In this document: piece by piece, positions 1-64,000 of the stretch
How the letters are laid out: the number at the start of each line of letters is the position of its first letter
How positions within the stretch are numbered: position 1 is the first letter of the stretch
From: Escherichia coli
Lineage (GTDB): Bacteria; Pseudomonadota; Gammaproteobacteria; Enterobacterales; Enterobacteriaceae
Length of the DNA stretch: 64,000 nucleotides
Assembly (NCBI RefSeq): GCF_003019035.1
Contig: NZ_CP027447.1
Strand: one strand, 5' to 3'
Program-made: the position numbers and the translations under genes
The notes under the pieces: generated by a model
Told to the model about the DNA's origin: nothing
Seen by the model: only the letters and a program-made list of their open reading frames with translations
Database searches by the model: none

Positions 1-70
1 TTGGCAGTACGCGGAAGAGATCGTCTAATTTGAAGCCTCCGCCGCTGGTACGGCGGAGGACAATGTTGAG

Positions 71-298
71 TCAGGCTTTTTGAACGGTGATGCTCCACGC
101 TGCATCGCCAATCTGCTGATAATCGGTGATGGCATGTCCTTCTTCTGCCGCCCACTGTGGGATTGCTTCAGTTGCCTGGGTGCAATCAAACTCAATTACC
201 AACTCATCGCCGCTGGCCATTTCTGCCAGTGCTGCTTTTGCTTCTATGAGTGGAAACGGACAGACCTGCGTCACCACATCCAGCTTTTTAATCGCCAT
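71..298 (-). CDS. yeeD: TusA-like sulfur carrier protein YeeD
   Basis: 75-aa ORF with N-terminal CPxP motif (VCPFP) typical of the TusA family; sits immediately downstream of yeeE as in E. coli. Confidence 0.8.
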   Translation of the reverse strand: MAIKKLDVVTQVCPFPLIEAKAALAEMASGDELVIEFDCTQATEAIPQWAAEEGHAITDYQQIGDAAWSITVQKA

Positions 299-311
299 CT
301 TTACACCTTAC

Positions 312-1370
312 TTAATTTGCCGCAGCAGTTGCCAGTCGCGCCTTACGCTGCGGTCGAACATACACAAGCCAGGACGCAGTCCAGACTCCGAGAATCATAA
401 ATACAAGGCCAATCCAGCCCTGCCAGGTCATCATTGCAGTCATGACCAGTCCATTACCGATAGAGCAACCACCTGCAATGCTGGCACCGAAGCCCATCAG
501 TACACCACCTAACCCGCTACGTAATGTTGTTTGTGCATCAGCAGCACGAACGCGGAACTCACGGCTCGCTTTGGCGGCAATAAATGACCCCACGAAGATC
601 CCTAACACCAGGAAAACGCCCCAGTTAATGTATTTCACGTCACCCGCGACCAGAAATTGCAGAATATTGGCCGTTGGGGAAGTGATGCCTAACCCAAACA
701 TACGTCCGGTTGCTTCACTCAGGGGCCAGGCTAAAAGCGCAATCAAACCGATGAGTACAGCTGTGACAAAGGGATGCCAGCGTTTTTCAAACAGAATATG
801 AGCGATCCCGGTTCGGCGCGGCGGTAAGGTCGCGACTTTGAGTTTTGGCTTCTTCAACTCTTTCATCACCACCCAGAGCGTTATCACCAGCAAAACGGCA
901 ACCAACGGCCACACAGACAAATTAAAAGTATCAGCAATAGAGTTATGTTCAGTAGTGTAGTGCTGCAAGGTTTGATTTAAACCACTGGCGTGTGGAGAAC
1001 GCATCACCGCACTCATCACCATATAAGTGAAAAGCGCGATCCAACTGCCGATCAATCCCTCACCCGCGCGATACCAGGTCCCGGTGGCACATCCACCCGC
1101 CAGAACAATTCCCAGCCCGAAAAGATACCCACCTATAACAGTACCAAGCCACGGGAACGCCCCGGCTTCGTAAGTCAGTAGGCCCGCCTGAATTAACGCA
1201 AAAACCCCCACGCTTTGTACCGAAATTGCAATCAGCAAGGCGTAAAACATGCGATTATTTTTCGCGATATACATATCGCGAAAACCACCTGTCAGGCAAA
1301 AACGCCCACGCTGCATGACAAATCCCAGCAGAGCACCACAAATTAGCCCGCTTAATATCATTGAAAACAT
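312..1370 (-). CDS. yeeE: YeeE/YedE family thiosulfate transporter
   Basis: 352-aa highly hydrophobic multi-pass membrane protein; conserved neighbourhood with yeeD. Confidence 0.8.
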   Translation of the reverse strand: MFSMILSGLICGALLGFVMQRGRFCLTGGFRDMYIAKNNRMFYALLIAISVQSVGVFALIQAGLLTYEAGAFPWLGTVIGGYLFGLGIVLAGGCATGTWYRAGEGLIGSWIALFTYMVMSAVMRSPHASGLNQTLQHYTTEHNSIADTFNLSVWPLVAVLLVITLWVVMKELKKPKLKVATLPPRRTGIAHILFEKRWHPFVTAVLIGLIALLAWPLSEATGRMFGLGITSPTANILQFLVAGDVKYINWGVFLVLGIFVGSFIAAKASREFRVRAADAQTTLRSGLGGVLMGFGASIAGGCSIGNGLVMTAMMTWQGWIGLVFMILGVWTASWLVYVRPQRKARLATAAAN

Positions 1371-1492
1371 AAATTAATTAACCAGATGAATGTTAATAAG
1401 GAAATTATTCATGACTGGTGGAATGCAGACCAATAACCAAATTCTCTAAATTAGAACAAATGGTTATTAATGAGGATTTCGATAAAAAAGAA

Positions 1493-1528
1493 TAAAAAAA
1501 CCGGAGCCAAATATTCATTCGACTCCGG
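1493..1528 (-). terminator. putative rho-independent terminator downstream of plaP
   Basis: inverted repeat aaCCGGAG...CTCCGGtt followed on the minus strand by a T-run (A-run 1494-1500 on plus), about 20 nt after the plaP stop. Confidence 0.45.
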
Positions 1529-1548
1529 TTGATTATTAGAAAAGATGA

Positions 1549-2907
1549 TTATGCTACGTCTTCGTACTGCGGAACCGGGTTACGGAAGCTCTTGGTTACG
1601 CATGCCAGGTAAATCAGACCGATAGCAGCCCAGATCAGACCCAGAACCATTGAGCTTTCTTCCAGGTTAACCCACAGCGCACCAACGGTCAGCGCACCAC
1701 ACATCGGCAGGAACAGATACTGGAAGTGATCTTTCAGCGTCTTGTTACGCTTCTCACGGATCCAGAACTGCGAGATGACCGACAGGTTAACGAAGGTGAA
1801 CGCCACCAACGCACCAAAGTTAATCAGCGCCGTAGCCATTACCAGGTCGAAGTTGATTGCCAGCAGGGCAATCGCGCCAACCAGGATGATGTTCATCGCC
1901 GGAGTACGCCATTTCGGGTGTACATAACCGAAGAAGCTTTTCGGGAACACGCCGTCACGACCCATTACGTACATCAGACGCGCTACGCCTGCGTGCGCCG
2001 CCATACCGGACGCCAGTACGGTAATGGTGGAGAAGATCAGCGCGCCAACCTGGAACGCTTTACCCGCAACGTACAGCATGATTTCAGGCTGTGACGCATC
2101 CGGATCTTTAAAGCGAGAGATATCCGGGAAGTACAGCTGCAGGAAGTAAGTTGCAAAGATGAAGATCATGCCGCCAATCAGCGCGGTCAGGAAAATCGCA
2201 CGCGGGATCACGCGCTCTGCATCTTTGGTTTCTTCCGACAGATTGCTGATGCCGTCAAAGCCGGTAAAGGAGAAGCACAGGATTGTCGCCCCGGTAATCA
2301 TCGGGATAACATGCGCATCGCCAGACCAGAACGGACGAGTGCTCGCCAGCGTACCCGCGCCTTCACCTTCAAATACGCCATAAACAACCATGCCCAGAAT
2401 CACCGCGATCAGCACTACCTGCAACACGACGATTACAGTGTTGAAGTTCGCTACGGATTTCAGACTACGCAGGTTAAAGGCGGTCATAAAGGCCACCAGC
2501 GCCACCACAAACATCCACGATGGGATGGAAGGCACCAGAGCTTCAAAATAGATTTTCGCCAGCAGAATGTTGATCATCGGCGCGAACAGATAGTCGAGCA
2601 GAGAAGACCAACCCACCATAAAGCCGACAGTCGGGCTAATGGATTTCTGGGCGTAAGTGTATGCAGAGCCAGCAGAAGGATAGCGGCGAACCAGCTTCCC
2701 GTAGCTCAGAGCCGTAAACAGGATCGCAATCAATGCGAACGCATAGGCTGTCGGCACATGACCATCCGTGAGGCCTGAAACGATACCAAAAGTATCAAAC
2801 AGCGTCATCGGCTGCATATAGGCTAGACCCATCATTACAACCGGAACTAACGTAAGCGTTTTACGCAATTCCACGCGAGAGGTGTTTGGAGTAACGTTAT
2901 GCGACAT
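1549..2907 (-). CDS. plaP: APC-family amino acid/polyamine permease (putrescine importer PlaP/YeeF)
   Basis: ORF translation [16 protein letters not shown]..., 452 aa from the second in-frame Met; multi-pass permease; conserved position between yeeE and yeeY. Confidence 0.8.
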
Positions 2908-3054
2908 GGTCATTCTCCTTTACGATGATAACCGTCGCGTAAGCAAAAAATTGCCCCATTTTTTTGGATTCCTCAGCGACAACAACTGTCGATTTTTAGT
3001 AAATATCTATCCGGTACGAAGCCCGGCCTCTTGGTATGAATGATTGGTTTGAAG

Positions 3055-3092
3055 CAAAAAATAACCGACGCTGATGAAACGTCGGTTTTTAG
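3055..3092 (-). terminator. putative bidirectional rho-independent terminator downstream of yeeY
   Basis: palindrome AACCGACG-ctgatgaaa-CGTCGGTT flanked by an A-run upstream and a T-run downstream. Confidence 0.45.
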
Positions 3093-3173
3093 TCATTTTT
3101 TGACAGCGGCGCATTGTGCCTAAATGGGGGAGAAATGACAAGAGAATGAGAGGCTTGTCATAATAATTTTTCT

Positions 3174-4103
3174 TTAAATGGCTGATTTTCCGTCATCAGA
3201 TTTTGCATAAACACCGGCGATCGCACTATTTGCTAAAATTTCATCTCGCCACCAGCCGCTGGCAAGTCCTGCGGTCTGTTCATTCCAGCCAATCCAGACG
3301 GGTTCAAAGAGAGTTTGGGCGACCACTTTCTTCTCGATTAACGCGCCACTATCGAGAAAACGTTGCGCCAGATAACGGGGTAAATAGCCGCAGCCGAGGC
3401 CGCTAATTTGCAGCTCCAGCTTGGTTTTAAAATCGAAAACGGTAATGGCTTCTTGTTCGTCGAGAAGTTGCGAGGCCGTAGAAGCGCCGGCCTGCGCAGT
3501 ATCCCCTACCACAATCGCCCTATATTGCTTAATGATACGACGGTTTAACGGTTCTTCTTCCTGGGCTAACGGATGATGGGGCGCGACCGCAAAGACTTGT
3601 TCAAGATCGCCCAACCGCGAGAAACCAAACTCACTGGAAGATGGTGGCTCATGCATCGCGCCAACAATAATATCCGCTCGCCCCTGAGTCAGGGCATCCC
3701 AGGAACCACCGAGTACGCCATTGATAAACTTCAGGCGCGTCACGCTATGATGTTGATAAAAAGCTTCAATGAGTGGCGCGAGAAGAGAAAAAGGGAAGGT
3801 ATCGTCCACGCCAATCACCAGCTCGTTTTCCCAGCCTTCATGCAGTTTGATCGCCTGCTTTTCCAGTTCTCGCACGGTATGCAGAACTTCCCTCCCTTTC
3901 TCTAATAACATTTTTCCGGTGCGGGTGAATTTAGCGCGGTGTCCGCTACGATCAAGCAATTGAATATTAAGGTCGCTTTCCAGCTTGTGAACGGTGTAAC
4001 TCAGAGCGGACGGCGTCTTGTAGAGTTTGGCCGACGCCGCCGCAAAACTGCCCTCTTTTTCTAAGGCATCGAGGATCATCAACACATCCAGCAGTGGTTT
4101 CAT
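3174..4103 (-). CDS. yeeY: LysR-family transcriptional regulator YeeY
   Basis: N-terminal HTH region (MKPLLDVLMILDALEKEGSFAAASAKLYKTPSALSYTVHKLE) and LysR substrate-binding-like C-terminus; start taken at the internal Met giving 309 aa. Confidence 0.75.
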   Translation of the reverse strand: MKPLLDVLMILDALEKEGSFAAASAKLYKTPSALSYTVHKLESDLNIQLLDRSGHRAKFTRTGKMLLEKGREVLHTVRELEKQAIKLHEGWENELVIGVDDTFPFSLLAPLIEAFYQHHSVTRLKFINGVLGGSWDALTQGRADIIVGAMHEPPSSSEFGFSRLGDLEQVFAVAPHHPLAQEEEPLNRRIIKQYRAIVVGDTAQAGASTASQLLDEQEAITVFDFKTKLELQISGLGCGYLPRYLAQRFLDSGALIEKKVVAQTLFEPVWIGWNEQTAGLASGWWRDEILANSAIAGVYAKSDDGKSAI

Positions 4104-4148
4104 ACACGCCCCCTTGCAGTGCATGCGGCGTCCTGCTGGCGTGATCGT

Positions 4149-4973
4149 TTACTCCAGCGGCATTACCAGCGGATCGGGATACTGGTATTCAAATCCCAGT
4201 TCATTACAAATCCGACTGCCATCAATAATCTTACCTTTTCCGCTGTCCAGACTATTTCTGAACTGCGGAGGTTCCAGTCCCAGTAAACGGGCCATCTGCG
4301 GATAGAAAACATTACGCGCAGGGTGAGCTGGCGCACATATATTATAGATGTGTCCGCCTTTAGGTGCCTGTAACAACAGAGTGATAGCGCCAATAACATC
4401 TTCTAAATGGACTAAATTAACACCATGTTCACCATCAGGGGCGGTTTTTCCGGCAAAGAAACGTCCGGGATGACGTCCCGGTCCGACCAGGCCCGCAAGA
4501 CGTAGAATATCGACCGAAGTTCCGGGTAAATTGTGCAGCCAGTCTTCGAGTTCTTCTAATACTCGTCCACTGTTGGTTACCGGATTACGCGGGGTGGTTT
4601 CTTTCACCGTGCCTTGCGCGTCGCCATAGACAGATGTTGAGCTGGTAAAAATAATGCGGGGAATACGATGGGCCAGCGCGCTATCTACTAACTCTTGTAC
4701 CGCTTGTAAATAAAACTCATCGCCGGGGCCGCTACGACGTGCCGGAAGCGTAATGACCAGCGCATCGGCATCCATCAGGGCATCCAGATCGTCAGAATCG
4801 CAAACTAACTCAGGCTCCATGCGAAGCAGATAGCTATCAATGCCACTCATTCGGGCCGCTTCGACACCATCTTGTGTGGTTTTACTCCCGGTAACTTGCC
4901 AGCCTCGCGCTGAAAGTGACATCGCCAGCGGCATGCCTAACCACCCTAACCCGACAATTGCGACCTTTTTCAT
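4149..4973 (-). CDS. yeeZ: NAD(P)-binding Rossmann-fold protein YeeZ (epimerase/dehydratase-like)
   Basis: 274 aa, N-terminal GxGxxG-type motif (VAIVGLGWLG); conserved position upstream of the his operon. Confidence 0.75.
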   Translation of the reverse strand: MKKVAIVGLGWLGMPLAMSLSARGWQVTGSKTTQDGVEAARMSGIDSYLLRMEPELVCDSDDLDALMDADALVITLPARRSGPGDEFYLQAVQELVDSALAHRIPRIIFTSSTSVYGDAQGTVKETTPRNPVTNSGRVLEELEDWLHNLPGTSVDILRLAGLVGPGRHPGRFFAGKTAPDGEHGVNLVHLEDVIGAITLLLQAPKGGHIYNICAPAHPARNVFYPQMARLLGLEPPQFRNSLDSGKGKIIDGSRICNELGFEYQYPDPLVMPLE

Positions 4974-5077
4974 CCGTTATCTCCTGATACACCTTAGATC
5001 TATAAGGCTACGCTAGCGTATCAAAACTGACAATTCATTCTATGAATGAAATCGAAACTGTTAGCAAATATACAATT

Positions 5078-5177
5078 GCCTGATGCGCTCCGCTTATCAG
5101 TCCTACAAAAACATCAATATATTGAATTTAGGCAACATTTGTAGACCAGATAAGGCATTCACGCCGCATCCGGCAGG
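5078..5177. repeat. REP / BIME-like palindromic units (two inverted REP copies)
   Basis: gcctgatgcgctccgcttatcag..tcctaca and the inverted tgtagaccagataaggcattcacgccgcatccggcagg match the canonical E. coli REP consensus by eye. Confidence 0.55.
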
Positions 5178-5331
5178 AACAAAGCCCACTTTAGTTACAG
5201 AACACAATGTTCTTGAGGGTTTTAAAGACATATTTTCACGATTACTTTTTTAACGTAGCCACTCCTGGCCCCCTCCTTTCCCCGCTCATTCATTAAACAA
5301 ATCCATCGCCATAAAATATATAAAAAACCCC

Positions 5332-5361
5332 TTGCTTTCTAACGTGAAAGTGGTTTAGGTT
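5332..5361 (+). promoter_or_regulatory. his operon promoter (-35 TTGCTT, 18-bp spacer, -10 TAGGTT)
   Basis: hexamers read directly about 40-70 bp upstream of hisL; matches the textbook his promoter arrangement. Confidence 0.55.
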
Positions 5362-5399
5362 AAAAGACATCAGTTGAATAAACATTCACAGAGACTTTT

Positions 5400-5450
5400 A
5401 TGACACGCGTTCAATTTAAACACCACCATCATCACCATCATCCTGACTAG
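5400..5450 (+). CDS. hisL: his operon leader peptide
   Basis: 16-codon ORF MTRVQFKHHHHHHHPD with seven consecutive His codons. Confidence 0.9.
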   Translation: MTRVQFKHHHHHHHPD

Positions 5451-5513
5451 TCTTTCAGGCGATGTGTGCTGGAAGACATTCAGATCTTCCAGTGGTGCAT
5501 GAACGCATGAGAA

Positions 5514-5548
5514 AGCCCCCGGAAGATCATCTTCCGGGGGCTTTTTTA
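5514..5548 (+). terminator. his attenuator (rho-independent terminator hairpin)
   Basis: AGCCCCCGGAAGAT-CATC-TTCCGGGGGCT followed by TTTTTT, between hisL and hisG. Confidence 0.85.
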
Positions 5549-5595
5549 TTGCGCGGTTGATAACGGTTCAGACAGGTTTAAAGAGGAATAAGAAA

Positions 5596-6495
5596 ATGAC
5601 AGACAACTCTCGTTTACGCATAGCTATGCAGAAATCAGGCCGTTTAAGTGATGACTCACGCGAATTACTGGCGCGCTGTGGCATTAAAATCAATCTTCAC
5701 ACCCAGCGCCTGATTGCGATGGCAGAAAACATGCCGATTGATATTCTGCGCGTGCGTGACGATGACATTCCCGGTCTGGTAATGGACGGCGTGGTAGACC
5801 TTGGGATTATCGGCGAAAACGTGCTGGAAGAAGAGCTGCTTAACCGCCGCGCCCAGGGTGAAGATCCGCGCTACTTTACCCTGCGTCGTCTGGATTTCGG
5901 CGGCTGCCGCCTTTCGCTGGCAACGCCGGTTGATGAAGCCTGGGACGGTCCGCTCTCCTTAAACGGTAAACGTATCGCCACCTCTTATCCTCACCTGCTC
6001 AAGCGTTATCTCGACCAGAAAGGTATCTCTTTTAAATCCTGCTTACTGAACGGTTCTGTCGAAGTTGCGCCGCGTGCCGGACTGGCGGATGCGATTTGCG
6101 ATCTGGTTTCCACCGGTGCCACGCTGGAAGCTAACGGCCTGCGCGAAGTCGAAGTTATCTACCGCTCGAAAGCCTGCCTAATCCAGCGCGATGGCGAAAT
6201 GGAAGAATCCAAACAGCAACTGATCGACAAACTGCTGACCCGTATTCAGGGTGTTATCCAGGCGCGCGAATCAAAATACATCATGATGCACGCACCGACC
6301 GAACGCCTGGATGAAGTCATCGCCCTGCTGCCAGGTGCCGAACGCCCAACTATTCTGCCGCTGGCAGGTGACCAACAGCGCGTAGCGATGCACATGGTCA
6401 GCAGCGAAACCCTGTTCTGGGAAACGATGGAAAAACTGAAAGCGCTGGGTGCCAGTTCAATTCTGGTCCTGCCGATTGAGAAGATGATGGAGTGA
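5596..6495 (+). CDS. hisG: ATP phosphoribosyltransferase
   Basis: translation [29 protein letters not shown]..., 299 aa from the internal ATG preceded by AAGAGG SD. Confidence 0.9.
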
Positions 6496-6500
6496 TCGCC

Positions 6501-12017
<5,517 letters not shown>

Positions 12018-12024
<7 letters not shown>

Positions 12025-12629
12025 CAGAACAACAACGTCGCGAACTGGACTGGGAAAAAACCGACGGACTGCTGCCGGTGATTGTGCAACATGCGGTATC
12101 CGGCGAAGTGTTAATGCTGGGCTATATGAATCCAGAAGCCTTAGACAAAACCCTAGAAAGCGGCAAAGTCACCTTCTTCTCGCGCACTAAACAGCGACTG
12201 TGGACCAAAGGCGAAACGTCGGGCAATTTCCTCAACGTAGTGAGTATTGCGCCGGACTGCGACAACGACACGTTACTGGTGCTGGCGAATCCCATCGGGC
12301 CAACCTGCCACAAAGGCACCAGTAGCTGCTTCGGCAACACCGCTCACCAGTGGCTGTTCCTGTATCAACTGGAACAACTGCTCGCCGAACGTAAATCTGC
12401 CGACCCGAAAACCTCTTACACAGCCAAACTGTATGCCAGCGGCACCAAGCGCATTGCGCAAAAAGTGGGCGAAGAAGGCGTAGAAACCGCACTGGCAGCA
12501 ACGGTACATGACCGCTTTGAGCTGACCAACGAGGCATCTGACTTGATGTATCACCTGCTGGTATTGTTGCAGGATCAGGATCTGGATTTAACGACGGTAA
12601 TTGAGAACCTGCGTAAACGGCATCAGTGA
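12018..12629 (+). CDS. hisI: bifunctional phosphoribosyl-AMP cyclohydrolase / phosphoribosyl-ATP pyrophosphatase
   Basis: 203 aa; last gene of the his operon. Confidence 0.9.
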
Positions 12630-12641
12630 GTTGCGGGGTAA

Positions 12642-12706
12642 GCGGATGCGATGTTGTTGTCGCATCCGGCAAAATAAATATCCTCCGGCATAGCCGGAGG
12701 TTTTTC
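12642..12706. terminator. bidirectional terminator region after hisI (two hairpins)
   Basis: hairpin GCGGATGCGA..TCGCATCCGC, then hairpin CCTCCGGC-ata-GCCGGAGG followed by TTTTT on plus and a T-rich run on minus. Confidence 0.55.
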
Positions 12707-12729
12707 AAATGCGCCTATAAGGCTCTCTT

Positions 12730-13437
12730 ACCAGCCGCGCCCTAACAGGCGCACACGATCTGACATTTGCATCCAACTTCGTTACTTACGGCCCGTAAAC
12801 GGGCTGCCCGGATAGGGAATCGATAACTGCTCTCCCATTTTATCCTCTTCAAGCTGGTGCTTTATGTAATCCTGTATCTTCGCCGTGTTCTTACCCACCG
12901 TATCGACGTAATACCCTCTGCACCAGAACTCCCTGTTCCTGTATTTGAATTTCAAATCAACAAACTGCTCGTAAAGCATTAGACTGCTTTTCCCTTTCAG
13001 ATATCCCATAAAGCCGGATACGCTCATTTTGGGCGGGATCTCCACAAGCATATGGATATGATCTGCACAGCATTCAGCTTCCAGAATCCGTACACTTTTC
13101 CACTCACACAGCTTTCTCAAAATACAGCCTATTGCTCTACGCTTCTCTCTGTAGAACACCTGTCTTCGGTATTTTGGCGCAAATACTATGTGATATTTAC
13201 AGTTCCATCGGGTGTGCGCTAAGCTCTTTTCGTTCCCCATTGGGACCCCCTTTTGATTTCTTGTTTGACACTTGCAGTTGCCAGACCGCAAGGTGTTTTA
13301 ACAAATCAAAAGGGGTTTTAATAACTGGCTCAAAGCTGAAAGCTTTCCGGAACCCCCAGCCTAGCTGGGGGTTTTCTGTGCACAAAAAAACGGGCAAGGT
13401 GTCACCACCCTGCCCATTTTCTTTAAAACCGAAAAGA
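12730..13437 (-). mobile_element. IS200-family (IS200/IS605) insertion sequence, about 0.7 kb; ends approximate (+/- 15 bp)
   Basis: single Y1/HuH transposase gene plus the characteristic structured end (hairpins AACCCCCAGCCTAGCTGGGGGTT and GGGCAAGGTGTCACCACCCTGCCC at 13365-13430) upstream of tnpA; no terminal inverted repeats expected for this family. Confidence 0.7.
12782..13240 (-). CDS. tnpA: IS200-type Y1 (HuH) transposase TnpA
   Basis: 152 aa from MGNEKSLAHTRWNCKYHIVFAPKYRR...; HuH motif (HIHMLV) and C-terminal catalytic Tyr region (YIKHQ). Confidence 0.85.
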   Translation of the reverse strand: MGNEKSLAHTRWNCKYHIVFAPKYRRQVFYREKRRAIGCILRKLCEWKSVRILEAECCADHIHMLVEIPPKMSVSGFMGYLKGKSSLMLYEQFVDLKFKYRNREFWCRGYYVDTVGKNTAKIQDYIKHQLEEDKMGEQLSIPYPGSPFTGRK

Positions 13438-14421
13438 TTACTTCACGTTGTAATTACGCAGAGCGTTACGCCCCAACACAATCCCCGCGCCCACCATACC
13501 GCCCAGCAGCACTGCCAGAATCAAGGTGATTGCTTTCTTCGGGCTATCGCGACGAATTGGCAGTGTGGGTTTCATAACGTAACGGTAGGCATGAATATCA
13601 AGATCATCAACCTTCAGACTTTCGATATCCAGCAGGTTTTGACGAGTCTGATAATAGTTTGGCGAGAACACAAGCGGACGAGTCGCTTCGTGCTTAATCA
13701 TCGACCCCAGTGCTTCGCTACCTAACAAAAGCAACGTGTCCTGAGTAATATTTTCACCAGTCTGCTGAATCTGCGGCTTTGTTACCTGCGCCTGATTCGC
13801 ATACTGCAACGCTTCCTGAATCTGGCGGATACGCAGCGTTTTTTGCTCCTGAGCCACCACTTCCTGAGTTTTCAGGGAATCCTGCAATGTTTTCATGCCC
13901 AACGCAATATTATCCTTCAGGTCCTTTTCCAGCTCTTCATTCACTCGGTCATCAACTTGTTGAATGTATTCAGCCAGCTTTTTCTGTGCATCCGCCGCCG
14001 TTTTCCCAACATAAGAAACAGCTAACGGTAACGGCTGGTTTTTAACAGCGGGCTCGATGGTCAGTTTTTCGCGTTCTTCCTGATTATCCAGCGTTTCCGC
14101 TAATGCAGAGAAAGCGGAACTGAAGCGACCAATCAACGCCTCCTGTAAATCAGCTACTTTTGGCGCAGCCTGGCCATAAATTACATTCATGGCGTTGTTA
14201 TAGCCGGCAATTTGCCCCACATCAGGTTGAGTGACAATGGCTGTTGATGTCCATTGCTCTTTCGCTACTGCCAGGTATCCAATAGCCAACACGATAGCCA
14301 CAATGACTGTGGCGATAATGGTCATCTTACCGCGCCACAGTTGTACCAGTAAATCAATTAAATCAATCTGTTCCGGGTCATTGTTGTGCCCAGAAATATT
14401 ATTATTTTCAACTTTCATCAT
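13438..14421 (-). CDS. wzzB: O-antigen chain-length determinant (polysaccharide co-polymerase 1)
   Basis: 327 aa, N- and C-terminal TM segments flanking a long coiled periplasmic region; adjacent to ugd as in E. coli. Confidence 0.85.
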   Translation of the reverse strand: MMKVENNNISGHNNDPEQIDLIDLLVQLWRGKMTIIATVIVAIVLAIGYLAVAKEQWTSTAIVTQPDVGQIAGYNNAMNVIYGQAAPKVADLQEALIGRFSSAFSALAETLDNQEEREKLTIEPAVKNQPLPLAVSYVGKTAADAQKKLAEYIQQVDDRVNEELEKDLKDNIALGMKTLQDSLKTQEVVAQEQKTLRIRQIQEALQYANQAQVTKPQIQQTGENITQDTLLLLGSEALGSMIKHEATRPLVFSPNYYQTRQNLLDIESLKVDDLDIHAYRYVMKPTLPIRRDSPKKAITLILAVLLGGMVGAGIVLGRNALRNYNVK

Positions 14422-14562
14422 TACCCTAACAGACGGAAAATTTCAGGTCGCCATAGTTTAGCGATAATCTGTATGAATGCCATAGGATAAACAATAAATA
14501 TAATGAATTGTTACATGAACATAGATACCAACTACCGCCAAAAATCATCTGATTACAGATAG

Positions 14563-15729
14563 TTAGTCGCTACCGAAAAGATCGCGGGTGTAGACCTTGT
14601 CTGCTGCATCTTTAAGCTCTTCTGACATTCGATTAGAGATAATGACATCAGCCTGTTGCTTAAAAGTCGCGAGATCACGTTCCAGACGTGAATTGAAAAA
14701 CATTTCTTCCTTCATTACCGGTTCATAGATAATCACTTCTACCCCCTTAGCTTTGATACGCTTCATGATCCCCTGAATGGAAGACGCACGAAAGTTATCT
14801 GAACCGCTCTTCATAATTAGGCGATATATCCCTACGACTTTTGGTTTACGCGACAAGATAGCATCGGCAATAAAGTCTTTGCGGGTACGGTTAGCTTCAA
14901 CGATGGCAGAAATGATGTTATTTGGCACAGACTGGTAATTTGCCAGAAGCTGCTTGGTATCTTTCGGCAAACAGTAACCACCGTAACCAAATGATGGATT
15001 GTTGTAATGGTTGCCGATACGAGGATCAAGACAAACACCTTCAATGATTTGACGGGTGTTCAATCCTAGGCTTTCTGCATAACTGTCCAGCTCGTTAAAG
15101 TACGCCACGCGCATTGCAAGGTAAGTATTGGCAAACAGTTTAATGGCCTCTGCTTCTGTTGAATCAGTAAACAGAGTCGGGATATTTTGCTTAATCGCCC
15201 CTTCCTGTAATAACGCGGCAAAACGCTGTGCACGTTCAGAACGTTCGCCGATCACAATACGGGAAGGATGAAGGTTATCGTAAAGGGCTTTGCCTTCTCG
15301 GAGGAATTCAGGGGAGAAAATGATGTTCTCAGTCTTGAATTTTTTTTGCATTGCGGCCGTAAAACCTACCGGAACCGTGGACTTAATAATCATTACGGCA
15401 CAAGGATTTATTTCTGTAACATCTTTAATTACTGATTCTACGCTAGATGTATTGAAATAATTGGTTTTCGGATCATAGTCGGTCGGGGTTGCGATGATTA
15501 CATAATCAGCATTCCGGTAGGCTTCTTTTTTATCTAATGTGGCCTTAAAACGTATTTTGTCTGATTGCAAAAATTGCTGAATTTCTTTATCAACAATAGG
15601 AGATATCCGATCATTTAGCATTGCAACGCGAGATGGCAAAATATCTAATGCTACAACGTTATGATTTTGTGCGATTAATAGCCCATTAGACAGGCCAACA
15701 TAACCGGTTCCGGAAATGGTGATTTTCAT
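14563..15729 (-). CDS. ugd: UDP-glucose 6-dehydrogenase
   Basis: 388 aa, N-terminal NAD-binding GTGYVG motif and conserved catalytic Cys region (GGYCLPKD). Confidence 0.9.
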
Positions 15730-15918
15730 TTCATGCTCTCAGAATTAACTTAACTATGAATCATGATGTTTTAGCACCCTGATAAGAGTTAAAAGTTTTA
15801 ACGCCACGATGATGTCTAGTCAACGAAACGAAAAACATTTCAGATTTTCTTTATAAGAATAGCTGCTATTTATTAAGTTAGTATTAAGCAATGAAATTAA
15901 ATCAATAAGATTGATAGC

Positions 15919-15949
15919 AAAAAAAAGCCCGGCGATAAATGCCGGGCCT
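15919..15949 (-). terminator. rho-independent terminator downstream of gnd
   Basis: GCCCGGC-gataaat-GCCGGGC hairpin; on the minus strand it is followed by a run of 8 T. Confidence 0.6.
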
Positions 15950-15973
15950 TAGTTTATTACTGATTAAATCAGA

Positions 15974-17380
15974 TTAATCCAGCCATTCGGTGTGGAATAC
16001 ACCTTCTTTATCAATGCGCTTATAGGTATGTGCACCGAAATAGTCACGCTGCGCCTGGATCAAGTTTGCTGGCAGTACTGCGGCACGATAGCTGTCATAA
16101 TAAGCAACCGCTGCAGAGAAGGTAGGTACTGGAATGCCGTTCTGCACCGCATAAGCAAGAACATCACGCAGAGCTTGCTGGTAATCGTCGGCAATTTTCT
16201 TAAAGTACGGGGCTAACAGCAGGTTAGCGATCTTCGGATTTTCAGCGTAAGCATCAGTGATTTTCTGCAGGAACTGAGCGCGGATGATACAGCCAGCACG
16301 GAAGATCTTCGCGATTTCACCATAGTTCAGATCCCAGTTGTACTCTTCAGACGCGGCACGTAGCTGTGAGAAGCCCTGAGCGTAAGAAACAATCTTACCC
16401 AGATAAAGCGCACGACGAACTTTCTCAATGAACTCAGCTTTATCGCCTGCTGGTTGTGCTTGCGGACCGGACAGTACTTTAGACGCTGCAACACGCTGCT
16501 CTTTGAGAGAAGAGATGTAACGTGCAAACACTGATTCAGTGATCAGTGACAGAGGCTCACCGAGATCCAGTGCGCTCTGGCTAGTCCACTTACCAGTACC
16601 TTTGTTAGCTGCCTCATCCAGAATCACATCGACCAGGTAGTTACCGTCTTCATCTTTTTTGGTGAAGATATCTTTAGTGATGTCGATCAGGTAGCTGCTC
16701 AGTTCACCGTTGTTCCACTCGGTAAAGGTTTGTGCCAGTTCTTCGTTAGAGAGATTCAGACCACCTTTCAGCAGAGAATAGGCTTCAGCAATCAGTTGCA
16801 TATCACCGTATTCAATACCGTTGTGAACCATCTTCACATAGTGACCTGCGCCATCGGCACCAATATAGGTAACGCACGGTTCGCCATCTTCAGCCACGGC
16901 GGCGATTTTGGTCAGGATAGGTGCAACCAGTTCATAGGCTTCTTTCTGCCCACCAGGCATGATAGAAGGTCCTTTCAGCGCGCCCTCTTCACCACCGGAA
17001 ACACCCGTACCGATGAAGTTAAAGCCTTCTGCAGAAAGCTCCCGGTTACGACGAATAGTATCCTGGAAGAAGGTATTACCACCATCAATGATGATATCTC
17101 CTTTATCGAGATATGGTTTAAGGGAATCAATAGCAGCATCCGTGCCTGCACCTGCTTTCACCATTAACAGGATGCGACGAGGCGTTTCCAGAGATTCAAC
17201 GAACTCTTTCACCGTATAGTAAGGAACCAGTTTCTTGCCTGGATTTTCAGCAATCACTTCTTCCGTCTTTTCACGGGAACGGTTGAAAATAGAGACGGTA
17301 TAACCACGGCTTTCGATGTTGAGCGCGAGGTTGCGTCCCATCACTGCCATACCGACGACGCCGATCTGTTGCTTTGACAT
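15974..17380 (-). CDS. gnd: 6-phosphogluconate dehydrogenase (decarboxylating)
   Basis: 468 aa, [27 protein letters not shown]... Confidence 0.9.
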
Positions 17381-17573
17381 TGTTTACTCCTGTCAGGGGT
17401 GGTCACCGCGGGGTTGCGCGGCTTGAATATGAAACAGATGTTAACTCAAGTTACATGAATGTGTGTAGTGCTGAATTTCATTAATGCAACAAATACCGTT
17501 CATCTTCCTTTATACAGACATCCACTTGTAACCAAACCTACGCGCACATATAAGCGAAGATAAATCTATAACA

Positions 17574-18998
17574 TCAAGAAATTAAAGATATAATATTCCC
17601 AAGCACATTCGTAACATATTGCTTAGCCTGATTTTCATCACTGCCTTCAGCGTAACAACGGAGTTCAGGGGCATTTCCGGAAGGACGGAGATGTATAATA
17701 TCACCATTAGTTAAAATAAATCTTGCACCATCCGTTTCATCAATAGTGGAACAGGATAATGATTCATACCCTAATTTATTAAAGAAATTATTGGGTGATG
17801 AAATGGCATTTTTTATAATTTTCTGACTTGACTCTGAAGGAAAGTTTTTCACTCTATCTGACCAAGTGAATCGCTGTGGAAGATTATTAACCAGTTGAGA
17901 GATAGTACTATTGCGAGAAGCTATTAAGAGCATTAACGCTGGTAATACTGCATCTCGAGTAGGTAACGCATTTAATTCTTTGCCATTAATTTGTAAATCG
18001 GAGGCAAGCAGAAAACCGCCATTAGCTTCAAAACCAGCGACTGAATCAAATTGTTTAGCAAGTTCTGAAAACGCTGCAATCACATAAGGAGAGCCAATTT
18101 TAGTCCGTTGTATATTTGCAAATTTATGAGATTGTTCAATTGCTGTATTACAACTCACTGGAATAGCCAACGCCTTGATATTAAGTTCAATAGCCGTAAG
18201 TAATCCCAGAATATCGCCTCTTAGCCATTCACCATTTTCATCGGCAACTAAAGGGCGATCACCATCACCATCTGTTGAGAAAATTGCATCGAGATTGTAT
18301 TTTTTAGACCACTCTCTTGCAAGTAGACGATCTTCTTCGCTAACTGCTTCCGTATCAATAGGAACGAACTCATCACTTCTACCGAGGGAGATGACCTCAG
18401 CACCCAATTGATTAAAAAGTGGAGCATATAAATCTCGTCCTGCACTAGAATGTTCATAGATCCCAATTCTCTTCCCCTTTAAAATATCGGAATTAAAAAG
18501 AGAAACATAACGTTCCAGGTAGCAATCCGCACCTTGAGTACTTGTTTCAAGATGAGGTAATACATCTACAGGAGAAAAAACATATTCACTATTTACTATT
18601 GCTAACTCATCCTCTTTTGTGATTTCACCATCTGGACGGTAAAATTTCAAACCATTACGGTCAAAAGGTATGTGACTACCGGTAACCATTATGCAGGGGA
18701 TGTTTTTCTGTATGGAATAATGAGCTAATGCAGGGGTCGGAATTACACCATGATATTCAACAGCGAACCCATGTTGTTTGATAGCGAACGCGCATGCCTG
18801 AGCAATTTCATAACTACTCGGGCGGTTGTCAATGGCTAAAGCAACTTTATTAAAATTGTATTTGTCATCAATAACAGAAAGAAACGCATGACTGAAGGCT
18901 GCACAAACATCATGGGTAAAATCGATGACTAAACCACGAGCACCACTAGTGCCGAAAGCAATATTGCTATCGGTAATGATTTTGTTAGCATTTAACAT
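17574..18998 (-). CDS. alpha-D-phosphohexomutase (ManB-like phosphomannomutase candidate), O-antigen cluster copy
   Basis: 474 aa; phosphoserine-loop motif TGSHIPFDRNG; last gene of the AT-rich cluster; clearly different from the colanic acid CpsG. Confidence 0.65.
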   Translation of the reverse strand: MLNANKIITDSNIAFGTSGARGLVIDFTHDVCAAFSHAFLSVIDDKYNFNKVALAIDNRPSSYEIAQACAFAIKQHGFAVEYHGVIPTPALAHYSIQKNIPCIMVTGSHIPFDRNGLKFYRPDGEITKEDELAIVNSEYVFSPVDVLPHLETSTQGADCYLERYVSLFNSDILKGKRIGIYEHSSAGRDLYAPLFNQLGAEVISLGRSDEFVPIDTEAVSEEDRLLAREWSKKYNLDAIFSTDGDGDRPLVADENGEWLRGDILGLLTAIELNIKALAIPVSCNTAIEQSHKFANIQRTKIGSPYVIAAFSELAKQFDSVAGFEANGGFLLASDLQINGKELNALPTRDAVLPALMLLIASRNSTISQLVNNLPQRFTWSDRVKNFPSESSQKIIKNAISSPNNFFNKLGYESLSCSTIDETDGARFILTNGDIIHLRPSGNAPELRCYAEGSDENQAKQYVTNVLGNIISLIS

Positions 18999-19003
18999 GA
19001 TGA

Positions 19004-19750
19004 TTACTTCTTAATAAATTGAGGAAGTTTGGATAGATTTTTATACGCTAAAGCTATTGGCCAGATAATACCATTCTGTTTCATAGCGCGAATATCTTCC
19101 ATTGATTTATTGATCATGGAAGATACTGAGCGATTGCTAATTCCACCAACACGCATTTTCACTAATACTTTTGGTAAGTACGCTATTGAAATACGCTGTT
19201 TTAAAATATAACGTAATAATGAGTCATAATCAGCAGATATTCGGTAATCTAATGAAAAACAACCAAACTGACTATAACAATCGCGTTTCATATAAAATGA
19301 TGGGTGTGGCGGCATCCAACCTAGTTTCATCTTCAAACGGCTAAATGAGCCACTCTTCCATAATCTAATACGTTTAGTTGTATCATTTTTGGCAACATAC
19401 TCCAAATCACCATAAACAGCATCACACCCTGAACTTTCAAATGTTTTTACTATATCTGCAATAGCATCGTCATAAGCAAGTAAGTCATCAGAGTGCAAAA
19501 ATCCAATTATATCACCAGAAGCTGCTTGAATACCTTTATTCAGTGCATCATAAATGCCATTGTCGGGTTCGCAAATGATTGTTGAAACTCTTGTACATTT
19601 ACTCTTGATTAGCTCTATTGTATTATCTTTCGATGCCCCATCTACAACTATATATTCAATATCTGAATGTGTTTGTTTTTCCAGAGAGAGTAATGTATCA
19701 AGAAGCGTTTTTTCACTATTATAAGTTGCTGTGATAATTGAAATCCGCAT
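19004..19750 (-). CDS. family 2 glycosyltransferase (GT-A fold)
   Basis: 248 aa, N-terminal ISIITATYN...VVDGASKD pattern typical of GT2. Confidence 0.65.
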   Translation of the reverse strand: MRISIITATYNSEKTLLDTLLSLEKQTHSDIEYIVVDGASKDNTIELIKSKCTRVSTIICEPDNGIYDALNKGIQAASGDIIGFLHSDDLLAYDDAIADIVKTFESSGCDAVYGDLEYVAKNDTTKRIRLWKSGSFSRLKMKLGWMPPHPSFYMKRDCYSQFGCFSLDYRISADYDSLLRYILKQRISIAYLPKVLVKMRVGGISNRSVSSMINKSMEDIRAMKQNGIIWPIALAYKNLSKLPQFIKK

Positions 19751-21156
19751 TAGTATCCAACTCCAGAAGAAGAAACTCTTATAACATCATCCTCTTCCAA
19801 GTAGACTCCTGATCTAACCTCAATTATTTCAAGTGGGATCTTGCCAGGATTTTCAATGGCATGTGGAACACCAACAGGTATATATGTTGATTCATTTTCT
19901 GAAACAAGATAAGTTTTCTCCTCAAGATGAACTTTAGCTGTCCCCGAGACAACAATCCAATGTTCAGTACGATGGTAATGGATCTGCTTAGCGGTAATGT
20001 GACCCGGTAATACAATCACATGTTTAACCTGAAAGCGTTGCCCTTCAGCTATAGTGTCATGACTGCCCCAAGGACGAAAAATTTCCCGATGTTGTAAATA
20101 TTCTGTTCGATTATTCTTTTTAAGCTGAGCTACGATGTTTTTAACTTGCTGAACTTTATCTTTATGAGCAACTAATACTGCATCTTTCGTTTCAACGACA
20201 ACCAAATCCTTTACGCCCACGGCCCCAATAAGTCTATGCTGCGAATAAAGATAACTATCTGTAGCATCCTCAACCAAAACATCACCACGAATGGCATTGC
20301 CGCTTTGGTCTTTTGAACTTATTTCCCACAGCGCAGACCATGACCCAACATCACTCCATTGCGCATCCAATGGTACGACCACAGCTTCAGCTGTTTTTTC
20401 CATAACGGCATAGTCGATTGACTCTTCAGGGCAGCAAGAAAAAGAAGAGTTATCCAAGCGGATAAAATCTAAATCTTGAGTCGAGGAAGCTAAGGATTGC
20501 TGACAACTCTCTAGAATATCTGGACGGAATTTTTTTAGTTCATCGATGAATACAGATGCTCTGAACATAAACATTCCACTATTCCAAAGATAACCGCCAT
20601 CTGACAAATACCGCTGAGCTAATTCTAGCTCTGGCTTTTCAACAAAAGCTGCAACTTTATAACCTTGCCCACTAAGTGGATCACCTGACTTAATATAGCC
20701 ATACCCTGTCTCTGGAGCTGTTGGAACGATGCCAAATGTGACCAACTTACCTTGCTGCGCAAAGTCCTTCGCGGCCAAAACTGCTGTAATGAAACTATTC
20801 TCATCCTGAATTTCATGGTCAGCCGCAAGAACCAAAAGTATAGGATCCTCTCCACTTGCCGTTGCCTGAAGCGCTGCAAGGGCTACAGCAGGTGCCGTAT
20901 TGCGCCCAACAGGCTCAAGCAAAATCCCACTATGCTTTAAACCAACTTTACGTAATTGTTCAGCAACAATGAAACGATGTGATTCATTACAAATGATCAA
21001 AGCAGGATTGTGTTCAATCTTTTCTAGCCGTCGCAAAGTCTCTTGCAACATAGTTAAGCGGCTATTTAAAGACAGAAATTGTTTCGGATAAAGTGTACGT
21101 GAAAGAGGCCATAATCTGGTACCAGATCCACCGGCCATGACAACGGGAAGTAGCAT
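19750..21156 (-). CDS. manC: mannose-1-phosphate guanylyltransferase (ManC), O-antigen cluster copy
   Basis: 468 aa, close paralogue of CpsB further downstream ([15 protein letters not shown]... C-terminal cupin region). Confidence 0.85.
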   Translation of the reverse strand: MLLPVVMAGGSGTRLWPLSRTLYPKQFLSLNSRLTMLQETLRRLEKIEHNPALIICNESHRFIVAEQLRKVGLKHSGILLEPVGRNTAPAVALAALQATASGEDPILLVLAADHEIQDENSFITAVLAAKDFAQQGKLVTFGIVPTAPETGYGYIKSGDPLSGQGYKVAAFVEKPELELAQRYLSDGGYLWNSGMFMFRASVFIDELKKFRPDILESCQQSLASSTQDLDFIRLDNSSFSCCPEESIDYAVMEKTAEAVVVPLDAQWSDVGSWSALWEISSKDQSGNAIRGDVLVEDATDSYLYSQHRLIGAVGVKDLVVVETKDAVLVAHKDKVQQVKNIVAQLKKNNRTEYLQHREIFRPWGSHDTIAEGQRFQVKHVIVLPGHITAKQIHYHRTEHWIVVSGTAKVHLEEKTYLVSENESTYIPVGVPHAIENPGKIPLEIIEVRSGVYLEEDDVIRVSSSGVGY

Positions 21157-21161
21157 ATCTA

Positions 21162-21623
21162 TTACCTTGATATAAAATAATTTTTGGTATATTGATGAAC
21201 TGTAGTGCTATTAAGCAACGTTACTACATCAAACCACTTGTAGGAATTATGCTGAATCGTTGGTAGGCGAAGTTGCTGCGGATTAATTTGAATTTCATAT
21301 CCATGCACTACGTAGTGTGTAGAAAAATCTACTTCAGAAAAATTGTCATTGTAAAAGTGTTCATACACACCAAGAAATATGGCCTCACCAAGACTAGTTT
21401 GAACGCCTAACTCTTCAAATGTGATCCTTTTAAAAGCATCCTCGAATGACTCGTCCTTAAAAATTCGCCCTCCAGGCACAAACCAATAATTTTTTGCGGG
21501 GCGATTCAGGCGCTGCCCAAGCAGCGCCTCTCCTTTATCGTTTCTAATTACGAGGTCAATCGAGATTAGAGGAGTATGCTTGACTATTGTTTTAAATAAC
21601 TCATATTCTAATCTCTTTTTCAT
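21162..21623 (-). CDS. gmm: GDP-mannose mannosyl hydrolase (Nudix), O-antigen cluster copy
   Basis: 153 aa, alignable by eye with the colanic acid Gmm/WcaH ([20 protein letters not shown]). Confidence 0.75.
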   Translation of the reverse strand: MKKRLEYELFKTIVKHTPLISIDLVIRNDKGEALLGQRLNRPAKNYWFVPGGRIFKDESFEDAFKRITFEELGVQTSLGEAIFLGVYEHFYNDNFSEVDFSTHYVVHGYEIQINPQQLRLPTIQHNSYKWFDVVTLLNSTTVHQYTKNYFISR

Positions 21624-21625
21624 AA

Positions 21626-22591
21626 CTATCCCCGAAAAGAATCAATATTCTCAAGAAACCATTTATATGTTAATGATAGACCTTCATGTAAATTATAGCG
21701 ATGTTGCCAGCCCAAGTTTTTGAGTCGGGTAACGTCCATAAGTTTTCGCGGGGTGCCATCTGGTTTGGTCGCGTCAAAAACAATTTTTCCTTGATAACCC
21801 ACTACAGAAGCCATTGTTTCAGCCATTTCACGTATAGAACAATCCACCCCCGTACCTACATTAATATGAGATAACATTGGTTGTGTATTTTGTTGATAAA
21901 TTGCGTCCTCTAACTCCATCACATGAACCGAGGCAGCAGCCATATCATCAACATATAAAAACTCACGCATCGGCATTCCCGTGCCCCAGACAATAACTTC
22001 TTGTGCACCACTTTCTTTTGCCTCATGGAATCTACGCATAAGCGCCGGAATAACATGGGAGTTTTCAGGATGGAAGTTATCATTCGAACCATAAAGATTA
22101 GTAGGCATTACACTTCTATAATCGCGACCATATTGACGATTATAAGACTCACATAATTTTATGCCCGCAATCTTAGCAATTGCGTATGGCTCATTAGTTG
22201 GCTCAAGTATGCCCGTCAAAAGTGCAGACTCTTTCATCGGCTGCTCAGCAAATTTTGGATAAATACAGCTAGAGCCTAAAAAAAGTAATTTTTGAATTCC
22301 AACCTTGTGAGCTGAATGTATAATATTACTCTCAATCATGAGATTCTGATAAATGAATTCTGCTGGAAATGTATTATTGGCATAAATACCACCTACTTTT
22401 GCCGCAGCAAGATAAACCTGATCAACCCTCTCTCTCTCAAAAAATGCCTCAACATCCTTCTGCACGGTCAGATCGAGTTCTTTGTGTGTTTTAACCACTA
22501 ACTCGATATCATCACGCAGCGATAATTGTCGGCAAATAGCAGAGCCAACCATGCCCTGGTGCCCAGCAACATATACTCTTTTCTTTATCAT
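21626..22591 (-). CDS. fcl: GDP-L-fucose synthase, O-antigen cluster copy
   Basis: 321 aa; long identical stretches with the colanic acid Fcl ([40 protein letters not shown]). Confidence 0.85.
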
Positions 22592-22594
22592 GTA

Positions 22595-23728
22595 TTAACG
22601 CTCCAGAGAAACCGAAACATCATAACCATGGCTTTTAAGAAGTGCATGTTGTTTCGCTTTTAACAAATCGCTAGCAACCATTTCTGCACACATCTCTTCA
22701 ACTGTAATCTCTGGTTCCCAGCCTAATAGATTTTTTGCTTTTGCAGGGTCACCTAAGAGTGTTTCAACTTCAGCAGGACGGAAATAACGAGGATCAACCC
22801 GAACTATAACGTCTCCAACATTTACACCAATAGCACAATCGGAAATTTTATTAACTACTGTGGCTATCTCATCTACACCCTCACCAGAGAATTCAAGTTC
22901 AAGTCCGACTTCTTTAGCAGCCATACGGACAAATTCACGCACAGATATCTGTTTACCTGTGGCAATGACAAAATCCTCTGGATGATCTTGCTGAAGCATC
23001 ATCCATTGCATGCGAACATAATCTTTAGCGTGTCCCCAGTCACGCAACGAATCCAGATTACCCAAATATAAGCATTGTTCGATCCCCTGAGAAATATTAG
23101 CTATTGCACGAGTAATTTTACGGGTAACAAAAGTTTCTCCACGGCGTGGCGATTCATGGTTAAAAAGAATACCATTACAAGCATATATACCATAAGATTC
23201 ACGGTAGTTAACTGTTATCCAGTAAGCATACATCTTAGCTACAGCATAAGGCGAACGCGGGTAGAATGGAGTTGTTTCACGCTGAGGAATCTCTTGCACT
23301 AAACCAAAAAGTTCTGAAGTAGATGCTTGATAGAAACGTGTTTTTTTCTCCAGCCCACAGATTCGTATTGCTTCTAATAAACGTAATGTCCCTATTGCAT
23401 CTACATCTGCTGTATATTCTGGTGACTCGAATGACACTGCGACATGGGATTGTGCACCAAGGTTATAAATTTCATCCGGTTGAATTTCTTGGATTAAACG
23501 GATCAGATTCGATGTATCTGTTAAATCCCCATAGTGTAAAATAAAATTAGGCTCATCAACGAATCGTGATTGATATATATGATCAATTCTATCAGTGTTA
23601 AATGACGATGCTCGGCGTTTTATACCATGTACTTCATAACCTTTTTCAATAAGAAATTCTGCAAGATATGAACCATCTTGTCCAGTTACGCCTGTGATAA
23701 ATGCAACTTTTTTATTCATTTTAATCAT
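22595..23728 (-). CDS. gmd: GDP-mannose 4,6-dehydratase, O-antigen cluster copy
   Basis: 377 aa, [16 protein letters not shown] motif; paralogue of the colanic acid gmd; true start may be the internal Met (MNKKVAF). Confidence 0.85.
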
Positions 23729-23737
23729 GTTATGTTC

Positions 23738-24769
23738 CTAAATATTCAACTCATTATAAACTTTAATCGTTTCATTAACACATTTTGACCATGAAAATTT
23801 TTGCGCCTGCAGTAAACCTCTTTCGATCATAACATTTCTTTTTAAATTAACTAATTCTAAAGCTTCTTTTAACGTAAACTCATTAATATCATCAATATAA
23901 ATAGGCGCATTCCCCCCTACTTCCGGCAACGAGGATGTGTTTGCACAAATAACTGGACATCCGGCCTGCATAGCTTCTAGGACAGGTATTCCAAACCCCT
24001 CATAACTGGAAGGGTAAACAAGTGCATATGCAGTATTATACTGTATATTTAAATCTTCATTACTCAAAAATGTAAAATGTTCATATCTATTTTTTAAATA
24101 TTTTTCAAGGAGTTCTCTTTCATATTTTTTAAGCGAGCCTCCGCCTACAATTGTAAGCTTTAAGCCATGTAATTTCCCTACAGCTTTGACTGCAAGAACG
24201 AAATTTTTATAACCTTCTCTGGCACCGACAAACAAAACTGAATTATTTACTCTCATATCAGACATGTTAGAAATATGTTTATATGATGGGGATACACCAT
24301 TATAAATCACTCTAATTTTATCTTCGCTAATTGGACAGTACTTAAGTAAATCTCTAGCAGTGTTGTTTGAAATACAAATTACGATATCACTATTCTTGAT
24401 AGCATGATATTTTTGAAGAGAATGAATAAATTTTGACATTCCTCCCCTGTATTTTTCATAGGTGAAATCATGAACAGTTGTAACATTTTTCACATTCAAA
24501 TTAGGACTTTTATGAACTCGATAATAACTTGAGTGTAAAACCCTAGTTTTAATATCACTTACATTTCTATATCTTTCTAAAATTCTTGGCTTACGATATT
24601 GCAACTTTAAGTCGCTTGTATCAAACTCAAATTCTTTATTTTTATACAATAGAATTTCAGCTTGGTAATTTGATTTCACCATTCCTTGGATCAACTCATT
24701 AAAGTATACACTTATTCCACCAAATGATTGGAGATTATAAATAATCCCATCGATAGTTACCATTATCAT
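23738..24769 (-). CDS. GT-B fold glycosyltransferase (GT4-like)
   Basis: 343 aa; C-terminal region with EGFGIPVLEAM motif characteristic of GT4 retaining transferases. Confidence 0.65.
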   Translation of the reverse strand: MIMVTIDGIIYNLQSFGGISVYFNELIQGMVKSNYQAEILLYKNKEFEFDTSDLKLQYRKPRILERYRNVSDIKTRVLHSSYYRVHKSPNLNVKNVTTVHDFTYEKYRGGMSKFIHSLQKYHAIKNSDIVICISNNTARDLLKYCPISEDKIRVIYNGVSPSYKHISNMSDMRVNNSVLFVGAREGYKNFVLAVKAVGKLHGLKLTIVGGGSLKKYERELLEKYLKNRYEHFTFLSNEDLNIQYNTAYALVYPSSYEGFGIPVLEAMQAGCPVICANTSSLPEVGGNAPIYIDDINEFTLKEALELVNLKRNVMIERGLLQAQKFSWSKCVNETIKVYNELNI

Positions 24770-26022
24770 CGCCCTCGCAAGGTAATACGTTCGATTAGAA
24801 CGAACAATATCAAAAAGAAGATCAGTAACAATACATATGCCGGCCCAGCAAAATAAGTTCCAAATGAAGGTGAAATGAGAATTATAGAAAGCAAAAAAAA
24901 GGATGCAGAGTTCGTAATTACTTTTGCATTAAACATTTTAAGCTTAGCAAAAATATAGCCATAAAAGATATTCATAGGTGAAAGAAAAGTTAAAATGATC
25001 AGTCCAACATATCCATAATCAACAAAATTATCCATCCCTTTTGAAAAAGCAGGTGTATGCCCCGACTCTGCAGCTCCTGGATAATAGATTTCATTTACAT
25101 GCAGAAATCCATATACAAAAGGTTTATCAGGAAACAAACCTCTCGGTATATAAGACCAAAATTGGCTGAAATAGACTGTGCCATTGAAAAACTTAACCAC
25201 ACCTTTATCAATATCTTGTAGCAAATAAATACTGTTTTGATACTGGTCAAAATAAGACAATACTACATCGACATTCATATTTCCAATAGCTAAAAATAAA
25301 TTATAGAGAATGGCACACGCTGCCAGGGGTGTAACTAAAATCAGGCCAAATTTTAGAAATCTAGATTTATTAAGACTTAACACTGCAAGATAAAAAATCG
25401 CAAATGAAAGAATAAAGGTTTTCGATCCAAGAAAAAAAACCAAGGTACAATAGAATATCGCGCATAAAAATAATTTTATTTCCGAGCGTAAAGCCAACGC
25501 CCTGGAAAAATAAGATACCGAAAGCATACTTAAAGAAAAGGCATATAAAACACCATTACCTTCTCGATAGTTTTGATAACCATCCCTGGGATTCGTCAAC
25601 CATCCAGAAATACCTATTTCTGACTTTGAAGAAAGAAGAACAAATAATGTAATAAACAGAACCAATGTAATATTTGATATTCTTTTTAATTTTGTATGCG
25701 AAATTAAGCAAGTTAAATAGATCTCTCTATTTTTGAATGCTATATTAAAAATAAAATAAAAGAAAATTATAGATAAAACACCCACAAAAGAGTATATGTT
25801 ATATATAAATAAAGCCTCATTATAATATTGATTTAAAGCAAAGTCTGAACCGTAGAAAAGAGGAGCCAAAATATTTTCCAATAGAAAAACCGGAAATAAA
25901 ATAATGGCGTAAATGGTAAAGGGATTGATAATTGTAAGTCTTAGCGTTTTCGTCGCTAATAAAGAAAAAGAATAATATAGTACTATAGCTAGTGTAACAT
26001 TTAAACAATATATTATTACCAC
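24766..26022 (-). CDS. wzy: O-antigen polymerase candidate
   Basis: 418 aa, very hydrophobic multi-pass membrane protein with low-complexity AT-rich codon usage, located between glycosyltransferase genes; start codon uncertain. Confidence 0.55.
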   Translation of the reverse strand: MVIIYCLNVTLAIVLYYSFSLLATKTLRLTIINPFTIYAIILFPVFLLENILAPLFYGSDFALNQYYNEALFIYNIYSFVGVLSIIFFYFIFNIAFKNREIYLTCLISHTKLKRISNITLVLFITLFVLLSSKSEIGISGWLTNPRDGYQNYREGNGVLYAFSLSMLSVSYFSRALALRSEIKLFLCAIFYCTLVFFLGSKTFILSFAIFYLAVLSLNKSRFLKFGLILVTPLAACAILYNLFLAIGNMNVDVVLSYFDQYQNSIYLLQDIDKGVVKFFNGTVYFSQFWSYIPRGLFPDKPFVYGFLHVNEIYYPGAAESGHTPAFSKGMDNFVDYGYVGLIILTFLSPMNIFYGYIFAKLKMFNAKVITNSASFFLLSIILISPSFGTYFAGPAYVLLLIFFLILFVLIERITLRGR

Positions 26023-26032
26023 ATCCTCCCCC

Positions 26033-26842
26033 CTATCTTAAACCGAATAATTTGCGCTTAATTGATTTTGTTTTTTGATATAATGCTTGAGGAACAATCA
26101 CTTTAAATAAAACTTGCAATGAATTATAGACAGCAAATTTTATTTTATATGATAAGGGCATATGAATATTATTTTTAGCTAGAATATAAGCAATTTCTTT
26201 CTTGACTAATTTTTTATTAGATTCATTTGAACTTACACCCGAAGCATCCATTATGGATACAGGAAAATTCACATAATGCATCGTAGATGGATCTATTGTT
26301 CTTATCATAAAATCACTATCAGCAGCAATTTTTAGTGTTGTATCAAAGCGATTAGCATTATCTTTAAAAAAGCTAGAATGCTGGAAAGTACCCTGATGAG
26401 GAGGAAGTGAAGGCCGACCACATTCCCACTTTTTCTTTATTTTTCCGTAAACTCCAACTATATTATCTTCATCACTAAAATATACATCACCATATATAGT
26501 TGTTGCACTCATATTTTCGTGAATGGCATTTGCTATTTTTGAAAGAGTATTATTTTCATAGAATGTATCGCCAGCTCCCATAAAAATAACCCAATCGCCA
26601 TTTATGTGAGGAAGAGCTTTATTCCAAGCGTCGTATATTCCTTGATCAGATTCGCATAAAAAATAATCTATAATATCAATATATCTATAAATATATTCTA
26701 GTGTTGATTTGTTAGAGTTGCCGTCTATAACAATCCATTGAATATTACAATAATTTTGATTTTTAATAGATTCCGCAGTCTTGCAGAAATCTTCCTCACA
26801 ATTATACGTCGATGTTATTATAGTAATCTGTAAGCCATTCAT
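26033..26842 (-). CDS. family 2 glycosyltransferase
   Basis: 269 aa, N-terminal ITIITSTYN...VIDGNS pattern typical of GT2. Confidence 0.65.
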   Translation of the reverse strand: MNGLQITIITSTYNCEEDFCKTAESIKNQNYCNIQWIVIDGNSNKSTLEYIYRYIDIIDYFLCESDQGIYDAWNKALPHINGDWVIFMGAGDTFYENNTLSKIANAIHENMSATTIYGDVYFSDEDNIVGVYGKIKKKWECGRPSLPPHQGTFQHSSFFKDNANRFDTTLKIAADSDFMIRTIDPSTMHYVNFPVSIMDASGVSSNESNKKLVKKEIAYILAKNNIHMPLSYKIKFAVYNSLQVLFKVIVPQALYQKTKSIKRKLFGLR

Positions 26843-26848
26843 CTTAAC

Positions 26849-27559
26849 TCACTTATTTTTCATGGCAATATATTTTAATCTTAATTCTTTAATTAAGGTC
26901 TTTACTTTACTATCAGTGGAATACTCAATATTAAACGTGCCAGAGACTCCTCTTATTTTGGGAATAGTTGTTCCAATAACTCCTTTTAATTTATTATTTT
27001 TAATTTGCTCAAAAAAAATGTGTTCTAAATAAACACCATCAAGGTCACGCACAGATTTATAAGAATTAGCAAAAAAGTCCCAATATATTTTTTTATTTAC
27101 AACATAAAACCTTGTATCAATCATATTTTCATTCAGAAAAGGAACTGGTATAAAAAAAGCTTTACCATTGAATGCTTTTATACATTGCTTATAATTATCG
27201 ACGTATAGTTTTGATGTTATTTTTGCGAAACTTTCAGCATTAGACAAATAGCGACTATTCATTAATGCATACTCAATTATTTCACCCTCTCCGTAACCTT
27301 TACCATAAGATTTAACACTTTCTGTATCATTTTTGAAATGTATTATCTCGATCGAATCTTTATTAAGTATTTGTTTATCATTATGAATATCTTTCGTCAA
27401 ATCATAATCACTACCATCACATATTACTATAGAATCAGCATTCTTAGACAATTCTCTTATCGCTTTCAATGTATGTAATAATCTTGAATTTTCATCAGAA
27501 AGATTTGTAAGAGGAGCATTAGGTGAGATACAAGAAGTCACTAATACTGGGATTTTCAT
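26849..27559 (-). CDS. hypothetical protein in O-antigen cluster (possible unclassified glycosyltransferase)
   Basis: 236 aa from the ATG at 27559 (MKIPVLVTSCISP...), start overlapping the wzx stop as ATGA; the longer 282-aa reading would overlap wzx by about 140 nt; no family recognisable by eye. Confidence 0.45.
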   Translation of the reverse strand: MKIPVLVTSCISPNAPLTNLSDENSRLLHTLKAIRELSKNADSIVICDGSDYDLTKDIHNDKQILNKDSIEIIHFKNDTESVKSYGKGYGEGEIIEYALMNSRYLSNAESFAKITSKLYVDNYKQCIKAFNGKAFFIPVPFLNENMIDTRFYVVNKKIYWDFFANSYKSVRDLDGVYLEHIFFEQIKNNKLKGVIGTTIPKIRGVSGTFNIEYSTDSKVKTLIKELRLKYIAMKNK

Positions 27560-28800
27560 TTTTTCTTTTCCAGCCTCAACGAAATTAACATTAGTATAAA
27601 ATAATCGGCGGTGACTCTTGCGCTCCAGGCATAAGCCACACCTGCTACAGAAAAATACATAATTGAAAAATATAAAACTAGCAGATATGGAATACATTCA
27701 ACAAGATGAATGAGACCCGTAATTTTTGCATAACCTTTCGATTGGATTTGAGCAAATGGAACTTGAGCAAGAGAGTTGAATACAAAACCTACTAATAATA
27801 TTTGAAATATATAAGGACTCTCAGCGCTATATTGTTTTCCAAGCCATAAAGTTATAATATCACTAGCCTTCAAAGAAAACATAATAGATATAACTATACT
27901 AGTTACACTTATTAATAACGTAGCCTCTTTTATTATTTTTTTTCGCTCATTTTTTGTATTATTCTTGCATAGAGCAGGAAAAATTGTCCTTGCTATAGTT
28001 GTCGGTAATATAAGTAACTTTGAAATTGCATCCGCAGGAGCAATATATAACGAAGCTTTAGCAGGGCCAACTGCATTTGATAAGATAAATCGGTCAATAT
28101 TTGTAAGCAATGGGTTAATTATACTACTAATACTCGCCCATCCTCCAAAACTTAATAGTGCTTTTGTTTTACTTAGACTAAAATCCATTGTAAGCCTATT
28201 ATTTCTAAAAACAAAGAACACGCTTAAAAGAGCACCAGTTATTCTCGCAATCACCAATCCCAAAGTAGCATTAAGCAAACCAACATTTCCATGAATGAAA
28301 ATAACTGGTAGTAGCGCAGTTAACACACCTGTAATTGTTTTTTGTACATTTAATAATTTGAATTTTTCATATCCTTCTAATATCCCCCAACAAACCATAT
28401 TAAGAAGATAAAATGGCAGACAGTAGGATAAAACACTTATAGCATATGCAACACTTTCAGTTTGTTCCGGACCACTAATTAAGGATGCAATCTTATGGTT
28501 GCAGTAATAAAAAATTACGGATACAACAACACCAATAGATAATGTTAATAAAAATGATGTTGTAATTATTTGACTGATTGCCTTTTTGTCGTTTTTATTT
28601 AATGATATTTCACGTACAACGGCTCGCGAAAGTCCGAGATCAAATATACTTGCGTATCCAACTATTGTAAAAAACATTAAAAAAAAGCCAAAGTTAGTTA
28701 TTCCTAACTCCCTTGCCAAATACCCCATCGCAGGTATTGACAATAAAGTTGGGATTGCATACCCAGCCAAATTTATTAAACTATTTATTTTAATACTCAT
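27556..28800 (-). CDS. wzx: O-antigen flippase
   Basis: 414 aa, multi-pass membrane protein of polysaccharide-transporter type immediately downstream of rfbC. Confidence 0.7.
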   Translation of the reverse strand: MSIKINSLINLAGYAIPTLLSIPAMGYLARELGITNFGFFLMFFTIVGYASIFDLGLSRAVVREISLNKNDKKAISQIITTSFLLTLSIGVVVSVIFYYCNHKIASLISGPEQTESVAYAISVLSYCLPFYLLNMVCWGILEGYEKFKLLNVQKTITGVLTALLPVIFIHGNVGLLNATLGLVIARITGALLSVFFVFRNNRLTMDFSLSKTKALLSFGGWASISSIINPLLTNIDRFILSNAVGPAKASLYIAPADAISKLLILPTTIARTIFPALCKNNTKNERKKIIKEATLLISVTSIVISIMFSLKASDIITLWLGKQYSAESPYIFQILLVGFVFNSLAQVPFAQIQSKGYAKITGLIHLVECIPYLLVLYFSIMYFSVAGVAYAWSARVTADYFILMLISLRLEKKK

Positions 28801-28816
28801 TTTTAATTATCTTTTG

Positions 28817-29359
28817 TCAATAATTATTTTGTATAAATGGAGTACCCAAACAATCTTTTTGTGATATAAGAGGTTCTTTGTATAATTGCCAATCTATGTT
28901 AAGTAAAGCATCATTCCAAATAATACATTTCTCATGTTCTTTTGAGTAAAAATTATTGGTCTTATACAATATTTCTGAACCTTCTTCTTTTACATAAAAA
29001 CCATGCGCAAACCCTTCCGGGATCCACAACTGGCGCTTATTCTCAGCAGACAAATTCACTCCAACCCATTTCCCAAATGTAGGTGACGATTTACGAATAT
29101 CAACCGCAACATCAAAAACTTCACCAACAACACAGCGCACCAGTTTTCCTTGAGCATAAGGTTCTAACTGATAATGCAACCCTCGTAAAACACCTTTTCT
29201 GGACTTAGAATGATTGTCCTGAACAAACTCAACCTTACGCCCTACAACCTCTTCGAAAACTTTCTGATTAAAGCTTTCCATAAAGAAGCCACGTTCATCC
29301 CCAAAAACTTTTGGTTCAAAAATCAGCACATCAGGAATTTCAGTTTTAATTACGTTCAT
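28817..29359 (-). CDS. rfbC: dTDP-4-dehydrorhamnose 3,5-epimerase
   Basis: 180 aa, cupin-fold RmlC-like sequence (FGDERGFFMESF..., GLHYQ). Confidence 0.85.
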   Translation of the reverse strand: MNVIKTEIPDVLIFEPKVFGDERGFFMESFNQKVFEEVVGRKVEFVQDNHSKSRKGVLRGLHYQLEPYAQGKLVRCVVGEVFDVAVDIRKSSPTFGKWVGVNLSAENKRQLWIPEGFAHGFYVKEEGSEILYKTNNFYSKEHEKCIIWNDALLNIDWQLYKEPLISQKDCLGTPFIQNNY

Positions 29360-29363
29360 CTTA

Positions 29364-30242
29364 TTAATAACCTTTAATCATTTTGAGCAGATACTGACCA
29401 TAAGCATTTTTCTTCAACGGTTCGGCTAATACTTTTACCTGCTCAGCATCAATAAACCCTTTACGATAAGCAATTTCTTCCGGACAGGAAACCTTTAGTC
29501 CCTGGCGCTCTTCAATGGTGGCAATGAAGTTGCTTGCTTCAATAAGACTTTGATGCGTCCCTGTATCCAGCCATGCATAGCCACGCCCCATCATAGCGAC
29601 AGACAAACGTCCTTGTTCCATATAAATACGGTTAATATCGGTAATTTCCAGTTCACCTCGGGCAGAAGGCTTAAGGTTTTTCGCCATTTCCACAACGTCA
29701 TTGTCATAGAAATAAAGCCCAGTAACCGCATAGTTACTTTTTGGTTCCAGCGGTTTTTCTTCCAGGCTAATTGCAGTACCGTTATTATCAAACTCCACGA
29801 CACCATAGCGTTCAGGATCATTAACGTGATAAGCAAATACCGTTGCACCGATTTCTTTGTTAACAGCAGCTTCCATTAATTTTGGCAAGTCGTGTCCATA
29901 GAAGATATTATCACCAAGCACAAGTGCACAATCATCACCTCCAATAAAGTCTTCACCAATGATAAACGCTTGCGCCAGGCCATCCGGACTCGGTTGTACT
30001 TTATACTGTAGATTAAGCCCCCATTGGCTCCCGTCCCCCAACAAATGTTGGAAACGCGGTGTATCCTGTGGAGTACTGATAATAAGAATATCGCGAATAC
30101 CCGCTAACATAAGCGTTGAAAGCGGATAATAAATCATAGGTTTATCATAAATCGGCAACAGTTGTTTACTCACGGCCATAGTCACAGGATAAAGACGAGT
30201 GCCGGAACCACCAGCTAAAATAATACCTTTACGCGTTTTCAT
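29364..30242 (-). CDS. rfbA: glucose-1-phosphate thymidylyltransferase
   Basis: 292 aa, [21 protein letters not shown]... Confidence 0.9.
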
Positions 30243-30300
30243 TTCACCATTCCTTTTAATTCATCCCGCTCTGGCATCATAAGCGAGATGCAAAAATTTG

Positions 30301-31200
30301 TTAAATTGCCGTAGTCGTAAATAATTCGTTGAGCATTCGTTTCACACCCACCTGCCAGTCAGGCAAGACAAGCGCAAAGTTCTGCTGAAACTTTTCTGTA
30401 TTGAGGCGAGAGTTATGGGGTCGACGGGCTGGTGTGGGATAGGCCGTTGTTGGCACGGCGTTAAGTTTGTTAAGAGCAAGGTTAATCCCTGCTTTGCGCG
30501 CTTCTTCAAATACCAGAGCGGCATAATCGTGCCAGGTTGTTGTACCGCCAGCAACCAGATGGTACAAACCAGCAACTTCTGGTTTGTCTACTGCTACGCG
30601 AATGGCATGAGCGGTGCAATCAGCCAGCAATTCGGCACCTGTTGGTGCGCCAAACTGATCGTTTATCACAGCCAGTTCTTCGCGCTCTTTTGCCAGACGC
30701 AACATTGTTTTGGCGAAGTTATTTCCTTTACCTGCATATACCCAGCTGGTACGGAAAATAATATGCTTCGCGCAATGTTTCTGTAACGCTTTTTCTCCGG
30801 CTAGTTTAGTTTCACCATAAACATTCAAAGGTGCTGTAGCATCCGTCTCCTGCCACGGTATTTCACCGGTTCCCGGAAATACGTAGTCAGTAGAGTAGTG
30901 AATAACCCAAGCGCCGACTTCATTAGCTGCTTTTGCAATCGCTTCGACACTTGTCGCGTTAAGTAATTGTGCAAATTCCGGTTCTGATTCCGCTTTGTCT
31001 ACTGCAGTGTGAGCAGCCGCATTAACAATAACATCAGGGCGAATTTTTTTGACAGTTTCAGCTACACCTTCGGGATTACTAAAATCACCACAATAATCAG
31101 TGGAGTGAACATCAAGAGCAATCAGATTACCCAGCGGTGCCAGAGCACGCTGCAGTTCCCAACCTACCTGCCCTGTTTTGCCGAATAGGAGGATATTCAT
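30301..31200 (-). CDS. rfbD: dTDP-4-dehydrorhamnose reductase
   Basis: 299 aa, [20 protein letters not shown]... Confidence 0.9.
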   Translation of the reverse strand: MNILLFGKTGQVGWELQRALAPLGNLIALDVHSTDYCGDFSNPEGVAETVKKIRPDVIVNAAAHTAVDKAESEPEFAQLLNATSVEAIAKAANEVGAWVIHYSTDYVFPGTGEIPWQETDATAPLNVYGETKLAGEKALQKHCAKHIIFRTSWVYAGKGNNFAKTMLRLAKEREELAVINDQFGAPTGAELLADCTAHAIRVAVDKPEVAGLYHLVAGGTTTWHDYAALVFEEARKAGINLALNKLNAVPTTAYPTPARRPHNSRLNTEKFQQNFALVLPDWQVGVKRMLNELFTTTAI

Positions 31201-32285
31201 TACTGGCGGCCCTCATAGTTCTGTTCAATCCACGACTGATAAGCACCGCTTTTCACATTCTCAACCCAATTTGTATTAGCCAGATACCATTCCACCGTTT
31301 TACGAATACCGCTCTCAAACGTTTCTTGCGGTTTCCAGCCCAATTCGCGGCTAATTTTATCGGCATCAATTGCATAACGGCGATCATGCCCTGGGCGATC
31401 AGCAACATAGGTAATTTGCTCACGATAAGATTTCTCTTTCGGGACTATCTCATCCAACAAATCACAAATAGTGAACACTACGTCGATGTTTTTCTTTTCG
31501 TTGTGTCCACCAATGTTATAAGTTTCGCCTGCTTTACCTTCGGTTACGACGGTATATAACGCTCGAGCATGATCCTCTACATACAACCAGTCGCGGATCT
31601 GATCTCCTTTGCCATAAATAGGTAATGCCTTACCTTCCAGTGCATTAAGAATAACCAGTGGAATAAGCTTTTCCGGGAAATGATAAGGACCATAGTTGTT
31701 CGAGCAATTAGTCACAATGGTCGGTAAACCATAAGTACGTTTCCATGCGCGAACCAAATGATCGCTGGAAGCTTTAGAAGCAGAATATGGACTACTTGGC
31801 GCGTATGCTGTCGTTTCCGTAAATAGCGGCAACGTTTCATTGCTATTTACTTCATCCGGATGGGGTAAGTCACCATACACCTCATCAGTAGAAATATGAT
31901 GAAAACGGAAGTTTTTTTTCTTTTCATCATCCAGACCAGACCAATAATTGCGCGCCGCTTCTAAAAGAACATAAGTACCCACAATATTGGTTTCAATAAA
32001 TGCCGCAGGGCCAGTTATTGAGCGGTCAACGTGGCTCTCTGCTGCCAGGTGCATCACCGCGTCTGGCTGGTGCTGTGCGAAAATACGAGCCATCGCTTCG
32101 GCATCGCAGATATCTGCATGCTCAAATGAATAACGTTCAGAATCAGAAATTTCAGCGAGTGATTCCAGGTTTCCGGCGTATGTTAATTTATCGACATTAA
32201 CAACACTATCTTGCGTATTATTTATTATGTGACGAACAACAGCAGAACCAATAAATCCTGCGCCACCAGTAACAAGTATCTTCAC
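31200..32285 (-). CDS. rfbB: dTDP-glucose 4,6-dehydratase
   Basis: 361 aa from a GTG start ([21 protein letters not shown]); the ORF-track 384-aa reading is an upstream over-extension. Confidence 0.9.
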
Positions 32286-32359
32286 TTTTTTATTCCATAT
32301 AGCCAGAGAGCATGCTGTGAAATAGACTGCTCCAGATTTGATTAATAGATGCATTAATG

Positions 32360-32398
32360 CACGCTACCGCCCCTGGCTTAACAGCTACCAGAGCACTG
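32360..32398 (-). promoter_or_regulatory. JUMPstart element with ops site (GGCGGTAG) in the rfb 5' leader
   Basis: minus-strand sequence CAGTGCTCTGGTAGCTGTTAAGCCAGGGGCGGTAGCGTG; ops octamer at 32364-32371. Confidence 0.75.
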
Positions 32399-32657
32399 CG
32401 TACATTTCCACGATGTGACGAGCGTAACCCACTCGTGCCAAATCCGAAAAATTCAAACGCTAATTGTCTTACCAAACAGCTGTAGAAACAAGGAAAATCC
32501 TGGAAAAATTTGAACTATGATTGCAAGCTAACATGCTGTTTTTATTGTACTTATAAAAAAGACAACGGCAGTGAGATTCAATGAGCAAAACTTATGCTAT
32601 GAATCTTCACTGCCGTTTTTAATTACTTACTGACCGACACTTCCAGTCAGGAATTTG

Positions 32658-33551
32658 TTACTCGCTTAACAGCTTCTCAATCCCTTTACGGAACTTCGCC
32701 CCTTCTTTGAGGTTGCGTAGTCCATACTTCACAAATGCCTGCATATACCCCATTTTTTTACCGCAGTCGTAGCTGTCACCTGTCATCAGCATGGCATCAA
32801 CGGACTGTTTTTTCGCCAGTTCAGCGATGGCATCAGTCAGCTGAATACGCCCCCATGCACCAGGCTGAGTGCGTTCAAGTTCCGGCCAAATATCTGCAGA
32901 AAGCACATAGCGACCAACGGCCATGATGTCTGAGTCCAGCGTCTGCGGCTGATCCGGTTTTTCGATGAATTCAACAATGCGGCTGACTTTACCTTCGCGG
33001 TCCAGCGGCTCTTTGGTCTGGATGACAGAGTATTCAGAGAGGTCACCCGGCATACGTTTTGCCAGCACCTGGCTGCGGCCCGTTTCGTTGAAGCGCGCAA
33101 TCATGGCAGCAAGGTTGTAGCGCAGCGGGTCGGCGCTGGCGTCGTCGATCACAACGTCTGGCAGCACCACGACAAATGGATTGTCACCAATGGCAGGTCG
33201 TGCACATAAAATGGAGTGGCCCAAACCTAAAGGTTCGCCCTGACGCACGTTCATAATTGTCACGCCCGGCGGGCAAATGGACTGTACTTCCGCCAGCAGT
33301 TGACGCTTCACGCGCTGTTCAAGGAGAGATTCTAATTCATAAGAGGTGTCGAAGTGGTTTTCGACCGCGTTCTTGGAAGCGTGAGTTACCAGGAGGATTT
33401 CTTTGATCCCTGCAGCCACAATCTCGTCAACAATGTACTGAATCATTGGCTTGTCGACGATCGGTAGCATCTCTTTGGGAATCGCCTTAGTGGCAGGCAA
33501 CATATGCATCCCTAGACCCGCTACAGGAATAACTGCTTTTAAATTCGTCAT
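32658..33551 (-). CDS. galF: UTP-glucose-1-phosphate uridylyltransferase homologue GalF
   Basis: 297 aa from the ATG at 33551 ([39 protein letters not shown]). Confidence 0.85.
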
Positions 33552-33725
33552 TATTTCATCCACCTGTAAAATGGTTGCTGAATTATAGCTTGTTCGATTT
33601 TTTTCGCCAGCATCAATTACCCTGAATTGATTACTGAATTACTTGTGATGTTACGCCGCTTCGTTGTGGATTGCAGTAGCATTGTTCCTAAGTATGACTC
33701 CATTTTTCCAGGAATGGTCGCAAAT

Positions 33726-35120
33726 CTACTCTCTCCGTTCCGGCAATCTAAAGTTAATCTTTTCCACATTAACAATATGGTGATTAATCCTGTCGATATC
33801 GACGGAGCTTTGTCCTTTTTCATTCACCGCATGAACATTTGCAAGAGACAGCAGTGTTTCTTTTTTCGCCATAAACACGCCGCGAACGTCTTTGCGCATG
33901 TCAAAGTTCATGCTCAATGCTGGTCCAACTGAGGATTCCTGCATCACCTTGATATTACGCATAAAAAGATGTTGCGGCTTGTTGTGTAACTCCAATGACG
34001 CACGCTTCATCTCAATGTTAGTCAGCGCCACAAAGGAGACAGCATTCCCGGCGGAGATTTGGATGCCGCGCAATTTATAAGCAAGGTGAGTGTTATCCAG
34101 TTGAATATTATTCACTCGGAAATTTTGCGGTATCGAGAGATATTTGCCTTTAATTACCCCATAGCCGATTAACATCCCGGCACTATTAATCATTTCAATA
34201 TTATCAATTACAAAGTTGTCACAACCATAAATAGCAACTGTGGCGTTATCAATACCTGCTTTCTTACTGAAATCTGGCGTGATATTACGAGCTTTGATAT
34301 TACGGATAACAAAATGTTTACCATTTTCAACATGGATCAGTTGCCGACAATCCGATCCCGTGATATTCGCCACAACAAAGTTTTTCACTGCCTGGTCTTC
34401 CGGGTAGTTGTTATCATAAGTGCTTCCCGCAAGACCTATGCCAATGCCCCAGTTGATTTTGCCGTTAGTACAGTTGATGCGCTCGATGACATGGTCAGAT
34501 ATCAAAATATCACGGTCGTTAATCGCCACGTTCCATTCAATAGCGTCGCCCTGTAAGTCACTGAACTTACAGTTGGTGATGTTGGCACCGATAATCTGAT
34601 TATGAAATCCCTGGCGTAAGATGGCGTAGTTAGCGTGGCTAACGGTGAGGTTATCGATGGTCAGGTTGCGCATGACCCGTTTGTTTTTGCCGCCGATATA
34701 GATCTGCGTCACCGGGCCAAAGCCGCTCATCACCAGCCCTTTGATGGTGCAGTCAGAACCACGCACATCCAGGGTGATGTTATGTATACTGCCGCCCTCC
34801 CCCCCTGTCACCTGGCTGCCGTCCTGTAAGACAAATCGCCCTCTGCCGTTGCCGCGCAGGCTTCCAAGGATGTGTAACGTTTTACCTGCAGGAATGAAGA
34901 TGCCGGTGTTGATATTGTCGCAAACCAATCCGGCGGGCACGACGACCGTTTGCCCTTCGCTGAAGGCTTGTTTAAATGAGGCGATCCAGTCGTGAGGGTT
35001 GTAGTCGTTAATGTTAACGCTTTGCCGGGCAGGAAGTGCACGGGCGAAAGGGGTATGGAGGAAGGCAAGCGCCGAGCTTGCCGTCAGGAAGGTGCGTCGG
35101 GAGAGTTTTTTAAATGGCAT
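33726..35120 (-). CDS. wcaM: colanic acid biosynthesis protein WcaM
   Basis: 464 aa with Tat-like signal ([15 protein letters not shown]); last gene of the colanic acid operon, next to galF. Confidence 0.85.
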
Positions 35121-35130
35121 GCGTTCTCCT

Positions 35131-36351
35131 CTATAAAGCCTGCAGCAAGCTGGCGAGTTCTCGATTAATCACCTGCTGGTTAAAATCGTGTTCGACTTTT
35201 TCGCGAGCACGTTTGACGACCGGAGCCAGTTCGTCGGTGTCCAGTTGGCTAAACGCCGCCAGTCGTTGCGCCAGTGCTCGAGCATCGTTCTCAGGCACCA
35301 GCCAGCCGGATTTGTCGGCCTCCACCAGTTCCGGTATTCCGCTATGCAGAGTAGAAACCACCGGAATGCCGACCGCCATTGCTTCCATCAGCGCCACCGG
35401 AATGCCTTCCATATCGCCGTCAGCACCCGTTACCGATGGCAACAGAAAGACATCCGCGTCGTCGAGCATCGCCTTCACTTCGTGGCTCGGTTTAAAGCCC
35501 GGCATCTCTACCACATCTTCCAGTTGATATTGTTCTATGAGGGTGCGCAGGCGTCGTTCCCACGGGCCAATGCCGAGGATGCGATAACGAAATGCCACGC
35601 CCTGCTCTTTCAACTGACGGCAGGCTTCGATCGCCACGTGCAGGCCTTTTTTCTCGGTTAAGCGTGCGACGGAAATGATTTCCAGCGGCGTTGCGGGCGC
35701 TTTCACCGGACGCGGGCTAAAACGCGTCATGTCCACGCCCATGCGCGATACGGCAATTTTTTCCCTCGGGCAGCCCATTTTTTGCAGCCTTCCGGCCCAC
35801 AGTTCGCTAATCGGTAACATCAAATCGCCACGACGAAACAGTTGTTGATATTCGGGAGTGTAATGGTTGAGCACTTCCCGACTGGAGATATCAATGCCGT
35901 GGAAGATAGTGGCAATTTTGCCGCGAATGACACCCAGTTCCCGTAGTTTTGCTGCGGTTACCCCCGCAGGGCCAAAATGTGCGATAAAGACATCGGCATA
36001 AAATGGTATTGCGACCTGACCACAAATGGCAGACAAAATCAGGTTCCGCGACTCTGCACCATAGCGTTTGAGGTTAAGCGCCTGCCAGGTATTTTTACGA
36101 TGAATACCGCGCAACGTCTGGCTGGCGCGGTGGCGCAGTTTCGCCACTTTGCCTTGTGGCTCGTCCTGTAACCAGCGGGTTCTGGCGGCAAGGTTATATT
36201 TTGTCCATGCCGCGTGGGTGTTTTGTGTGTCGCCTTTTTGCAGCGCGACAATCTCCACCTCAAAGCCCATATCAATAAACGCGGTAATTTGATTGAGGAC
36301 GAAGGTTTCCGACGACAGTGGAAATTTCAGTAAAAAGAAGCCGACCTTCAT
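35131..36351 (-). CDS. wcaL: colanic acid biosynthesis glycosyltransferase WcaL
   Basis: 406 aa, GT-B (GT4-like) sequence; conserved order. Confidence 0.85.
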
Positions 36352-37628
36352 TTCGCCTCCCCGATGCGTTCAAGCACAGATTTCACCATCTGCATTCCCG
36401 TCTGACGTTCGCGGCTGACGGCTTCGTTAAGTCGCGTGTTCAGTGCCGGAAGCTGGCCTAAGGTATCCGCAACCATCGCTTGCAGGCTGCCGTCTAATAA
36501 ATGACGGATATCAATTGCCATCTCTGGTAGCCCCAGTTGTTGCATGATCCCGGCGGATTTATGTTCATAGTTGATGGCAATTGCCGGAGTGGCAAAGTTC
36601 ATCGAGATAATAGCCGAGTGCAGGCGCGTACCGACGGTGAGTTCACAGGCACCGAGAATTTTGCCCATTTCCAGATCGTTGAGTTCATCCATCACTACGT
36701 GATAACGGGCAGGATCGCTGATGTGCTGACGCAGGTTGAGCGCCACCATGCGGTCGTCTTTGTTATAGCTGTCGATGCCCGTACAGGTGGAGAGCGCAAT
36801 CACCTGATACCCTTCATCGAGAATGCGATTGACCACCCCGGCAAAGGCTTTTTCATACGCTTGTTGAGTGGTGCCGAGACGTTTGTCGAACGGTGCCAGT
36901 TCGCGCAGGGTAATTGCCACCGTTTTCTGTTGTGCGGCAACGTCCAGCCAGTGTTGAACGGCATAGCTGGCGGTGAAATCTTCTGTGTGGTGATCGACCA
37001 GCCATGCGGTATCGACCCCATGTTCGACTTTTGCGGTAGTGATATTGCTGTGTTTCATTAGTTCCAGGCTGACCGATTCGCGCAGGATCAGCGCGTCGCA
37101 GTGACCGAATACGTAGTTCGCCAGTTGGTTAAATTGCTCATCCTGGAACGGGCCGACGCTGTGACCAATCATAAACAGCGGCTTTTTCGCCATAAACGTG
37201 CAAAGCGCGTGTTCAAACTGCGGCACGCCGTAGAGATCAACAAAAAACGAACCGCCGACCTGGATAATGGCATCGTAACCTGAAAGCAGGCGCACAAAGT
37301 CAGTAAATCCCTGGGCAATGGCGATATTACGCAGCTTGCCAGTGTCGGTGACGCGTGAGAGCAATACCTGGTGCTGGTAGCGGCGACGGAGGACTTTTTT
37401 TACGCGCCCGACAACGCCCGCCGCGCTGTTGTGTTGTTTCATTTGCAGGAACAGCGGATCGCCCATTACCGGACGGTTGAGCAGCCAGGAAGAACTGACC
37501 GGATAGCGGCTCATTACGTCCACTTCGGCGTGTGGATTGAGGATGTTGATGGCATCAAGTAAGCCGCGCAAGATGGCGCTGTCGCCGCGATTGCCGCAAG
37601 TGTGGTTGCCCAGAATCAGTAATTTCAT
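36348..37628 (-). CDS. wcaK: colanic acid biosynthesis pyruvyl transferase WcaK
   Basis: 426 aa; conserved order. Confidence 0.85.
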   Translation of the reverse strand: MKLLILGNHTCGNRGDSAILRGLLDAINILNPHAEVDVMSRYPVSSSWLLNRPVMGDPLFLQMKQHNSAAGVVGRVKKVLRRRYQHQVLLSRVTDTGKLRNIAIAQGFTDFVRLLSGYDAIIQVGGSFFVDLYGVPQFEHALCTFMAKKPLFMIGHSVGPFQDEQFNQLANYVFGHCDALILRESVSLELMKHSNITTAKVEHGVDTAWLVDHHTEDFTASYAVQHWLDVAAQQKTVAITLRELAPFDKRLGTTQQAYEKAFAGVVNRILDEGYQVIALSTCTGIDSYNKDDRMVALNLRQHISDPARYHVVMDELNDLEMGKILGACELTVGTRLHSAIISMNFATPAIAINYEHKSAGIMQQLGLPEMAIDIRHLLDGSLQAMVADTLGQLPALNTRLNEAVSRERQTGMQMVKSVLERIGEAK

Positions 37629-37699
37629 TTTTTCCTCATAAATTTGATGCCAGGTGAGGTTATGTTGTTGTTTTTATTGCCGGTGCCTAAAACAACAAC

Positions 37700-39178
37700 T
37701 CACCCCGCCCGTAAAAGCATTTTCATTTTTTCGCTGCGACAAAACTGACGCTTCACTTCCACCACCAGCGGATGGCGCGACAACACAATCATCACCACAA
37801 ACGCCAGCACGCCTGCGGCTATTTGCACCGCCAGCAGCATCCCCAGCGCCAGTTGCCCTTTCAGCACAATGCCCAGCGCATAACTAACCACCAGCGTCGG
37901 CAGCGAGAGATAAAACGGCAGCCATAAACTCAGGATGTACTGGCGATAACTGGAACCGAGCACCGGTTTAATCATCACGAAATAGCTCAGAATGGTGTTG
38001 ATAATCTGCACCAGCAGGAAGCCGAGCGTGACGCCGATTGCGCCCGCCATCTGCCCACCAATAACAATCGCCGGAATAAACAGAAATGTTTTGAATACGT
38101 TGAATTTAAAGCTGATATCGACCCGCGCTTTCGCCATCAGCAGCGAACCAATCGGGTTCCCCACTGAGCGCAGCAGCCCCACCACACACAGCAATTGCAG
38201 CACCGGAATAATGCTGCTCCACTTCTCACCAAAGACCAGCGGTACAAAGTTATTCGACACCACCATCAGCCCCAGCAGCGCCGGAAAGTTGATAATCCCC
38301 ACCACCGACAGCAGCTTGTAGAAGTTGACGCGCAGCTTTTCGGTGTCGTCCTGAATTTTGGCAAACGCCGGAAACAACACGCGCGTGATGATTGGGTTCA
38401 GCTTCATCGGCGGCACAACGGCCACGTTGTACGCCAGGTTGTATCCCCCAGCTACGCCCGCGCCGAGAATACGCGCCAGCACCAGCGTTGAAAGGTTGGT
38501 ATTGAGATAGTTGATGATGCTGTCCGCCGTCAGCCAGGCACCAAAACGTAAGTTTGGTGCCACCGACGCCAGCGAGAAGTGCAGACCGGGGCGATAAATT
38601 TTGCGACCAAAGTAGCCAAACAGCAGCGTTCTTACCGCACTATTGACCAGATAACCGAGGATCGCGGTCATCGCCAGTGGCCAGAAATGGGCGCTAACCA
38701 CCGTAAAAGTGAAGCCCGCCAGCACCGCGCTGGTTTCGATCATGCCGATTTTGTTGAACTCCAGCTCTTTTTGCATCAACGCGCGGAACTGCTGCCCGTG
38801 GGGGATCACCACAAACGCCAGCGACAATGTTTTAATCAACGGTGCCAGGTCCGGATTATTCAGCATGTCGCCAATGGCATCACTCAACAAAAACACCGCC
38901 ACACACACCACAAGCCCCAGCCCAACGTTCAGCCAGTACAGCGTGGTGAGTTCAAGGTGGCTGATTTCTTTTCGCTGAATAATCGAGTTAGCGATACCGA
39001 AGTCAGAAAGCGTATCTGCCAGCGCGATGATCACCAGCGACACGGTAAGCAAACCGAACTGGTGGTTGTCGATAATCCGCGCCAGCACGGTCATCTGCAC
39101 CAGCCCGAGGCCGATGATGATCACCGTGGCAATCGCCGACCACTTCGCGCCGCTGATGGTTTTTTCACGTAAGCTCAT
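37700..39178 (-). CDS. wzxC: colanic acid repeat-unit flippase
   Basis: 492 aa, multi-pass membrane protein. Confidence 0.85.
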   Translation of the reverse strand: MSLREKTISGAKWSAIATVIIIGLGLVQMTVLARIIDNHQFGLLTVSLVIIALADTLSDFGIANSIIQRKEISHLELTTLYWLNVGLGLVVCVAVFLLSDAIGDMLNNPDLAPLIKTLSLAFVVIPHGQQFRALMQKELEFNKIGMIETSAVLAGFTFTVVSAHFWPLAMTAILGYLVNSAVRTLLFGYFGRKIYRPGLHFSLASVAPNLRFGAWLTADSIINYLNTNLSTLVLARILGAGVAGGYNLAYNVAVVPPMKLNPIITRVLFPAFAKIQDDTEKLRVNFYKLLSVVGIINFPALLGLMVVSNNFVPLVFGEKWSSIIPVLQLLCVVGLLRSVGNPIGSLLMAKARVDISFKFNVFKTFLFIPAIVIGGQMAGAIGVTLGFLLVQIINTILSYFVMIKPVLGSSYRQYILSLWLPFYLSLPTLVVSYALGIVLKGQLALGMLLAVQIAAGVLAFVVMIVLSRHPLVVEVKRQFCRSEKMKMLLRAG

Positions 39179-39179
39179 A

Positions 39180-40574
39180 TCAATATGCCGCTTTGTTAAC
39201 GAAGCCTTTGAATACCGTCAGGAAAACGATTTTGATATCGAACCAGACGCTCCATTCGCGGATGTACTCAAGGTCGAACTCGACGCGTTTTTCCATTTTC
39301 TCCAGCGTGTCGGTTTCGCCGCGCCAGCCGTTAATCTGCGCCCAGCCGGTAATGCCCGGTTTCACTTTATGGCGCAGCATGTAGCCTTCAATGAGCTGGC
39401 GATACTGTTCGTTATGCGCCACCGCATGCGGACGCGGACCGACAATCGACATCCCGCCAGTCAGCACATTGATAAACTGCGGCAATTCGTCCAGCGAGGT
39501 GCGGCGCAGAAAGTTCCCCACTTTGGTGACGCGCGGATCGTTCTGCGTCGCCTGAGTCACCACTTTGTCGTTCTCCATCACTTTCATCGAACGGAACTTC
39601 CACACTTTGATCGGCTTGCCATCCATGCCGTAGCGAGTCTGGCGAAAAATAACCGGCCCCGGTGAGCTCAGTTTCACCGCTAGCGCAATGCAGCACAGCA
39701 CCGGGGAGATCAGCAGCAGGATAAGCGTCGCCAGCACAATGTCTTCCGCACGTTTGAGCAGGCGGTTAACCCCGGAAAGCGGCGTGTCATACAGCGGCAC
39801 CACCGGTACGCCATTCATCTCTTCGAGGCGTGAATGGAGAATGTTGAAGGTAAAGACATCGGGGATCAGCAGCACCGAACAGGTGGTGTCCGCCAGTTGA
39901 TGGACCAGTTTTTTCACTCGCGCGCCGTCGCACATCTGCATCGCGATATAGACGTTATGAATCTTGCCCGCTTTCGCATCCTCGACCAGCTGTTGCAGAT
40001 TACCCGCCCAGTCGTTAGAAACGCCACCCGGTTTCGGGTCGTGGTAAACGCCCACCACTTCAAACCCTAACCACGGCTGATTACGGAAGCTCTCCATCAG
40101 CATTTGTCCGGCGGCTAAATCCCCCGCCACCGCGACCATGCGCTTGTTATAGCCATGATTACGCAGCCAGCCCGCCCCAATACGAATACATGAACGGCAA
40201 ACCACCAGTCCGATGCTGGTCAGCCCATACCACGCCAGCCAGATTTTCAGTTGCGTGTCGAAATCATTATTGAACGCCACCAGTCCGGCGCTGAAAATCA
40301 CGCTTAAGGTCCAGTTTTGTAGCAGCAGGGCAAATTCTGTCGCTGCCCGAACACCGCGCCATGAGCGATAAAAATCGGTGATGCCACCCAGCATCTGGAA
40401 CACCACCAGCGTAATCAGCGCCACCAACAGGTGCATGTAGAGGAATGACAGGCCGCTCACTTCGCAAACCAGCCATAGTCCGGCAAACATGATGGTGATA
40501 TCTGAAAAGCGTTGCACCATAGAGATTAACGATGCATTGGTTTTCGCTCGCTCGCGCTTTTTTAGATTTGTCAT
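39180..40574 (-). CDS. wcaJ: undecaprenyl-phosphate glucose phosphotransferase
   Basis: 464 aa, N-terminal TM helices and C-terminal sugar-phosphotransferase domain. Confidence 0.85.
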   Translation of the reverse strand: MTNLKKRERAKTNASLISMVQRFSDITIMFAGLWLVCEVSGLSFLYMHLLVALITLVVFQMLGGITDFYRSWRGVRAATEFALLLQNWTLSVIFSAGLVAFNNDFDTQLKIWLAWYGLTSIGLVVCRSCIRIGAGWLRNHGYNKRMVAVAGDLAAGQMLMESFRNQPWLGFEVVGVYHDPKPGGVSNDWAGNLQQLVEDAKAGKIHNVYIAMQMCDGARVKKLVHQLADTTCSVLLIPDVFTFNILHSRLEEMNGVPVVPLYDTPLSGVNRLLKRAEDIVLATLILLLISPVLCCIALAVKLSSPGPVIFRQTRYGMDGKPIKVWKFRSMKVMENDKVVTQATQNDPRVTKVGNFLRRTSLDELPQFINVLTGGMSIVGPRPHAVAHNEQYRQLIEGYMLRHKVKPGITGWAQINGWRGETDTLEKMEKRVEFDLEYIREWSVWFDIKIVFLTVFKGFVNKAAY

Positions 40575-40628
40575 CGTTGTTCCTGTTTTTAACCCCTTAC
40601 CCGCAGTGGGGTAAGGGAAGATCCGACA

Positions 40629-41999
40629 TTACTCGTTCAGCAACGTCAGCAGAGTTCGCGTTCGCGCTTCCATCAGCGGCACATCACCGCGCGATTCCAC
40701 ATTCAACCGCACCACCGGTTCGGTGTTGGAGGAGCGCAGGTTAAAGCGCCAGTCGGCAAAGGTCATGCTGATGCCATCGGTGCGATCCACCGCCAGCGCC
40801 TCACGGCTAAAATGCTGTTCCACGCGGTTAATCGCCTCAACGGGTTGCGCCAGTTTGCTGTTGATCTCACCGCTTGCCGGAAACGCTGCCATCCGGTCGC
40901 GCACCAGTTCGCCCAGCGTTTTTCCTTTCAGGCACACCAGTTCGGCGACCAGCAGCCACGGGATCATGCCGCTGTCGCAGTAAGCGAAATCACGGAAATA
41001 GTGGTGGGCGCTCATTTCGCCACCGTAGATGGCGTCTTCCTTGCGCATACGTTCTTTAATAAAGGCGTGTCCGGTTTTCGACATTACCGGGGTGCCGCCT
41101 GCGGCAGTCACCACATCAACGGTGTTCCAGGAGAGACGTGGATCGTGGATGATCTTCGCGCCGGGATTTTTTTCGAGGAACGCTTCTGCCAGCAGGCCGA
41201 CAATGTAGTAGCCCTCAATAAACTGCCCTTTTTCGTCAAACAGGAAACAGCGGTCAAAATCGCCATCAAAAGCAATGCCCATATCCGCGCCGTGTTTAAT
41301 GACCGCATTGCGGGTGTCGTCGCGACATTCCGGCAGCAACGGGTTAGGAATACCGTTGGGGAAATTGCCGTCCGGCGTGTTATGCACTTTGATTAACTCC
41401 ACCGGTGCGCCGAGGGCTTTAAAGCGGGCTTCGATGGCGTCCACCACCGGACCCGCTGCGCCGTTCCCGGAGTTGATCACCAGCTTGAGCGGCGTAAGGT
41501 TTTTGATATTGATATAACCGAACAGGTGATCAACGTATGCATCACGCAGGTTGATTTGCTGATAGCGACCGCGTTTGGTTTCATCAACGGGAGGAAAGTC
41601 GTTGGCTTCTGCCAGACGCTGGACGTCGCGCAGTCCGGTATCGCCGCTGATCGGGCGAGCCCCTTCGCGCACCAGCTTCATGCCGTTGTAATCCATCGGG
41701 TTATGGCTGGCGGTAACTTCGATGCCGCCATCCACGCCGAGATGGAACGTGGCGAAATAGATTTCTTCGGTGCCGGACATACCGATATCCAGCACATCGA
41801 CGCCCGCATCCTGTAAACCTTTCGCCAGCGCCAGTTTTAAGGTTTCGCTGGTGAGGCGGACATCACCGCCTAACACAATGGTTTTCGGTTTGAGAAATTC
41901 GCCATAGGCGCGACCAATGCGCCAGGCGATATCTTCATTCAGTTCTTCGCCTAATTTCCCGCGAATATCATAGGCTTTAAAGCAGGTTAATTTTTTCAT
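40629..41999 (-). CDS. cpsG: phosphomannomutase, colanic acid copy
   Basis: 456 aa from [14 protein letters not shown]; TASHNP phosphoserine motif. Confidence 0.9.
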
Positions 42000-42099
42000 G
42001 TCGTTACCCTTTTTCAGGCAATAGTTGGCCCTGACCGAAACGGCCAATTTTGTTTTTTCGTTATTTACCGGAGAATTAATCCGGTTGATTATTCAACGG

Positions 42100-43536
42100 C
42101 TACACCCGTCCGTAGCGATCCGCGAAGCGCACCACATCATCCTCTTCGAGATAAGAGCCGGAGCGCACTTCAATTAAATCGAGCGGAATTTTCCCCGGGT
42201 TTTCCAGGCAGTGCGTCGCCCCCAGCGGAATATAAATGGACTCGTTTTCACCAAGCAGTTTGATATCACCGTCAATGGTGACTTTTGCCGTTCCCGCGAC
42301 CACTACCCAGTGTTCCGCGCGGTGATGGTGCATCTGTACCGACAAGCCCTCGCCCGGTTTCACGGTGATGCGTTTCACCTGGTAGCGATCGCCCGCGTCG
42401 ATAGAGTCATATTTGCCCCACGGGCGATACACTTCGCGATGCACCCGATGCTCATGGCGACCATCGGCTTTGATCTGCTCGACCACTTTTTTCACATCCT
42501 GAACCGCGTTACGGTCGGCAATCAGCACCGCATCTTTGGTCTGCACTACCACCAAATCTTTCACCCCGACGGTGGTGACCAGGCCAGATTCGGCATACAC
42601 ATAGCTGTTTTCGGTTTTGTGATTAATCACATCACCGTGGCAAACGTTGCCCTCGGCGGTGTGGGCGCTGATCTCCCATAAAGAGGACCAGGAGCCGACA
42701 TCGCTCCAGCCTGCATCCATCGGCACCACAACGGCATCTGCCGTTCGTTCCATGACCGCGTAATCCACCGACTCTTCCGGGCAGGCCAGAAACGCTTCTT
42801 CATCCACACGAATAAAATCGAGATCCGGATCGACGGCGCTCATCGCTTTTTCACAGGCGTCGAGAATATCCGGGCGATATTTTTTCAGTTCTTCGAGATA
42901 GCATCCGGCGCGGAACAGGAACATGCCGCTGTTCCAGTAATATTCGCCGCTTGCTACATAGGCCTGGGCGGTTTCCAGATTCGGTTTTTCGACAAACTGC
43001 GCCACTTCAAAGGCCACCGTATCCTGCTCACCCGCAGACACTTCACCGCGACGAATATAGCCATATCCGGTTTCAGGTAGATCCGGCACAATGCCGAAGG
43101 TCACCAGCTTGCCCGCTTCGGCATATGGCATGGCATTACGCACGGCGGCACGGAACGCGTCTTCATCGGCAATCACATGATCCGCCGCCAAGACCAGCAT
43201 TAACGGGTCGCTCTCCGGGCTATGACGTTTTGCCGCCAGCGCCGCCAGCGCAATGGCAGGTGCAGTGTTACGCCCTGCCGGTTCGAGAATAATGTTCTCG
43301 GTGAGTTTATTCAGTTGACGCAGCTGTTCCGCGACAATAAAGCGGTGCTGCTCATTGCAAATCACCACCGGGCTTTCGCACTCCACGCCGTTCAGGCGGC
43401 AGATGGTGGTTTGCAGCATGGTGAGATCGCCTTTCAGGCATAAAAACTGCTTGGGATAAAGTACGCGGGAAAGCGGCCATAAGCGGCTACCGGAGCCACC
43501 TGCCATCACAACTGGATAGAGTTTCGACTGCGCCAT
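42100..43536 (-). CDS. cpsB: mannose-1-phosphate guanylyltransferase, colanic acid copy
   Basis: 478 aa, [24 protein letters not shown]... Confidence 0.9.
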
Positions 43537-43538
43537 AA

Positions 43539-44762
43539 TTATCCCCGAATATCATTTATAAATTGACGTAACACGTTCTCTTTATCGAGCGTGCGTTCGG
43601 CATATTCACGTGCCACCGTGTTGTGTTTGGGCAGCAGGAGCGCCTGACGGATCCCCGCCACCAGCGCCTCGACCGATTCCGGTTCTACGCAAACCGCAAT
43701 GCCCGGAAAGGTTTCGCAAAGCTGTCCCAGTTCTGTGTGGGCTTCAGCAGTAATCACCGCGTTACCGCCTACCGCCAGAATATTGGTCAGTTTCGACGGC
43801 AATACGGCATCTGCCGCGCCGCGTTTTTGCACCACCAGATGGCAATCCCCCATCTTCAGCAGTGCGGGTAAAGCGTCATACGATTGCAGCGGGAAAAATT
43901 GCATGTTGCGCAGTCCACGCTGCTGCGCCATTTTTTCCAGCCGCGCTTTGCCGCCGCCCTGCCCGACAATGGCAAAAATCAGCGGTTCATCGCGCAGACG
44001 ATCGGCAGCTTCAATAACGTTTTCCAGCCCCTGCTTTTCACCAATATTGCCGGAGTAAAGAATGATTTTTTTGTTATCCGGCAGGTCAAGCTGGTTACGA
44101 AGGGCGTCAACATCGGCATCTGCAACATGCTGAAAACGGGCAATTTCCGACCAGTTGGGGAAGAAGATGACGTTTTCCGCCGCCACGCCTTTTTCGATGG
44201 CTTTATTCATCATCGAACGCGAAATCGTGGAGACGTTATCGACGTTATTCAGTCCGCTACGTTCGAACGCCGTTGCCAGCTGTGCCACTTTGCCGCCTTT
44301 GCCTTTTCCGGCAAGGCCCAGCCCCAGCATGGCGTCCACTTCGTAATCCTGAATATGTAGCACCGTGCGCGCACCAGACAGTTTCGCCAGCAGGCGCATT
44401 CCCGGCGTGCAAAACAGCGTTGGTACCACGCCGATAATGCGATCCGGCTTCCAGCGACGTTGCGCCATCAGCGGAAAGAAACTGCTGGCGGCAAAACTGC
44501 CGAGATGCAACAGGCGTTTCAGGGTGCTCGGCTGTTTTGGTACGTACAGCGGGCAGCGCCACACCGTGGCGGCCCCCTCTTCTCGTTTGTACCGCCAGGC
44601 GGAATAGTTCTCGCCCACCTGCCATTGCGGGTAGTAAGGCGGTGCGGTAATAACCCGCACCTCATGACCTTGTGCCGCCAGCCATTCCACCATCTCGCCG
44701 GTGTACTTGCCGATGCCGGTTAACTCCGGCGAGTAGTTAATGCCGTAGACCAGTATTTTCAT
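43539..44762 (-). CDS. wcaI: colanic acid biosynthesis glycosyltransferase WcaI
   Basis: 407 aa; conserved order. Confidence 0.85.
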
Positions 44763-45238
44763 AATCCGGGTACTCCGGCACGCTTCTCAGCGAGAAAATA
44801 GGCGCGGCTGTTAGCGTGAACATTGTCACTGGCGAGCAACGCGTCCGGCGTCAGCCAGCGGTAATCGTCATGCTGCTCATCCGGCAGTAACAGCTCTTCT
44901 TCCGCTACTCTGATGCGAAAACCGAGCACCACATAGTGAGTGGTAAAATCCGAGCCGGAGAAGTTATCGTCATAAAAGTGCTGCCAGACACCGTAAAACT
45001 GGCCTGCTGTTATCGGCAGACGCAACCCCAGTTCCGCAAGCGTCAGCCGCTCAAATGCGGCTTCCAGCGTTTCGTCTTTCTGCACGCGCCCTCCCGGCAC
45101 AAACCAGTAACCCTGCGCCGGGCGGTTGGTTCTTTTGCCAAGCAGAAACTCGCCGCGACTGTTCTCGACAATAAAGTCGAGAGAGACAAGCGGTGTGGAG
45201 CGCACTACCGTGGCAAAGTCTTCCTGACGTAAAAACAT
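44759..45238 (-). CDS. gmm: GDP-mannose mannosyl hydrolase (Nudix), colanic acid copy
   Basis: 159 aa from [12 protein letters not shown]... Confidence 0.85.
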
Positions 45239-45240
45239 CA

Positions 45241-46206
45241 TTACCCCCGAAAGCGGTCTTGATTCTCAAGGAACCACTGGTAAGTGCTGGCAAGCCCCGC
45301 TTCCAGTGAGATTTCGTGATACCAGCCAAGCTGATGCAGGCGCGTCACATCCAGCAGTTTGCGCGGCGTACCATCCGGTTTACTGGCATCAAAAACCACC
45401 CGACCTTTGTAACCCACCACTTTGGCGATGGTTTGCGCCAGCTCGCGGATAGTGCAGTCAACGCCCGTGCCGACGTTAATGTGCGACAGCATCGGTTGGG
45501 TGTTCTCCAGCCAGACTTCGTGCGCCAGCTCCATCACATGAATGCTTGCCGCCGCCATATCATCGACATGCAGAAATTCACGCATCGGTGTACCGCTGCC
45601 CCATACCACCACGTCCGGCGCATTCTGTGCCGTCGCCTCGTGGAAGCGACGCAGCAATGCAGGGATCACATGCGAATTACTCGGGTGGAAGTTGTCATGC
45701 GGGCCATACAGGTTGGTCGGCATGACAGAGCGGTAATCGCGTCCGTACTGGCGGTTGTAAGATTCGCACAGTTTGATCCCGGCGATTTTGGCAATGGCGT
45801 ATGGCTCGTTGGTCGGCTCCAGCGTGCCCTGTAACAGCTCGCTTTCTGCCATCGGCTGTTTTGCCAGTTTTGGGTAGATACAGGACGATCCGAGAAACAG
45901 CAGTTTGTTGACGTCGTTCTGATGCGCGGCGTGAATGATGTTGCTCTCAATCATCATGTTCTGGTAGATGAAATCTGCCGGATATGTGTTGTTGGCAACA
46001 ATGCCGCCCACTTTCGCCGCCGCCAGATAGACCTGGTCAATGCGTTCGCTGGCAAAGAAATCATGCACGGCGCGGCTGTCCAGCAGGTTCAGCTCGTCGC
46101 GGGTACGTAATACCAGTTCCACATCACCGCGCTGTTCGAGCTGACGGGTGATAGCGGAACCGACCATCCCGCGATGACCAGCAATAAAAATGCGTTGTTT
46201 ACTCAT
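45241..46206 (-). CDS. fcl: GDP-L-fucose synthase, colanic acid copy
   Basis: 321 aa, [19 protein letters not shown]... Confidence 0.9.
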
Positions 46207-46208
46207 GC

Positions 46209-47330
46209 TTATGACTCCAGCGCGATCGCCACGTCGTAGCCGTGAGATTTCAGCAGAGAGTGTTTTTTCGCCGCTTCGAGGTCATTAGCCACCATTTCAG
46301 ACACCATCTCTCTGAGGGTGATTTCCGGTTTCCAGCCCAGTTTTTCGTGCGCTTTGGTCGGGTCGCCGAGCAGCGTTTCAACTTCTGCCGGACGGAAGTA
46401 ACGCGGGTCAACGGCGATAATCACATCGCCCGGTTTAACGCCCGGCGCGTCATGCCCGGTGACGGAAACCACAATGCCCTTCTCTTCAACGCCCGTGCCT
46501 TCAAAGCGCAGTTTGATGCCCAGCTGTGCCGCCGCCATTTCCACGAACTGACGCACGGAGTACTGAACGCCGGTAGCGATAACAAAATCTTCCGGTTGTT
46601 CCTGTTGCAGCATCATCCACTGCATTTTTACGTAGTCTTTGGCGTGGCCCCAGTCACGCAGGGAATCCATATTGCCGAGATACAGGCACGACTCCAGCCC
46701 CTGGGCGATATTGGCGATTGCGCGGGTGATTTTGCGAGTGACGAAGGTTTCGCCACGGCGCGGGGATTCATGGTTGAAGAGAATACCGTTGCAGGCGTAC
46801 ATGCCGTAGGATTCGCGGTAGTTAACGGTGATCCAGTAGGCGTACAGTTTGGCGACCGCATACGGAGATCGCGGGTAGAATGGCGTGGTTTCTTTCTGCG
46901 GAATTTCCTGCACCAGACCGTACAGTTCAGAAGTGGAAGCCTGATAGAAACGGGTTTTCTTTTCCAGGCCGAGGAAGCGGATCGCCTCGAGCAGGCGCAG
47001 CGTACCCATCGCATCAACGTCTGCGGTATATTCCGGCGACTCAAAAGAAACCGCAACGTGGCTCATTGCCCCCAGGTTGTACACTTCATCCGGCTGTACT
47101 TCACGCAAAATGCGCGTCAGGTTGGAGGTATCACTCAGGTCGCCATAATGCAGATGGAATTTCGGGTTGCAGGTGTGCGGATCCTGATAAATGTGATCCA
47201 CGCGCTCGGTGTTGAATGACGATGCACGACGCTTAATACCATGCACCTCGTAACCTTTTTCCAGCAGAAACTCTGCCAGGTAAGAACCGTCTTGTCCGGT
47301 TACACCGGTGATGAGAGCGACTTTTGACAT
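46209..47330 (-). CDS. gmd: GDP-mannose 4,6-dehydratase, colanic acid copy
   Basis: 373 aa, [22 protein letters not shown]... Confidence 0.9.
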
Positions 47331-47356
47331 GTCTTATTCCTCTGTATTTTTTGAAT

Positions 47357-47905
47357 TTATTCAGTTTCAACGCGTTCGCGTATCACCACTGCGGGATTCC
47401 CCCGGCAAACCACATTTGCCGGAAGCGATTTAAAAACACTGCTTCGCGCACCCACGACGGTGCCGTTGCCGATCGTGACGCCAGGGGCAACAAAAACATC
47501 TGTCGCCAGCCAGCATTTCTCGCCAATCACAATAGGCGTGGCGTTAATGGTGAAATGTTGACTTGCATGGTCGTGGCTCCCGGTGCATAAATAACTTTTT
47601 TGCGATATCACCGAATGTGCGCCAATGGTTATTTCACCGAGGGTATATAAATTGACCTCATCACCGACCCACGCGTAATCACCTAAAGTTAATTTCCACG
47701 GATAGGTAATTTTTACTGACGGACGAATAACTACGTTTTTTCCTATTTTTGCCCCGAATAAACGTAATAAAAAAGCCCGCCAGCGATACAATACTTGTGG
47801 CGACCAGGAAAATAATGTTGCCTGTACTGCCCACCACAATTGCACTTTAATAGCGTTGCCGCCCCGGAACCCTTTCGGCACCGAGAAACCGCTTAAATCT
47901 TGCAT
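47357..47905 (-). CDS. wcaF: colanic acid biosynthesis acetyltransferase WcaF
   Basis: 182 aa, left-handed beta-helix (hexapeptide-repeat) acetyltransferase sequence. Confidence 0.85.
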   Translation of the reverse strand: MQDLSGFSVPKGFRGGNAIKVQLWWAVQATLFSWSPQVLYRWRAFLLRLFGAKIGKNVVIRPSVKITYPWKLTLGDYAWVGDEVNLYTLGEITIGAHSVISQKSYLCTGSHDHASQHFTINATPIVIGEKCWLATDVFVAPGVTIGNGTVVGARSSVFKSLPANVVCRGNPAVVIRERVETE

Positions 47906-47920
47906 CATTTTCCCTTATAT

Positions 47921-48667
47921 TCAGCTTTTGTTATATAAGGCTTTCGTCTTTGAGGTAGTACGCTGGCGTAAATGCCAGGATAATTCTGCCCAGAAGCCAG
48001 GTACATGTAATATTTGCCGTTGGACTTTTTTCGCGTCAGCACACAATTCCATATTATTGGTGGTAGATACCCCACCCATGGAAAATTCAGACACCAGGCC
48101 ATTGAGTTTTCTAAATGCATAACCAGCTTTATACATTTTGGCTGCCAGCGCGTAATCGGAAGAAACTTTATATTCCAGGTCATAACGCCATTTTTTCAAG
48201 CCGGATACCGGAAAAAATATCGCCTGATGACTGGCGGGCAGGCTGTGATAAATATACCAGCCCGGTTTGGCGCTACGTTTAATTTTATGACCGTCGCCAA
48301 AATCCAGCAGCGCATCGCCGGTGATCATCACGTTATCTTTTTGCATTTTTAACTTACGGACAAAATTTGCGGCATCCTGATGAAAAATATCGCCCGAGTT
48401 GAGAAACAACGCGAACTTGCCTTGTGCCATCGCAATGCCTTTATTCATGGCATCGTAGATACCGTTATCTGGCTCGCTGACAAAGCGTAGGTTATAGATA
48501 CCATTGAGATTTTCCAGATACTCACGGGTACCGTCATTGGAACCGCCATCGACAACAATCCATTCGAAGCTGATATCGTCAGCCTGCGCCAGATGCGCCA
48601 ACGAGGCATGTGTTTTGACTATCCCTGCGAGGTTACGAAACGCGACAGTGATTATGCTAAGCAACAT
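47921..48667 (-). CDS. wcaE: colanic acid biosynthesis glycosyltransferase WcaE
   Basis: 248 aa GT2-like sequence. Confidence 0.85.
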
Positions 48668-48677
48668 GTTCTTATTC

Positions 48678-49895
48678 TTACCTCGTAATATTTAACGCTT
48701 TTCGCAAAATAAACGGACAGACGATTAAAAATGCATATTCCGGGCTAAATATCGAACCGGTAAAAAACAGCGATACCGGAGTAAAAAGATATAATTGCAC
48801 GCGAAAATTGCGGTTATCACCAAAAGCGTTGATCATCATTTTTATCACTTTCCCCATGTACCACAGTGATAAAAACACCGCGAACCAGGAAAAATAAATA
48901 ATCAGCAGATACAAACCATTGTCTATGGTTTTTCCGACATCCGCACCGTTAAATATTCCGAATGATGCGACATATTCATAAAGTGAGCCAAATCTGACTA
49001 CACCGTCAATATGGGTCAAAGAATAACCGACCATCACCAGCGGACCGACAATACGATAATATGATGACGATCCTTCTGTACCTAAATCGCCCAGACGGGT
49101 GGAAATATAAGGAAATGCAATTACCACACCAACCAGGAATACAGCCAGAGAAATCAATGCTAACGGTAACTTTTTCTTAATCGCCTCTTTATTCAGATAT
49201 TGAAATGCCCACTCCAGCAAATAAAACAGGATAAAGGTCATAACCCCTGAAAACGATCCGGATAATATTATCCCTGCGAGAATCATAGCATCGGTTTTAG
49301 GTGTTTTGATACCAAACTGTTTGATGCTGAGCCAAATTGAGATTAATGCCAGAGCGAAAAATGCCGGTTCGAAATAAAGTGCTGTCGTGCGCTTGCCGCC
49401 GAATTTGATGAAATTCAGCACATAGCTGTTGCTGTAAATCAGATATTTCGAAATCGACTCCATAATACTGCTGCCACCGGTGAGGATAATTTGCGCCATC
49501 TCCACTGCCGCCAGCGCCACCACCAGCCCGACCACCAGATAAAAGAAACGTAATATCTTGCGATGGTTGTGTGGCGAAATTGTTTTAAAACGAATACTCC
49601 ACACCATGCCAATAATGATCACAATATAGACAAACAGCATGGTTGAAGTGACGTATTTACTGGCATCCAACGACTGACCAAACAGGTAGTTAAACGCCGT
49701 GAGTCCCGCGCCAATCCCTAAGGCAATCATCAATTTTTTAATGCTGATGCGTTCTAAAAACAGCAGTAACAAGACAGGTAAAAAAGTGACGATGGTGATG
49801 GGGAAACTTTCGCCAAGCTGGGCGATTTTGACGTTAACCAACAGGTAAATCAGCGGCAGCAGCAGGTAGCTACAGATTCTGATAGAAGTTGACAT
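48678..49895 (-). CDS. wcaD: colanic acid polymerase WcaD
   Basis: 405 aa from [13 protein letters not shown]...; multi-pass membrane protein; 5' end overlaps the wcaC 3' end. Confidence 0.8.
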
Positions 49896-51087
49896 ACTCC
49901 TCCAGCATCTGTTGTCCACTGTAGGCGGCGCGGCTGCGTTGGCTGAACTCAGCCAGCGTGGTACTAAATATCGCCTGCGCGATTTCCGGTTTGCTTAACT
50001 GCACCAGTTTCAGCACCTCTTCTTCGCTGACGGTTTTACCGCCGGATTTTTGCAGCACTTCCCGCGCCGCATCGCTATGGGTGGCAATCACCGGCACGCC
50101 AATTGATAGCGCCTCACACAAAATCAGTGGGTAGTTATCGACGCGAGAACTGAATACCAGCGCATCCATCTGATTGAGCGCGCTCATCAACTTGCGCTTG
50201 TCAGTTTCAAAGCCGTGATTAACCACGTTGCCAGCGGTGAACGGCGAGAACTTACCAAAGGTATGCAGTTCAATTTTGTCGCCCAGCGCCATCATCTCAC
50301 GCACCAGTTGCTGGTTAGTTTTGCCGTCGTAACGCAGATCATGCGCCACCACCGCGATTTTCGGCTTGCCCTGGGTTTCGCGCACCGGAGGCAAGTCCGC
50401 CAGAATCGCTTCGGTTGCCATATCAATGCCATTATTGATAATCCGGCAACGCCCTGGACCGTACAGACTATTGAAAGCATCAGCCACATGCTGGCTGGGG
50501 GAAATAAACTGACAGCCCAGCGCCAGCATCTCACGGAATAACTGGCGTTTGCCCGCCACCAGCTGGTGTGCGCGATCAATCTTCACCGGCGGATAGTTAT
50601 TTAAGGTCGGGCATTTCTGGCAGCCCGTTTTCCAGCCTTCGCAACCGTCGGTAAAGGCGCAGCGCCCGGTAACGCTCCAGTGGTCGTGCAGCGTCCAGAC
50701 CAGAGTGACATCCGGTTTGTGGTTTTTCACCTTTTCGCAAAAGCGCACCACGCTCTTAAGATTTAGCCAGTAGCTGTGCAGCACATGAAAATGCAGGACC
50801 ACCGGACCCGGTGTGCGAGTAATGGTGCGATATAACTCATTGAAATTGCCAAACAGATCGCGATTAAACAGACGAAACAGGGCAATGTTCGCCATCGCGG
50901 TCATCCGCGGCGTATGTTTGATGACATGCGGATAGTTTTGATGGCTGACGCTCTCTTTGCCGCCTTTGCCGTAGCCGTAGACAAAATGTGACGCCAGCCC
51001 CTGTTGCAGCGCACGCTGGTGGAGATCTAACGCCACACCTGCTGCCCCGCCTTCCGCCAGTCGCACATTGAATTGCAGAATATTCAT
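49870..51087 (-). CDS. wcaC: colanic acid biosynthesis glycosyltransferase WcaC
   Basis: 405 aa; conserved order. Confidence 0.85.
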   Translation of the reverse strand: MNILQFNVRLAEGGAAGVALDLHQRALQQGLASHFVYGYGKGGKESVSHQNYPHVIKHTPRMTAMANIALFRLFNRDLFGNFNELYRTITRTPGPVVLHFHVLHSYWLNLKSVVRFCEKVKNHKPDVTLVWTLHDHWSVTGRCAFTDGCEGWKTGCQKCPTLNNYPPVKIDRAHQLVAGKRQLFREMLALGCQFISPSQHVADAFNSLYGPGRCRIINNGIDMATEAILADLPPVRETQGKPKIAVVAHDLRYDGKTNQQLVREMMALGDKIELHTFGKFSPFTAGNVVNHGFETDKRKLMSALNQMDALVFSSRVDNYPLILCEALSIGVPVIATHSDAAREVLQKSGGKTVSEEEVLKLVQLSKPEIAQAIFSTTLAEFSQRSRAAYSGQQMLEEYVNFYQNL

Positions 51088-51572
51088 TTAATTACCTTCA
51101 CTCGCGCTTTTTCTCCCACCACCAGCGCGTTGTCCGGGACAGAGTCGAGCACCACGCTGCCCGCGCCCACGGTGACGTTGTTACCAAGCGTGATATCACC
51201 AAGAATAATGACGTTGGCACCGAGTTCGACGCCGTTGCCAATGTGTGGACATGCCATGTTATCGGCACCACGATTGCCGATAGTGACGCCGTGACGAATG
51301 GTGAAATCATCCCCCGCGACCACGTTTTTATTGATCACCACGGCGTAACCGTGATGGATAGTAAAGCGTCGGCCTATGGTCGCGGCGGCCTGGATTTCAT
51401 AACCGAAAAAGCATTCGGTGATAATGCGATACAGCACCAGCAGCGGGGCCGCCCACAGATTGTTGAGGACGTTCTTTTTGCGCCACACCGAACAAAAATG
51501 AGCGACGCGATAGGCAAGAACCATGCAGCACGGACGTAAACTCCAGCTGTTGGCGCGCAGATCTTCCAGCAT
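51084..51572 (-). CDS. wcaB: colanic acid biosynthesis acetyltransferase WcaB
   Basis: 162 aa, serine-acetyltransferase-like hexapeptide repeats. Confidence 0.85.
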   Translation of the reverse strand: MLEDLRANSWSLRPCCMVLAYRVAHFCSVWRKKNVLNNLWAAPLLVLYRIITECFFGYEIQAAATIGRRFTIHHGYAVVINKNVVAGDDFTIRHGVTIGNRGADNMACPHIGNGVELGANVIILGDITLGNNVTVGAGSVVLDSVPDNALVVGEKARVKVIK

Positions 51573-51574
51573 CT

Positions 51575-52414
51575 TTAGCGCCCCCGAATACCATCAGCCA
51601 GACGTTTGCCGTTACGCACCGACAGCAGCGTCAGCAAAGTGCGCCAGGTCATGCGTTTATTGCGGATCTGGTAGAGGGTAAACAGCTGATATTTTTTGCT
51701 GGCGCGGTCGAATTTGTCTTTGTGCTTGCGGTAAAAGTGGAAGTATCCGGAGAATTTTTTCGGTGACGAGGTGATCTGCATTTCACCATGATTGATATGC
51801 AGGATCTGCGTCGCCTCTTCCACTTTCCACGGTTCGCCGTACTCCACCACCATCCGCAGGAAGATGTCGTAATCCTGTGCCGCTTTCAGTTTGGTATCGA
51901 ACAAGCACTCTTTGAAACGCCACGCCCAGGTAAAGACCTGATTGCCAATGATATTGCGTTTGTAGAACAGGCGGCGTGAATACGGCGATTTGGGATACAG
52001 CGGCAAGCTTGCCGGTTGGGAATAGACTTCGCCCTGGCAAACGTAGTCGTTAGCGTACAAAAAGGCGTGAGTGACCAGTTGCTGTTTATGGGCGAGGAAG
52101 ACGCTCAGGCGGTTGGGTGTCCATTCATCATCATCATCGATCCCGGTGATGTATTCCCCTTGCGCCAGCATAATCGCCTGGTTACGTACCGCGCACGCCC
52201 CGCTGTTAATGTCGTTGTGAATGTAAGTGATACGCGGATCGTTGAGGGCGGTGACGTACTGTTGTAGTTGTTCCCAGGAGGTGGAGCAATCATCCACGAT
52301 GATCATCTCCCAGTTACTGTAGTCCTGGCGCAGGACCGATTTTATCGCCCGAATCGCCAGTTGTTGACGGTTCCAGGTCGGCATATAGATTGAAATCAGC
52401 GGATTGTCTTTCAT
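51575..52414 (-). CDS. wcaA: colanic acid biosynthesis glycosyltransferase WcaA
   Basis: 279 aa GT2-like sequence (ISIYMPTWNR...IVDDCS). Confidence 0.85.
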   Translation of the reverse strand: MKDNPLISIYMPTWNRQQLAIRAIKSVLRQDYSNWEMIIVDDCSTSWEQLQQYVTALNDPRITYIHNDINSGACAVRNQAIMLAQGEYITGIDDDDEWTPNRLSVFLAHKQQLVTHAFLYANDYVCQGEVYSQPASLPLYPKSPYSRRLFYKRNIIGNQVFTWAWRFKECLFDTKLKAAQDYDIFLRMVVEYGEPWKVEEATQILHINHGEMQITSSPKKFSGYFHFYRKHKDKFDRASKKYQLFTLYQIRNKRMTWRTLLTLLSVRNGKRLADGIRGR

Positions 52415-52448
52415 AGGTTGTTCTCCCGGCTTATGAGCTGGTTTGCTT

Positions 52449-52482
52449 GCCGGATGCGGCGTGAACGCCTTATCCGGCCTAC
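52449..52482. repeat. REP (repetitive extragenic palindrome) element between wzc and wcaA
   Basis: GCCGGATGCGGCGTGAACGCCTTATCCGGCCTAC matches the E. coli REP consensus by eye. Confidence 0.5.
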
Positions 52483-52506
52483 GGGGCGGTGCGAATGCAG
52501 GCGTCG

Positions 52507-54669
52507 TTATTTCGCATCCGACTTATATTCGTATTCGTAATAGCCATAATCCTGATACGCGCTGGCGCGGCGGAAGATGGAGTTCAGAATCACCCCTTTC
52601 ACCGGAATACCGTTTTGCTCAAAGCGGCTCAGACTGGTTTCCACTTCTTTCAATGTGTTGACCGCATAACGCGCCACCATTAACGTGGTTCCGACATGAC
52701 GACCAACAATTGCCGCATCGGTCACTGCCAGAATCGGCGGCGTATCAATCAACACCAGGTCGTAGTTTTTACTCGCCCAGTTCACCAGTTCGGCAAAGCG
52801 TTCGCTCATCAACAGTTCAGAAGGATTTGGCGGCACCTGACCGCGCGGGATCAGGTCAAATTTGGCAATAGAGGTCGGTTTAGCAGCGGTAGTAATATCG
52901 CCCTGTCCAATCAGAATTTCCGACAGGCCATTAACGTTATTAGTGCCCAACAGCTCGTGGGTGTAGCCTTTGCGCATATCGCAGTCGATCAACAACACCC
53001 GTTTATTGGTCTGGCTAATCACCGCCGCCAGGTTGGCGCAGACAAAGGTTTTACCGATTGACGGGCTAACCCCGGTCATCATCAACACATTGTTCTGCGC
53101 CTGCATCATCGCGAAGTGCAGACTGGTACGCAGACTACGGATGGCTTCAATCGCCAGATCGGTTGGATTCCCCACCGCCAGTAGCTGGCTCTGTTTATAG
53201 CGTTTAATCCCTTTGATGGTTTTGACGCTATCGCGCGCTTTCTGCCATTCCGACAACGGGATGCTGGCATAGACACTGATACCGTGTTCTTCCAGCACCT
53301 GCGGGCTTTCGATGCCGCGATTAAACAACGAGCGCAGCAGCACACCCACGATAGAGAGCATCAGGCCAAGGATAATCGCGCCGAGGATAATCAGCCCTTT
53401 CTTCGGTTTTAGCACGCCAGGCTGGGTGATTGCCGGGTCAACAATGCGCACATCGCCGACGGTGCTGGCTTCGGTGATTTTCAGCTCCTGCTCTTTATTC
53501 AGCAGTTGCATATAGACCTGTTGACCAGACTCGACATCGCGGGTCAGACGGACAATTTCCTGCTGGGTTTTCGGCATCGCCGTTACGCGACCGTTAAGTT
53601 TGGCTTTTTCGTCTTCCAGCGCCTGCCGTTTCTCCAGCAGCGTGCGGTACGCCGGGTGAACTTTGGTGTACAGCTTGGAGATTTCCGCCTCTTTAAAGGT
53701 CAGTTCGTTCAACTGCGCGTCGATGTTCACCATTGAATCAAGCACCGCTTTCGCTTCCAGCGGCAGATCAACAGAATCTTTATCCTGACGGAAGGCATTC
53801 AGTTTGTTTTCGGCAACATCAAGGCGGCTACGTACTTCCGGTAACTGTTGCGCGAGGAAGGCGAGGCTTTTCGACGCTTCCGCCGATTTGCGCTCAATAT
53901 TTTGCTCCTGATAGTTACGGGCGATACTGTTAAGAATGTCGCGGATCTGTTCGCGATCTTCACCGGTATAAGTCAGGCTCAGTACGCCTGCGTCTTTGCC
54001 GTTCTCCGTTACCGTCAGGCTGTTTTGCAGTTGGTTGATCATCCCCAGCGTGGAGTATTTGGTGACGGTAAACTCACTGCCCGGGCTGGCGTGAATGGCT
54101 TCAACCATCAGCGTGACGCCTTCTTTTTTCAGCATCTGGCCCGCTTGCCCACGGGCGCTAAAGCCGCCATCGCTGCTCAGAGTGTAGTTTTTATCGTCCA
54201 GCACATTAAGCGTAAACACCTGATCCGCCATCTCTTTCGGGCGGTTAAAGATGGTCACTTTTACCGTCTCGTTCTGGCGTCCCATCAGGCGATCCCAGCC
54301 CGCACCGAAAATCGGGAACGTGTTTTTGCTCACTGCAATATCGAGGTCGAGATCGTCCACCGTTTTACCAAGCACCAGACGCGAACGAATCAACTGGATC
54401 TCGGCGTCCGATGCTGGCGGTTTGTTGGCTAATGCCGAACCAATGTCCTGCACTAACGAATTGCCGCTGTTTTGCTCGATTTGTACCAGTGCGTCGGCAC
54501 TATAAATCGGCGTGGCGAAGAAGGTGTAAACCACGGCACAGAGGGCAAATACGGCGGTGATGCCAATTACCCACCAGCGCGCTTCAATGACGGTGCCGAC
54601 CAGGCGACCAATATCGATTTCATCACTGCCCGTTACCGGAGCGGCATGTTGTTTTACTTTTTCTGTCAT
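52507..54669 (-). CDS. wzc: tyrosine autokinase (BY-kinase / PCP-2a co-polymerase)
   Basis: 720 aa from MTEKVKQHAAPV...; Walker A (GVSPSIGKT) and C-terminal Tyr-rich tail (YQDYGYYEYEYKSDAK). Confidence 0.9.
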   Translation of the reverse strand: MTEKVKQHAAPVTGSDEIDIGRLVGTVIEARWWVIGITAVFALCAVVYTFFATPIYSADALVQIEQNSGNSLVQDIGSALANKPPASDAEIQLIRSRLVLGKTVDDLDLDIAVSKNTFPIFGAGWDRLMGRQNETVKVTIFNRPKEMADQVFTLNVLDDKNYTLSSDGGFSARGQAGQMLKKEGVTLMVEAIHASPGSEFTVTKYSTLGMINQLQNSLTVTENGKDAGVLSLTYTGEDREQIRDILNSIARNYQEQNIERKSAEASKSLAFLAQQLPEVRSRLDVAENKLNAFRQDKDSVDLPLEAKAVLDSMVNIDAQLNELTFKEAEISKLYTKVHPAYRTLLEKRQALEDEKAKLNGRVTAMPKTQQEIVRLTRDVESGQQVYMQLLNKEQELKITEASTVGDVRIVDPAITQPGVLKPKKGLIILGAIILGLMLSIVGVLLRSLFNRGIESPQVLEEHGISVYASIPLSEWQKARDSVKTIKGIKRYKQSQLLAVGNPTDLAIEAIRSLRTSLHFAMMQAQNNVLMMTGVSPSIGKTFVCANLAAVISQTNKRVLLIDCDMRKGYTHELLGTNNVNGLSEILIGQGDITTAAKPTSIAKFDLIPRGQVPPNPSELLMSERFAELVNWASKNYDLVLIDTPPILAVTDAAIVGRHVGTTLMVARYAVNTLKEVETSLSRFEQNGIPVKGVILNSIFRRASAYQDYGYYEYEYKSDAK

Positions 54670-54671
54670 TC

Positions 54672-55115
54672 TTATACCTGCTCTGCGTTCAATGCCTGCG
54701 CCCACTGGCGGGCAGACCGTTCAAGTAATGTGTACACCGCTGCAAACGTTTCCCGGCTTTTGCGATACGGATCGGGGATTTCACATTCGTTATCCCAGTG
54801 ACCAAACAGCATCACTTTGCCGCGCATCTCAGGTGCCATCTCGCATAAGCGTTCGATATGGCGCTTTTCCATGGTCAAAATCAGGTCGTAGTTGCGACAC
54901 AGGCGACGGCTGATTTGCCGTGCACAGTGACCTTCCAGAGACAGTTGATGTTCTGCGGCGACGCTGATAGCAGTAGGGTCAGCGCCCTTACCGACCAGCG
55001 CGCCGAGTCCAGCGGACTCCACTTTCAGCTCCGGGTGATAACGTTGCAGTAAGCGTTCCGCCGTCGGGGAACGGCAAATATTGCCGACACAGACAACTAA
55101 GATGTTGTTAAACAT
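54672..55115 (-). CDS. wzb: low-molecular-weight protein-tyrosine phosphatase
   Basis: 147 aa, N-terminal CVGNICRSP P-loop. Confidence 0.9.
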   Translation of the reverse strand: MFNNILVVCVGNICRSPTAERLLQRYHPELKVESAGLGALVGKGADPTAISVAAEHQLSLEGHCARQISRRLCRNYDLILTMEKRHIERLCEMAPEMRGKVMLFGHWDNECEIPDPYRKSRETFAAVYTLLERSARQWAQALNAEQV

Positions 55116-55120
55116 GACGA

Positions 55121-56260
55121 TTACCAGTTATGAATGTCGCTGGCTGTATCCGTCATGTAACGGACACCGCTAATAGTTGGCAGCAACTGATTGATCAGAC
55201 GGTTCCAGCGGGATACCGGTGCGGTGGTGACATACACCACGTCATAAGGTTGCAGGCGGAATTCTGTCGCCATCACCAGCGACGTGGCATCGGACATATC
55301 CAGCTGGTAGATATTGGCAATCTTGCCGTTACGCCCGCCCTCGCCTTTCAACGGACGAATGACAAAGATGCCGCTGGCGTTGGAGGTGGTCATGTCGATG
55401 CCTTCAGCATTACCCAGGGCTTCAGTCAGGGTCATGCCGCTAAAGTCCATTTTCAGGGTGCTCTGTTTCTTCACTTCACCCATCACAAACACTTTCAGAT
55501 CATCATTACGCGGCACGTAGAGAATATCGCCGGGGTAAAGCAGTCGGTTCTGATTGAGGTCGCCGTTTTGCATCAGCGCCTGCAAAGAAATGCGCTCTTC
55601 ACGACCATTGTGTGTTAGCACCACGTTGCGCCAGTCAGCGGTGTCGGTCAGGCCACCTGCGGCGTTGATGGCGTCGAGAATGGTCAGTGGCACGTTGGTG
55701 ATCGCCTGTTGACCGGATTTATTCACCTGACCGGAGATATAGGCTTTTTGCGAGCGGAAGGCGGCGATATTAACGTCCACCTGCGGGTCAGCGATGTACG
55801 TCGCTAAGCGCCCGGTAATATCACTGCGGATTTCAGCGAGCGTTTTCCCCACCACGTGAACTTTGCCGATATACGGGTAGAACATGGTGCCGTCAGGCTG
55901 TACCCAGTTGCCGGTGTCGCTGGAGCTGCGGTACTGACCGGCTGGCGTGGTGAGTTCCGGGTGATCCCAGACGGTGACATTAAGAACGTCTCCCGGCCCG
56001 ACGCGATACTGATAATTCGCGATCTCACTTTCCAGCGTCATATTGGGGCGCGCTACATTCGGGCGTGGGCGTAATTGGTCAATCAGGCGCGGGGTCAGCG
56101 GATAAACATTCACCATTTTGTCGAGATCGAAATCAGCGTCCTGCTGTTTGATGACGTCTTTCCCCATCGTCGACATATTGCTGCCCGGAAGTACTGTGCA
56201 ACCGCTTATCAAGGTTACTGACACCAATAATGGCATCAATTTCATTTTGGATTTCATCAT
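55121..56260 (-). CDS. wza: outer-membrane polysaccharide export lipoprotein (OPX)
   Basis: 379 aa, lipoprotein signal ending in lipobox LISGC. Confidence 0.9.
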
Positions 56261-56438
56261 TGTTTATTTATCACTTTGGCAGAGTAATTATCCTGTGCAC
56301 TATTAATAGCAATGTCGCCATGCACATTTACCTTGCAGTTAATTGAATAAAAATTTAACTGGCATCAGTCCTAAAAAAATTGATTTCATCCGCAGGCTAT
56401 TGACAGAATAATTCAGACTGGTCTTTCAGGCATCCAGA

Positions 56439-56477
56439 CACGCTACCGCCCCTGGCTTTTTAGCTACCAATACACTG
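56439..56477 (-). promoter_or_regulatory. JUMPstart-like element with ops site (GGCGGTAG) in the colanic acid operon leader
   Basis: CACGCTACCGCCCCTGGCTT on plus, i.e. AAGCCAGGGGCGGTAGCGTG on minus, about 185 bp upstream of the wza start; ops at 56443-56450. Confidence 0.7.
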
Positions 56478-56918
56478 ATTTAGCTTAATTTTTAAAACCC
56501 TCTCAACATACAGTCGTTGATGAGAAAGGGTTATTGCGGAAATTAACTTCCGAATATAAGGTGACATTATGGTAATTGAATATTGGCTCTCCAATAATGC
56601 AGGAGGAAGTGTTACAGCTAACGGAATAGCAGGCAAGGTAACAATTCGGCAATTGGCTATTTTTAAGAATTATATTAAGTGTCATTCAATATGGTTTTTA
56701 GGAGTTTCTTTAGGTTGACAATATTTAATATAGTGTCTCCACATGCGATATTTCTTAAATAATGTTTTATTATTACCACTTTTAATTCAGGGATAATGTG
56801 AGGTTATAAACCTCAAATAATATGAGATAAATAGTGCTGCAACATTGCATTTTTGCCCCGATTTATCCATGATCGAATTGTGACATTTGTCATACAACGA
56901 ATAGGTTTTGTACTTACT

Positions 56919-58502
56919 ATGGAATGGATTGCCGATCCGTCTATCTGGGCCGGGTTAATCACGCTGATTGTGATCGAACTGGTCCTCGGCATTGATAACC
57001 TGGTCTTTATTGCCATCCTCGCCGAAAAACTACCGCCGAAGCAGCGCGACCGCGCACGGGTTACCGGGCTCCTGCTGGCGATGTTAATGCGCCTGTTACT
57101 GCTGGCGTCAATCTCCTGGCTGGTCACCCTGACTCAACCGCTGTTCAGCTTCCGCTCGTTTACCTTTAGCGCCCGCGACTTAATCATGCTGTTTGGTGGT
57201 TTCTTCCTGCTGTTCAAAGCCACGATGGAGCTGAACGAACGGCTGGAGGGGAAAGACAGCAATAACCCCACGCAACGCAAAGGTGCGAAGTTCTGGGGGG
57301 TGGTGACACAAATTGTGGTACTGGACGCCATCTTCTCACTCGACTCGGTGATTACCGCCGTCGGGATGGTCGACCATTTACTGGTCATGATGGCCGCCGT
57401 CGTTATCGCTATTAGCCTGATGTTGATGGCCAGCAAGCCCTTAACGCAATTTGTTAACAGTCACCCGACGATCGTTATTCTCTGCTTAAGCTTCCTGTTG
57501 ATGATTGGCTTTAGCCTGGTGGCAGAAGGTTTCGGCTTCGTCATACCGAAAGGCTACCTGTACGCTGCTATTGGTTTCTCGGTGATGATCGAGGCGCTCA
57601 ATCAGTTGGCTATCTTTAACCGGCGACGTTTTCTTTCCGCTAACCAGACACTGCGCCAGCGGACTACCGAAGCGGTAATGCGCCTGCTTAGCGGGCAAAA
57701 AGAAGATGCGGAACTGGACGCCGAAACCGCGTCCATGCTGGTGGATCATGGTAACCAGCAGATCTTTAATCCGCAGGAACGGCGGATGATTGAGCGGGTA
57801 CTTAATCTTAACCAGCGTACCGTCAGCAGCATTATGACGTCGCGCCACGATATTGAGCATATCGATCTCAACGCGCCGGAAGAAGAAATCCGCCAGTTGC
57901 TGGAGCGAAATCAGCATACGCGGCTGGTGGTTACCGACGGTGATGACGCAGAAGATTTGCTCGGTGTTGTTCACGTTATCGACCTGCTACAACAGTCTCT
58001 GCGCGGCGAACCGCTCAACCTGCGGGTGTTGATTCGCCAGCCGCTGGTGTTCCCGGAAACCTTGCCGTTGTTACCTGCCCTGGAGCAGTTCCGTAATGCC
58101 CGCACGCACTTTGCTTTTGTAGTGGATGAGTTTGGCTCGGTGGAAGGGATTGTGACATTAAGTGACGTCACTGAAACCATTGCCGGTAACTTGCCGAACG
58201 AAGTGGAAGAGATCGACGCCCGCCATGATATTCAGAAAAATGCGGACGGTTCCTGGACGGCGAATGGTCATATGCCGCTGGAAGATCTGGTGCAATATGT
58301 GCCGCTGCCGCTGGATGAAAAACGTGAATATCACACCATTGCCGGGCTATTGATGGAATATTTGCAGCGTATTCCAAAACCTGGCGAAGAAGTTCAGGTG
58401 GGGGATTATTTGCTTAAAACGTTGCAGGTGGAAAGCCATCGCGTGCAGAAGGTGCAAATTATTCCGCTACGTAAGGATGGCGAGATGGAGTACGAGGTGT
58501 GA
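56919..58502 (+). CDS. yegH: TerC-family membrane protein with CBS pair and CorC/HlyC transporter-associated domain
   Basis: 527 aa from [16 protein letters not shown]...; N-terminal multi-pass region, C-terminal CBS/CorC-like region. Confidence 0.8.
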
Positions 58503-58510
58503 TAAAACAT

Positions 58511-58545
58511 CAAATGCGCAGGTTCAAACTGCGCATTTGATTTAT
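58511..58545 (+). terminator. rho-independent terminator downstream of yegH
   Basis: CAAATGCGCAG-gttcaaa-CTGCGCATTTG followed by ATTT. Confidence 0.55.
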
Positions 58546-58576
58546 ACAAAATTTAGTATAATCTAAGGATGGAGTA

Positions 58577-58915
58577 ATGAGAAAAAAGCTGGCTTTTCTT
58601 GATACCAGTCTTGACGATTTACGCGCATTTCCAGAATCGTCTCGACAGGAAATTGGCTATCAACTCGACAGGTTCCAACAAGGGTTAAACCCATACGACT
58701 GGAAACCTTTTTCAACTATCGGCCCTGGTGTGCGAGAGATTCGTACTCGCGATGCTGATGGGATCTATCGCGTCATGTATATCGCAAAATTTGAAGAAGC
58801 GGTTTACGTATTGCATTGTTTTCAAAAGAAAACACAGACTACCAGTCAATCGGATGTTGATTTAGCCAAACGACGCTATAAAGAACTTGTTCAGGAGCGG
58901 AAAAATGAAAATTGA
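58577..58915 (+). CDS. type II toxin candidate, RelE/HigB superfamily (phage Gp49-like)
   Basis: 112 aa; upstream-toxin/downstream-antitoxin order; SD AAGGATGGAG and a TATAAT hexamer at 58557-58562; 3' end overlaps the next ORF. Confidence 0.6.
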   Translation: MRKKLAFLDTSLDDLRAFPESSRQEIGYQLDRFQQGLNPYDWKPFSTIGPGVREIRTRDADGIYRVMYIAKFEEAVYVLHCFQKKTQTTSQSDVDLAKRRYKELVQERKNEN

Positions 58916-59195
58916 AACCTTTGATAGTGTGTGGGATGCGGTGAGTGACACCCCTGAACAAGCGGAAAATATGCGGATCCGTGCCGAACTTGTAACGATC
59001 ATTAATAACTGGATTGAACAACAAGGGTTTAGCCAGGCCCAGGCAGCGTCTGCTTTAGGGGTCACTCAACCTCGCATATCTGAACTTGCCAGAGGTAAGA
59101 TCCAGATCTTTAGTATCGATAAATTGATCACCATGATGGCTCATGCAGGATTGCATATTCAACGTATTGAAATTCAATATCCACATGCTGCTTAG
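58905..59195 (+). CDS. XRE-family HTH antitoxin candidate (HigA-like)
   Basis: 96 aa from MKIETFDSVWDAV...; helix-turn-helix segment QAQAASALGVTQPRISELARGK; start overlaps the toxin stop by 11 nt. Confidence 0.6.
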   Translation: MKIETFDSVWDAVSDTPEQAENMRIRAELVTIINNWIEQQGFSQAQAASALGVTQPRISELARGKIQIFSIDKLITMMAHAGLHIQRIEIQYPHAA

Positions 59196-59204
59196 TGCTA
59201 TAAA

Positions 59205-59237
59205 TACAGATGGCGACAAATTGACGCCGCCATCTGC
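59205..59237. terminator. putative bidirectional terminator between the antitoxin gene and asmA
   Basis: palindrome AGATGGCG..CGCCATCT between convergent genes. Confidence 0.4.
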
Positions 59238-59247
59238 ATAACTTGTC

Positions 59248-61101
59248 TTACATCTTCTCCAGCAACTTCTTCACATCTTTGCCATTGCGGGAATCTTTAT
59301 TCCGCTCGGCCCAGTCATTCAGGCGACGTTTCGCTTCGTCCTGTAGATGTTTGCGCAGTAACTGATCCACTTGCAGGCTGTAATTGAGTTGCTGCCAGTT
59401 GCCATAAACCCGCAGCGGTACTGGCGTTTCTTTGAGGAAATCAATCAGTTTGCTTTCTCCGTTCCAGCCACCAATCACACGAATGTCAAACTGGGTGTCG
59501 CAGGTTTGATCTGCCAGATTCAACATGCCTTCCCCTGTCAGCGCCAGCACTGGCGATTGACCTTGCATGTCGTTTAACGTCACGACGCCATCCTTCAACG
59601 TCAAATCGGTGGTAAAGCGGTCAAGACGCGTTACGTTATCGAAGTTTTCAGCGGCCTTCACATCACCACCATTACGTTCTACCGCTTGCTGAATCATCTG
59701 CTGGAAGTTCATCCCTTCCATGCGTGTGTCGGTCATTTCGACATGTGCCTGTCCTTGCCAGTTGTGGCGGAATGCGTCGGCATCTATGTCAGCACCGGAG
59801 AAATCACCAGCCAGTGACATCTTTCCAGTCAACGAAATCGGATAGTTAAACGCCTTCAGAATGGTGCCAATCTCAACGTTTTCCAGCCGTGGCTGGAAGT
59901 TTATCCGCGGATTTATTGATGTCGCGTCCAGCGTGCCCGGCAGCGAAACCTGTCCACCGTTAAGCTTGCCCTGCAGTTGAGTAATTTCCAGCAAACCCGA
60001 CTTGTTGGTCATTTGCGTGGAAACATCTGTAAAATTCATTCCGCGCCAGCGCACGTTACTGGCCTGCAACAAAATATCAGCCGTAAAGCCTTGCAATCCC
60101 TGATAGGCCGGTTCATCAATACGCGAAGAAATGACCGGGCGCGGCAACGTGGATTGGCTCTGCCCTTGCTGCGCGGCACCGTTTTCACCGTTCGCTGTTT
60201 CTTTAAGCGGGATGAGGTTGTCAAGATTCAGTTGCGGGAATTGCAGTCTCAGCTGCCATTCCGGTTTCTCTGTCAGCGTGACCTGTGCTTGCCCGCTCAG
60301 CGTACTGTCATTGGCGGTCAAACTAATTTGGTTAAATGAAAGGCGTTTATGTGACTCCTGCCACTGGGCCTGGAAACTCCCCTGCCCCTGAATACCTTGT
60401 TTTGGTAAATCTGCACCCTGCAACTGCCAGTTAATTTGTTCAATAGCCGCCGTTAAATCATGCGGATAATCAGAAGCATCTACCGTACCGTTAAGGGATA
60501 TCGTGAGGTCGCGCTGATCGCGATTAACCCGCCCGGAGAACTCAAATGAGCCACGATGTTGGGGATCTTGTTCCATTTGCAGGCGGATATTGCGGATTGT
60601 CACCTGCTCGTCATCTTCATGCTGGAACACCAGCACGCTGTCCGCCATCTTAAGACTGGATATATCAAACGACCATCCGCGATCGTCTGACAGATCCGGC
60701 AAGGTATTGTCGCGCGGTGCAACCGGAGCGTCTTCACTGCGCACCGCTTCCGTCTGCGGCGTCAGTTGGATCACTGCCCCTTTTAGCATCACCTGCTTAA
60801 CGCTCAGTTGATGACTCAGTAGTGGTAAAAGCGCCACGTCCAGACGCATGTTGTCGGCGCGAACCAGTGGCTGGCTCGCGCCCTGGGCGGTGAGAGACAT
60901 TCGCCCGGAGAGGATACTAAGCTGCGGCCAGACGTGCCAACGCAGTGGCCCGTCGAGCTGCAATTGATAACCGCTACGTGCAGCAACTTGCTTGACCATA
61001 TAGTCGCGGAAATCATTCGGATTCACCAGCAACACTAACGCAGATAACCCGGCCACCAGCACGACCAGGAGTATCATCAGCGTCGTCAGAAATCGTCTCA
61101 T
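59248..61101 (-). CDS. asmA: AsmA (outer-membrane assembly / AsmA-family protein)
   Basis: 617 aa, N-terminal signal-anchor (MRRFLTTLMILLVVLVAGLSALVL). Confidence 0.85.
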   Translation of the reverse strand: MRRFLTTLMILLVVLVAGLSALVLLVNPNDFRDYMVKQVAARSGYQLQLDGPLRWHVWPQLSILSGRMSLTAQGASQPLVRADNMRLDVALLPLLSHQLSVKQVMLKGAVIQLTPQTEAVRSEDAPVAPRDNTLPDLSDDRGWSFDISSLKMADSVLVFQHEDDEQVTIRNIRLQMEQDPQHRGSFEFSGRVNRDQRDLTISLNGTVDASDYPHDLTAAIEQINWQLQGADLPKQGIQGQGSFQAQWQESHKRLSFNQISLTANDSTLSGQAQVTLTEKPEWQLRLQFPQLNLDNLIPLKETANGENGAAQQGQSQSTLPRPVISSRIDEPAYQGLQGFTADILLQASNVRWRGMNFTDVSTQMTNKSGLLEITQLQGKLNGGQVSLPGTLDATSINPRINFQPRLENVEIGTILKAFNYPISLTGKMSLAGDFSGADIDADAFRHNWQGQAHVEMTDTRMEGMNFQQMIQQAVERNGGDVKAAENFDNVTRLDRFTTDLTLKDGVVTLNDMQGQSPVLALTGEGMLNLADQTCDTQFDIRVIGGWNGESKLIDFLKETPVPLRVYGNWQQLNYSLQVDQLLRKHLQDEAKRRLNDWAERNKDSRNGKDVKKLLEKM

Positions 61102-61122
61102 GGTATCCTCAATGGGCCTGAA

Positions 61123-61704
61123 TTAGTCTTTATCGATTCGGCTGGCTACCGCGCCCTGCTGGTTGCGATATTTCGCATCTTCACGGCGGTTGTAAGGTCG
61201 CGCCGCCGGGCCGGAAAGCGGCTCAAAGCTCAGCGCACCAATTAACATGCCCGGACGCAGCGCCAGCGGCAGCTTACCGGAGTTGTAGAACTCCAGCACA
61301 ATGCAGCCAGACCAGCCCGGATCGATACGGTGCGCGGTGACGTGCACCATCAGCCCCAGACGCGCCAGTGAAGAACGCCCGTCCAGCCAGCCCACCAGAT
61401 CGGCTGGCAGCGTCACCGACTCCAGCGTCACCGCCAGCGCCAGCTCTCCTGGGTGAAGATAGAACGCCTCGCTTTCATCGAGAACGATCTCATCGCTCAT
61501 CACGCGGTCAAGCGCGGCGCTCACTTCATCTTTGGGACCGCTCAGATCGATAAACGCTGCCGTGTGACCACGGAAGGTACGAAATTTATTGCCCAGGCGC
61601 ACATCCACCGTCGCGCCGTTAATACGCTCCACTGGCGGACGTGGGTTGATCGACAAACGGCCTTCATCAAGCCAGGCTTCAATATCTCGGTCACACAGAC
61701 GCAT
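61123..61704 (-). CDS. dcd: dCTP deaminase
   Basis: 193 aa, [19 protein letters not shown]... Confidence 0.9.
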
Positions 61705-61795
61705 GGCATTTTCTCCTTTCGCGCATCACTCCCTTAACGCCAATTACGTCAAGGGCATACCAGGTTATCACTGAACGGTACACAATTTATCAAGC

Positions 61796-62437
61796 TTATT
61801 CAAAGAACTGACTTATTTTCGCTTTCAATATATCGATGGCGATGCGGTTTTTCCCGCCGCGCGGCACGATAATGTCCGCATATTGTTTAGAAGGCTCAAT
61901 GAATTGCAGGAACATCGGACGCACGGTTTTTTGATATTGCGCCATCACTGAATCCATTGAACGCCCACGCTCGTTAACGTCACGCTTAATGCGGCGCATC
62001 AGGCAGATATCCAGCGGGGTATCAACGAAAATGGAGAAGTTAAGTTCGTCACGCAAACGCGCATCTGTCAGCAACAAAATGCCTTCGAGAATGATGACCT
62101 TCTTCGGCTCAACCGTCACCGTTTCTTTCATACGCGTATGTTCAACATAGCTGTAAACCGGCAGGTCAATTGCCGAGCCGCGTTTCAACGCTTGTAAATG
62201 CTCAAGCAGCAGGCTGTGATCCATCGCGCTGGGATGGTCGTAGTTGGTCTTAACGCGTTCTTCCATCGACAGATGGCTTTGATCTTTGTAATAGCAGTCT
62301 TCGGGAATTACGCCGATGTGTTCATCACCGACTTGCTCACGTAATTCACGATAAAGGGTACTGGCAATAAGACTCTTGCCGGAAGCCGATGCGCCAGCGA
62401 TACCGATAATGACGCACTGATGAGACTGATCAGTCAT
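61796..62437 (-). CDS. udk: uridine/cytidine kinase
   Basis: 213 aa from [22 protein letters not shown] (Walker A). Confidence 0.9.
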
Positions 62438-62754
62438 ATATTTAGCGACCTGATTAACCTGGATGTTAGGAAGGGGGCGACGAAGCGCCAAACGCGGCAA
62501 TTATAGGGATTTCATCCGCCTGATACCAGTCGAATAGCGTTGCCGCGCGCTCAGAGTTAATTGTTGACGAAGAATTCCCGGTGGCAAATTACGTTGATCA
62601 GTTTTATACAAGGTAAAAATTGTTATACGCAGTTGCGCAAATTATCCGCCTTTACGTCACTTTATGAGCAATTCGCATATAAAATGTAAAACTTTTGTAC
62701 TAGCATAAACACAGAAACGAATACTGGCGACCTGGCCTTGCGGATAAAGCGGTA

Positions 62755-64000
62755 ATGAGCAAACAATCACAGCATGTATTAATTGCCCTGCCCCACCCGC
62801 TGCTTCACCTGGTCAGTTTAGGTTTAGTCTCGTTTATCTTCACCCTTTTCTCACTTGAGCTTTCGCAGTTTGGCACCCAACTCGCCCCACTGTGGTTCCC
62901 GACGTCCATCATGATGGTGGCGTTTTATCGCCATGCCGGGCGCATGTGGCCGGGGATTGCGCTGAGCTGCTCGCTGGGAAATATCGCCGCATCCATCCTG
63001 CTTTTTTCCACCAGCTCGCTGAACATGACCTGGACGACCATCAATATTGTTGAAGCCGTGGTCGGGGCAGTGCTACTGCGTAAATTGCTGCCGTGGTATA
63101 ACCCATTGCAAAATCTGGCTGACTGGCTGCGTCTGGCACTCGGCAGCGCCATTGTTCCACCTCTGTTAGGGGGTGTTCTGGTTATCCTGCTGACGCCCGG
63201 AGACGATCCTCTCAGGGCATTTTTGATATGGGTACTGTCAGAATCCATCGGCGCACTGGCACTGGTGCCGCTGGGATTGTTATTTAAACCACACTATCTG
63301 CTGCGCCATCGCAACCCACGGTTGCTTTTTGAGTCGCTGCTCACGTTAGCCATCACACTGACGTTAAGCTGGCTTTCGATGCTGTATCTGCCGTGGCCTT
63401 TTACTTTCATTATTGTGCTGTTGATGTGGAGCGCCGTGCGCCTGCCACGAATGGAAGCCTTTTTGATCTTCCTTACCACGGTGATGATGGTGTCACTGAT
63501 GATGGCCGCGGATCCCTCCCTGCTTGCTACGCCGCGTACATACCTGATGAGCCATATGCCGTGGCTACCGTTTTTGCTGATCCTGCTGCCCGCCAACATC
63601 ATGACCATGGTGATGTATGCCTTTCGTGCGGAACGCAAACACATTTCCGAAAGCGAAACCCGTTTTCGTAACGCCATGGAATATTCCGCCATCGGCATGG
63701 CATTAGTGGGCACCGAGGGGCAATGGCTGCAATCCAACAAAGCACTCTGCCAGTTTCTCGGTTACAGTCAGGAAGAGCTGCGCGGACTCACCTTTCAGCA
63801 ACTGACCTGGCCGGAGGATCTCAATAAAGATCTGCAACAGGTTGAAAAGCTGATCAGCGGTGAAATAAACACCTATTCAATGGAAAAACGCTACTACAAC
63901 CGCAATGGCGATGTTGTCTGGGCGTTGCTTGCCGTCTCACTGGTGCGCCACACCGATGGTACGCCGCTCTATTTTATCGCTCAGATTGAAGACATTAACG
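62755..64000 (+). CDS. dgcE: diguanylate cyclase DgcE (YegE), 5' portion only (MASE1 membrane domain plus start of PAS); runs off the window end
   Basis: open frame from the ATG at 62755 (MSKQSQHVLIALPHPLLHLV...) with no stop to 64000; absent from the ORF track only because it is not terminated in the window. Confidence 0.8.
   Translation, partial: MSKQSQHVLIALPHPLLHLVSLGLVSFIFTLFSLELSQFGTQLAPLWFPTSIMMVAFYRHAGRMWPGIALSCSLGNIAASILLFSTSSLNMTWTTINIVEAVVGAVLLRKLLPWYNPLQNLADWLRLALGSAIVPPLLGGVLVILLTPGDDPLRAFLIWVLSESIGALALVPLGLLFKPHYLLRHRNPRLLFESLLTLAITLTLSWLSMLYLPWPFTFIIVLLMWSAVRLPRMEAFLIFLTTVMMVSLMMAADPSLLATPRTYLMSHMPWLPFLLILLPANIMTMVMYAFRAERKHISESETRFRNAMEYSAIGMALVGTEGQWLQSNKALCQFLGYSQEELRGLTFQQLTWPEDLNKDLQQVEKLISGEINTYSMEKRYYNRNGDVVWALLAVSLVRHTDGTPLYFIAQIEDIN

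What the first reader, a model, noticed from the sequence alone, without database searches (positions are those of the whole stretch)
4974..5399. yeeZ-hisL intergenic region lacks the yefM-yoeB toxin-antitoxin genes and carries REP/BIME repeats instead
In E. coli K-12 the yefM-yoeB pair lies between yeeZ and hisL. Here the interval is only about 425 bp, with no ORF of 60 aa or more on either strand, and contains two inverted REP-like palindromic units (5078-5177) followed by the his promoter. So this strain apparently lacks that TA locus, while carrying a different TA-like pair elsewhere in the window (58577-59195).
Basis: partly seen in the sequence, partly recalled or inferred. Interest (0 to 1): 0.45.

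Follow-up and report, generated by a model that had tools for sequence, protein, structure and literature searches.

The report
TA-free yeeZ–hisL spacer with BIME-1
This E. coli strain carries the common, already described version of the yeeZ–hisL spacer that has a small palindromic repeat element (BIME-1) where K-12 has the yefM–yoeB toxin–antitoxin genes; it is an ordinary, old two-allele polymorphism.

Summary
yeeZ starts at 4973 (- strand) and hisL at 5401. The 427-bp spacer has no ORF of 60 aa or more. It holds a z1 REP (5078-5106), a 34-bp L linker with an IHF-type core, and an inverted y REP (5141-5174). That is a single-copy BIME-1.

Against K-12, 217 bp (5051-5267) stand in place of a 658-bp segment holding yoeB, yefM and their operator.

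Among 5,426 complete E. coli genomes:
- about 1,198 (22%) carry this allele, including O157:H7 and B/BL21 strains;
- 4,218 (78%) carry the TA allele;
- no genome needs to carry both, and no yefM-yoeB-like DNA turns up in the remaining genomes.

Seventy-five other Enterobacteriaceae species have only a 155-188 bp spacer. E. albertii and two unnamed Escherichia species carry the BIME allele. The K-12 cassette is 86% identical to an IncF-plasmid yefM-yoeB, and that homology starts at the yoeB stop codon. So the BIME allele is probably the older state and the TA cassette a later, plasmid-derived replacement.

An apparent "intermediate" allele in strain HH97 suggested the 217 bp were a decayed TA remnant. 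I rejected this: there is no direct homology, and HH97 is a base-by-base blend of the two alleles.

The absence in O157 Sakai and the REPs here were published in 2011. Low interest.

The parts
4149..4973 (-). yeeZ (SDR-family oxidoreductase), left border gene
   Evidence: 274-aa ORF; annotated yeeZ in SCU-301 and K-12-like records
4974..5050 (.). Left part of the spacer, shared by both alleles and partly conserved across Enterobacteriaceae
   Evidence: Identical to K-12; 97-99% identical in other Escherichia species; the left half aligns with other genera
5051..5267 (.). Allele-specific 217-bp segment that stands in place of the 658-bp yoeB-yefM-operator segment of K-12. Microhomology makes the boundaries uncertain by up to about 10 bp.
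   Evidence: Pairwise alignment and flank matching; found in about 1,196-1,198 of 5,426 genomes
5078..5106 (+). z1-type REP, an iREP in the Ton-Hoang convention, ending in CTAC at 5103-5106
   Evidence: 2 mismatches in 29 to the z1 consensus; sequence read
5107..5140 (.). 34-bp L linker of the BIME-1, with the IHF-type core ATCAATATATTG at 5113-5124
   Evidence: The CAATATATTGAATTT core is shared in part with the torZ-cmoB BIME (CAATAGATTGAATT, one substitution and one T fewer). The linker is 94-97% conserved across Escherichia species. PMC3333891 describes the L linker as carrying an IHF site.
5141..5174 (-). y-type REP, with its GTAG at 5141-5144 on the + strand
   Evidence: 3 mismatches in 34 to the y consensus; weak sub-threshold naRNA4 (REP-derived) Rfam match at 5144-5180
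5175..5267 (.). Single-copy non-REP right part of the allele-specific segment; function unknown
   Evidence: Exactly one place in each of 1,198 genomes and none in TA-allele genomes; 86-94% identical across Escherichia species with no indels
5037..5064 (-). Candidate sigma-70 promoter for yeeZ (CTAACA-16-TAGAAT). It straddles the left junction, so its -35 hexamer is specific to this allele.
   Evidence: Consensus scan only, 9 of 12 matches; not tested
5268..5331 (.). Right part of the spacer, shared by the BIME and TA alleles but largely without a counterpart in other genera; only its last bases (the A-run at about 5319-5325 and what follows) align with them
   Evidence: Multi-genus alignment
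5332..5373 (+). his operon promoter block (TTGCTT ... TAGGTTAAAAGACATCAG), conserved across genera
   Evidence: The promoter assignment comes from established knowledge of hisGp, not from a test here.
5401..5451 (+). hisL leader peptide (MTRVQFKHHHHHHHPD)
5426..5549 (+). His leader attenuator RNA
   Evidence: Rfam RF00514, 132.6 bits, E = 1.2e-23

Best explanation
The interval is the TA-free allele of the Escherichia yeeZ-hisL spacer. It carries one BIME-1, made of a z1 REP, an L linker with an IHF-type site, and an inverted y REP. About 120 bp of single-copy non-coding DNA surround it.

The K-12 arrangement is the alternative allele. There, a roughly 580-bp plasmid-type yefM-yoeB module (promoter/operator plus both genes, no terminator) and about 72 bp of unknown origin replace these 217 bp.

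Both alleles are old and segregate within E. coli at 22% versus 78%. The BIME allele is most likely the earlier Escherichia state, so this strain probably never had the cassette at this site rather than having lost it.

Functionally (inferred, not tested):
- The BIME-1 would act as a protein-binding, hairpin-forming structural element (IHF at L, gyrase/Pol I at the y REP) between the divergent yeeZ and his promoters.
- yeeZ must be driven by its own promoter here, not by read-through from yefM-yoeB.
- The his promoter, hisL and the attenuator are unchanged.
For: Shown:
- Gene order and junctions.
- REP types and linker, and a paralogous BIME at torZ-cmoB that is 81% identical including the linker. 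The BIME-1 definition is in PMC3333891.
- Population counts: 1,196-1,198 genomes with this allele against 4,212-4,218 with the TA allele, one place per genome, no plasmid copies.
- 75 non-Escherichia species all have a 155-188 bp spacer with neither element.
- The BIME allele, with the same junctions, occurs in E. albertii and in Escherichia spp. E1V33 and MOD1-EC7003. Its divergence there (86-100% identity) is similar to synonymous sites of the flanking genes (80-93%).
- The TA allele occurs in E. whittamii and K-12.
- The cassette is 86% identical to yefM-yoeB on IncF-type plasmids of Citrobacter and Salmonella. That homology starts at the yoeB stop codon, within about 5 bp of the left allele junction, and ends about 78 bp upstream of the yefM ATG.

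Published:
- O157 Sakai lacks yoeB/yefM between yeeZ and hisL, and REPs lie in yeeZ-hisL (PMC3158064).
- Chromosomal TA modules are described as horizontally acquired promoter-plus-ORF units (PMC5120126).
- REPs occupy the ccdO157 insertion site in other strains (PMC7167474).
Against: - The polarity rests on few species. E. fergusonii, E. marmotae and E. ruysiae were not recovered in the single genome scan.
- The TA allele is also old. Its 72-bp non-coding right end is 84.7% identical between K-12 and E. whittamii, like neutral flanks.
- The his-rfb neighbourhood recombines heavily. For example, yeeZ is 93.8% identical between the window and E. coli E69 while the BIME segment is 100% identical. 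Allele sharing between species could therefore be horizontal.
- Both alleles share about 55 bp on the right that other genera lack. This does not say which arrangement came first.
- No binding, transcription or fitness data were obtained here.
Confidence: 0.85

Rival explanations
1. The 217 bp are a decayed remnant (deletion scar) of an ancestral yefM-yoeB cassette that was later overprinted by REPs. On this view the strain's lineage lost the TA system.
For: The HH97 allele (L004:2853-3292) looked like an intermediate. It is significantly similar both to the window segment (z = 17-36) and to K-12 yoeB/yefM (z = 15-100), including in the same stretches. Both alleles also share the same flanks and about 55 bp of right-hand sequence that other genera lack.
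Against: - Direct comparison of the 217 bp with the 658-bp K-12 segment gives no signal. The local score has z = 0. The colinear global score has z = 1-1.6, no better than the reverse complement.
- There are no TGTACA operator motifs and no protein-level hits.
- HH97 is a singleton among 5,426 genomes.
- 424 of its 440 bases match one allele or the other.
- The window segment threads onto it twice in different registers, yet HH97 has no internal repeat. That is the signature of a blended consensus or an odd chimera, not of descent.
- The BIME allele occurs in E. albertii, and the cassette has plasmid relatives whose boundary coincides with the junction.
Confidence: 0.08
2. The strain still has yefM-yoeB, or a close homologue, at another chromosomal or plasmid site, so only the position differs.
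For: TA modules are mobile. Plasmid-borne yefM-yoeB at 74-86% identity exist in Enterobacterales. The whole genome of this strain could not be searched at protein level.
Against: Word-11 blastn with the yefM-yoeB coding sequence finds 4,226 places in 4,218 genomes, none on plasmids. That leaves 1,208 genomes with no hit at all, which matches the 1,198 carriers of this allele plus about 10 others. Nothing is found in the 64-kb window.
Confidence: 0.04
3. The BIME is a recent, strain-specific REP insertion or an assembly artefact rather than a stable allele.
For: BIME copy number varies between strains at many loci (PMC3333891).
Against: The same 217 bp with the same junctions occur in about 1,198 complete genomes and in three other Escherichia species, with no indels.
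Confidence: 0.01

Closest known systems
yeeZ-hisL region of E. coli O157:H7 Sakai (Iguchi et al. 2011, PLoS One 6:e23250, PMC3158064)
   Same: Same allele. yoeB and yefM are absent between yeeZ and hisL, and REP sequences lie in the spacer. O157:H7 genomes match the 217-bp segment at about 97%.
   Different: Nothing essential differs. This work adds allele frequencies, exact junctions, the BIME-1 typing, outgroup states and the plasmid relatives.
BIME-1 elements of E. coli (z1 REP - L linker - y REP; Bachellier/Gilson nomenclature, summarised in Ton-Hoang et al. 2012, PMC3333891)
   Same: One z1 and one y REP in inverse orientation, a long linker with an IHF-type core, single copy, intergenic.
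   Different: The REPs carry 2-3 mismatches each. The base before the IHF core departs from the W of the WATCAANNNNTTR consensus. IHF binding was not tested.
ccdO157 / folA-apaH locus (Mine et al. 2009, as cited in PMC7167474)
   Same: A chromosomal type II TA cassette in some E. coli strains, with a short REP-containing spacer at the same intergenic site in others.
   Different: A different TA family and site. Decay series of the TA genes are documented for ccdO157, whereas no supported decay remnant was found here.
K-12 yefM-yoeB module and its IncF-plasmid relatives
   Same: This is the alternative allele at this very site. The plasmid copy (Citrobacter sp. TSA-1, between traD and traT) shares 86% identity from the yoeB stop to about 78 bp upstream of yefM.
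   Different: The window contains none of it.

Membership tests
BIME-1 (REP pair with L linker) | One z1-type REP | tested here: met
   5078-5106, 2 mismatches in 29 to the z1 consensus. The consensus was recalled from memory; the family definition is in PMC3333891.
BIME-1 (REP pair with L linker) | One y-type REP in inverse orientation, with the conserved GTAG | tested here: met
   5141-5174 on the opposite strand, 3 mismatches in 34, GTAG at 5141-5144. The two REPs pair in the fold.
BIME-1 (REP pair with L linker) | Long, conserved L linker that frequently carries an IHF site | tested here: met
   The 34-bp linker has ATCAATATATTG at 5113-5124. The whole BIME, linker included, is 81% identical to the torZ-cmoB BIME. 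The linker is 94-97% conserved across species. IHF binding itself is not testable here.
BIME-1 (REP pair with L linker) | Single copy at the locus (not a tandem array), extragenic | tested here: met
   Only these two REPs lie in 4974-5400, between yeeZ and hisL.
yefM-yoeB type II toxin-antitoxin locus | YoeB toxin ORF | tested here: not met
   No ORF of 60 aa or more. tblastn best hit has E = 0.19 in the segment and 1.3 in the window.
yefM-yoeB type II toxin-antitoxin locus | YefM (Phd/YefM) antitoxin ORF | tested here: not met
   tblastn best hit has E = 0.084 on a 9-residue match in the segment and 2.9 in the window.
yefM-yoeB type II toxin-antitoxin locus | Operator with TGTACA repeats overlapping the promoter | tested here: not met
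   No TGTACA on either strand of 4974-5400.
Decayed TA remnant (as described for ccdO157) | Statistically supported nucleotide homology to the intact cassette | tested here: not met
   Local z = 0; colinear global z = 1-1.6, equal to the reverse-complement control.
His operon leader / attenuator | Leader peptide with a run of His codons, plus the RF00514 structure | tested here: met
   MTRVQFKHHHHHHHPD at 5401-5451; RF00514 at 132.6 bits against a gathering score of 49.

The most novel reading that the evidence does not exclude
REP/BIME-bearing intergenic spacers may be preferred landing pads for plasmid-derived TA cassettes. yeeZ-hisL would be a second E. coli case beside folA-apaH/ccdO157. 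The integration step might involve REP-associated DNA processing. The BIME and TA alleles might be kept as a long-lived polymorphism across Escherichia species, rather than one simply replacing the other.
Probability: 0.1. Interest if true: 0.5.

Novelty: already known. Interest (0 to 1): 0.15.

Why it matters
Mostly as bookkeeping. It shows that yefM-yoeB is accessory in E. coli and absent from about a fifth of complete genomes, including O157:H7 and B/BL21 strains. Conclusions drawn from K-12 about YoeB-dependent phenotypes, or about yeeZ being co-transcribed with the TA operon, therefore do not carry over to such strains.

The locus is also a clean natural pair of alleles (TA cassette versus BIME-1) next to the his promoter. 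It could be used to test polar effects of TA insertion and the insulating role of BIMEs.

The HH97 case is a caution: a single odd assembly can mimic an evolutionary intermediate.

Tried and rejected
1. Vestige hypothesis. MAFFT alignments that included strain HH97 suggested that the REP pair and its flanks were colinear with the yoeB 3' and 5' ends, the yefM 5' end and the operator. I rejected this for four reasons:
- The window segment has no significant similarity to the K-12 segment on its own.
- HH97 is unique among 5,426 genomes.
- 96% of its bases match one or the other allele at single-base granularity.
- The window segment aligns to it twice, in two registers (window 63-210 on HH97 121-282; window 106-198 on HH97 287-386), without any internal repeat in HH97.

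2. Protein-level remnants. tblastn with word size 2 and no composition correction gave only noise.

3. My first REP pattern for the DNA search had the wrong length and found nothing. I replaced it with fuzzy matching.

4. The first HisG query was translated one base out of frame. Only coordinates were taken from it, and spacer lengths were re-derived from hisL itself.

5. Species identity of Escherichia sp. E1V33 and MOD1-EC7003 could not be resolved from the taxonomy.

6. Ramisetty & Santhosh 2016 (FEMS Microbiol Lett), which probably treats this locus, is not held.

Full report
**Observation**

The window has yeeZ at 4149-4973 on the minus strand and hisL at 5401-5451 on the plus strand. The spacer between them is 427 bp. 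Its longest internal ORFs are 56 and 42 aa.

Fuzzy matching to the three E. coli REP consensus types finds two REPs in the spacer. A z1-type lies at 5078-5106 on the + strand, with 2 mismatches in 29. A y-type lies at 5141-5174 on the - strand, with 3 mismatches in 34. The only other REP in the 64 kb is a perfect y copy at 52449-52482.

The 34-bp linker between the two REPs contains CAATATATTGAATTT. It also holds an IHF-type core, ATCAATATATTG, at 5113-5124. As single-stranded DNA, the two REPs pair into one long hairpin (-15.1 kcal/mol, z = -2.3).

Downstream come three known features:
- the his promoter block at 5332-5373, conserved across genera;
- hisL;
- the His leader RNA (RF00514, 132.6 bits).

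**Comparison with K-12**

A K-12-like genome (L001) has yoeB and yefM between yeeZ and hisL. Pairwise alignment shows identity up to window 5050 and again from 5268. In between, 217 bp of the window stand against 658 bp of K-12 (L001:1952-2609). That K-12 segment holds yoeB, yefM and about 150 bp upstream of yefM. This is a replacement of one sequence by another, not a simple deletion.

The best-matching genome is SCU-301. It is 100% identical in the three stretches tested and has nothing annotated between yeeZ and hisL.

**Population frequencies**

Among 5,426 complete E. coli genomes:
- The 217-bp segment is found nearly full-length in 1,196 genomes.
- Its single-copy right part (5175-5267) is found exactly once in each of 1,198 genomes.
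- The K-12 segment is found in 4,212-4,218 genomes by megablast.
- The yefM-yoeB coding sequence is found in the same 4,218 genomes by word-11 blastn, at 4,226 places, none on plasmids.

The sum is 5,416. The two alleles can therefore account for almost all genomes without overlap. About 1,208 genomes have no yefM-yoeB-like DNA anywhere.

Carriers of the window allele include O157:H7 strains, B/BL21 derivatives (NEBExpress, BAP1) and ML35.

**What the element is**

Ton-Hoang et al. (PMC3333891) define BIME-1 as one z1 and one y REP in inverse orientation. The pair is single-copy and separated by a long, well-conserved L linker that frequently carries an IHF site. All of these features are met here.

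A paralogous BIME between torZ and cmoB is 81% identical over 120 bp, linker included. This shows that the linker belongs to the repeat family rather than to local sequence. The remaining roughly 120 bp of the allele-specific segment are single-copy.

**A lead that failed**

One genome, HH97, has a 649-bp spacer. Its allele-specific 440 bp looked like a missing link. It is significantly similar to the window segment and to K-12 yoeB/yefM, even within the same stretches. This suggested that the 217 bp might be a decayed TA cassette overprinted by REPs.

The evidence goes against this:
- The window segment compared directly with the K-12 segment gives no signal. The local score has z = 0. The colinear global score has z = 1-1.6, the same as the reverse complement.
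- There are no TGTACA operator motifs and no protein-level traces.
- HH97 is unique among 5,426 genomes.
- 424 of its 440 bases match one allele or the other, interleaved base by base.
- The window segment threads onto HH97 twice, in two registers. One continues from the left flank and one from the right flank. HH97 itself has no internal repeat.

That pattern is what a consensus built from reads of two alleles would give. Homologous recombination between non-homologous segments would not produce it. I therefore treat HH97 as a probable assembly blend and not as evidence of descent.

**Polarity**

A scan of one genome per species with YeeZ returned 80 loci. All 75 non-Escherichia species have a yeeZ-hisL spacer of 155-188 bp with neither element. 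These include Citrobacter, Salmonella, Klebsiella, Enterobacter and Kluyvera.

Within Escherichia:
- The 424-426 bp BIME allele, with the same junctions, occurs in E. coli E69, E. albertii, Escherichia sp. E1V33 and Escherichia sp. MOD1-EC7003.
- The 866-bp TA allele occurs in E. whittamii and K-12.

The BIME segment is 86-100% identical across these species, with essentially no indels. That is comparable to or somewhat above third-codon identity in yeeZ and hisG (80-93%). This fits long vertical residence.

The K-12 cassette has plasmid relatives: 86% identity on IncF-type plasmids of Citrobacter and Salmonella, 83.5% on an E. marmotae plasmid, and 74-78% in Enterobacter and Pantoea. In the alignment with the Citrobacter IncFIB/FII plasmid, where the module sits between traD and traT, homology starts at the yoeB stop codon. 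That is within about 5 bp of the left allele junction. It ends about 78 bp upstream of the yefM ATG. This matches the published view of chromosomal TA modules as horizontally acquired promoter-plus-ORF units (PMC5120126).

Together these results favour the BIME allele as the earlier Escherichia state and the TA cassette as a later replacement.

There are caveats:
- Few species were sampled.
- The TA allele is itself old. Its 72-bp non-coding right end is 84.7% identical between K-12 and E. whittamii.
- The his-rfb neighbourhood is a recombination mosaic.

**How it probably works**

The sequence shows a BIME-1 between two divergent transcription units, with the his control region intact.

The following points are inferred from established knowledge of BIMEs (PMC3333891):
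- The L linker binds IHF and the y REP binds gyrase/Pol I.
- The element acts as a structural or topological insulator rather than as a gene.

One further inference comes from the anatomy. In K-12, yeeZ lies 82 bp downstream of yoeB and is thought to be co-transcribed with it (PMC5120126). In this allele yeeZ needs its own promoter. A candidate (CTAACA-16-TAGAAT, 5064 to 5037 on the - strand) straddles the junction. It is only a consensus match.

**Comparison with the literature, and novelty**

- Iguchi et al. 2011 (PMC3158064) state that Sakai lacks yoeB and yefM between yeeZ and hisL. They also report that REPs lie in yeeZ-hisL and that REP-containing indels distinguish strains there.
- The review PMC7167474 notes that TA content varies among E. 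coli strains. It also notes that REPs occupy the ccdO157 site in other strains.

The finding is therefore already known in substance. What this work adds is quantification, exact junctions, BIME-1 typing, outgroup states, plasmid relatives of the cassette, and the rejection of the remnant hypothesis.

The pair at 58577-58915 and 58887-59195 is a Gp49/HigB-like RelE-superfamily toxin (PF05973, E = 3e-29) followed by an HTH_37 protein (PF13744, E = 5e-22). It lies between yegH and asmA. It is present at that site in 792 of 5,426 genomes, including UTI89 and O157:H7, and is annotated there as a RelE/ParE-family toxin.

**Verdict**

The feature is ordinary and already described, and interest is low.

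Noticed in passing
window 58577-59195: A toxin-first TA-like pair lies between yegH and asmA: a Gp49/HigB-like toxin (PF05973, E = 3e-29) and an HTH_37 antitoxin-like protein (PF13744, E = 5e-22), overlapping by 29 bp. It is present at this site in 792 of 5,426 complete E. coli genomes, including UTI89 and O157:H7.
   Followed up: partly
L004:2853-3292 (E. coli HH97, NZ_CP116409.1): This singleton 440-bp yeeZ-hisL allele is a base-by-base blend of the TA and BIME alleles; 424 of 440 bases match one or the other. The BIME-allele sequence is represented twice, in two registers. It is probably a consensus of mixed reads or an odd chimera, and it mimics an evolutionary intermediate.
   Followed up: yes
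L003:3901-4078 (E. coli MEI4BO-21) and L087-L090: A third state exists in genomes labelled E. coli: a 178-bp spacer with neither TA nor BIME, no yeeY, and a his region only about 85% identical to typical E. coli. It resembles the spacer of other genera. This YeeZ sequence is listed in 454 blocks of the assembly collection. My guess, untested, is an imported his-rfb flank, as in strains with foreign O-antigen clusters.
   Followed up: partly
window 52449-52482: A perfect y-type REP (34 of 34 to the consensus) is the only other REP found in the 64 kb. It probably lies in the colanic-acid region, where Iguchi et al. report a conserved REP between wcaA and wzc.
   Followed up: no
L001:2591-2609 (K-12-like TA allele, right junction): There is a 9-bp inverted repeat, TAAGAGGAC-A-GTCCTCTTA, exactly at the right allele junction. 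One arm is TA-allele-specific; the other is homologous to the sequence at the same position in the BIME allele (CACTCCTG in the window, GTCACTCTTA in Escherichia sp. MOD1-EC7003). Its meaning is unknown.
   Followed up: no
L001 vs L009 (K-12 vs E. whittamii): Third-codon identity is 92% in yoeB and 98% in yefM, against 83-86% in yeeZ and hisG. The non-coding 72-bp right end of the TA allele is 84.7%. Synonymous sites of the TA genes are therefore unusually conserved, or the genes were exchanged more recently than their surroundings.
   Followed up: partly
window 4149-5267 vs L007 (E. coli E69): yeeZ differs by 6.2% (51 mismatches, mostly at third positions) while the adjacent BIME segment is 100% identical. 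This marks a recombination breakpoint near the yeeZ start.
   Followed up: no
L005:1469-1632 and L006 (torZ-cmoB spacer): A BIME-1 that is 81% identical to the one in the window, linker included, is detected at this site in only part of the species. About 740 genomes gave partial 80-90% hits, so this may be another presence/absence or divergence polymorphism of a BIME.
   Followed up: no
L091:2501-3003 (Citrobacter sp. TSA-1 IncFIB/FII plasmid): A yefM-yoeB module 86% identical to the K-12 chromosomal one sits between traD and traT in the transfer region of an F-type plasmid.
   Followed up: partly

Follow-up and report, generated by a model that had tools for sequence, protein, structure and literature searches.

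The histidine operon leader and attenuator in a 64,000-nucleotide stretch of the Escherichia coli chromosome

Positions 5400-5549 of the window (the whole stretch of 64,000 nucleotides that we analysed) are almost certainly the native control region for E. coli's his operon, a ribosome-mediated transcription attenuator. The original prediction called this segment an intact textbook his attenuator and the analysis supports that call. The Rfam His_leader model (RF00514) matches 5426-5549 on the plus strand with 132.6 bits (gathering score 49; E = 8.8e-22), the leader is one base off that of K-12 and the hisGDCBHAFI operon lies directly downstream. The attenuator is already known; it is a standard, textbook element of E. 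coli and this copy is without departure from it.

The his leader is a textbook case of attenuation and also serves as the standard model for hairpin-dependent transcriptional pausing. In amino-acid operon attenuators a short leader peptide with many residues of the regulating amino acid is combined with a hairpin for pausing and with antiterminator and terminator hairpins that exclude one another. The trp, leu, thr, phe and ilv attenuators follow the same logic with peptides and RNAs of their own; three stem-loops (six segments) make up the his leader, against four segments in trp. The his system is not known to have a repressor.

The leader, its His codons and its operon

The RF00514 match is full length (model positions 1-126 of 126) and the sequence and predicted structural features of that family are in place: a leader ORF with His codons, a G+C-rich terminator followed by a U-run, exclusive antiterminator pairings, and his genes downstream on the same strand. 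Those genes, hisG, hisD, hisC, hisB, hisH, hisA, hisF and hisIE, occupy 5596-12629 (plus strand) as ORFs assigned by NCBIfam equivalog matches. All eight ORFs are full length, each scores above the NCBIfam curated cut-off, and hisG starts at 5596, downstream of the terminator hairpin called E:F below. A search of 5426 complete E. coli genomes for the 371 bp segment that spans the leader (5250-5620) found it in 5423 (99.9%), nearly always on the chromosome, where the annotation of the region reads 'hisL: his operon leader peptide', 'His leader region' and 'hisG'. Strain SCU-301 is 100% identical over the 371 bp. Given the RF00514 match, the near-K-12 leader and the intact his genes, the window is the E. 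coli chromosome at the his locus.

The leader peptide gene hisL (5400-5450, plus strand) consists of the codons ATG ACA CGC GTT CAA TTT AAA CAC CAC CAT CAT CAC CAT CAT CCT GAC TAG and its ORF translation is MTRVQFKHHHHHHHPD*, with the TAG stop at 5448-5450. The same interval is annotated as hisL in strain SCU-301 and in K-12. Seven His codons had been claimed for the peptide, and seven consecutive ones (CAC CAC CAT CAT CAC CAT CAT) are read from the sequence at 5421-5441 (plus strand). These codons are the sensor of the attenuator in that the speed of the ribosome across them reports the level of charged tRNA-His (PMC4046918). Seven CAY codons in a row are found at this one place in the 64-kb window, and 100 dinucleotide-preserving shuffles contained no such run. 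The His run overlaps the first stem of the leader RNA, segment A of which begins at 5433.

Seven adjacent histidines (HHHHHHH) bear a superficial likeness to a His-tag, and the run could on that ground, and on nothing more, be read as an engineered affinity tag or cloning scar with the hairpin as a vector terminator. However, hisL is an ORF of 16 codons that has no fusion partner, the 371 bp region is chromosomal in the 5423 genomes, and yeeZ and hisG flank the leader in their native order. Moreover, a leader ending in 7xHis-Pro-Asp-stop is found in 76 DNA stretches from a collection of species-representative genomes, nearly all of them titled Enterobacteriaceae. A tag is ruled out by the shortness of the ORF, by its native neighbours and by how widespread the leader is, and the histidine run is natural, as had been argued from the sequence at the outset.

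The hisL-hisG leader of K-12 MG1655 (b2018) has the same peptide and the same choice of His codons; the promoter, the A to F segments, the pause signal and the distance to hisG are shared as well. Over positions 5300-5610 of the window 306 of 311 aligned bases are identical to K-12 MG1655. Only one of the five differences falls within the transcribed leader, a T at 5530 beside the terminator loop where K-12 has C; the others are at 5307 and 5328 (upstream of the -35 hexamer), at 5592 (in the region of the hisG ribosome site) and in hisG codon 5. T5530 adds an A-U pair to the terminator hairpin, which has a predicted energy of -32.9 kcal/mol and a 3-nt loop versus -32.2 kcal/mol and a 5-nt loop for the K-12 allele (C5530). 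In an alignment of 57 enterobacterial leaders, T is the majority base at this position (T in 38, C in 14).

Further upstream the two chromosomes differ, since the yefM-yoeB toxin-antitoxin pair located upstream of the promoter in K-12 is absent from the window. The yeeZ-hisL intergenic region is polymorphic, with 211 bp in the window (5051-5261) and 652 bp in K-12 MG1655, where it contains yoeB-yefM. Homology to K-12 is lost after 5050 and begins again at 5262, at -107 relative to the inferred start of his transcription. The 211 bp segment of the window carries two REP-like palindromic units, at about 5078-5106 and 5142-5177.

The altered terminator base and the divergence upstream of -107 could be taken as signs that the leader is a decayed, nonfunctional copy and that attenuation has been lost in this strain, a reading to which we give almost no credence. 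The upstream divergence is explained by the absence of yefM-yoeB, and this arrangement is found with at least 80% query coverage in 1193 of the 5426 complete E. coli genomes, whereas from 5262 onward the promoter and leader are 97.5% identical to K-12. The T5530 substitution changes the energy of the hairpin by just 0.7 kcal/mol and gives the state found in 38 of the 57 leaders, and all eight his genes are intact. Decay is thus ruled out by a neutral majority-state substitution, an intact promoter-proximal sequence and an intact operon, and the leader retains its assignment as the native attenuator.

The Salmonella enterica his attenuator is close in design as well. The 16-residue peptide is identical and the stems are the same in the two aligned rows, but the Salmonella T-run is longer (TTTTTTTT versus TTTTTTATT in E. 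coli) and there are minor differences in loops and spacers.

Promoter, pause signal and competing stem-loops

The inferred his promoter (5332-5361, plus strand) is composed of a -35 hexamer TTGCTT at 5332-5337, an 18-nt spacer and a -10 hexamer TAGGTT at 5356-5361. The stretch is identical to that of K-12, and we take it to be the his promoter as known from K-12 and Salmonella. It is missing from a consensus promoter scan since each hexamer is a weak match that agrees with the consensus at only 3 of 6 positions. The transcription start was placed by fitting published residue numbers to the sequence. In the K-12 leader, U49, G127, U128 and G129 are numbered from +1 (PMC10989985), and only a start at the A at 5369 (plus strand) puts T at 5417 and G, T and G at 5495-5497. 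If +1 is 5369, the start lies about 30 nt upstream of hisL and the leader RNA would be about 180 nt in length, ending at the terminator.

The top of the A:B stem forms a predicted pause hairpin (CCUGA/UCAGG, 5442-5446/5455-5459, plus strand) of 5 bp with an 8-nt loop and an energy of -4.6 kcal/mol. The putative his pause site spans 5461-5471 (plus strand), with G(-10) at 5461, the pause U(-1) at 5470 and G(+1) at 5471, 11 nt past the base of the hairpin. The exact position, U5470, is presumed from the his pause RNA (...CGAUGUGUGCU). Class I pauses are defined by a G-10 Y-1 G+1 consensus and a hairpin at -30 to -11 (PMC9291695). With its hairpin at 5442-5459 and with G5461, T5470 and G5471, the window has the sequence of a class I (hairpin-dependent) signal, and judged by these bases the classic his pause signal appears intact. 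Neither the pause signal nor the promoter, both of which are present in the region, was mentioned in the original prediction.

The leader RNA (plus strand throughout) is predicted to form two mutually exclusive sets of stems. The A:B hairpin (A, 5433-5446; B, 5455-5468; 12 bp, -11.8 kcal/mol) and the C:D hairpin (5469-5476/5485-5492, CTGGAAGA/TCTTCCAG; 8 bp, -9.9 kcal/mol) were placed from the Rfam consensus structure together with folding. The alternative B:C hairpin (5450-5460/5466-5477; 11 bp, -12.1 kcal/mol) is the first half of the antiterminator configuration. The second half, the D:E antiterminator (5483-5496/5515-5528; 12 bp, -16.7 kcal/mol), ties up the terminator's 5' arm. Because D (ATCTTCCAGTGG) and F (ATCTTCCGGGGG) constitute a direct repeat, they compete for E.

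The last hairpin, E:F (5507-5526/5530-5549), is the attenuator proper, an intrinsic terminator of 20 bp with a 3-nt loop and an energy of -32.9 kcal/mol. Its core at 5515-5540 (GCCCCCGGAAGA/TCTTCCGGGGGC) has a G+C content of 69%, and CTTTTTTATT comes after it; the T-run at 5541-5549 reads TTTTTTATT. A terminator hairpin with a T-run had been proposed and was found as described, although the proposed end of the feature (5548) is inside the T-run tail, whereas the Rfam match ends at 5549. Despite the -32.9 kcal/mol hairpin, a consensus terminator scan lists no terminator at 5507-5549, which we regard as a false negative. With the upstream A-tract (AGAAAG) paired to the T-run, too few T residues are left past the maximal stem, and the scan missed E:F; the scan rule is blind to A-tract/T-tract terminators of this kind. 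That the scans list neither the promoter nor the terminator could be read as a sign that the his promoter or the attenuator is absent. We rejected this reading because the hexamers are weak "by design" and the terminator stem reaches into the T-run.

Folding of 5400-5560 gave -70.4 kcal/mol, compared with a mean of -41.1 kcal/mol for shuffled sequences (z = -7.4; 0 of 200 shuffles folded as well). The original prediction had proposed secondary-structure prediction as the check for the antiterminator and terminator pairings, and both sets of pairings were recovered: A:B, C:D and E:F in the untranslated leader, and B:C and D:E by constrained folding. A:B + C:D + E:F is the minimum-energy fold of the untranslated leader, and upon prefix folding, in which the RNA is extended to mimic transcription, A:B forms first in the lengthening transcript, C:D next and E:F last. 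When the RNA was masked to 5448, as if a ribosome were stalled late in the His run, B:C became the best fold once C existed, and it is the minimum-energy fold with A masked and D not yet made. With the same mask and the RNA end at 5529 (before F), B:C + D:E is the minimum-energy fold at -28.8 kcal/mol.

Prefix folding replaced the folding of full-length leaders with a ribosome mask, which at equilibrium gave the terminator every time and antitermination never. Equilibrium prefers E:F whenever F exists (-32.9 versus -16.7 kcal/mol for D:E), and readthrough therefore has to depend on kinetics, with D:E lasting until polymerase is across the U-run. If the ribosome is modelled at the stop codon, C:D is the first to form, but at an RNA end of 5529 the minimum-energy fold is D:E rather than C:D. 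Hence, thermodynamics alone does not separate the two translated states. This failure is a limit of the method and no evidence against the attenuation model.

Conservation, mechanism and a proposed second input

To gather homologues one genome per species was scanned with the pattern 7xCAY-CCN-GAY-TAG. The 76 DNA stretches so obtained contain 56 distinct leaders, which with the window make an alignment of 57. The genera represented are Escherichia, Salmonella, Citrobacter, Enterobacter, Raoultella (of the Klebsiella group), Kluyvera, Kosakonia and others, the 7xHis-Pro-Asp-TAG pattern having sampled mainly Enterobacteriaceae. Pairing is retained in 98.1% of cases for A:B/C:D/E:F and in 97.7% for B:C/D:E, against 37-55% when the partners are slid by 1-3 columns, a contrast to be read with two facts in mind: the sequence of the window itself supplied the structures, and the stem columns hardly vary. 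A:B and B:C are paired in 57 of 57 leaders, C:D in 100% and D:E in 99%. Variation is confined to the loops of C:D and E:F, the spacer between D and E, and the sequence past the T-run.

The sole polymorphic stem base, position 5473 (A in 41 leaders, G in 16), lies opposite a U and is paired in both states in C:D as well as in B:C; it is a change that would be permitted to a base under a double pairing constraint. Among the 57 leaders no antiterminator pair has changed on both sides and shuffle controls reach the observed covariation values. Informative covariation is lacking because the stems are nearly invariant and the search pattern demanded the same peptide end. As a property of the aligned sequences, the conservation supports constraint on the leader without independently proving the pairings. 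One member of the set differs in the sensor itself. The his leader of Trabulsiella odontotermitis TbOT1.10 (1185-1345 of its stretch, minus strand) has ten consecutive His codons rather than seven, owing to a 9-nt in-frame CAC/CAT expansion; the remaining attenuator is unchanged.

The sequence elements are in place, the leader is nearly identical to the K-12 leader that has been studied and both sets of pairings are thermodynamically feasible. Ribosome-mediated his attenuation has been described for Salmonella and E. coli, and the model that opposes A:B/C:D/E:F to B:C/D:E has Salmonella as its experimentally dissected case (PMC4046918). In experiments on the near-identical K-12 and Salmonella leaders, the frequency of termination responds to charged tRNA-His via ribosome stalling (PMC4046918), and a role for the pause has also been described (PMC9291695). 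By analogy with this K-12 and Salmonella literature, from which pausing, stalling, termination and readthrough are all taken, polymerase would start at about 5369 and pause at U5470 behind the hairpin at 5442-5459. The pause would let a ribosome load on hisL and catch up, and so synchronise ribosome with polymerase. When charged tRNA-His is plentiful the ribosome would pass the seven His codons, reach the TAG at 5448-5450 and cover A and B; C:D and E:F would then pair, and E:F with its U-run would end transcription before hisG. When charged tRNA-His is scarce the ribosome would stall on 5421-5441 and cover A only, upon which B:C and D:E would form, F would stay single-stranded and, for want of a terminator, polymerase would read into hisGDCBHAFI. 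A leader that is not translated would form A:B, C:D and E:F and would also terminate. Nothing that we found contradicts the native attenuator explanation.

A DnaA-dependent riboswitch model put forward for K-12 holds that the leader RNA is additionally or mainly switched by DnaA at 'rDnaA boxes', bound DnaA holding the ribosome and blocking D:E so that E:F is favored. The model draws on RNA immunoprecipitation of the leader with DnaA and on de-attenuation when boxes 1/2 or box 3 are deleted (PMC10989985). The proposed boxes span residues 46-56 and 126-134 from +1 (about 5414-5424 and 5494-5502), and as the window is identical to K-12 over them the model would hold for the window as it would for K-12. 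However, its authors report no in vitro binding and no conclusive proof of direct binding (PMC10989985), the boxes have two mismatches each to the consensus, and deleting the boxes takes away or displaces attenuator stems and codons as well. Moreover, the model supplements ribosome-mediated attenuation rather than replacing it. Taken together these points make a DnaA switch unlikely in our view, and we hold ribosome-mediated attenuation to be the control of this leader. The broader proposal that the leader RNA carries a second input beside stalling, such as binding of DnaA (or of DnaA plus tRNA-His), seems to us likewise unlikely. If true, the candidate DnaA sites would be the conserved stretches of single-stranded RNA that precede A or separate D from E, and a second input would help to explain why leader positions outside the stems are nearly invariant across the Enterobacteriaceae. 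It would then be shared by every his leader in E. coli and not be particular to this window.

The chromosomal setting

Several other RNA elements were found in the window. A full-length match to STnc490, a family of Hfq-binding sRNAs (RF01405), is located at 13250-13373 on the minus strand (146.4 bits versus a gathering score of 56), between hisIE and an ORF of 327 residues (13438-14421, minus strand) that we take to be wzzB from the K-12 map. STnc240, an enterobacterial sRNA family (RF02074), matches 3054-3128 (minus strand) with 68.2 bits versus 55, upstream of a yeeY-like ORF. A match to algC RNA (RF02929, a cis-regulatory family of Rfam) is at 42004-42053 (minus strand; 78.2 bits versus 33.8) and, compared with the consensus, lacks 2 nt in its hairpin loop. 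There are also two JUMPstart elements (RF01707, gathering score 35), at 32360-32398 (minus strand, 61.1 bits) and 56439-56477 (minus strand, 57.3 bits). In E. coli, JUMPstart elements mark the leaders of two gene clusters downstream of his-gnd, one for O-antigen and one for colanic acid. The O-antigen cluster between the two elements is presumably the most strain-variable part of the window.

The value of the leader assignment is one of annotation only. It anchors the window at the his / O-antigen / colanic-acid region of the E. coli chromosome, excludes an engineered His-tag, and shows the his operon and its control to be intact.

Follow-up and report, generated by a model that had tools for sequence, protein, structure and literature searches.

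The locus studied here raises the question of what the additional DNA between the his operon and wzzB of an Escherichia coli strain is, and whether its presence affects wzzB. In the window (the whole 64,000-nucleotide stretch of DNA that was analysed), hisI(E), with which the his operon ends (12018..12629, plus strand), and wzzB, which encodes the O-antigen chain-length determinant (13438..14421, minus strand, stop codon at 13438..13440), form a convergent pair separated by an 808-bp spacer. In K-12 MG1655 the hisI-wzzB spacer is 95 bp long and lacks the element, as had been anticipated. The original prediction was that an IS200-family element had inserted here and that its end hairpin may serve as the wzzB terminator, with consequences for wzzB mRNA stability and O-antigen chain-length modality.

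The window contains an O36-family O-antigen cluster between galF and gnd, and the wzy gene in it is intact (418 aa, 24766..26022, minus strand), so that control of the chain length by WzzB matters in principle. The possibility that a broken wzy makes wzzB irrelevant was ruled out by the same intact 418-aa ORF. As a separate observation, the wzy gene of strain SCU-301 (22777..24030) is annotated as frameshifted with an internal stop, though this strain is 100% identical to the window around the IS. The wzy sequences of the window and SCU-301 differ by several indels of 1-3 bp and by clustered substitutions, and this could reflect either assembly errors in SCU-301 or a difference between the strains.

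Identity of the inserted element

The minus strand of the spacer contains a 169-codon ORF, the ATG-start form of which encodes a protein of 152 aa (tnpA, 12782..13240). This protein matched the NCBIfam IS200 equivalog NF033573 with an E value of 1e-42 and 145 bits (cut-off 55), and it could be aligned with Y1 transposases of known structure, namely those of IS608, ISDra2 and two Sulfolobus elements, with E values from 1e-14 to 1e-22. The predicted HIHMLV motif occupies residues 61-66, with the HUH residues (HIH) at positions 61-63, and the C-terminal catalytic tyrosine is present as Tyr125; the Y125F substitution yields a catalytically dead IS200 TnpA (Ellis et al., PMC4513863). The NF033573 match, HIH, Tyr125 and the structural alignment place TnpA among the Y1 HUH transposases of the IS200 group of the IS200/IS605 family. 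The only long ORF of the 709-711 bp element is tnpA, and there is no tnpB. The NF033573 match, the Rfam STnc490 match and the alignments with empty sites presented below agree that an IS200-family element lies between the convergent his operon and wzzB, which was the central claim of the original prediction.

The RefSeq (PGAP) annotation of the identical sequence in strain SCU-301 reads 'IS200/IS605-like element IS200C family transposase', and the element of the window is 100% identical to this annotated copy and to the copies in two further genomes. Full-length IS200C copies sampled at other loci of other E. coli genomes were mostly 98-99% identical to it, and in 1746 E. coli records the best-matching IS200C copy was at least 99% identical. 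On the basis of sequence, the element is assigned to the IS200C isoform by proxy, i.e., through the PGAP name of the identical sequence and the near-identical E. coli copies. The element itself is already known as a catalogued IS that is annotated as such in identical public genomes. It shares with the other IS200C copies of E. coli the same 709-bp unit, the 152-aa TnpA and the left-end and right-end hairpins; compared with seven of them, it differs only in two private substitutions, one at position 12960 that results in TnpA G94V and a silent one at position 12980, and in its insertion site. Position 94 of TnpA is not conserved among the structural homologues. The ORF is uninterrupted, as predicted, the catalytic residues are kept and no sign of decay was seen. 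The element is a complete IS200C copy that is probably transposition-competent but normally silent.

That the ORF might be a domesticated, non-mobile gene fixed at this position, as the almost immobile behaviour described for IS200 and the co-option of its 5' UTR RNA as an sRNA in Salmonella (PMC12594629) could suggest, can be dismissed as next to impossible: the site is occupied in only 37 of 5426 complete E. coli genomes and its flanks are contiguous in 3726, the same 709-bp unit is found at many other loci and on plasmids (1-35 places per genome), and both ends of the element are complete with no target-site scar. Hence, the ORF belongs to a mobile element, as had been proposed, and the universal presence in relatives that a conserved gene would show was not observed.

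Ends and length of the element

The uninterrupted hisI-wzzB region of other strains was used to define the ends of the insertion. Alignment of the window with the IS-free spacers of PEC301, a K-12-like strain, MG1655 and E62 confirmed the insertion and revealed that the inserted DNA, on the minus strand, spans 12673/12675..13383 (709-711 bp). It begins after GCATCCGGC(A)n and stops before AAAAAAACGGGCAAGG. We therefore place the left end (LE) of IS200C at 13383 and its right end (RE) at 12673, which gives 711 bp (12673..13383), or 709 bp (12675..13383) without the two terminal T/A bases. The interval 12730..13437, which had been taken for the element, is ruled out by the empty-site alignments, and the other IS200C copies agree that both of its ends are about 55 bp off. 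The boundary at 12730 leaves out 55-57 bp of the IS including the right-end hairpin, and the boundary at 13437 lies 54 bp too far into native DNA, so that the hairpin closest to the wzzB stop codon was counted with the IS.

All the other IS200C copies examined were co-linear with the window over exactly 12675..13383 (709 bp), and at the yfeD/gltX and yidB/gyrB loci the occupied site corresponded to the empty site plus 709 plus 2 bp. The 2-bp target duplication (AA/TT) that this arithmetic could imply was ruled out by a tandem of IS1541 and by the match to the A9 run of E62. In tandem IS1541 of Yersinia pestis the RE is joined straight to the LE, with ...GGAGGATATTTATT directly followed by GTGCCC, which indicates that the two extra T's (A's on the plus strand of the window) belong to the right end and that no target is duplicated. 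With the 711-bp definition, the joined flanks of the window (GGC-A9-CGGG) equal the empty site of E62 exactly, including the same REP variant. The head-to-tail IS1541 tandem of Y. pestis NCTC5923, in which the left-end motifs are 710 bp apart and ...ATATTTATT abuts GTGCCC at the junction, resembles an integrated circular-junction form.

An uncertainty of about 2 bp attaches to the right-end boundary, as this falls inside an A/T run, which in the empty sites is A7 (MG1655), A8 (PEC301) or A9 (E62). This variation among strains of the A run, which in the window is split into 12671..12674 and 13384..13390, indicates that homopolymer slippage is common at the site. If the RE end is taken as TTATT (with the ambiguity of about 2 bp here), none of the three occupied/empty site pairs has a target-site duplication. 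The element has no inverted repeats at its tips (GTGCAC... and ...TTTATT), and each end has a subterminal hairpin. Thus, like other IS200-group elements, the element is about 700 bp long and tnpA-only, has no terminal inverted repeats and lies 3' of a short target that is not duplicated. Our search for an empty site close to the haplotype of the window found none, the best ones being only about 95% identical over 400-bp flanks. Six records were at least 99% identical over the flanks, and these are presumably six occupied genomes.

The native terminator of wzzB and his

The segment between the left end of the IS and the wzzB stop codon contains a bidirectional intrinsic terminator shared by his and wzzB, which lies outside the IS at 13384..13423 (both strands, core stem 13392..13415). 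It was flagged by the terminator scan, and on the wzzB strand it reads UCUUUUCGGUUUUAAAGAAAAUGGGCAGGGUGGUGACACCUUGCCCGUUUUUUU, with a folding energy of -27.4 kcal/mol (z -6.7) and a T7 tract at 13384..13390. On the his strand the stem is followed by ATTTTCTTT. The G+C-rich hairpin is thus preceded by an A tract and followed by a T tract, and with such tracts flanking its stem it reads as a bidirectional terminator common to the two transcription units. A convergent his terminator was reportedly described in Salmonella by Carlomagno and co-workers in 1985. Single-base variants aside, 13384..13437 is kept in every IS-free genome inspected (MG1655, PEC301 and E62).

The IS starts at 13383, directly after the T7 tract, and the last five bases of this tract, TTTTT, constitute the IS target. 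It had been proposed that a terminal hairpin of the IS, lying within a few bases of the wzzB stop codon, now acts as the wzzB terminator and alters mRNA stability and O-antigen modality. There is indeed a strong hairpin 22 nt past the wzzB stop codon with the IS directly beyond it. However, this hairpin (13392..13415) and its T tract are also found in the IS-free genomes, K-12 included, and hence are older than the insertion, whereas the IS begins only past the T7 tract, and its own LE hairpin is 65-87 nt from the stop codon, behind the intact terminator. We therefore regard an IS-derived wzzB terminator as highly improbable.

Since the hairpin and the T7 tract are those of IS-free genomes and the IS lies beyond T7, nothing of the wzzB 3' UTR, hairpin or U tract has been lost. 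Judging from the sequence, the formation of the wzzB 3' end should be unchanged, as the native terminator stands intact before the IS, and neither wzzB mRNA nor O-antigen modality is predicted to be affected. The DNA just downstream of the T tract, which is now IS DNA, can slightly modulate the efficiency of termination. Transcripts reading through from wzzB would next encounter the left-end terminator hairpin of the IS, the tnpA gene of which points in the same direction as wzzB.

Structures of the left end, the leader and the right end

Features of the element were numbered from the left-end tip at 13383, the sequence of which is GTGCACAGAAAAC. The LE hairpin, AACCCCCAGC-TAG-GCTGGGGGTT (IS nt 11-33; 13351..13373, minus strand; -18.7 kcal/mol), matches the terminator at nt 12-34 of IS200 that shields tnpA from outside transcription (PMC4513863), and it is presumably also the subterminal hairpin bound by TnpA. 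Folding further revealed a small hairpin at 13332..13346 and a long stem-loop at 13247..13315 (both minus strand), the latter of which buries the Shine-Dalgarno sequence AAGGGGG and corresponds to nt 69-138 of IS200 (PMC4513863). In the equivalent region of Salmonella IS200 the antisense sRNA art200 and a processed 5'tnpA sRNA have been described (PMC4513863). The full-length match to Rfam STnc490 (13250..13373, minus strand) scored 146 bits with an E value of 2.5e-31, and the 143-nt left end folded with -55.4 kcal/mol (z -3.9), in line with the highly structured 5' end noted originally. The STnc490 match, the folds and the positions all reproduce the left-end regulatory architecture of IS200, i.e., the terminator and the stem-loop hiding the Shine-Dalgarno sequence, and the map of the element agrees with the published IS200 map point by point (PMC4513863).

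Salmonella IS200 is 707 bp long (Lam and Roth 1983; Ellis et al. 2015, PMC4513863). The STnc490 model matches the window element over its full length, whereas the element differs from Salmonella IS200 in being the E. coli isoform, which is 2-4 bp longer, and art200 and 5'tnpA are predicted here from the conservation of sequence and structure. Translation of tnpA would be blocked by the stem-loop hiding the Shine-Dalgarno sequence together with the antisense art200, a mechanism known in Salmonella IS200 and suggested here by sequence conservation. To our knowledge, the invF/SPI-1 target described for Salmonella is absent from typical E. coli. A scan of 12500..13600 for sigma-70-like promoters found none, which agrees with the weak, undefined tnpA promoter that has been reported. 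We also noticed that Rfam STnc490 matches the tnpA-sense strand, yet STnc490/art200 has been described as an antisense RNA (PMC4513863); the Rfam family seems to model the strand of the 5' tnpA leader. The sub-threshold Rfam matches to Ysr202 (30 bits vs 315), psRNA14 (25 vs 60) and mir-7578 (21 vs 60) were rejected as generic hairpin or terminator resemblance.

The RE hairpin has an 8-bp stem with seven G-C pairs (12682..12700; 12682..12705 with T5) and a folding energy of -15.9 kcal/mol, and it is terminator-like on both strands. On the minus strand it is preceded by GAAAAAC and followed by ATATTTATT, which is the 3' end of both tnpA and the IS. On the plus strand it reads CCTCCGGCATAGCCGGAGG-TTTTTC and was flagged by the terminator scan. 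This hairpin lies inside the segment that is missing from the empty sites and is present in all the other IS200C copies. Together with the LE hairpin it provides the element with terminal structures of the IS200 type.

The 3' end of the his operon

Having passed the hisI stop codon, his transcripts first meet a native REP-like hairpin (12643..12668, plus strand), which is also present in the empty sites and has no T tract after it, and then the RE hairpin with T5, which is the first terminator-like signal on their way. REP sequences have been reported in the hisI-wzz spacer before (PMC3158064). The element had been described as lying after 'the his terminators', but the second of these, at 12682..12705, is the right-end hairpin of the IS itself. 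As a result of the insertion, the his operon has lost direct access to the shared bidirectional terminator, which is now 711 bp farther away. From the order of these signals, the his mRNA now most likely ends at the RE hairpin and T5, about 55-75 nt past the hisI stop codon. Transcription that continues beyond this point would cross tnpA in the antisense direction and reach first the left-end hairpin, a bidirectional structure according to the description of IS200 (PMC4513863), and then the native terminator. Thus, the transcription unit whose 3' end has been altered is the his operon and not wzzB.

Intrinsic terminators as landing sites of IS200-group elements

The position of the IS at the very end of a T tract has parallels at other loci. 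The E. coli IS200C copies behind the gltX and gyrB terminators follow the same order of a hairpin, TTTTT(T)ATT and then GTGCAC. We scanned one genome per species (GTDB) for the 20-nt left-end sequence CCCCAGCTAGGCTGGGGGTT (13351..13370 in the window, minus strand) and obtained at least 120 stretches, with exact matches in very distant taxa. The hosts of the matches listed include Yersinia, Vibrio, Brenneria, Edwardsiella, Pluralibacter, Oxalobacter, Mailhella/Desulfovibrio and Peptococcaceae, as well as a Bacillota MAG and MAGs of Saccharibacteria and Elusimicrobia; binning artefacts are possible for some of the MAG matches. The 10-13 nt of the left-end tip vary by lineage, though the 20-mer is constant, and this constancy suggests that the hairpin is under strong functional constraint, that the elements have spread widely by horizontal transfer, or both.

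Among the matches listed, 93 of the 118 unique upstream flanks (79%) had a perfect-stem G+C hairpin and a T tract ending at the IS tip, and such a combination was found at 30 of 1200 random positions in the same loci (2.5%). In most of the remaining flanks among these matches a T tract came after an imperfect hairpin. The five flank bases nearest the IS tip were TTNTT in five sub-lineages with different left-end tips, again among the matches listed; in these, the T content was 94-100% at positions -1, -2 and -4 and 74-93% at position -5, but 20% at the latter position in five Peptococcaceae flanks. These data demonstrate that IS200-group elements land exactly at the end of the T tracts of intrinsic terminators.

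The right end of the element closes with the same type of pentamer, TTATT. As the hairpin and TTNTT of the target match the hairpin and TTATT of the RE, a terminator looks like an IS200 right end, and the junction between a terminator and the LE looks like the RE/LE junction of the circular intermediate of the family. At the his-wzzB site, a Y1 HUH transposase would have inserted the single-stranded element directly 3' of the T tract of the native wzzB terminator, the target hairpin and TTNTT mimicking the element's own RE hairpin and TTATT. A GAAAA(A)C sequence is conserved 5' of both end hairpins; it may act as a guide in the manner of the IS608 tetranucleotides and recognise the T-rich sites of cleavage.

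Elements of this family are known to prefer the lagging-strand template. The wzzB gene of MG1655 maps to 2.097 Mb on the minus strand, a position that we take from the K-12 map to be in the counter-clockwise replichore. With this strand and replichore, the lagging-strand template would be the strand with the hairpin and the T tract, which is also the top strand of the IS, and we infer from the K-12 map positions that the orientation fits insertion into that template.

TnpA is homologous to the transposases of IS608 and ISDra2 (E values of 1e-16 to 1e-18), which transpose as single strands by 'peel and paste', and the elements have in common subterminal hairpins and the lack of inverted repeats; all insert on the 3' side of a short target that is not duplicated, and all have a short conserved motif 5' of the foot of each hairpin. 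In contrast to IS608 and ISDra2, IS200C has no tnpB, and its target is TTNTT at a terminator hairpin instead of TTAC or TTGAT. IS1541 of Y. pestis is 87% identical over the full length and has the same left-end 20-mer and the same type of target (hairpin and TTNTT); it differs in the left-end tip, which is GTGCCC instead of the GTGCAC of IS200C, and in its much higher copy number in Y. pestis. Group IIC introns, which also home just downstream of intrinsic-terminator stem-loops (PMC7923331), are a functional analogy only, being unrelated retroelements with RNA-based target recognition.

Terminators have been found over-represented upstream of IS200/IS605 elements (bioRxiv 10.1101/2025.07.22.666184), and in view of this statistical association the link between the two is not new in itself. 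The same preprint sees the association as a niche that limits transposase expression, and one could argue that the adjacency of terminators and IS200 left ends results from the survival of harmless insertions and not from recognition by the transposase, since positions past a terminator are neutral and protect tnpA from read-through transcription. However, selection alone would permit any spacing within intergenic DNA, whereas the T tract ends at the IS tip to the nucleotide, and the TTNTT target resembles the TTATT of the RE in five divergent sub-lineages. This makes survival alone an improbable explanation of the adjacency. Mildly new, in our opinion, are the nucleotide-level target rule, the resemblance between the target and the right end, and the probable recurrent use of the his-wzzB terminator. 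Among the papers that could be consulted, we found none that states the rule, the right-end mimicry or the recurrent use of the site.

Distribution of IS200C and occupancy of the his-wzzB site

Full-length IS200C was found in 2063 of the 5426 complete E. coli genomes. Plasmids carry it as well, along with an IS1541 copy of 87% identity. Fragments of about 140 bp that comprise the IS200C right end only (IS nt 571-709, about 92% identity) recur on EHEC-type plasmids, both pO157-like ones and other E. coli plasmids of roughly 90 kb, where they carry no annotated feature; these are probably remnants of old IS200 copies. The one related case that our literature search for IS200 at hisI-wzz brought up was that of an O157 strain, in which an IS200-like element lies between sbcB and yeeF (PMC3158064).

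At the his-wzzB site, the position and orientation of the IS did not vary among the occupied genomes examined, although the flanks differed in REP arrangement and wzzB allele. The spacer also gathers nested insertions: in 11 genomes (FDAARGOS_1252 and 10 similar ones) an IS4 lies within the IS200C left-end hairpin, after ...CCCCCAGCCTAGCTG, and in Z1323CEC0015 an IS1397 fragment is located in the REP beside IS200C.

The 37 occupied sites probably go back to several insertions that hit one favoured terminator independently. Three haplogroups, with 6-12 differences per 709 positions, can be distinguished among the his-wzzB copies, and the window copy, with only 3 differences, is closer to a copy at the gltX site of an unrelated strain than to any of the others at his-wzzB. 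Moreover, the A run is split among the his-wzzB copies in three ways (2+7, 1+7 or 0+8), and the strong target rule makes the re-use of one terminator likely. The alternative is that all 37 sites trace back to a single ancient insertion, carried from genome to genome by recombination of O-antigen or his DNA. It would account for the identical position and orientation, and the region is a known recombination hotspot; in addition, IS copies within a genome can be homogenised by gene conversion, and A/T runs slip. Set against the haplogroups, the proximity of the window copy to a gltX copy elsewhere and the three splits of the A run, a single insertion appears rather unlikely, although it deserves to be taken seriously.

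Implications

Taken as a whole, the explanation that an intact IS200C landed behind the native wzzB terminator, leaving wzzB unaffected and changing the 3' end of his, is very probable. The locus is of little importance in itself, as the IS should not alter wzzB or the O-antigen chain length. The identification of the hairpin closest to wzzB as the native shared terminator corrects the earlier reading. The landing of IS200-group elements at the ends of terminator T tracts also explains why their copies are often found 'directly after a stop codon', and annotators should not assign the terminator of the neighbouring gene to the IS. In a broader sense, we see an even chance that IS200-group transposases recognise terminators as such across phyla and that his/wzzB is a hot spot that has been hit recurrently and independently in E. 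coli lineages. If this is true, each hit would swap the his terminator for the right-end hairpin of the IS and leave wzzB untouched.

Follow-up and report, generated by a model that had tools for sequence, protein, structure and literature searches.

The gnd/O-antigen boundary of an Escherichia coli O36 locus and its mosaic gnd allele

The O36 locus

The window analysed here is a stretch of 64,000 nucleotides of Escherichia coli DNA that matches the chromosome of E. coli SCU-301 (NZ_CP051751.1) at 100% identity at both ends and nearly throughout. The interval of interest, 17,381-17,573, separates gnd from the phosphomannomutase gene with which an O-antigen gene cluster ends. The features around it are as follows.

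5,557-12,629, plus strand: his operon (ORF map, NCBIfam and RefSeq annotation)
12,700-13,400, minus strand: IS200C copy in the hisIE-wzzB interval (RefSeq annotation; 100% identity across O36 genomes)
13,438-14,421, minus strand: wzzB, divergent 'type-2' haplotype
14,563-15,729, minus strand: ugd, divergent 'type-2' haplotype
15,974-17,380, minus strand: gnd, NADP-dependent 6-phosphogluconate dehydrogenase (NCBIfam NF006765, 773 bits)
17,381-17,573, minus strand: gnd-manB intergenic spacer of 193 bp (ORF map, sequence, alignments and GC change point)
17,574-18,998, minus strand: manB-like phosphomannomutase gene, the last gene of the O36 cluster (ORF; RefSeq name 'phosphomannomutase')
17,574-32,354, minus strand: O36 O-antigen gene cluster (NCBIfam scans; PGAP names in the matching RefSeq record)
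32,364-32,371, minus strand: ops element GGCGGTAG, upstream of rfbB at the expected JUMPstart position

Read from the gnd side, the cluster runs manB, GT2, manC, gmm, fcl, gmd, GT4, wzy, GT2, a hypothetical gene, wzx and rfbC/A/D/B. Beyond these lie galF, placed at approximately 32,655-33,548 by mapping over the annotation of the identical RefSeq locus, and then the colanic acid genes; the cluster is thus flanked by galF and gnd. NCBIfam models identified the nucleotide-sugar genes (rfbB/D/A/C, gmd, fcl, gmm, manC and the manB-like gene, for which the mutase matches are only distant) together with four glycosyltransferases, and they agree with the preliminary description, made from the sequence alone, in its calls of gnd and the mutase gene. 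The same models gave a MOP flippase match for wzx and a weak polymerase match for wzy. Because NCBI annotation (PGAP) of the 100%-identical RefSeq locus names the products of these two genes 'O36 family O-antigen flippase' and 'O36 family O-antigen polymerase', the interval studied here is the gnd-proximal end of the O36 O-antigen cluster. It is the right-hand edge of a replaceable O-antigen cassette.

The locus shares with the known E. coli galF-gnd locus of the Wzx/Wzy type its position between galF and gnd, low GC content, wzx and wzy, rmlBDAC, the GDP-fucose pathway genes and an upstream ops element (PMC7685785). There is no essential difference between the two apart from a frameshift flagged by PGAP in wzy; the O36 type is assigned here from the genes. 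In the window, wzy (24,766-26,022) is an open ORF of 418 amino acids with a GTG start, and the PGAP flag appears in all O36 genomes. The stretch 24,962-25,587 within this gene is also the sole difference between the window and the SCU-301 RefSeq record, amounting to about eight substitutions and three small indels, and here the window equals strain 23CRST042 rather than SCU-301. Either a genuine polymorphism or a misassembled record could account for this difference.

The ops motif occurs in five exact copies in the window against 1.1 expected, all on the minus strand. Besides the copy at rfbB, one lies just upstream of wzzB (14,532-14,539), one within the colanic acid region (43,769-43,776) and two upstream of wza (56,443-56,450 and 57,030-57,037). 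The rfbC/A/D/B genes (29,000-32,750) are mosaic among O36 genomes, with stretches of 99.8% identity alternating with others of 87-92%. At the far side of the his operon, the yeeZ-hisL spacer (5,001-5,500) is occupied in most comparison genomes by the yefM-yoeB toxin-antitoxin pair, which is absent in the window and in strain 980-2.

The junction between gnd and the cluster

GC content falls from 0.485 in gnd to 0.409 in the spacer and 0.382 in the phosphomannomutase gene, and GC3 is 0.478 in gnd versus 0.257 in the latter. A two-segment likelihood scan of 15,974-18,998 placed the change point at 17,423 (2-lnL support 17,412-17,451), with a log-likelihood ratio (LLR) of 19.5 versus a maximum of 6.7 in 300 permutations, and the spacer itself divides into 69 bp near gnd at 0.507 and 124 distal bp at 0.355. 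The preliminary description had reported a sharp shift from gnd to a very AT-rich mutase gene and cluster. The shift is borne out, and its change point falls inside the reported interval; the words 'very AT-rich' do not suit the mutase gene (38% GC) but do suit the part of the cluster about 6 kb further in (28-34% GC). The whole O36 cluster has a GC content of 0.371, its GT4-to-wzx core (23,738-28,800) 0.308 and the his operon 0.548. Measured between adjacent 1.4-kb windows, the step at the junction is 0.114, which ranks among the highest 0.7% of values across the 64 kb. Four further steps are about as large, one at 29,476, which is the other edge of the serotype-specific core, and three at 34,688, 49,896 and 56,101. 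Low GC alone is no proof of foreign origin.

The spacer was used to search 5,426 complete E. coli genomes. It matched 1,423 of them, nearly all only over the first 38-72 bases beside gnd; at least 80% of its length was covered in just 182, with an identity of approximately 87% outside O36. Two clusters with matches of this extent were examined, that of O156 and that of a second O36 haplotype represented by strain E06, and both end in this type of manB. In a seven-way alignment, only the last 45-70 nt before the gnd ATG are common to the O types compared. The spacer is thus composite, joining a leader that belongs to gnd with a tail that goes with the O-antigen module, and has the following parts.

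17,381-17,449, minus strand: gnd-proximal part, with a GGAG ribosome-binding site and 5' leader, conserved whatever the O type
17,405-17,422, minus strand: small G+C-rich hairpin in the gnd leader, GCCGCG-CAACCC-CGCGGU (fold and alignment)
17,450-17,573, minus strand: distal part, found only downstream of manB-terminated clusters (O36, O156 and others)

The segment containing the leader hairpin (17,371-17,445) folds at -19.9 kcal/mol (z = -3.3), and the stem is conserved across O types, with a different loop in K-12. The RNA fold of the distal part is no better than that of shuffled sequence (z = 0.04). A promoter and terminator scan of the spacer detected no consensus sigma-70 promoter and no terminator, and an Rfam scan of 15,700-17,800 returned only sub-threshold chance matches, all near the ugd-gnd spacer. 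If the K-12 gnd promoter has a leader of about 56 nt, as we take it to have, the -35 region of gnd is expected in the cassette-linked half of the spacer, and would here be located in its distal part.

The history of the junction can be read from the second O36 haplotype, which consists of two genomes, E06 and 06-00048, in which O36 sits on a different, K-12-type flank. Between 17,414 and about 29,000, both match the window at about 99% identity. Left of the junction, their divergence from it is 5-7% over the 5' half of gnd, 12-14% over the 3' half and 15-23% over ugd and wzzB, and their rfbC/A/D/B genes differ from those of the window by 8-22%. In a one-breakpoint scan, the best divergence breakpoint was at 17,414, with 8.7-9.5% divergence to the left versus 0.9% to the right (LLR 90-103 versus a null maximum of 9.5). 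Since few sites differ between the two O36 haplotypes at the junction, this breakpoint is resolved only to about 40-90 bp, with support extending over 17,405-17,436 in 06-00048 and 17,405-17,497 in E06. The GC change point and the end of cross-serogroup homology (17,425-17,450) fall at the same place, and the breakpoint lies in the loop of the gnd-leader hairpin. Given this agreement of composition and homology, there is good support for an old crossover located 25-65 bp before the gnd start codon. Among the six genomes that carry the gnd allele of the window, there is no breakpoint at the junction, and the crossover is therefore inferred from two genomes representing one other O36 haplotype.

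The allele itself is confined to O36. It is present at 99% identity or more in six of the 5,426 complete genomes, all of them O36; the next best match is 95.7% identical, and most genomes are 90-95% identical to it. The six carriers represent at least three chromosomal backgrounds, and what they share extends well beyond gnd, most clearly in comparison with the O36 strain 23CRST042.

11,653-32,142, unstranded: 20.5-kb block identical to O36 strain 23CRST042 with 1 mismatch (mismatch map)

The ends of this block are in hisF (11,653) and rfbB (32,142), and identity outside it is 92-99%. VTB97420v, 'isolate 23' and Ec1119 share a region from approximately 12,600/12,981 to 29,484 at 99.8% identity, flanked by different gene content. 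The fully conserved IS200C copy lies within the co-transferred block; in two O36 genomes, wzzB is additionally split by ISVsa5. The recent crossovers were located in hisF/hisIE and rfbB/rfbA and spared the junction, which therefore travelled intact with O36, as did gnd.

These results bear on the suggestions in the preliminary description that gnd hitchhikes with O-antigen switching and that the junction is mosaic. Hitchhiking is upheld by an allele restricted to O36 and found across different chromosomal backgrounds, and none of the 5,426 complete genomes is a close relative that combines the same gnd and junction with another O-antigen cluster. The GC scan and the alignments with other lineages located breakpoints both at the junction and inside gnd, and the divergence break in E06 and 06-00048 marks the junction as a historical recombination breakpoint. 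As a site of crossover, however, it served in the old event and not in the latest transfers, which moved about 17-20 kb as one block.

The nearest relatives of the SCU-301 background with other O types are identical to the window only in patches, and there is no clean pair of the same clone with different O types. Strain 980-2 (O1) is identical to the window over 1-4,184, and CLSC36 (O1:H42) is 99.4-100% identical over 51,001-52,500 and 58,500-64,000. On such identity patterns, the rest of the window is itself a patchwork.

The mosaic gnd allele and the affinities of its segments

The gnd gene is 91.2% identical to that of K-12 at the DNA level. Its 124 nucleotide differences, nearly all of them synonymous and at third codon positions, change just five amino acids, and the protein differs from that of Escherichia marmotae by three. 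The allele is a mosaic, as the preliminary description had suspected, made up of three segments with discordant nearest relatives.

15,974-16,216, minus strand: segment I, 3' end, 243 bp (gene nt ~1165-1407), continuous with the 'type-2' ugd/wzzB
16,229-16,631, minus strand: segment II, middle, ~403 bp (gene nt ~750-1152), E. marmotae-like
16,661-17,380, minus strand: segment III, 5' 720 nt, nearest to the IMT5155/SCU-387/E308 allele group

Segment I is 98.4% identical to the allele of IMT5155 (O2), which is of the O2/ST95 type, 86.0% to K-12 and 87.2% to E. marmotae. Segment II reverses this affinity, with 98.5% identity to E. marmotae, 90.1% to IMT5155 and 88.1% to K-12, and segment III is 97.6-97.8% identical to IMT5155, SCU-387 and E308, 94.3% to K-12 and 92.8% to E. 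marmotae. The breakpoints of segment II fall within 16,217-16,228 and 16,632-16,660. Permutation scans support this segmentation, with LLRs of 17.9-19.1 versus maxima of 10.6-15.6, above all 500 permutations. Apart from the six O36 strains, no complete E. coli genome (~5,420) exceeds 88.3% identity over 16,390-16,620 of segment II.

Within segment III, at approximately 16,960-17,090, the allele has an open reading frame for the nested GndA microprotein (PMC11230408; +2 frame, gnd codons ~99-135). This frame has about ten amino-acid differences from K-12 while the overlapping Gnd residues are unchanged.

An exact 27-mer from segment II, searched in metagenome contigs, matched two O36 contigs and four contigs of a different gnd lineage, and an exact-protein look-up from that other lineage led to eight assemblies with what we call the 'type-M' gnd-ugd haplotype. 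Segment II is 98.0-98.5% identical to the eight type-M alleles, equal to their own spread, and the neighbouring segments are 85-93% identical to them. The type-M carrier GCA_013898955.1 (locus L108) has been reclassified as E. marmotae (PMC13293308), and it is the only one tied to that species by a published statement. Proteins identical to type-M Gnd are labelled 'MULTISPECIES [Escherichia]', and no E. coli genome is more than 92.6% identical to a 12.4-kb contig that carries this type of gnd (L097). We infer that segment II was transferred from E. marmotae to E. coli. In two E. marmotae loci, L103 and L108, positions 1-4,161 hold a gmm-manC-GT2-manB module beside gnd that is related to the O36/O156 module (identities of 91% for manC, 87% for GT2 and 74% for manB); there are hints here of O-antigen modules common to E. 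coli and E. marmotae.

The flank to which segment I belongs is itself deeply diverged. Compared with K-12, ugd is 83.8% and wzzB 84.5% identical, and against three other K-12-type genomes the two genes show 77-86% identity per 250-bp window. Identity to IMT5155 is 97.9% for ugd and 91.2% for wzzB, and 716 records fall in the 95-99% identity band for wzzB-ugd. At least three deeply diverged ugd/wzzB haplotypes can be distinguished: that of K-12, 'type 2', which the window shares with O2/ST95-like strains, and that of E. marmotae. Type 2 is approximately 84% identical to the K-12 type, and the E. marmotae haplotype shows identities of about 87% and 84% with these two. A contig search with Gnd found nothing close to segment II or to type-2 ugd among the matches listed, the best being 84-87%; the species among these matches were E. 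albertii, Kluyvera, Enterobacter, Citrobacter and many Firmicutes, without E. ruysiae, E. whittamii, E. fergusonii or Salmonella. The source of the type-2 block of ugd, wzzB and the 3' end of gnd was not found among the species sampled.

Probable recombination history of the boundary

The explanation that best accounts for these observations, with a probability of roughly 0.85, is that this is an ordinary boundary between gnd and the low-GC O36 cluster, and that both the boundary and gnd have been scarred by past recombination as gnd hitchhiked with O-antigen exchange. Homologous recombination, its crossovers lying in conserved sequence on either side, would swap the low-GC cassette between strains, and because gnd directly adjoins the cassette, it would be either dragged along or cut through. 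Three layers of events may be distinguished, the order of which we infer. In an old layer, a crossover at 17,405-17,447 would have joined the O36 cassette to a type-2 gnd-ugd-wzzB flank, the other O36 lineage having the same cassette on its K-12-type flank. In a second layer, two crossovers within gnd (16,217-16,228 and 16,632-16,660) would have put in approximately 0.4 kb from the E. marmotae gene pool; as the changes in this segment are almost entirely synonymous, the enzyme is probably unaffected. In the most recent layer, a unit of 17-20 kb comprising IS200, wzzB, ugd, gnd and O36 would have entered at least three backgrounds through crossovers in hisF/hisIE and rfbB/rfbA.

Three competing explanations were weighed. 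The GC step could instead reflect a contrast in selective or mutational regime between gnd, a highly expressed housekeeping gene whose codon usage is native, and weakly expressed, AT-rich O-antigen genes, with no breakpoint at this place. Essentially every E. coli has the same step, because the cluster is generally low in GC (PMC7685785), the window contains other steps about as large, and the six genomes with the allele have no breakpoint at the junction. Against these points stand the loss of homology with other O types at 17,425-17,450 and the divergence break at 17,414 between the two O36 haplotypes, which is independent of composition, and we regard a regime contrast without recombination as unlikely. 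For gnd itself, accelerated point mutation or diversifying selection without recombination might be invoked, as the gene is known as a hypervariable locus (PMC5429811, PMC6696633). The ratio of five amino-acid to 124 nucleotide changes, almost all of the latter synonymous and at third positions, speaks against both. The differences, moreover, come in blocks, each with its own near-identical partner in IMT5155 or E. marmotae, a pattern that mutation cannot yield, which leaves this explanation very improbable.

We consider it just as improbable that site-specific recombination or transposition inserted a mobile element or genomic island here and that the junction marks its end. Insertion sequences are frequent around the locus (IS200C here, and ISVsa5, IS1, IS5 and ISAs1 in related loci), and a role for them in O-antigen transfer has been noted in review (PMC7685785). 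The interval 17,250-17,750, however, contains no IS ends, tRNA gene or integrase, and the nearest insertion sequence is IS200C, 4 kb away. A search for direct and inverted repeats at the junction gave only short matches at chance level, and crossovers in the flanks occur at differing positions within homologous genes, as is expected of homologous recombination.

Homologous exchange around this boundary agrees with what is known of the gene. The region around rfb was reportedly counted by Milkman among the 'regions of high effective recombination'. In published accounts, gnd is a 'passive hitch-hiker' prone to recombination, and it serves for typing since its alleles follow the serogroup (PMC5429811, PMC2884935); on hitch-hiking and mosaic alleles, both papers refer to Bisercic et al. 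1991, Nelson & Selander 1994 and Tarr et al. 2000, whose accounts are taken here as they are cited there. The O36 allele shares with classic hitch-hiking gnd its linkage to a serogroup, high and mostly synonymous divergence, intragenic breakpoints and one segment that matches another species. Unlike the classic intergeneric cases, in which alleles are Klebsiella- or Citrobacter-like, the match here covers only approximately 0.4 kb and is to E. marmotae (cryptic clade V). Some 284-bp gnd amplicon types are reported to be the same in E. coli and E. marmotae (PMC12826111). Both that study and the O36 allele point to gnd sequence exchanged between the two species; there the evidence consists of 284-bp amplicons, whereas here the breakpoints of a putatively imported segment are mapped in a full-length E. 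coli allele. Replacement of a large cluster together with its flanks, and a patchwork of ancestries around the locus, also appear to be shared with the contemporary O-antigen cluster switching reported in STEC (PMC5359238). The literature that we searched contained no description of this O36-linked gnd mosaic. The phenomenon has been known since the early 1990s; what is new is a mapped, three-part, O36-linked gnd with an E. marmotae-like core.

A wider reading is offered tentatively, at somewhat below an even chance. The O36-linked gnd would represent a recent import of approximately 0.4 kb from E. marmotae; together with the type-2 lineage, it would make the gnd-ugd-wzzB flank a regular entry point for DNA from non-coli Escherichia, and some modules, such as manB-GT2-manC-gmm, would cross between species.

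The practical consequences are limited. As gnd is a target for typing and metabarcoding of E. coli (gndDb, gST), the choice of amplified part could decide whether a mosaic gnd with an E. marmotae-like middle is assigned to the right species or lineage. Serotype switching at this locus moves blocks of 17-20 kb that include ugd and the O-chain length regulator wzzB, and such block-wise switching affects how associations between serotype and lineage are read.

What the first reader, a model, noticed from the sequence alone, without database searches (positions are those of the whole stretch)
17574..32398. AT-rich O-antigen gene cluster between gnd and galF encoding both dTDP-L-rhamnose and GDP-L-fucose pathways
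Between the conserved anchors gnd and galF lies a roughly 15-kb minus-strand cluster that is visibly much more AT-rich than the flanking his and colanic acid DNA. It has rfbBDAC (dTDP-L-Rha), its own gmd-fcl-gmm-manC plus a ManB-like mutase (GDP-L-Fuc), wzx, a wzy candidate, and four putative glycosyltransferases (two GT2, one GT4-like, one unassigned). This is the signature of a Wzx/Wzy-dependent heteropolymeric O-antigen, probably containing L-rhamnose and L-fucose; mannose itself is possible. Four transferases plus WecA initiation would fit a tetra- to pentasaccharide repeat. I cannot name the serogroup from sequence alone; gene content and order differ from the K-12 (O16) cluster.
Basis: partly seen in the sequence, partly recalled or inferred. 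Interest (0 to 1): 0.75.

Follow-up and report, generated by a model that had tools for sequence, protein, structure and literature searches.

The report
Known E. coli O36 O-antigen cluster
This AT-rich 15-gene block between gnd and galF is the already described Escherichia coli serogroup O36 O-antigen gene cluster, intact in this strain, so it is a correct reading of an ordinary, known locus.

Summary
Window 17574-32398 carries 15 co-oriented minus-strand genes between gnd and galF, at 37% GC against 52% for the rest of the window. The gene assignments also hold: rfbBDAC, gmd-fcl-gmm-manC, a divergent phosphomannomutase, wzx, wzy and four transferase candidates. The serogroup can be named. 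The window's Wzx and Wzy are residue-for-residue identical to NCBI proteins called "O36 family O-antigen flippase/polymerase". The whole block matches eight complete E. coli genomes at 96.3-99.9%.
- The "unassigned" transferase (26849-27559, 236 aa) has no Pfam or NCBIfam match, but its confident model has a GT-A glycosyltransferase-like fold.
- wzy here is the intact 418-codon allele with a conserved GTG start. RefSeq flags wzy as frameshifted in all eight O36 genomes, including ones whose ORF is identical to the window's.
- The same 15-gene order occurs in a diverged Escherichia variant and in a Buttiauxella-type contig.
- The JUMPstart/ops element lies at 32360-32398.
Interest is low.

The parts
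32360..32398 (-). 39-nt JUMPstart element containing the ops site GGCGGTAGCGTG (32360-32371). It lies upstream of rfbB and is the RfaH-dependent antitermination signal for the long operon.
   Evidence: Pattern search and direct reading of cagtgctctggtagctgttaagccaggggcggtagcgtg. The function is from established knowledge of RfaH/ops.
31200..32285 (-). rfbB (rmlB), dTDP-glucose 4,6-dehydratase, 361 aa, GTG start
   Evidence: NCBIfam NF007490, 792 bits against a cut-off of 649, aligned from residue 24 of the maximal ORF. PGAP coordinates in the identical locus.
30301..31200 (-). rfbD (rmlD), dTDP-4-dehydrorhamnose reductase
   Evidence: NF007440, 659 bits against a cut-off of 308
29364..30242 (-). 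rfbA (rmlA), glucose-1-phosphate thymidylyltransferase
   Evidence: NF012024, 672 bits against a cut-off of 588
28817..29359 (-). rfbC (rmlC), dTDP-4-dehydrorhamnose 3,5-epimerase
   Evidence: TIGR01221, 276 bits against a cut-off of 156
27556..28800 (-). wzx, O36 O-unit flippase (MOP superfamily), 414 aa
   Evidence: The exact sequence is in NCBI as 'O36 family O-antigen flippase' on 197 contigs. Weak MOP flippase hit. Pfam Polysacc_synt on its orthologues.
26849..27559 (-). 236-aa protein with no family assignment and a predicted GT-A (glycosyltransferase-like) fold; candidate fourth glycosyltransferase
26033..26842 (-). GT2-family glycosyltransferase, 269 aa
   Evidence: Sub-threshold GT2-type NCBIfam hits, e.g. 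WcaE 7e-17. PGAP calls it 'glycosyltransferase family 2 protein'. Pfam Glycos_transf_2 on its orthologues.
24766..26022 (-). wzy, O36 O-antigen polymerase, 418 aa, GTG start, intact allele
   Evidence: The exact sequence is in NCBI as 'O36 family O-antigen polymerase' on 187 contigs. Single stop-free frame. Full-length colinear homologues at 88% and 61% identity. GTG start conserved in three lineages. About 10 hydrophobic segments with a hydrophilic loop at roughly 252-338, and 16 synonymous against 11 non-synonymous codon differences from L002. Weak full-length TIGR04370 hit.
23738..24763 (-). GT4-family glycosyltransferase, 341 aa
   Evidence: GT4-type NCBIfam hits below the cut-offs. PGAP calls it 'glycosyltransferase family 4 protein'. 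Pfam Glycos_transf_1 and Glyco_transf_4 on its orthologues.
22595..23719 (-). [quoted passage not shown]
   Evidence: TIGR01472, 581 bits against a cut-off of 415
21626..22591 (-). fcl, GDP-L-fucose synthase
   Evidence: NF047922, 547 bits against a cut-off of 500
21162..21623 (-). gmm, GDP-mannose mannosyl hydrolase (Nudix)
   Evidence: NF011963, 202 bits against a cut-off of 146
19750..21156 (-). manC, mannose-1-phosphate guanylyltransferase / mannose-6-phosphate isomerase
   Evidence: TIGR01479, 744 bits against a cut-off of 373
19004..19750 (-). GT2-family glycosyltransferase between manC and manB. This is the position of wfeY, which is assigned to the alpha-L-Fuc-(1->3)-D-GlcNAc linkage.
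   Evidence: GT2-type hits. PMC10606467 states that O36, O41, O156, O159 and O168 share this linkage and a transferase gene (wfeY) between manC and manB. The module is shared at about 88% nt with O41 and O168 genomes.
17574..18998 (-). manB-like phosphomannomutase, 474 aa, a divergent alpha-D-phosphohexomutase
   Evidence: PGAP calls it 'phosphomannomutase'. Only sub-threshold NCBIfam mutase hits. Pfam PGM_PMM_I, II and IV on the orthologue in L008. 22% identity to CpsG of the colanic-acid cluster. The motifs TGSHIP, DGDGDR, GFEANGG and RPSGNAPELR are visible in the translation.
13438..14421 (-). wzzB, O-antigen chain-length determinant. It lies outside the cluster proper but belongs to the same pathway.
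   Evidence: NF012015, 585 bits against a cut-off of 267

Best explanation
Window 17574-32398 is the Escherichia coli serogroup O36 O-antigen gene cluster. It is one RfaH/JUMPstart-controlled operon read on the minus strand from galF towards gnd.

Inferred mechanism, taken from the standard Wzx/Wzy pathway:
1. RfbBDAC make dTDP-L-rhamnose.
2. ManB-like, ManC, Gmd and Fcl make GDP-L-fucose, with Gmm trimming the GDP-mannose pool.
3. WecA, encoded elsewhere, puts GlcNAc-1-P on undecaprenyl phosphate.
4. The transferase encoded between manC and manB (WfeY) adds alpha-L-Fuc to O-3 of GlcNAc.
5. The GT4, the second GT2 and probably the 236-aa GT-A-like protein complete a branched unit of at least five residues.
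6. Wzx flips the unit, Wzy polymerises it, WzzB sets the chain length and WaaL ligates it to lipid A-core.

Shown here: gene identities, the identity with O36, the intactness of all 15 ORFs, the GT-A-like fold of the unassigned protein, and the presence of the ops element. Inferred: which transferase makes which linkage (apart from the published WfeY assignment), and that the strain actually expresses O36.
For: Identity with O36:
- The whole 14.8-kb block covers 100% of the query at 96.3-99.9% identity in eight complete E. coli genomes, whose wzx and wzy PGAP names 'O36 family'.
- The window's exact Wzx and Wzy sequences are NCBI 'O36 family O-antigen flippase/polymerase' entries, one from a record named E. 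coli O36.
- Every gene is 100% identical in nucleotides to strain GPEC60-12-649, except rfbB at 99.2%.

Gene functions:
- The pathway enzymes score above the curated NCBIfam cut-offs.
- JUMPstart/ops lies at 32360-32398.
- The fourth transferase candidate has a GT-A-like fold.

wzy:
- It is intact.
- It is colinear with full-length homologues.
- Its GTG start is conserved.

Literature:
- An O36 structure and gene-cluster paper exists (Perepelov et al. 2014, cited in PMC7685785).
- O36 has a two-residue side branch (PMC7685785).
- O36 contains alpha-L-Fuc-(1->3)-D-GlcNAc, made by the transferase between manC and manB (PMC10606467).

Conservation:
- The same 15-gene order, under sequence divergence, occurs in two other lineages.
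Against: There is nothing substantial against the identification. Four caveats remain.
- RefSeq annotates wzy as a frameshifted pseudogene in all eight complete O36 genomes. Four of them (H2, H3, H7, H8) have the same uninterrupted 1257-nt frame as the window, and two of those (H2, H3) are identical to it in nucleotides, so for them the flag looks like an annotation artefact. I could not see the reference protein that PGAP used.
- The published O36 repeat-unit structure could not be read here, so the match between transferase count and residue count is only checked against secondary statements.
- wecA, waaL and manA lie outside the window.
- Expression was not tested.
Confidence: 0.97

Rival explanations
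1. The cluster has the O36 genotype but is non-functional in this strain. wzy would be a pseudogene, giving semi-rough LPS with a single O unit.
For: RefSeq/PGAP marks wzy 'frameshifted' in all eight complete O36 genomes. A truly split allele exists in three of them and in other assemblies: T5->T4 and T8->T7, giving 181-aa and 232-aa products. wzy has no ATG start.
Against: The window carries the T5/T8 allele, with one uninterrupted 418-codon frame. That exact protein is annotated as an intact O36 polymerase in GenBank on 187 contigs. The frame and the GTG start are conserved in an 88%-identical Escherichia variant and a 61%-identical Buttiauxella-type homologue. Substitutions against strain 06-00048 are mostly synonymous once the number of sites is taken into account, 16 synonymous against 11 non-synonymous.
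Confidence: 0.04
2. The cluster is a new serogroup or a new hybrid that only shares modules with O36.
For: O-antigen clusters are mosaics. The rml and GDP-fucose modules alone match many other genomes at about 88% (H9-H30). The rml genes of one O36 strain are only 88% identical to the window's.
Against: The serotype-specific central genes (wzx, the 236-aa gene, GT2, wzy, GT4) are 97.8-100% identical to those of all the O36 genomes examined. Wzx and Wzy are exact matches to named O36 proteins.
Confidence: 0.01
3. The 236-aa protein (26849-27559) is not a glycosyltransferase. It would be a nucleotidyltransferase or another modifying enzyme, so the cluster would encode only three glycosyltransferases.
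Confidence: 0.2

Closest known systems
E. coli O36 O-antigen gene cluster (Perepelov et al., Carbohydr Res 2014;390:46-49, as cited in PMC7685785; also present in RefSeq genomes such as SCU-301, GPEC60-12-649 and 06-00048)
   Same: Same locus, same 15 genes in the same order, and Wzx and Wzy identical in sequence. Nucleotide identity over the whole block is 96.3-99.9%.
   Different: Nothing of substance differs. The window carries the intact wzy allele, whereas three RefSeq O36 genomes carry a split allele and one has ISKpn26 in gmd. The rml genes vary by recombination between O36 strains.
E. coli O41, O168, O156 and O159 clusters and unnamed O-genotypes (H9-H30)
   Same: They share the gmd-fcl-gmm-manC-wfeY-manB module at about 88% nt and the alpha-L-Fuc-(1->3)-D-GlcNAc linkage (PMC10606467). 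Some also share rfbBDAC.
   Different: Their wzx, wzy and central transferases are unrelated (no nucleotide match), so the O units differ.
O36-like clusters in a diverged Escherichia lineage (L008-L010) and in a Buttiauxella-type contig (L006, L007; the proteins are named Buttiauxella noackiae in NCBI)
   Same: Identical 15-gene order between galF and gnd, the same GTG-start wzy, and the same unassigned 236-239-aa gene after wzx.
   Different: The serotype-specific proteins (wzx, 236-aa protein, GT2, wzy, GT4) are 84-91% identical in L008 and 51-61% identical in L006. In L006 the mutase is replaced by the classical 456-aa type.
E. coli K-12 O16 rfb cluster
   Same: Same locus, rfbBDAC at the 5' end, and the Wzx/Wzy pathway (established knowledge).
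   Different: K-12 has no GDP-fucose genes in its rfb cluster, and its transferases, wzx and wzy are different. This rests on my own knowledge and was not tested here.

Membership tests
E. coli serogroup O36 O-antigen gene cluster | wzx matches the O36 marker at near identity | tested here: met
   The exact 414-aa sequence is in NCBI as 'O36 family O-antigen flippase', including an entry from a record named E. coli O36.
E. coli serogroup O36 O-antigen gene cluster | wzy matches the O36 marker at near identity | tested here: met
   The exact 418-aa sequence is in NCBI as 'O36 family O-antigen polymerase' on 187 contigs.
E. coli serogroup O36 O-antigen gene cluster | Same gene content and order between galF and gnd | tested here: met
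   100% coverage at 96.3-99.9% identity in eight genomes. Gene-by-gene comparison.
E. coli serogroup O36 O-antigen gene cluster | The strain expresses the O36 antigen (serology or chemical structure) | not testable with these tools
   This needs antiserum agglutination or LPS analysis.
Wzx/Wzy-dependent O-antigen pathway | A flippase and a polymerase gene are present, and no wzm/wzt ABC transporter genes | tested here: met
   wzx at 27556-28800 and wzy at 24766-26022. None of the 15 genes is an ABC transporter.
Wzx/Wzy-dependent O-antigen pathway | A chain-length regulator, Wzz | tested here: met
   wzzB at 13438-14421, NF012015 585 bits
Wzx/Wzy-dependent O-antigen pathway | An initiating transferase, WecA, and a ligase, WaaL | not tested
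   These genes lie at other chromosomal loci, outside the 64-kb window.
dTDP-L-rhamnose pathway (RmlABCD) | All four enzymes are present and intact | tested here: met
   All four score above the NCBIfam equivalog or subfamily cut-offs and have full-length ORFs.
GDP-L-fucose pathway (ManB, ManC, Gmd, Fcl) | All four enzymes are present and intact | tested here: met
   ManC, Gmd and Fcl score above the cut-offs. The mutase is divergent, with only sub-threshold hits, but it is full length, has the phosphohexomutase motifs and is named phosphomannomutase by PGAP. manA is elsewhere in the genome.
GT-A fold glycosyltransferases (for the 236-aa protein) | Rossmann-like GT-A fold | tested here: met
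GT-A fold glycosyltransferases (for the 236-aa protein) | A DxD metal- and nucleotide-binding motif after the fourth strand | tested here: inconclusive
   There is no conserved DxD after strand 110-115. The invariant acidic residues are D48 with the nearby D53 and E91/E93. No residue-level superposition was available.
GT-A fold glycosyltransferases (for the 236-aa protein) | Sequence membership of Pfam Glycos_transf_2 or a CAZy family | tested here: not met
   Pfam gives Glycos_transf_2 at E = 0.17 only. NCBIfam gives no hit. A PDB profile search gives no hit.
GT-A fold glycosyltransferases (for the 236-aa protein) | Sugar-transfer activity | not testable with these tools
   This needs genetics or an enzyme assay.

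The most novel reading that the evidence does not exclude
The 236-aa protein after wzx (26849-27559) may belong to a widespread family of small GT-A-like enzymes that Pfam and NCBIfam do not capture. The word-indexed search found 243 relatives. The family lacks the canonical DxD motif and would make one specific linkage of the O36 unit. Its conservation, together with the whole 15-gene cluster, in a diverged Escherichia lineage and in a Buttiauxella-type contig would then document the same O-antigen cluster being shared across genera.
Probability: 0.5. Interest if true: 0.2.

Novelty: already known. Interest (0 to 1): 0.07.

Why it matters
It matters little beyond annotation. It types the strain as O36, a rare serogroup found in 8 of 5,426 complete E. 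coli genomes here. The literature reports O36 among Shiga-toxin-producing strains, mostly carrying stx2g (PMC6760944). Two practical points may help annotators. First, RefSeq flags O36 wzy as a pseudogene even where the reading frame is intact. Second, a truly split wzy allele circulates in part of the O36 population, and those strains might be semi-rough.

Tried and rejected
- Pfam on Wzy returned nothing even at E <= 10, which is usual for Wzy proteins. NCBIfam gave only a weak full-length TIGR04370 hit.
- Pfam, NCBIfam and a PDB profile search on the 236-aa protein gave nothing usable. Only structure prediction with fold search was informative.
- The promoter and terminator consensus scan over 17.3-33 kb found no more sites than shuffled sequence (62 against 56 +/- 7.6, and 15 against 10.5 +/- 3.7). 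I did not use it.
- I tried to read the primary O36 structure paper (PubMed 24699003). It is not held. The review's supplements are not held, and a text search for the sugar names together with O36 found nothing. The exact repeat-unit structure is therefore not quoted.
- I considered that the wzy pseudogene flags meant a frameshift in the window and rejected this after aligning all eight loci.
- I considered an upstream ATG start for wzy. The only nearby ATG is in another frame and is followed at once by stop codons.
Full report
**Observation**

The ORF list shows 15 closely packed minus-strand ORFs from 17574 to 32354. They lie between gnd (15974-17380) and galF (32658-33551). The his operon, an IS200 copy, wzzB and ugd lie on one side, and the colanic-acid (wca) cluster lies on the other.

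The block is AT-rich. GC is 0.371 for 17574-32398 against 0.52 for the his and wca parts of the window. The 1-kb profile falls to 0.28-0.33 between about 23.5 and 29 kb.

Split by module, GC is 0.43 for the rml genes, 0.31 for the central wzx, transferase and wzy block, and 0.39 for the GDP-fucose genes. The 2019 review describes this same pattern for E. coli O-antigen clusters in general: processing and transferase genes have lower GC than sugar-pathway genes (PMC7685785).

**Gene content**

These enzymes score above the curated NCBIfam cut-offs:

| Enzyme | Score (bits) | Cut-off (bits) |
|---|---|---|
| RfbB | 792 | 649 |
| RfbD | 659 | 308 |
| RfbA | 672 | 588 |
| RfbC | 276 | 156 |
| Gmd | 581 | 415 |
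| Fcl | 547 | 500 |
| Gmm | 202 | 146 |
| ManC | 744 | 373 |

- **The gene next to gnd (17574-18998).** It encodes a 474-aa phosphohexomutase that reaches no equivalog cut-off. PGAP names it phosphomannomutase. Its orthologue carries Pfam PGM_PMM domains I, II and IV. The translation shows the catalytic-serine, Mg-loop, sugar-loop and phosphate-loop motifs. It is only 22% identical to CpsG of the colanic-acid cluster.
- **The second GDP-fucose set.** The cluster's Gmd, Fcl, Gmm and ManC are 79, 73, 49 and 58% identical to the colanic-acid copies at 42.1-47.3 kb.
- **The transferase candidates.** Two genes give GT2-type hits (19004-19750 and 26033-26842) and one gives GT4-type hits (23738-24763).
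- **Corrected boundaries.** rfbB starts at the GTG at 32285 (361 aa). The "unassigned" gene starts at 27559 (236 aa), overlapping the wzx stop by 4 nt; the longer 282-aa ORF is an artefact of ORF calling.

**Regulatory signal**

The galF-rfbB spacer holds the 39-nt JUMPstart sequence with the ops element GGCGGTAGCGTG at 32360-32398. From established knowledge of RfaH, this element lets transcription read through a long operon of this kind.

**Identity**

- A megablast of the block against 5,426 complete E. coli genomes finds eight with 100% coverage at 96.3-99.9% identity. In all eight, PGAP names the markers "O36 family O-antigen flippase" and "O36 family O-antigen polymerase".
- An exact-sequence look-up finds the window's Wzx (414 aa) and Wzy (418 aa) in NCBI under those names, on 197 and 187 contigs.
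- Gene by gene, the window is 100% identical in nucleotides to strain GPEC60-12-649, except rfbB at 99.2%.
- The O36 structure and gene cluster were published by Perepelov et al. in 2014 (reference in PMC7685785).

The cluster is therefore already known.

**What the literature adds**

- PMC7685785 lists O36 among the few O units with a two-residue side branch. [quoted passage not shown]
- PMC10606467 states that O36, O41, O156, O159 and O168 share the alpha-L-Fuc-(1->3)-D-GlcNAc linkage. They also share a transferase gene, wfeY, between manC and manB. That is the position of the window's 19004-19750 gene.
- The gmd-to-manB module is shared at about 88% nucleotide identity with O41 and O168 genomes.
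- I could not read the primary structure paper, so I do not quote the repeat unit.

**The unassigned protein (26849-27559)**

It has no Pfam, NCBIfam or PDB sequence match. It does have many relatives of 235-260 aa: the word-indexed search found 243, almost all unnamed.

A canonical DxD after the fourth strand is not conserved. The invariant residues are C47, D48, S50, the stretch G86-K87-G88 / G90-E91-G92-E93 (GKGYGEGE in the consensus, where Y89 is only nearly invariant), D148 and E179.

It is not proven. I put about 0.2 on a non-transferase role.

**wzy**

The window has a single stop-free 418-codon frame that starts with GTG. The only nearby ATG is out of frame and runs straight into stop codons.

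The frame is colinear over its whole length with an 88%-identical Escherichia protein and a 61%-identical protein named Buttiauxella noackiae. The GTG start sits at the same position in all three lineages.

The protein has about ten hydrophobic segments and a hydrophilic loop at roughly residues 252-338. Against strain 06-00048 it shows 16 synonymous and 11 non-synonymous codon differences, which fits purifying selection.

RefSeq nevertheless marks wzy "frameshifted" in all eight complete O36 genomes. Aligning them sorts the eight into three groups:
- **Four genomes (H2, H3, H7, H8).** They have the same uninterrupted 1257-nt frame as the window, and H2 and H3 are identical to it in nucleotides. 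For these the flag is not borne out by the sequence.
- **Three genomes (H4, H5, H6, from Spain, Germany and South Africa).** They share a truly split allele, with one T lost from a T5 run and one from a T8 run. It gives 181-aa and 232-aa products that also appear in other assemblies.
- **One genome (H1).** It has other indels.

A possible cause of the blanket flag is a reference protein derived from the split allele. I could not check this. For the window, the evidence favours a functional polymerase.

**Relatives and evolution**

The complete gene order also occurs between galF and gnd in two other lineages. The order is rfbBDAC, wzx, the 236-aa gene, GT2, wzy, GT4, gmd, fcl, gmm, manC, GT2, manB.
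- **A diverged Escherichia variant (L008-L010).** Its serotype-specific proteins (wzx, 236-aa protein, GT2, wzy, GT4) are 84-91% identical to the window's.
- **A Buttiauxella-type contig (L006, L007).** The same proteins are 51-61% identical, and the mutase is replaced by the classical 456-aa type.

Within O36 the rml genes are recombinant. Strain 06-00048 is 98-99% identical over the central and GDP-fucose genes, 92% in rfbC and 88% in rfbB, rfbD and rfbA. Other, unnamed O-genotypes keep both flanking modules at about 88% identity but carry an unrelated central block. This is the usual modular behaviour of O-antigen loci.

**Mechanism**

Steps marked "inferred" come from the standard pathway and were not tested here.
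1. RfbBDAC make dTDP-L-Rha.
2. ManB-like, ManC, Gmd and Fcl make GDP-L-Fuc.
3. WecA starts the unit on undecaprenyl phosphate (inferred; the gene is outside the window).
4. WfeY adds alpha-L-Fuc to O-3 of GlcNAc (published assignment).
5. The GT4, the second GT2 and the GT-A-like protein finish a branched unit of at least five residues (inferred).
6. Wzx flips the unit, Wzy polymerises it, WzzB sets the chain length and WaaL ligates it to the core (inferred).

**Verdict**

The locus is the known O36 cluster, so novelty is "already known" and interest is low (0.07). The small leftovers are the unclassified GT-A-like family, the wzy annotation problem with the split allele, and the cross-genus copy of the cluster.

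Noticed in passing
window 12782-13291 (-): An IS200/IS605-family transposase ORF (NF033573, 145 bits) sits between hisIE and wzzB. The same IS200C copy is annotated at this position in strain SCU-301.
   Followed up: partly
related loci L001, L002, L004, L005, L011-L014 (wzy): RefSeq flags O36 wzy as a 'frameshifted' pseudogene in all eight complete O36 genomes. Four of them have the same uninterrupted 1257-nt ORF as the window (two are nucleotide-identical to it), and the identical protein is annotated as intact in GenBank. This is probably an annotation artefact; the cause was not established.
   Followed up: partly
L005, L012, L013 (wzy; equivalent to window about 25439 and 25510): A split wzy allele is shared by three unrelated complete genomes and by other assemblies. 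One T is lost from a T5 run and one from a T8 run, giving 181-aa and 232-aa products. Such strains may make only one O unit per core.
   Followed up: partly
L011 5383-6577 (strain E06): An IS5-like ISKpn26 insertion interrupts gmd in one O36 genome. The window has no such insertion.
   Followed up: no
L006/L007 and L008-L010: The whole 15-gene O36-type cluster, in the same order and at the galF-gnd locus, occurs in a Buttiauxella-type contig and in a diverged Escherichia variant. Identity of the serotype-specific proteins (wzx, 236-aa protein, GT2, wzy, GT4) is 51-61% in the former and 84-91% in the latter. In the Buttiauxella-type contig the mutase is the classical 456-aa type.
   Followed up: partly
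window 28817-32285 compared with L002 and L005: The rml genes are recombinant within O36. rfbB, rfbD and rfbA are 88% identical to strain 06-00048 while the rest of the cluster is 98-99% identical. The transition falls in rfbC, at 92%.
   Followed up: partly
window 14531-14539 (-), 56442-56450 (-), 57029-57037 (-): There are three further matches to the ops core GGCGGTAGY: four in the window against 0.73 expected by chance. One lies in the ugd-wzzB spacer, one lies upstream of wza at the head of the colanic-acid operon where a JUMPstart is expected, and one lies inside the ORF at 56853-58502.
   Followed up: no
window 40629-47330 (-): The colanic-acid cluster carries a second full GDP-fucose gene set. 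Its proteins are 49-79% identical to the O36 copies, except the mutase (cpsG), which is only 22% identical to the O36 mutase.
   Followed up: yes
window 27560-27697 (-): The maximal ORF of the 236-aa gene extends 46 codons upstream into wzx. One older GenBank annotation uses this 282-aa form (P0173). The homologues all start at the MKIP... methionine.
   Followed up: yes

Follow-up and report, generated by a model that had tools for sequence, protein, structure and literature searches.

The DNA analysed here (the window) is a 64,000-nucleotide stretch of Escherichia coli that is 99.97% identical to E. coli SCU-301 over 35 kb, with 7 mismatches and 5 gap openings. The gene order in SCU-301 is galF-rfbBDAC-wzx-hyp-GT2-wzy-GT4-gmd-fcl-gmm-manC-GT2-manB-gnd-ugd-wzzB-his, and RefSeq labels both wzx and wzy "O36 family". 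Judged from its sequence, the window can be assigned as the E. coli O36 O-antigen cluster; the O36 cluster and the O antigen's structure have been published (Perepelov et al. 2014, as given in the review PMC7685785). The genes on which the argument rests are as follows.

manB, 17574..18998, minus strand: predicted 474-aa phosphomannomutase of the TGSHIP (Brucella ManBcore / PDB 4HJH) lineage, at the end of the O36 O-antigen cluster
GT2, 19004..19750, minus strand: 248-aa family-2 glycosyltransferase between manC and manB; annotated as GT2 in SCU-301
manC, 19750..21156, minus strand: mannose-1-phosphate guanylyltransferase / mannose-6-phosphate isomerase, which would use the ManB product
gmm, 21162..21623, minus strand: GDP-mannose mannosyl hydrolase (NUDIX)
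fcl, 21626..22591, minus strand: GDP-L-fucose synthase
gmd, 22595..23728, minus strand: coordinates refer to the listed ORF, within which RefSeq places the start 9 nt further in
rmlBDAC, about 28817-32354: dTDP-L-rhamnose pathway in the O36 cluster
cpsG, 40629..41999, minus strand: colanic-acid phosphomannomutase of the PMM/PGM (AlgC-type) lineage; annotated cpsG in SCU-301

Two further features of the region were observed. An IS200/IS605-family transposase gene lies between hisIE and wzzB at about 12782-13240 on the minus strand (IS200C tnpA in SCU-301), and this insertion is absent at that site in O156, O115, and the other strains inspected. In addition, the O36 wzy of SCU-301 is listed in RefSeq as a pseudogene ("frameshifted; internal stop"), and at the place of wzy in the window (24766-26022, minus strand) a 418-codon ORF opens with GTG and runs without interruption.

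The manB gene is the final O-antigen gene and is followed by gnd (15974-17380). It is an uninterrupted ORF on the minus strand, running from an ATG at 18998 to a stop at 17574 and encoding 474 aa, and its DNA is 100% identical to the manB of SCU-301, annotated "phosphomannomutase" (WP_001610395.1) in RefSeq. In the predicted product, each of the PGM_PMM domains I-IV (PF02878, PF02879, PF02880, and PF00408) exceeds its gathering threshold. With these four domains and the phosphoserine, metal, sugar, and phosphate loops listed below, the protein has the sequence hallmarks expected of the alpha-D-phosphohexomutase superfamily. The ORF, the Pfam matches, and the motif positions thus agree with a preliminary description of this DNA, which had recognized the terminal gene of the cluster as a 474-aa enzyme of this superfamily with an FGTSGARG and a TGSHIP motif. 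The codons of the loops are placed as follows.

FGTSGARG (aa 15-22), 18933..18956, minus strand: N-terminal active-site loop (G16, S18, R21)
TGSHIP (aa 106-111), 18666..18683, minus strand: phosphoserine loop, with Ser108 as the predicted catalytic residue
DGDGDR (aa 243-248), 18255..18272, minus strand: metal-binding loop (D243, D245, D247, R248)
GFEANGG (aa 322-328), 18015..18035, minus strand: sugar-binding loop (E324, N326)
RPSGNAP (aa 438-444), 17667..17687, minus strand: phosphate-binding loop of domain IV

All four catalytic loops of O36 ManB are intact, with conservation of at least 90% across the family in our alignment. Specifically, FGTSG.RG is kept at this level in the ManB family, and related motifs occur in GlmM, Pgm, and the archaeal enzyme 1WQA. 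GFEANGG is also kept at 90% or more and can be compared with GGEENGG in the archaeal PMM/PGM 1WQA and with GGEMSAH in CpsG; together with SGNAPELRCY, it is one of the further ManB family signatures present in the O36 protein. Ser108 aligns with the catalytic serine of CpsG, GlmM, Pgm, and 1WQA, and Ile110 stands in place of the usual Asn.

The preliminary description had also set this protein apart from the CpsG encoded in the same window (with YDIRG and TASHNP motifs) as only a distant relative, and the comparison bears this out. Counted from its Met, CpsG comprises 456 aa (the ORF in the list starts at a TTG 16 codons upstream), and its translation contains YDIRG, TASHNP, and RSSNTEP. O36 ManB is 22% identical to it by BLASTP (E 3e-8) and 20% identical in the multiple alignment, and it scores far below the cut-offs of the PMM/PGM models of NCBIfam, with 60.6 bits for NF007088 (cut-off 618) and 44 bits for NF046027 (cut-off 600). 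By motifs, identity, and scores, O36 ManB therefore falls outside the CpsG/AlgC type. The CpsG-type enzymes (CpsG, the O157 ManB, and Pseudomonas AlgC-type proteins) share the superfamily, the four-domain fold, and the pathway step with O36 ManB but form a separate clade, with YDIRG, TASHNP, DGDFDR, GEMSAH, and RSSNTEP where O36 ManB has FGTSGARG, TGSHIP, DGDGDR, FEANGG, and RPSGNAP. The two genes also differ in GC content (0.38 for manB vs 0.55 for cpsG).

To place O36 ManB, we aligned 42 sequences: the protein itself, six orthologues from E. coli, Vibrio, and Aeromonas, the Brucella structure 4HJH, 30 family representatives, and four outsiders (E. coli CpsG, GlmM, and Pgm, and archaeal 1WQA). 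In the neighbor-joining tree, a distance method applied here with few outgroups, the ManB family, including O36 ManB and 4HJH, was monophyletic in 199 of 200 bootstraps and was separated from all four outsiders by a long branch. The suggestion of a phosphomannomutase of another lineage is thus well founded, since the clade that O36 ManB forms with 4HJH lies apart from the CpsG/AlgC-type enzymes. Identity to O36 ManB in the multiple alignment was 43% for 4HJH, 25% for GlmM, 25% for 1WQA, 20% for CpsG, and 16% for Pgm. The deep order received little support, with the family joining CpsG in 83 of 200 bootstraps and GlmM plus 1WQA in 14 of 200. Outside the family, the closest proteins by score were 1WQA from Pyrococcus horikoshii (84 bits) and bacterial GlmM (structures at 55-68 bits). 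They share with O36 ManB the N-terminal FGTxGxRG loop and, for 1WQA, an ExNGG sugar loop, but they carry SHNP and SGTEP instead of SHIP and SGNAP and are 25% identical. The NCBIfam scan of O36 ManB returned no equivalog model at its cut-off: the best match was the archaeal GlmM model TIGR03990 (167.8 bits, cut-off 439), and TIGR01455 reached 100.6 bits (cut-off 447.55). Since these scores lie far below the cut-offs, O36 ManB stands outside the GlmM, archaeal GlmM, and PMM/PGM families. The TGSHIP lineage is probably cd03088 of the CDD. This separate "ManB" subfamily is listed with phosphomannomutase as its proposed function (PMC9426568, Table 1).

The family is widespread. Among 5426 complete E. 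coli genomes, 188 have a manB copy that spans 80% or more of the gene, and 332 have some match at the DNA level when weaker, partial ones are included; 2 of these 332 matches sit on plasmids and not on chromosomes. RefSeq names every listed copy of the TGSHIP-type gene phosphomannomutase, the name also given to homologues with 63-79% identity in Lelliottia, Enterobacter, Kosakonia, Photobacterium, Vibrio, Aeromonas, Photorhabdus, and others. At 50% clustering, 589 clusters match O36 ManB with E <= 1e-30. TGSHIP itself is present in all 120 close homologues and in 137 of 150 representatives of 50%-identity clusters (257/270 surveyed) and is therefore a family signature and no peculiarity of the O36 gene. 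Some very long proteins of the 50%-identity library also contain a ManB-like region (P0231, 4372 aa; P0251, 3138 aa; P0256, 3108 aa; P0264, 2432 aa; and others), with two to three matched stretches; these could be intron-bearing eukaryotic genes, fusions, or gene-calling artefacts.

The best database matches of O36 ManB have E = 0, and the best match in the PDB has E = 3e-109, so that a chance match is not a concern. The latter is 4HJH, entitled "Phosphomannomutase" (4hjh_A, E 3.1e-109, aligned to aa 10-460 of O36 ManB). 4HJH and the Brucella melitensis ManBcore (BMEII0899) belong to the same subfamily as O36 ManB, with 43% identity over 456 aa, and have FGTSGxRG, TGSHIP, DGDxDR, GFEANGG, and RxSGNAPELRCY in common with it, as well as an adjoining manC. 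The surroundings differ: the Brucella manB-manC pair is an alphaproteobacterial two-gene locus for core and O-chain synthesis with a GC content of 0.59, and the O36 gene belongs to an enterobacterial O-antigen cluster with a GC content of 0.38. From length, residue numbering, and context, rather than from an exact match to the BMEII0899 sequence, we inferred that 4HJH corresponds to ManBcore; the structure itself is unpublished. P0271, an orthologue from Brucella, shares 98% identity with 4HJH and has the G103/S104 numbering of BMEII0899. Its locus consists of two genes, manB-manC, has 5-kb flanks devoid of further genes for LPS or O antigen, and matches ManBcore. For BMEII0899, 22 active-site, substrate-binding, and metal-binding positions have been given (PMC7762576). 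Mapped via P0271, 21 of these 22 are identical in O36 ManB, G16, S18, and R21 among them, and the remaining one is a T-to-S change, at an overall identity of 43.5%. Altogether, the 43%-identical crystal structure and the existing annotation settle the family assignment.

The Brucella enzyme also provides the link to a substrate. A B. melitensis manBcore mutant makes a core without mannose and without the branch built on mannose, in which glucose is still present (PMC4817197). In vivo, loss of a phosphomannomutase would be expected to have this effect, and loss of a phosphoglucomutase would not. Functional evidence for the lineage is genetic and chemical and comes from Brucella, at 43% identity to O36 ManB; in the searchable literature, we found no enzyme assay for any TGSHIP-lineage member.

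Gene context points in the same direction. In the seven E. coli O-antigen clusters inspected (O36, O156, O115, O17/O44/O73/O77/O106, and three unnamed types), manB lies zero to one gene from manC, and the intervening gene, where present, is a glycosyltransferase. The seven cluster manBs all encode FGTSGARG, TGSHIP, DGDGDR, GFEANGG, and R[PA]SGNAP and have GC contents of 0.35-0.38. Apart from wzx, wzy, and two glycosyltransferase genes, the O17/O44/O73/O77/O106 cluster consists of manC and manB alone. Beyond E. coli, the six-gene module gmd-fcl-NUDIX-manC-GT2-manB recurs in Vibrio furnissii, and Aeromonas caviae has gmd-fcl-NUDIX-manC-GT-manB-manA, in which manA directly follows manB and completes the mannose pathway. 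The ManBs of E. coli O156, O115, the O17 family, and the unnamed types and of V. furnissii and A. caviae are 60-93% identical to O36 ManB, with identical motifs, and lie beside manC; the entire gmd-fcl-gmm-manC-GT2-manB module is common to O36, O156, and V. furnissii. Sequence divergence and serogroup-specific surroundings are all that separates these ManBs from O36 ManB. The unusualness of the gene that the preliminary description implied is consequently not borne out, as phylogenetic placement clusters it clearly with ManB orthologues of other O-antigen clusters. The manC gene was not found in the flanks of four distant family representatives (40-46% identity) or of the Catenovulum homologue (64%), and the argument from synteny is therefore confined to Brucella and the near clade. 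The proposed function is on its firmest ground in the gammaproteobacterial clade and in Brucella.

Two further observations concern these modules. The 248-aa GT2 of O36 is kept with the module, being 90% identical in O156 and 60% in V. furnissii at the same position (copies at L002, 13431-14177, and L007, 5250-5996). This enzyme may serve as a transferase dedicated to the module, perhaps for fucose. The gmd-to-manA block of A. caviae is directly followed downstream by a reverse transcriptase of the group II intron type (RVT_1 + GIIM; L009, 9168-10493) and a DDE transposase, in line with mobility of the block.

A comparison of the O36 module with three related gene sets, gene by gene, separates manB from its neighbors. 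Identities to the O36 protein are given in the order V. furnissii, O157, colanic-acid cluster.

gmd: 81%, 77%, 79%
fcl: 77%, 68%, 73%
gmm: 57%, 50%, 49%
manC: 65%, 55%, 58%
manB: 65%, 22%, 22%

In O157, the slot after manC is occupied by a CpsG-type enzyme. Since identity is 49-81% for Gmd, Fcl, Gmm, and ManC (ManC being 55-58% identical to the O157 ManC and the CpsB of the window) and yet only 22% for ManB against the O157 and colanic-acid enzymes, a distant paralogue fills the same slot. We regard this comparison as the most telling one. CpsG-type DNA was found at 5724 places in 4688 of the 5426 E. coli genomes, which leaves about 1000 extra copies; the extra copy examined, in O157, is the O-antigen manB. 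RefSeq names this O157 gene "cpsG, colanic acid biosynthesis phosphomannomutase" (strain 2009C-4687; L021, 14263-15633), and the true cpsG is also in that genome, so that the naming hides two CpsG-type copies.

Taking together the observed ORF integrity, domains, motif and site conservation, clade, gene context, and purifying selection, we infer the substrate and the reaction: O36 manB very probably encodes a catalytically intact mutase of the ManB subfamily that converts mannose-6-phosphate to mannose-1-phosphate for ManC in the gmd-fcl-gmm-manC-manB module. In this superfamily, a phosphoserine donates its phosphate to a hexose 6-phosphate via a 1,6-bisphosphate that reorients. In O36 ManB, the phosphorylated Ser108 of TGSHIP, with Mg2+ on D243/D245/D247, would give its phosphate to mannose-6-phosphate; the mannose-1,6-bisphosphate intermediate would reorient and return its 6-phosphate to the enzyme, and mannose-1-phosphate would be released. 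ManC, encoded two genes upstream of manB, would then produce GDP-mannose, which Gmd and Fcl would convert to GDP-L-fucose for the O36 O unit. In this module, the TGSHIP lineage takes the slot held by a CpsG-type manB in other serogroups, such as O157. Because cpsG is also present in E. coli O36, manB need not be essential for the supply of GDP-mannose.

The best surviving alternative is a bifunctional PMM/PGM whose phosphoglucomutase activity is physiologically relevant, for instance as a source of glucose-1-phosphate for RmlA in the dTDP-L-rhamnose pathway. The sugar-loop contacts of phosphohexomutases go to O3 and O4 and are blind to the C2 epimer, and rmlBDAC is present in O36. Moreover, 4HJH was solved with glucose-6-phosphate bound and has been termed a phosphoglucomutase (PMC7762576), so glucose phosphates at least bind. 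Likewise, GFEANGG resembles the GGEENGG of archaeal 1WQA, which is cited as a PMM/PGM enzyme (PMC9426568), and side phosphoglucomutase activity of O36 ManB is therefore plausible. However, the lineage also occurs, with manC alongside, in clusters that lack rml genes (such as O115, O156, and the O17 family), a housekeeping Pgm is present in E. coli, and the Brucella manBcore mutant still puts glucose on its core (PMC4817197). We therefore consider a physiological role for phosphoglucomutase activity quite improbable.

The preliminary description had further considered that the enzyme might act on another hexose phosphate, with consequences for the NDP-sugar produced by the cluster; this alternative is not supported. 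Under such a reading, glucosamine phosphate, N-acetylglucosamine phosphate, or another hexose phosphate would be the primary substrate, or the enzyme would be a glucose-1,6-bisphosphate synthase, and the sugar output of the cluster would differ. The GlmM models are indeed the best NCBIfam matches, identity to GlmM and 1WQA (25%) is slightly higher than to CpsG (20%), and recent work has shown a neglected branch of the superfamily to act as a Glc-1,6-BP synthase (PMC9426568). Nevertheless, the GlmM scores fall far short of the cut-offs (168 vs 439 and 101 vs 448 bits), the ManB family is a clade of its own, and the E. coli, Vibrio, Aeromonas, and Brucella loci inspected provide a context of manC, gmd, fcl, and manA with no glmU/glmS-type genes. 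In addition, manB adjoins manC in seven clusters and shares its slot with the CpsG-type manB of O157, the Brucella phenotype is mannose-specific, and without a phosphomannomutase of its own the cluster would depend on cpsG for GDP-mannose. Another primary specificity thus appears very improbable indeed. Finally, although cpsG is intact in the same window, a decaying or redundant, functionless manB has practically no probability and was ruled out by conservation and dN/dS: the ORF is intact and TGSHIP present in 10 of 10 ManB genes compared, the catalytic motifs are kept, dN/dS is 0.10 against O156 manB and 0.10-0.17 over the comparisons made, and copies covering at least 80% of the gene are found in 188 E. 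coli genomes.

Beyond the assignment of O36 manB as a phosphomannomutase gene, we offer some more speculative readings, which we consider rather unlikely to hold. The TGSHIP lineage might be a strict phosphomannomutase in which the Asn-to-Ile change alters activation or bisphosphate handling, or it might be bifunctional and feed both GDP-mannose and dTDP-rhamnose. Separately, the O14 cluster was apparently lost through homologous recombination between cpsG and manB (review PMC7685785). A TGSHIP-type manB has no usable DNA similarity to cpsG, and its cluster would therefore be shielded from such recombination; in our view, this could be the reason why both lineages persist in E. coli.

The significance of the finding is small, as it is real but ordinary: O36 manB lies in a published cluster, had been annotated before, and belongs to a known subfamily for which a structure is available. 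The TGSHIP type has a crystal structure and a wide distribution, yet its published enzymology seems to be lacking in the searchable literature. The name "cpsG" for the O157 manB and the plain "phosphomannomutase" for the O36 gene mask the distinction between the two lineages, and low similarity to CpsG is no sign of a different sugar product. Altogether, the O36 cluster encodes a complete, self-contained branch from GDP-mannose to GDP-L-fucose, and the manB slot of E. coli O-antigen clusters is filled by either of two very distant paralogues, both of whose lineages are in wide use.
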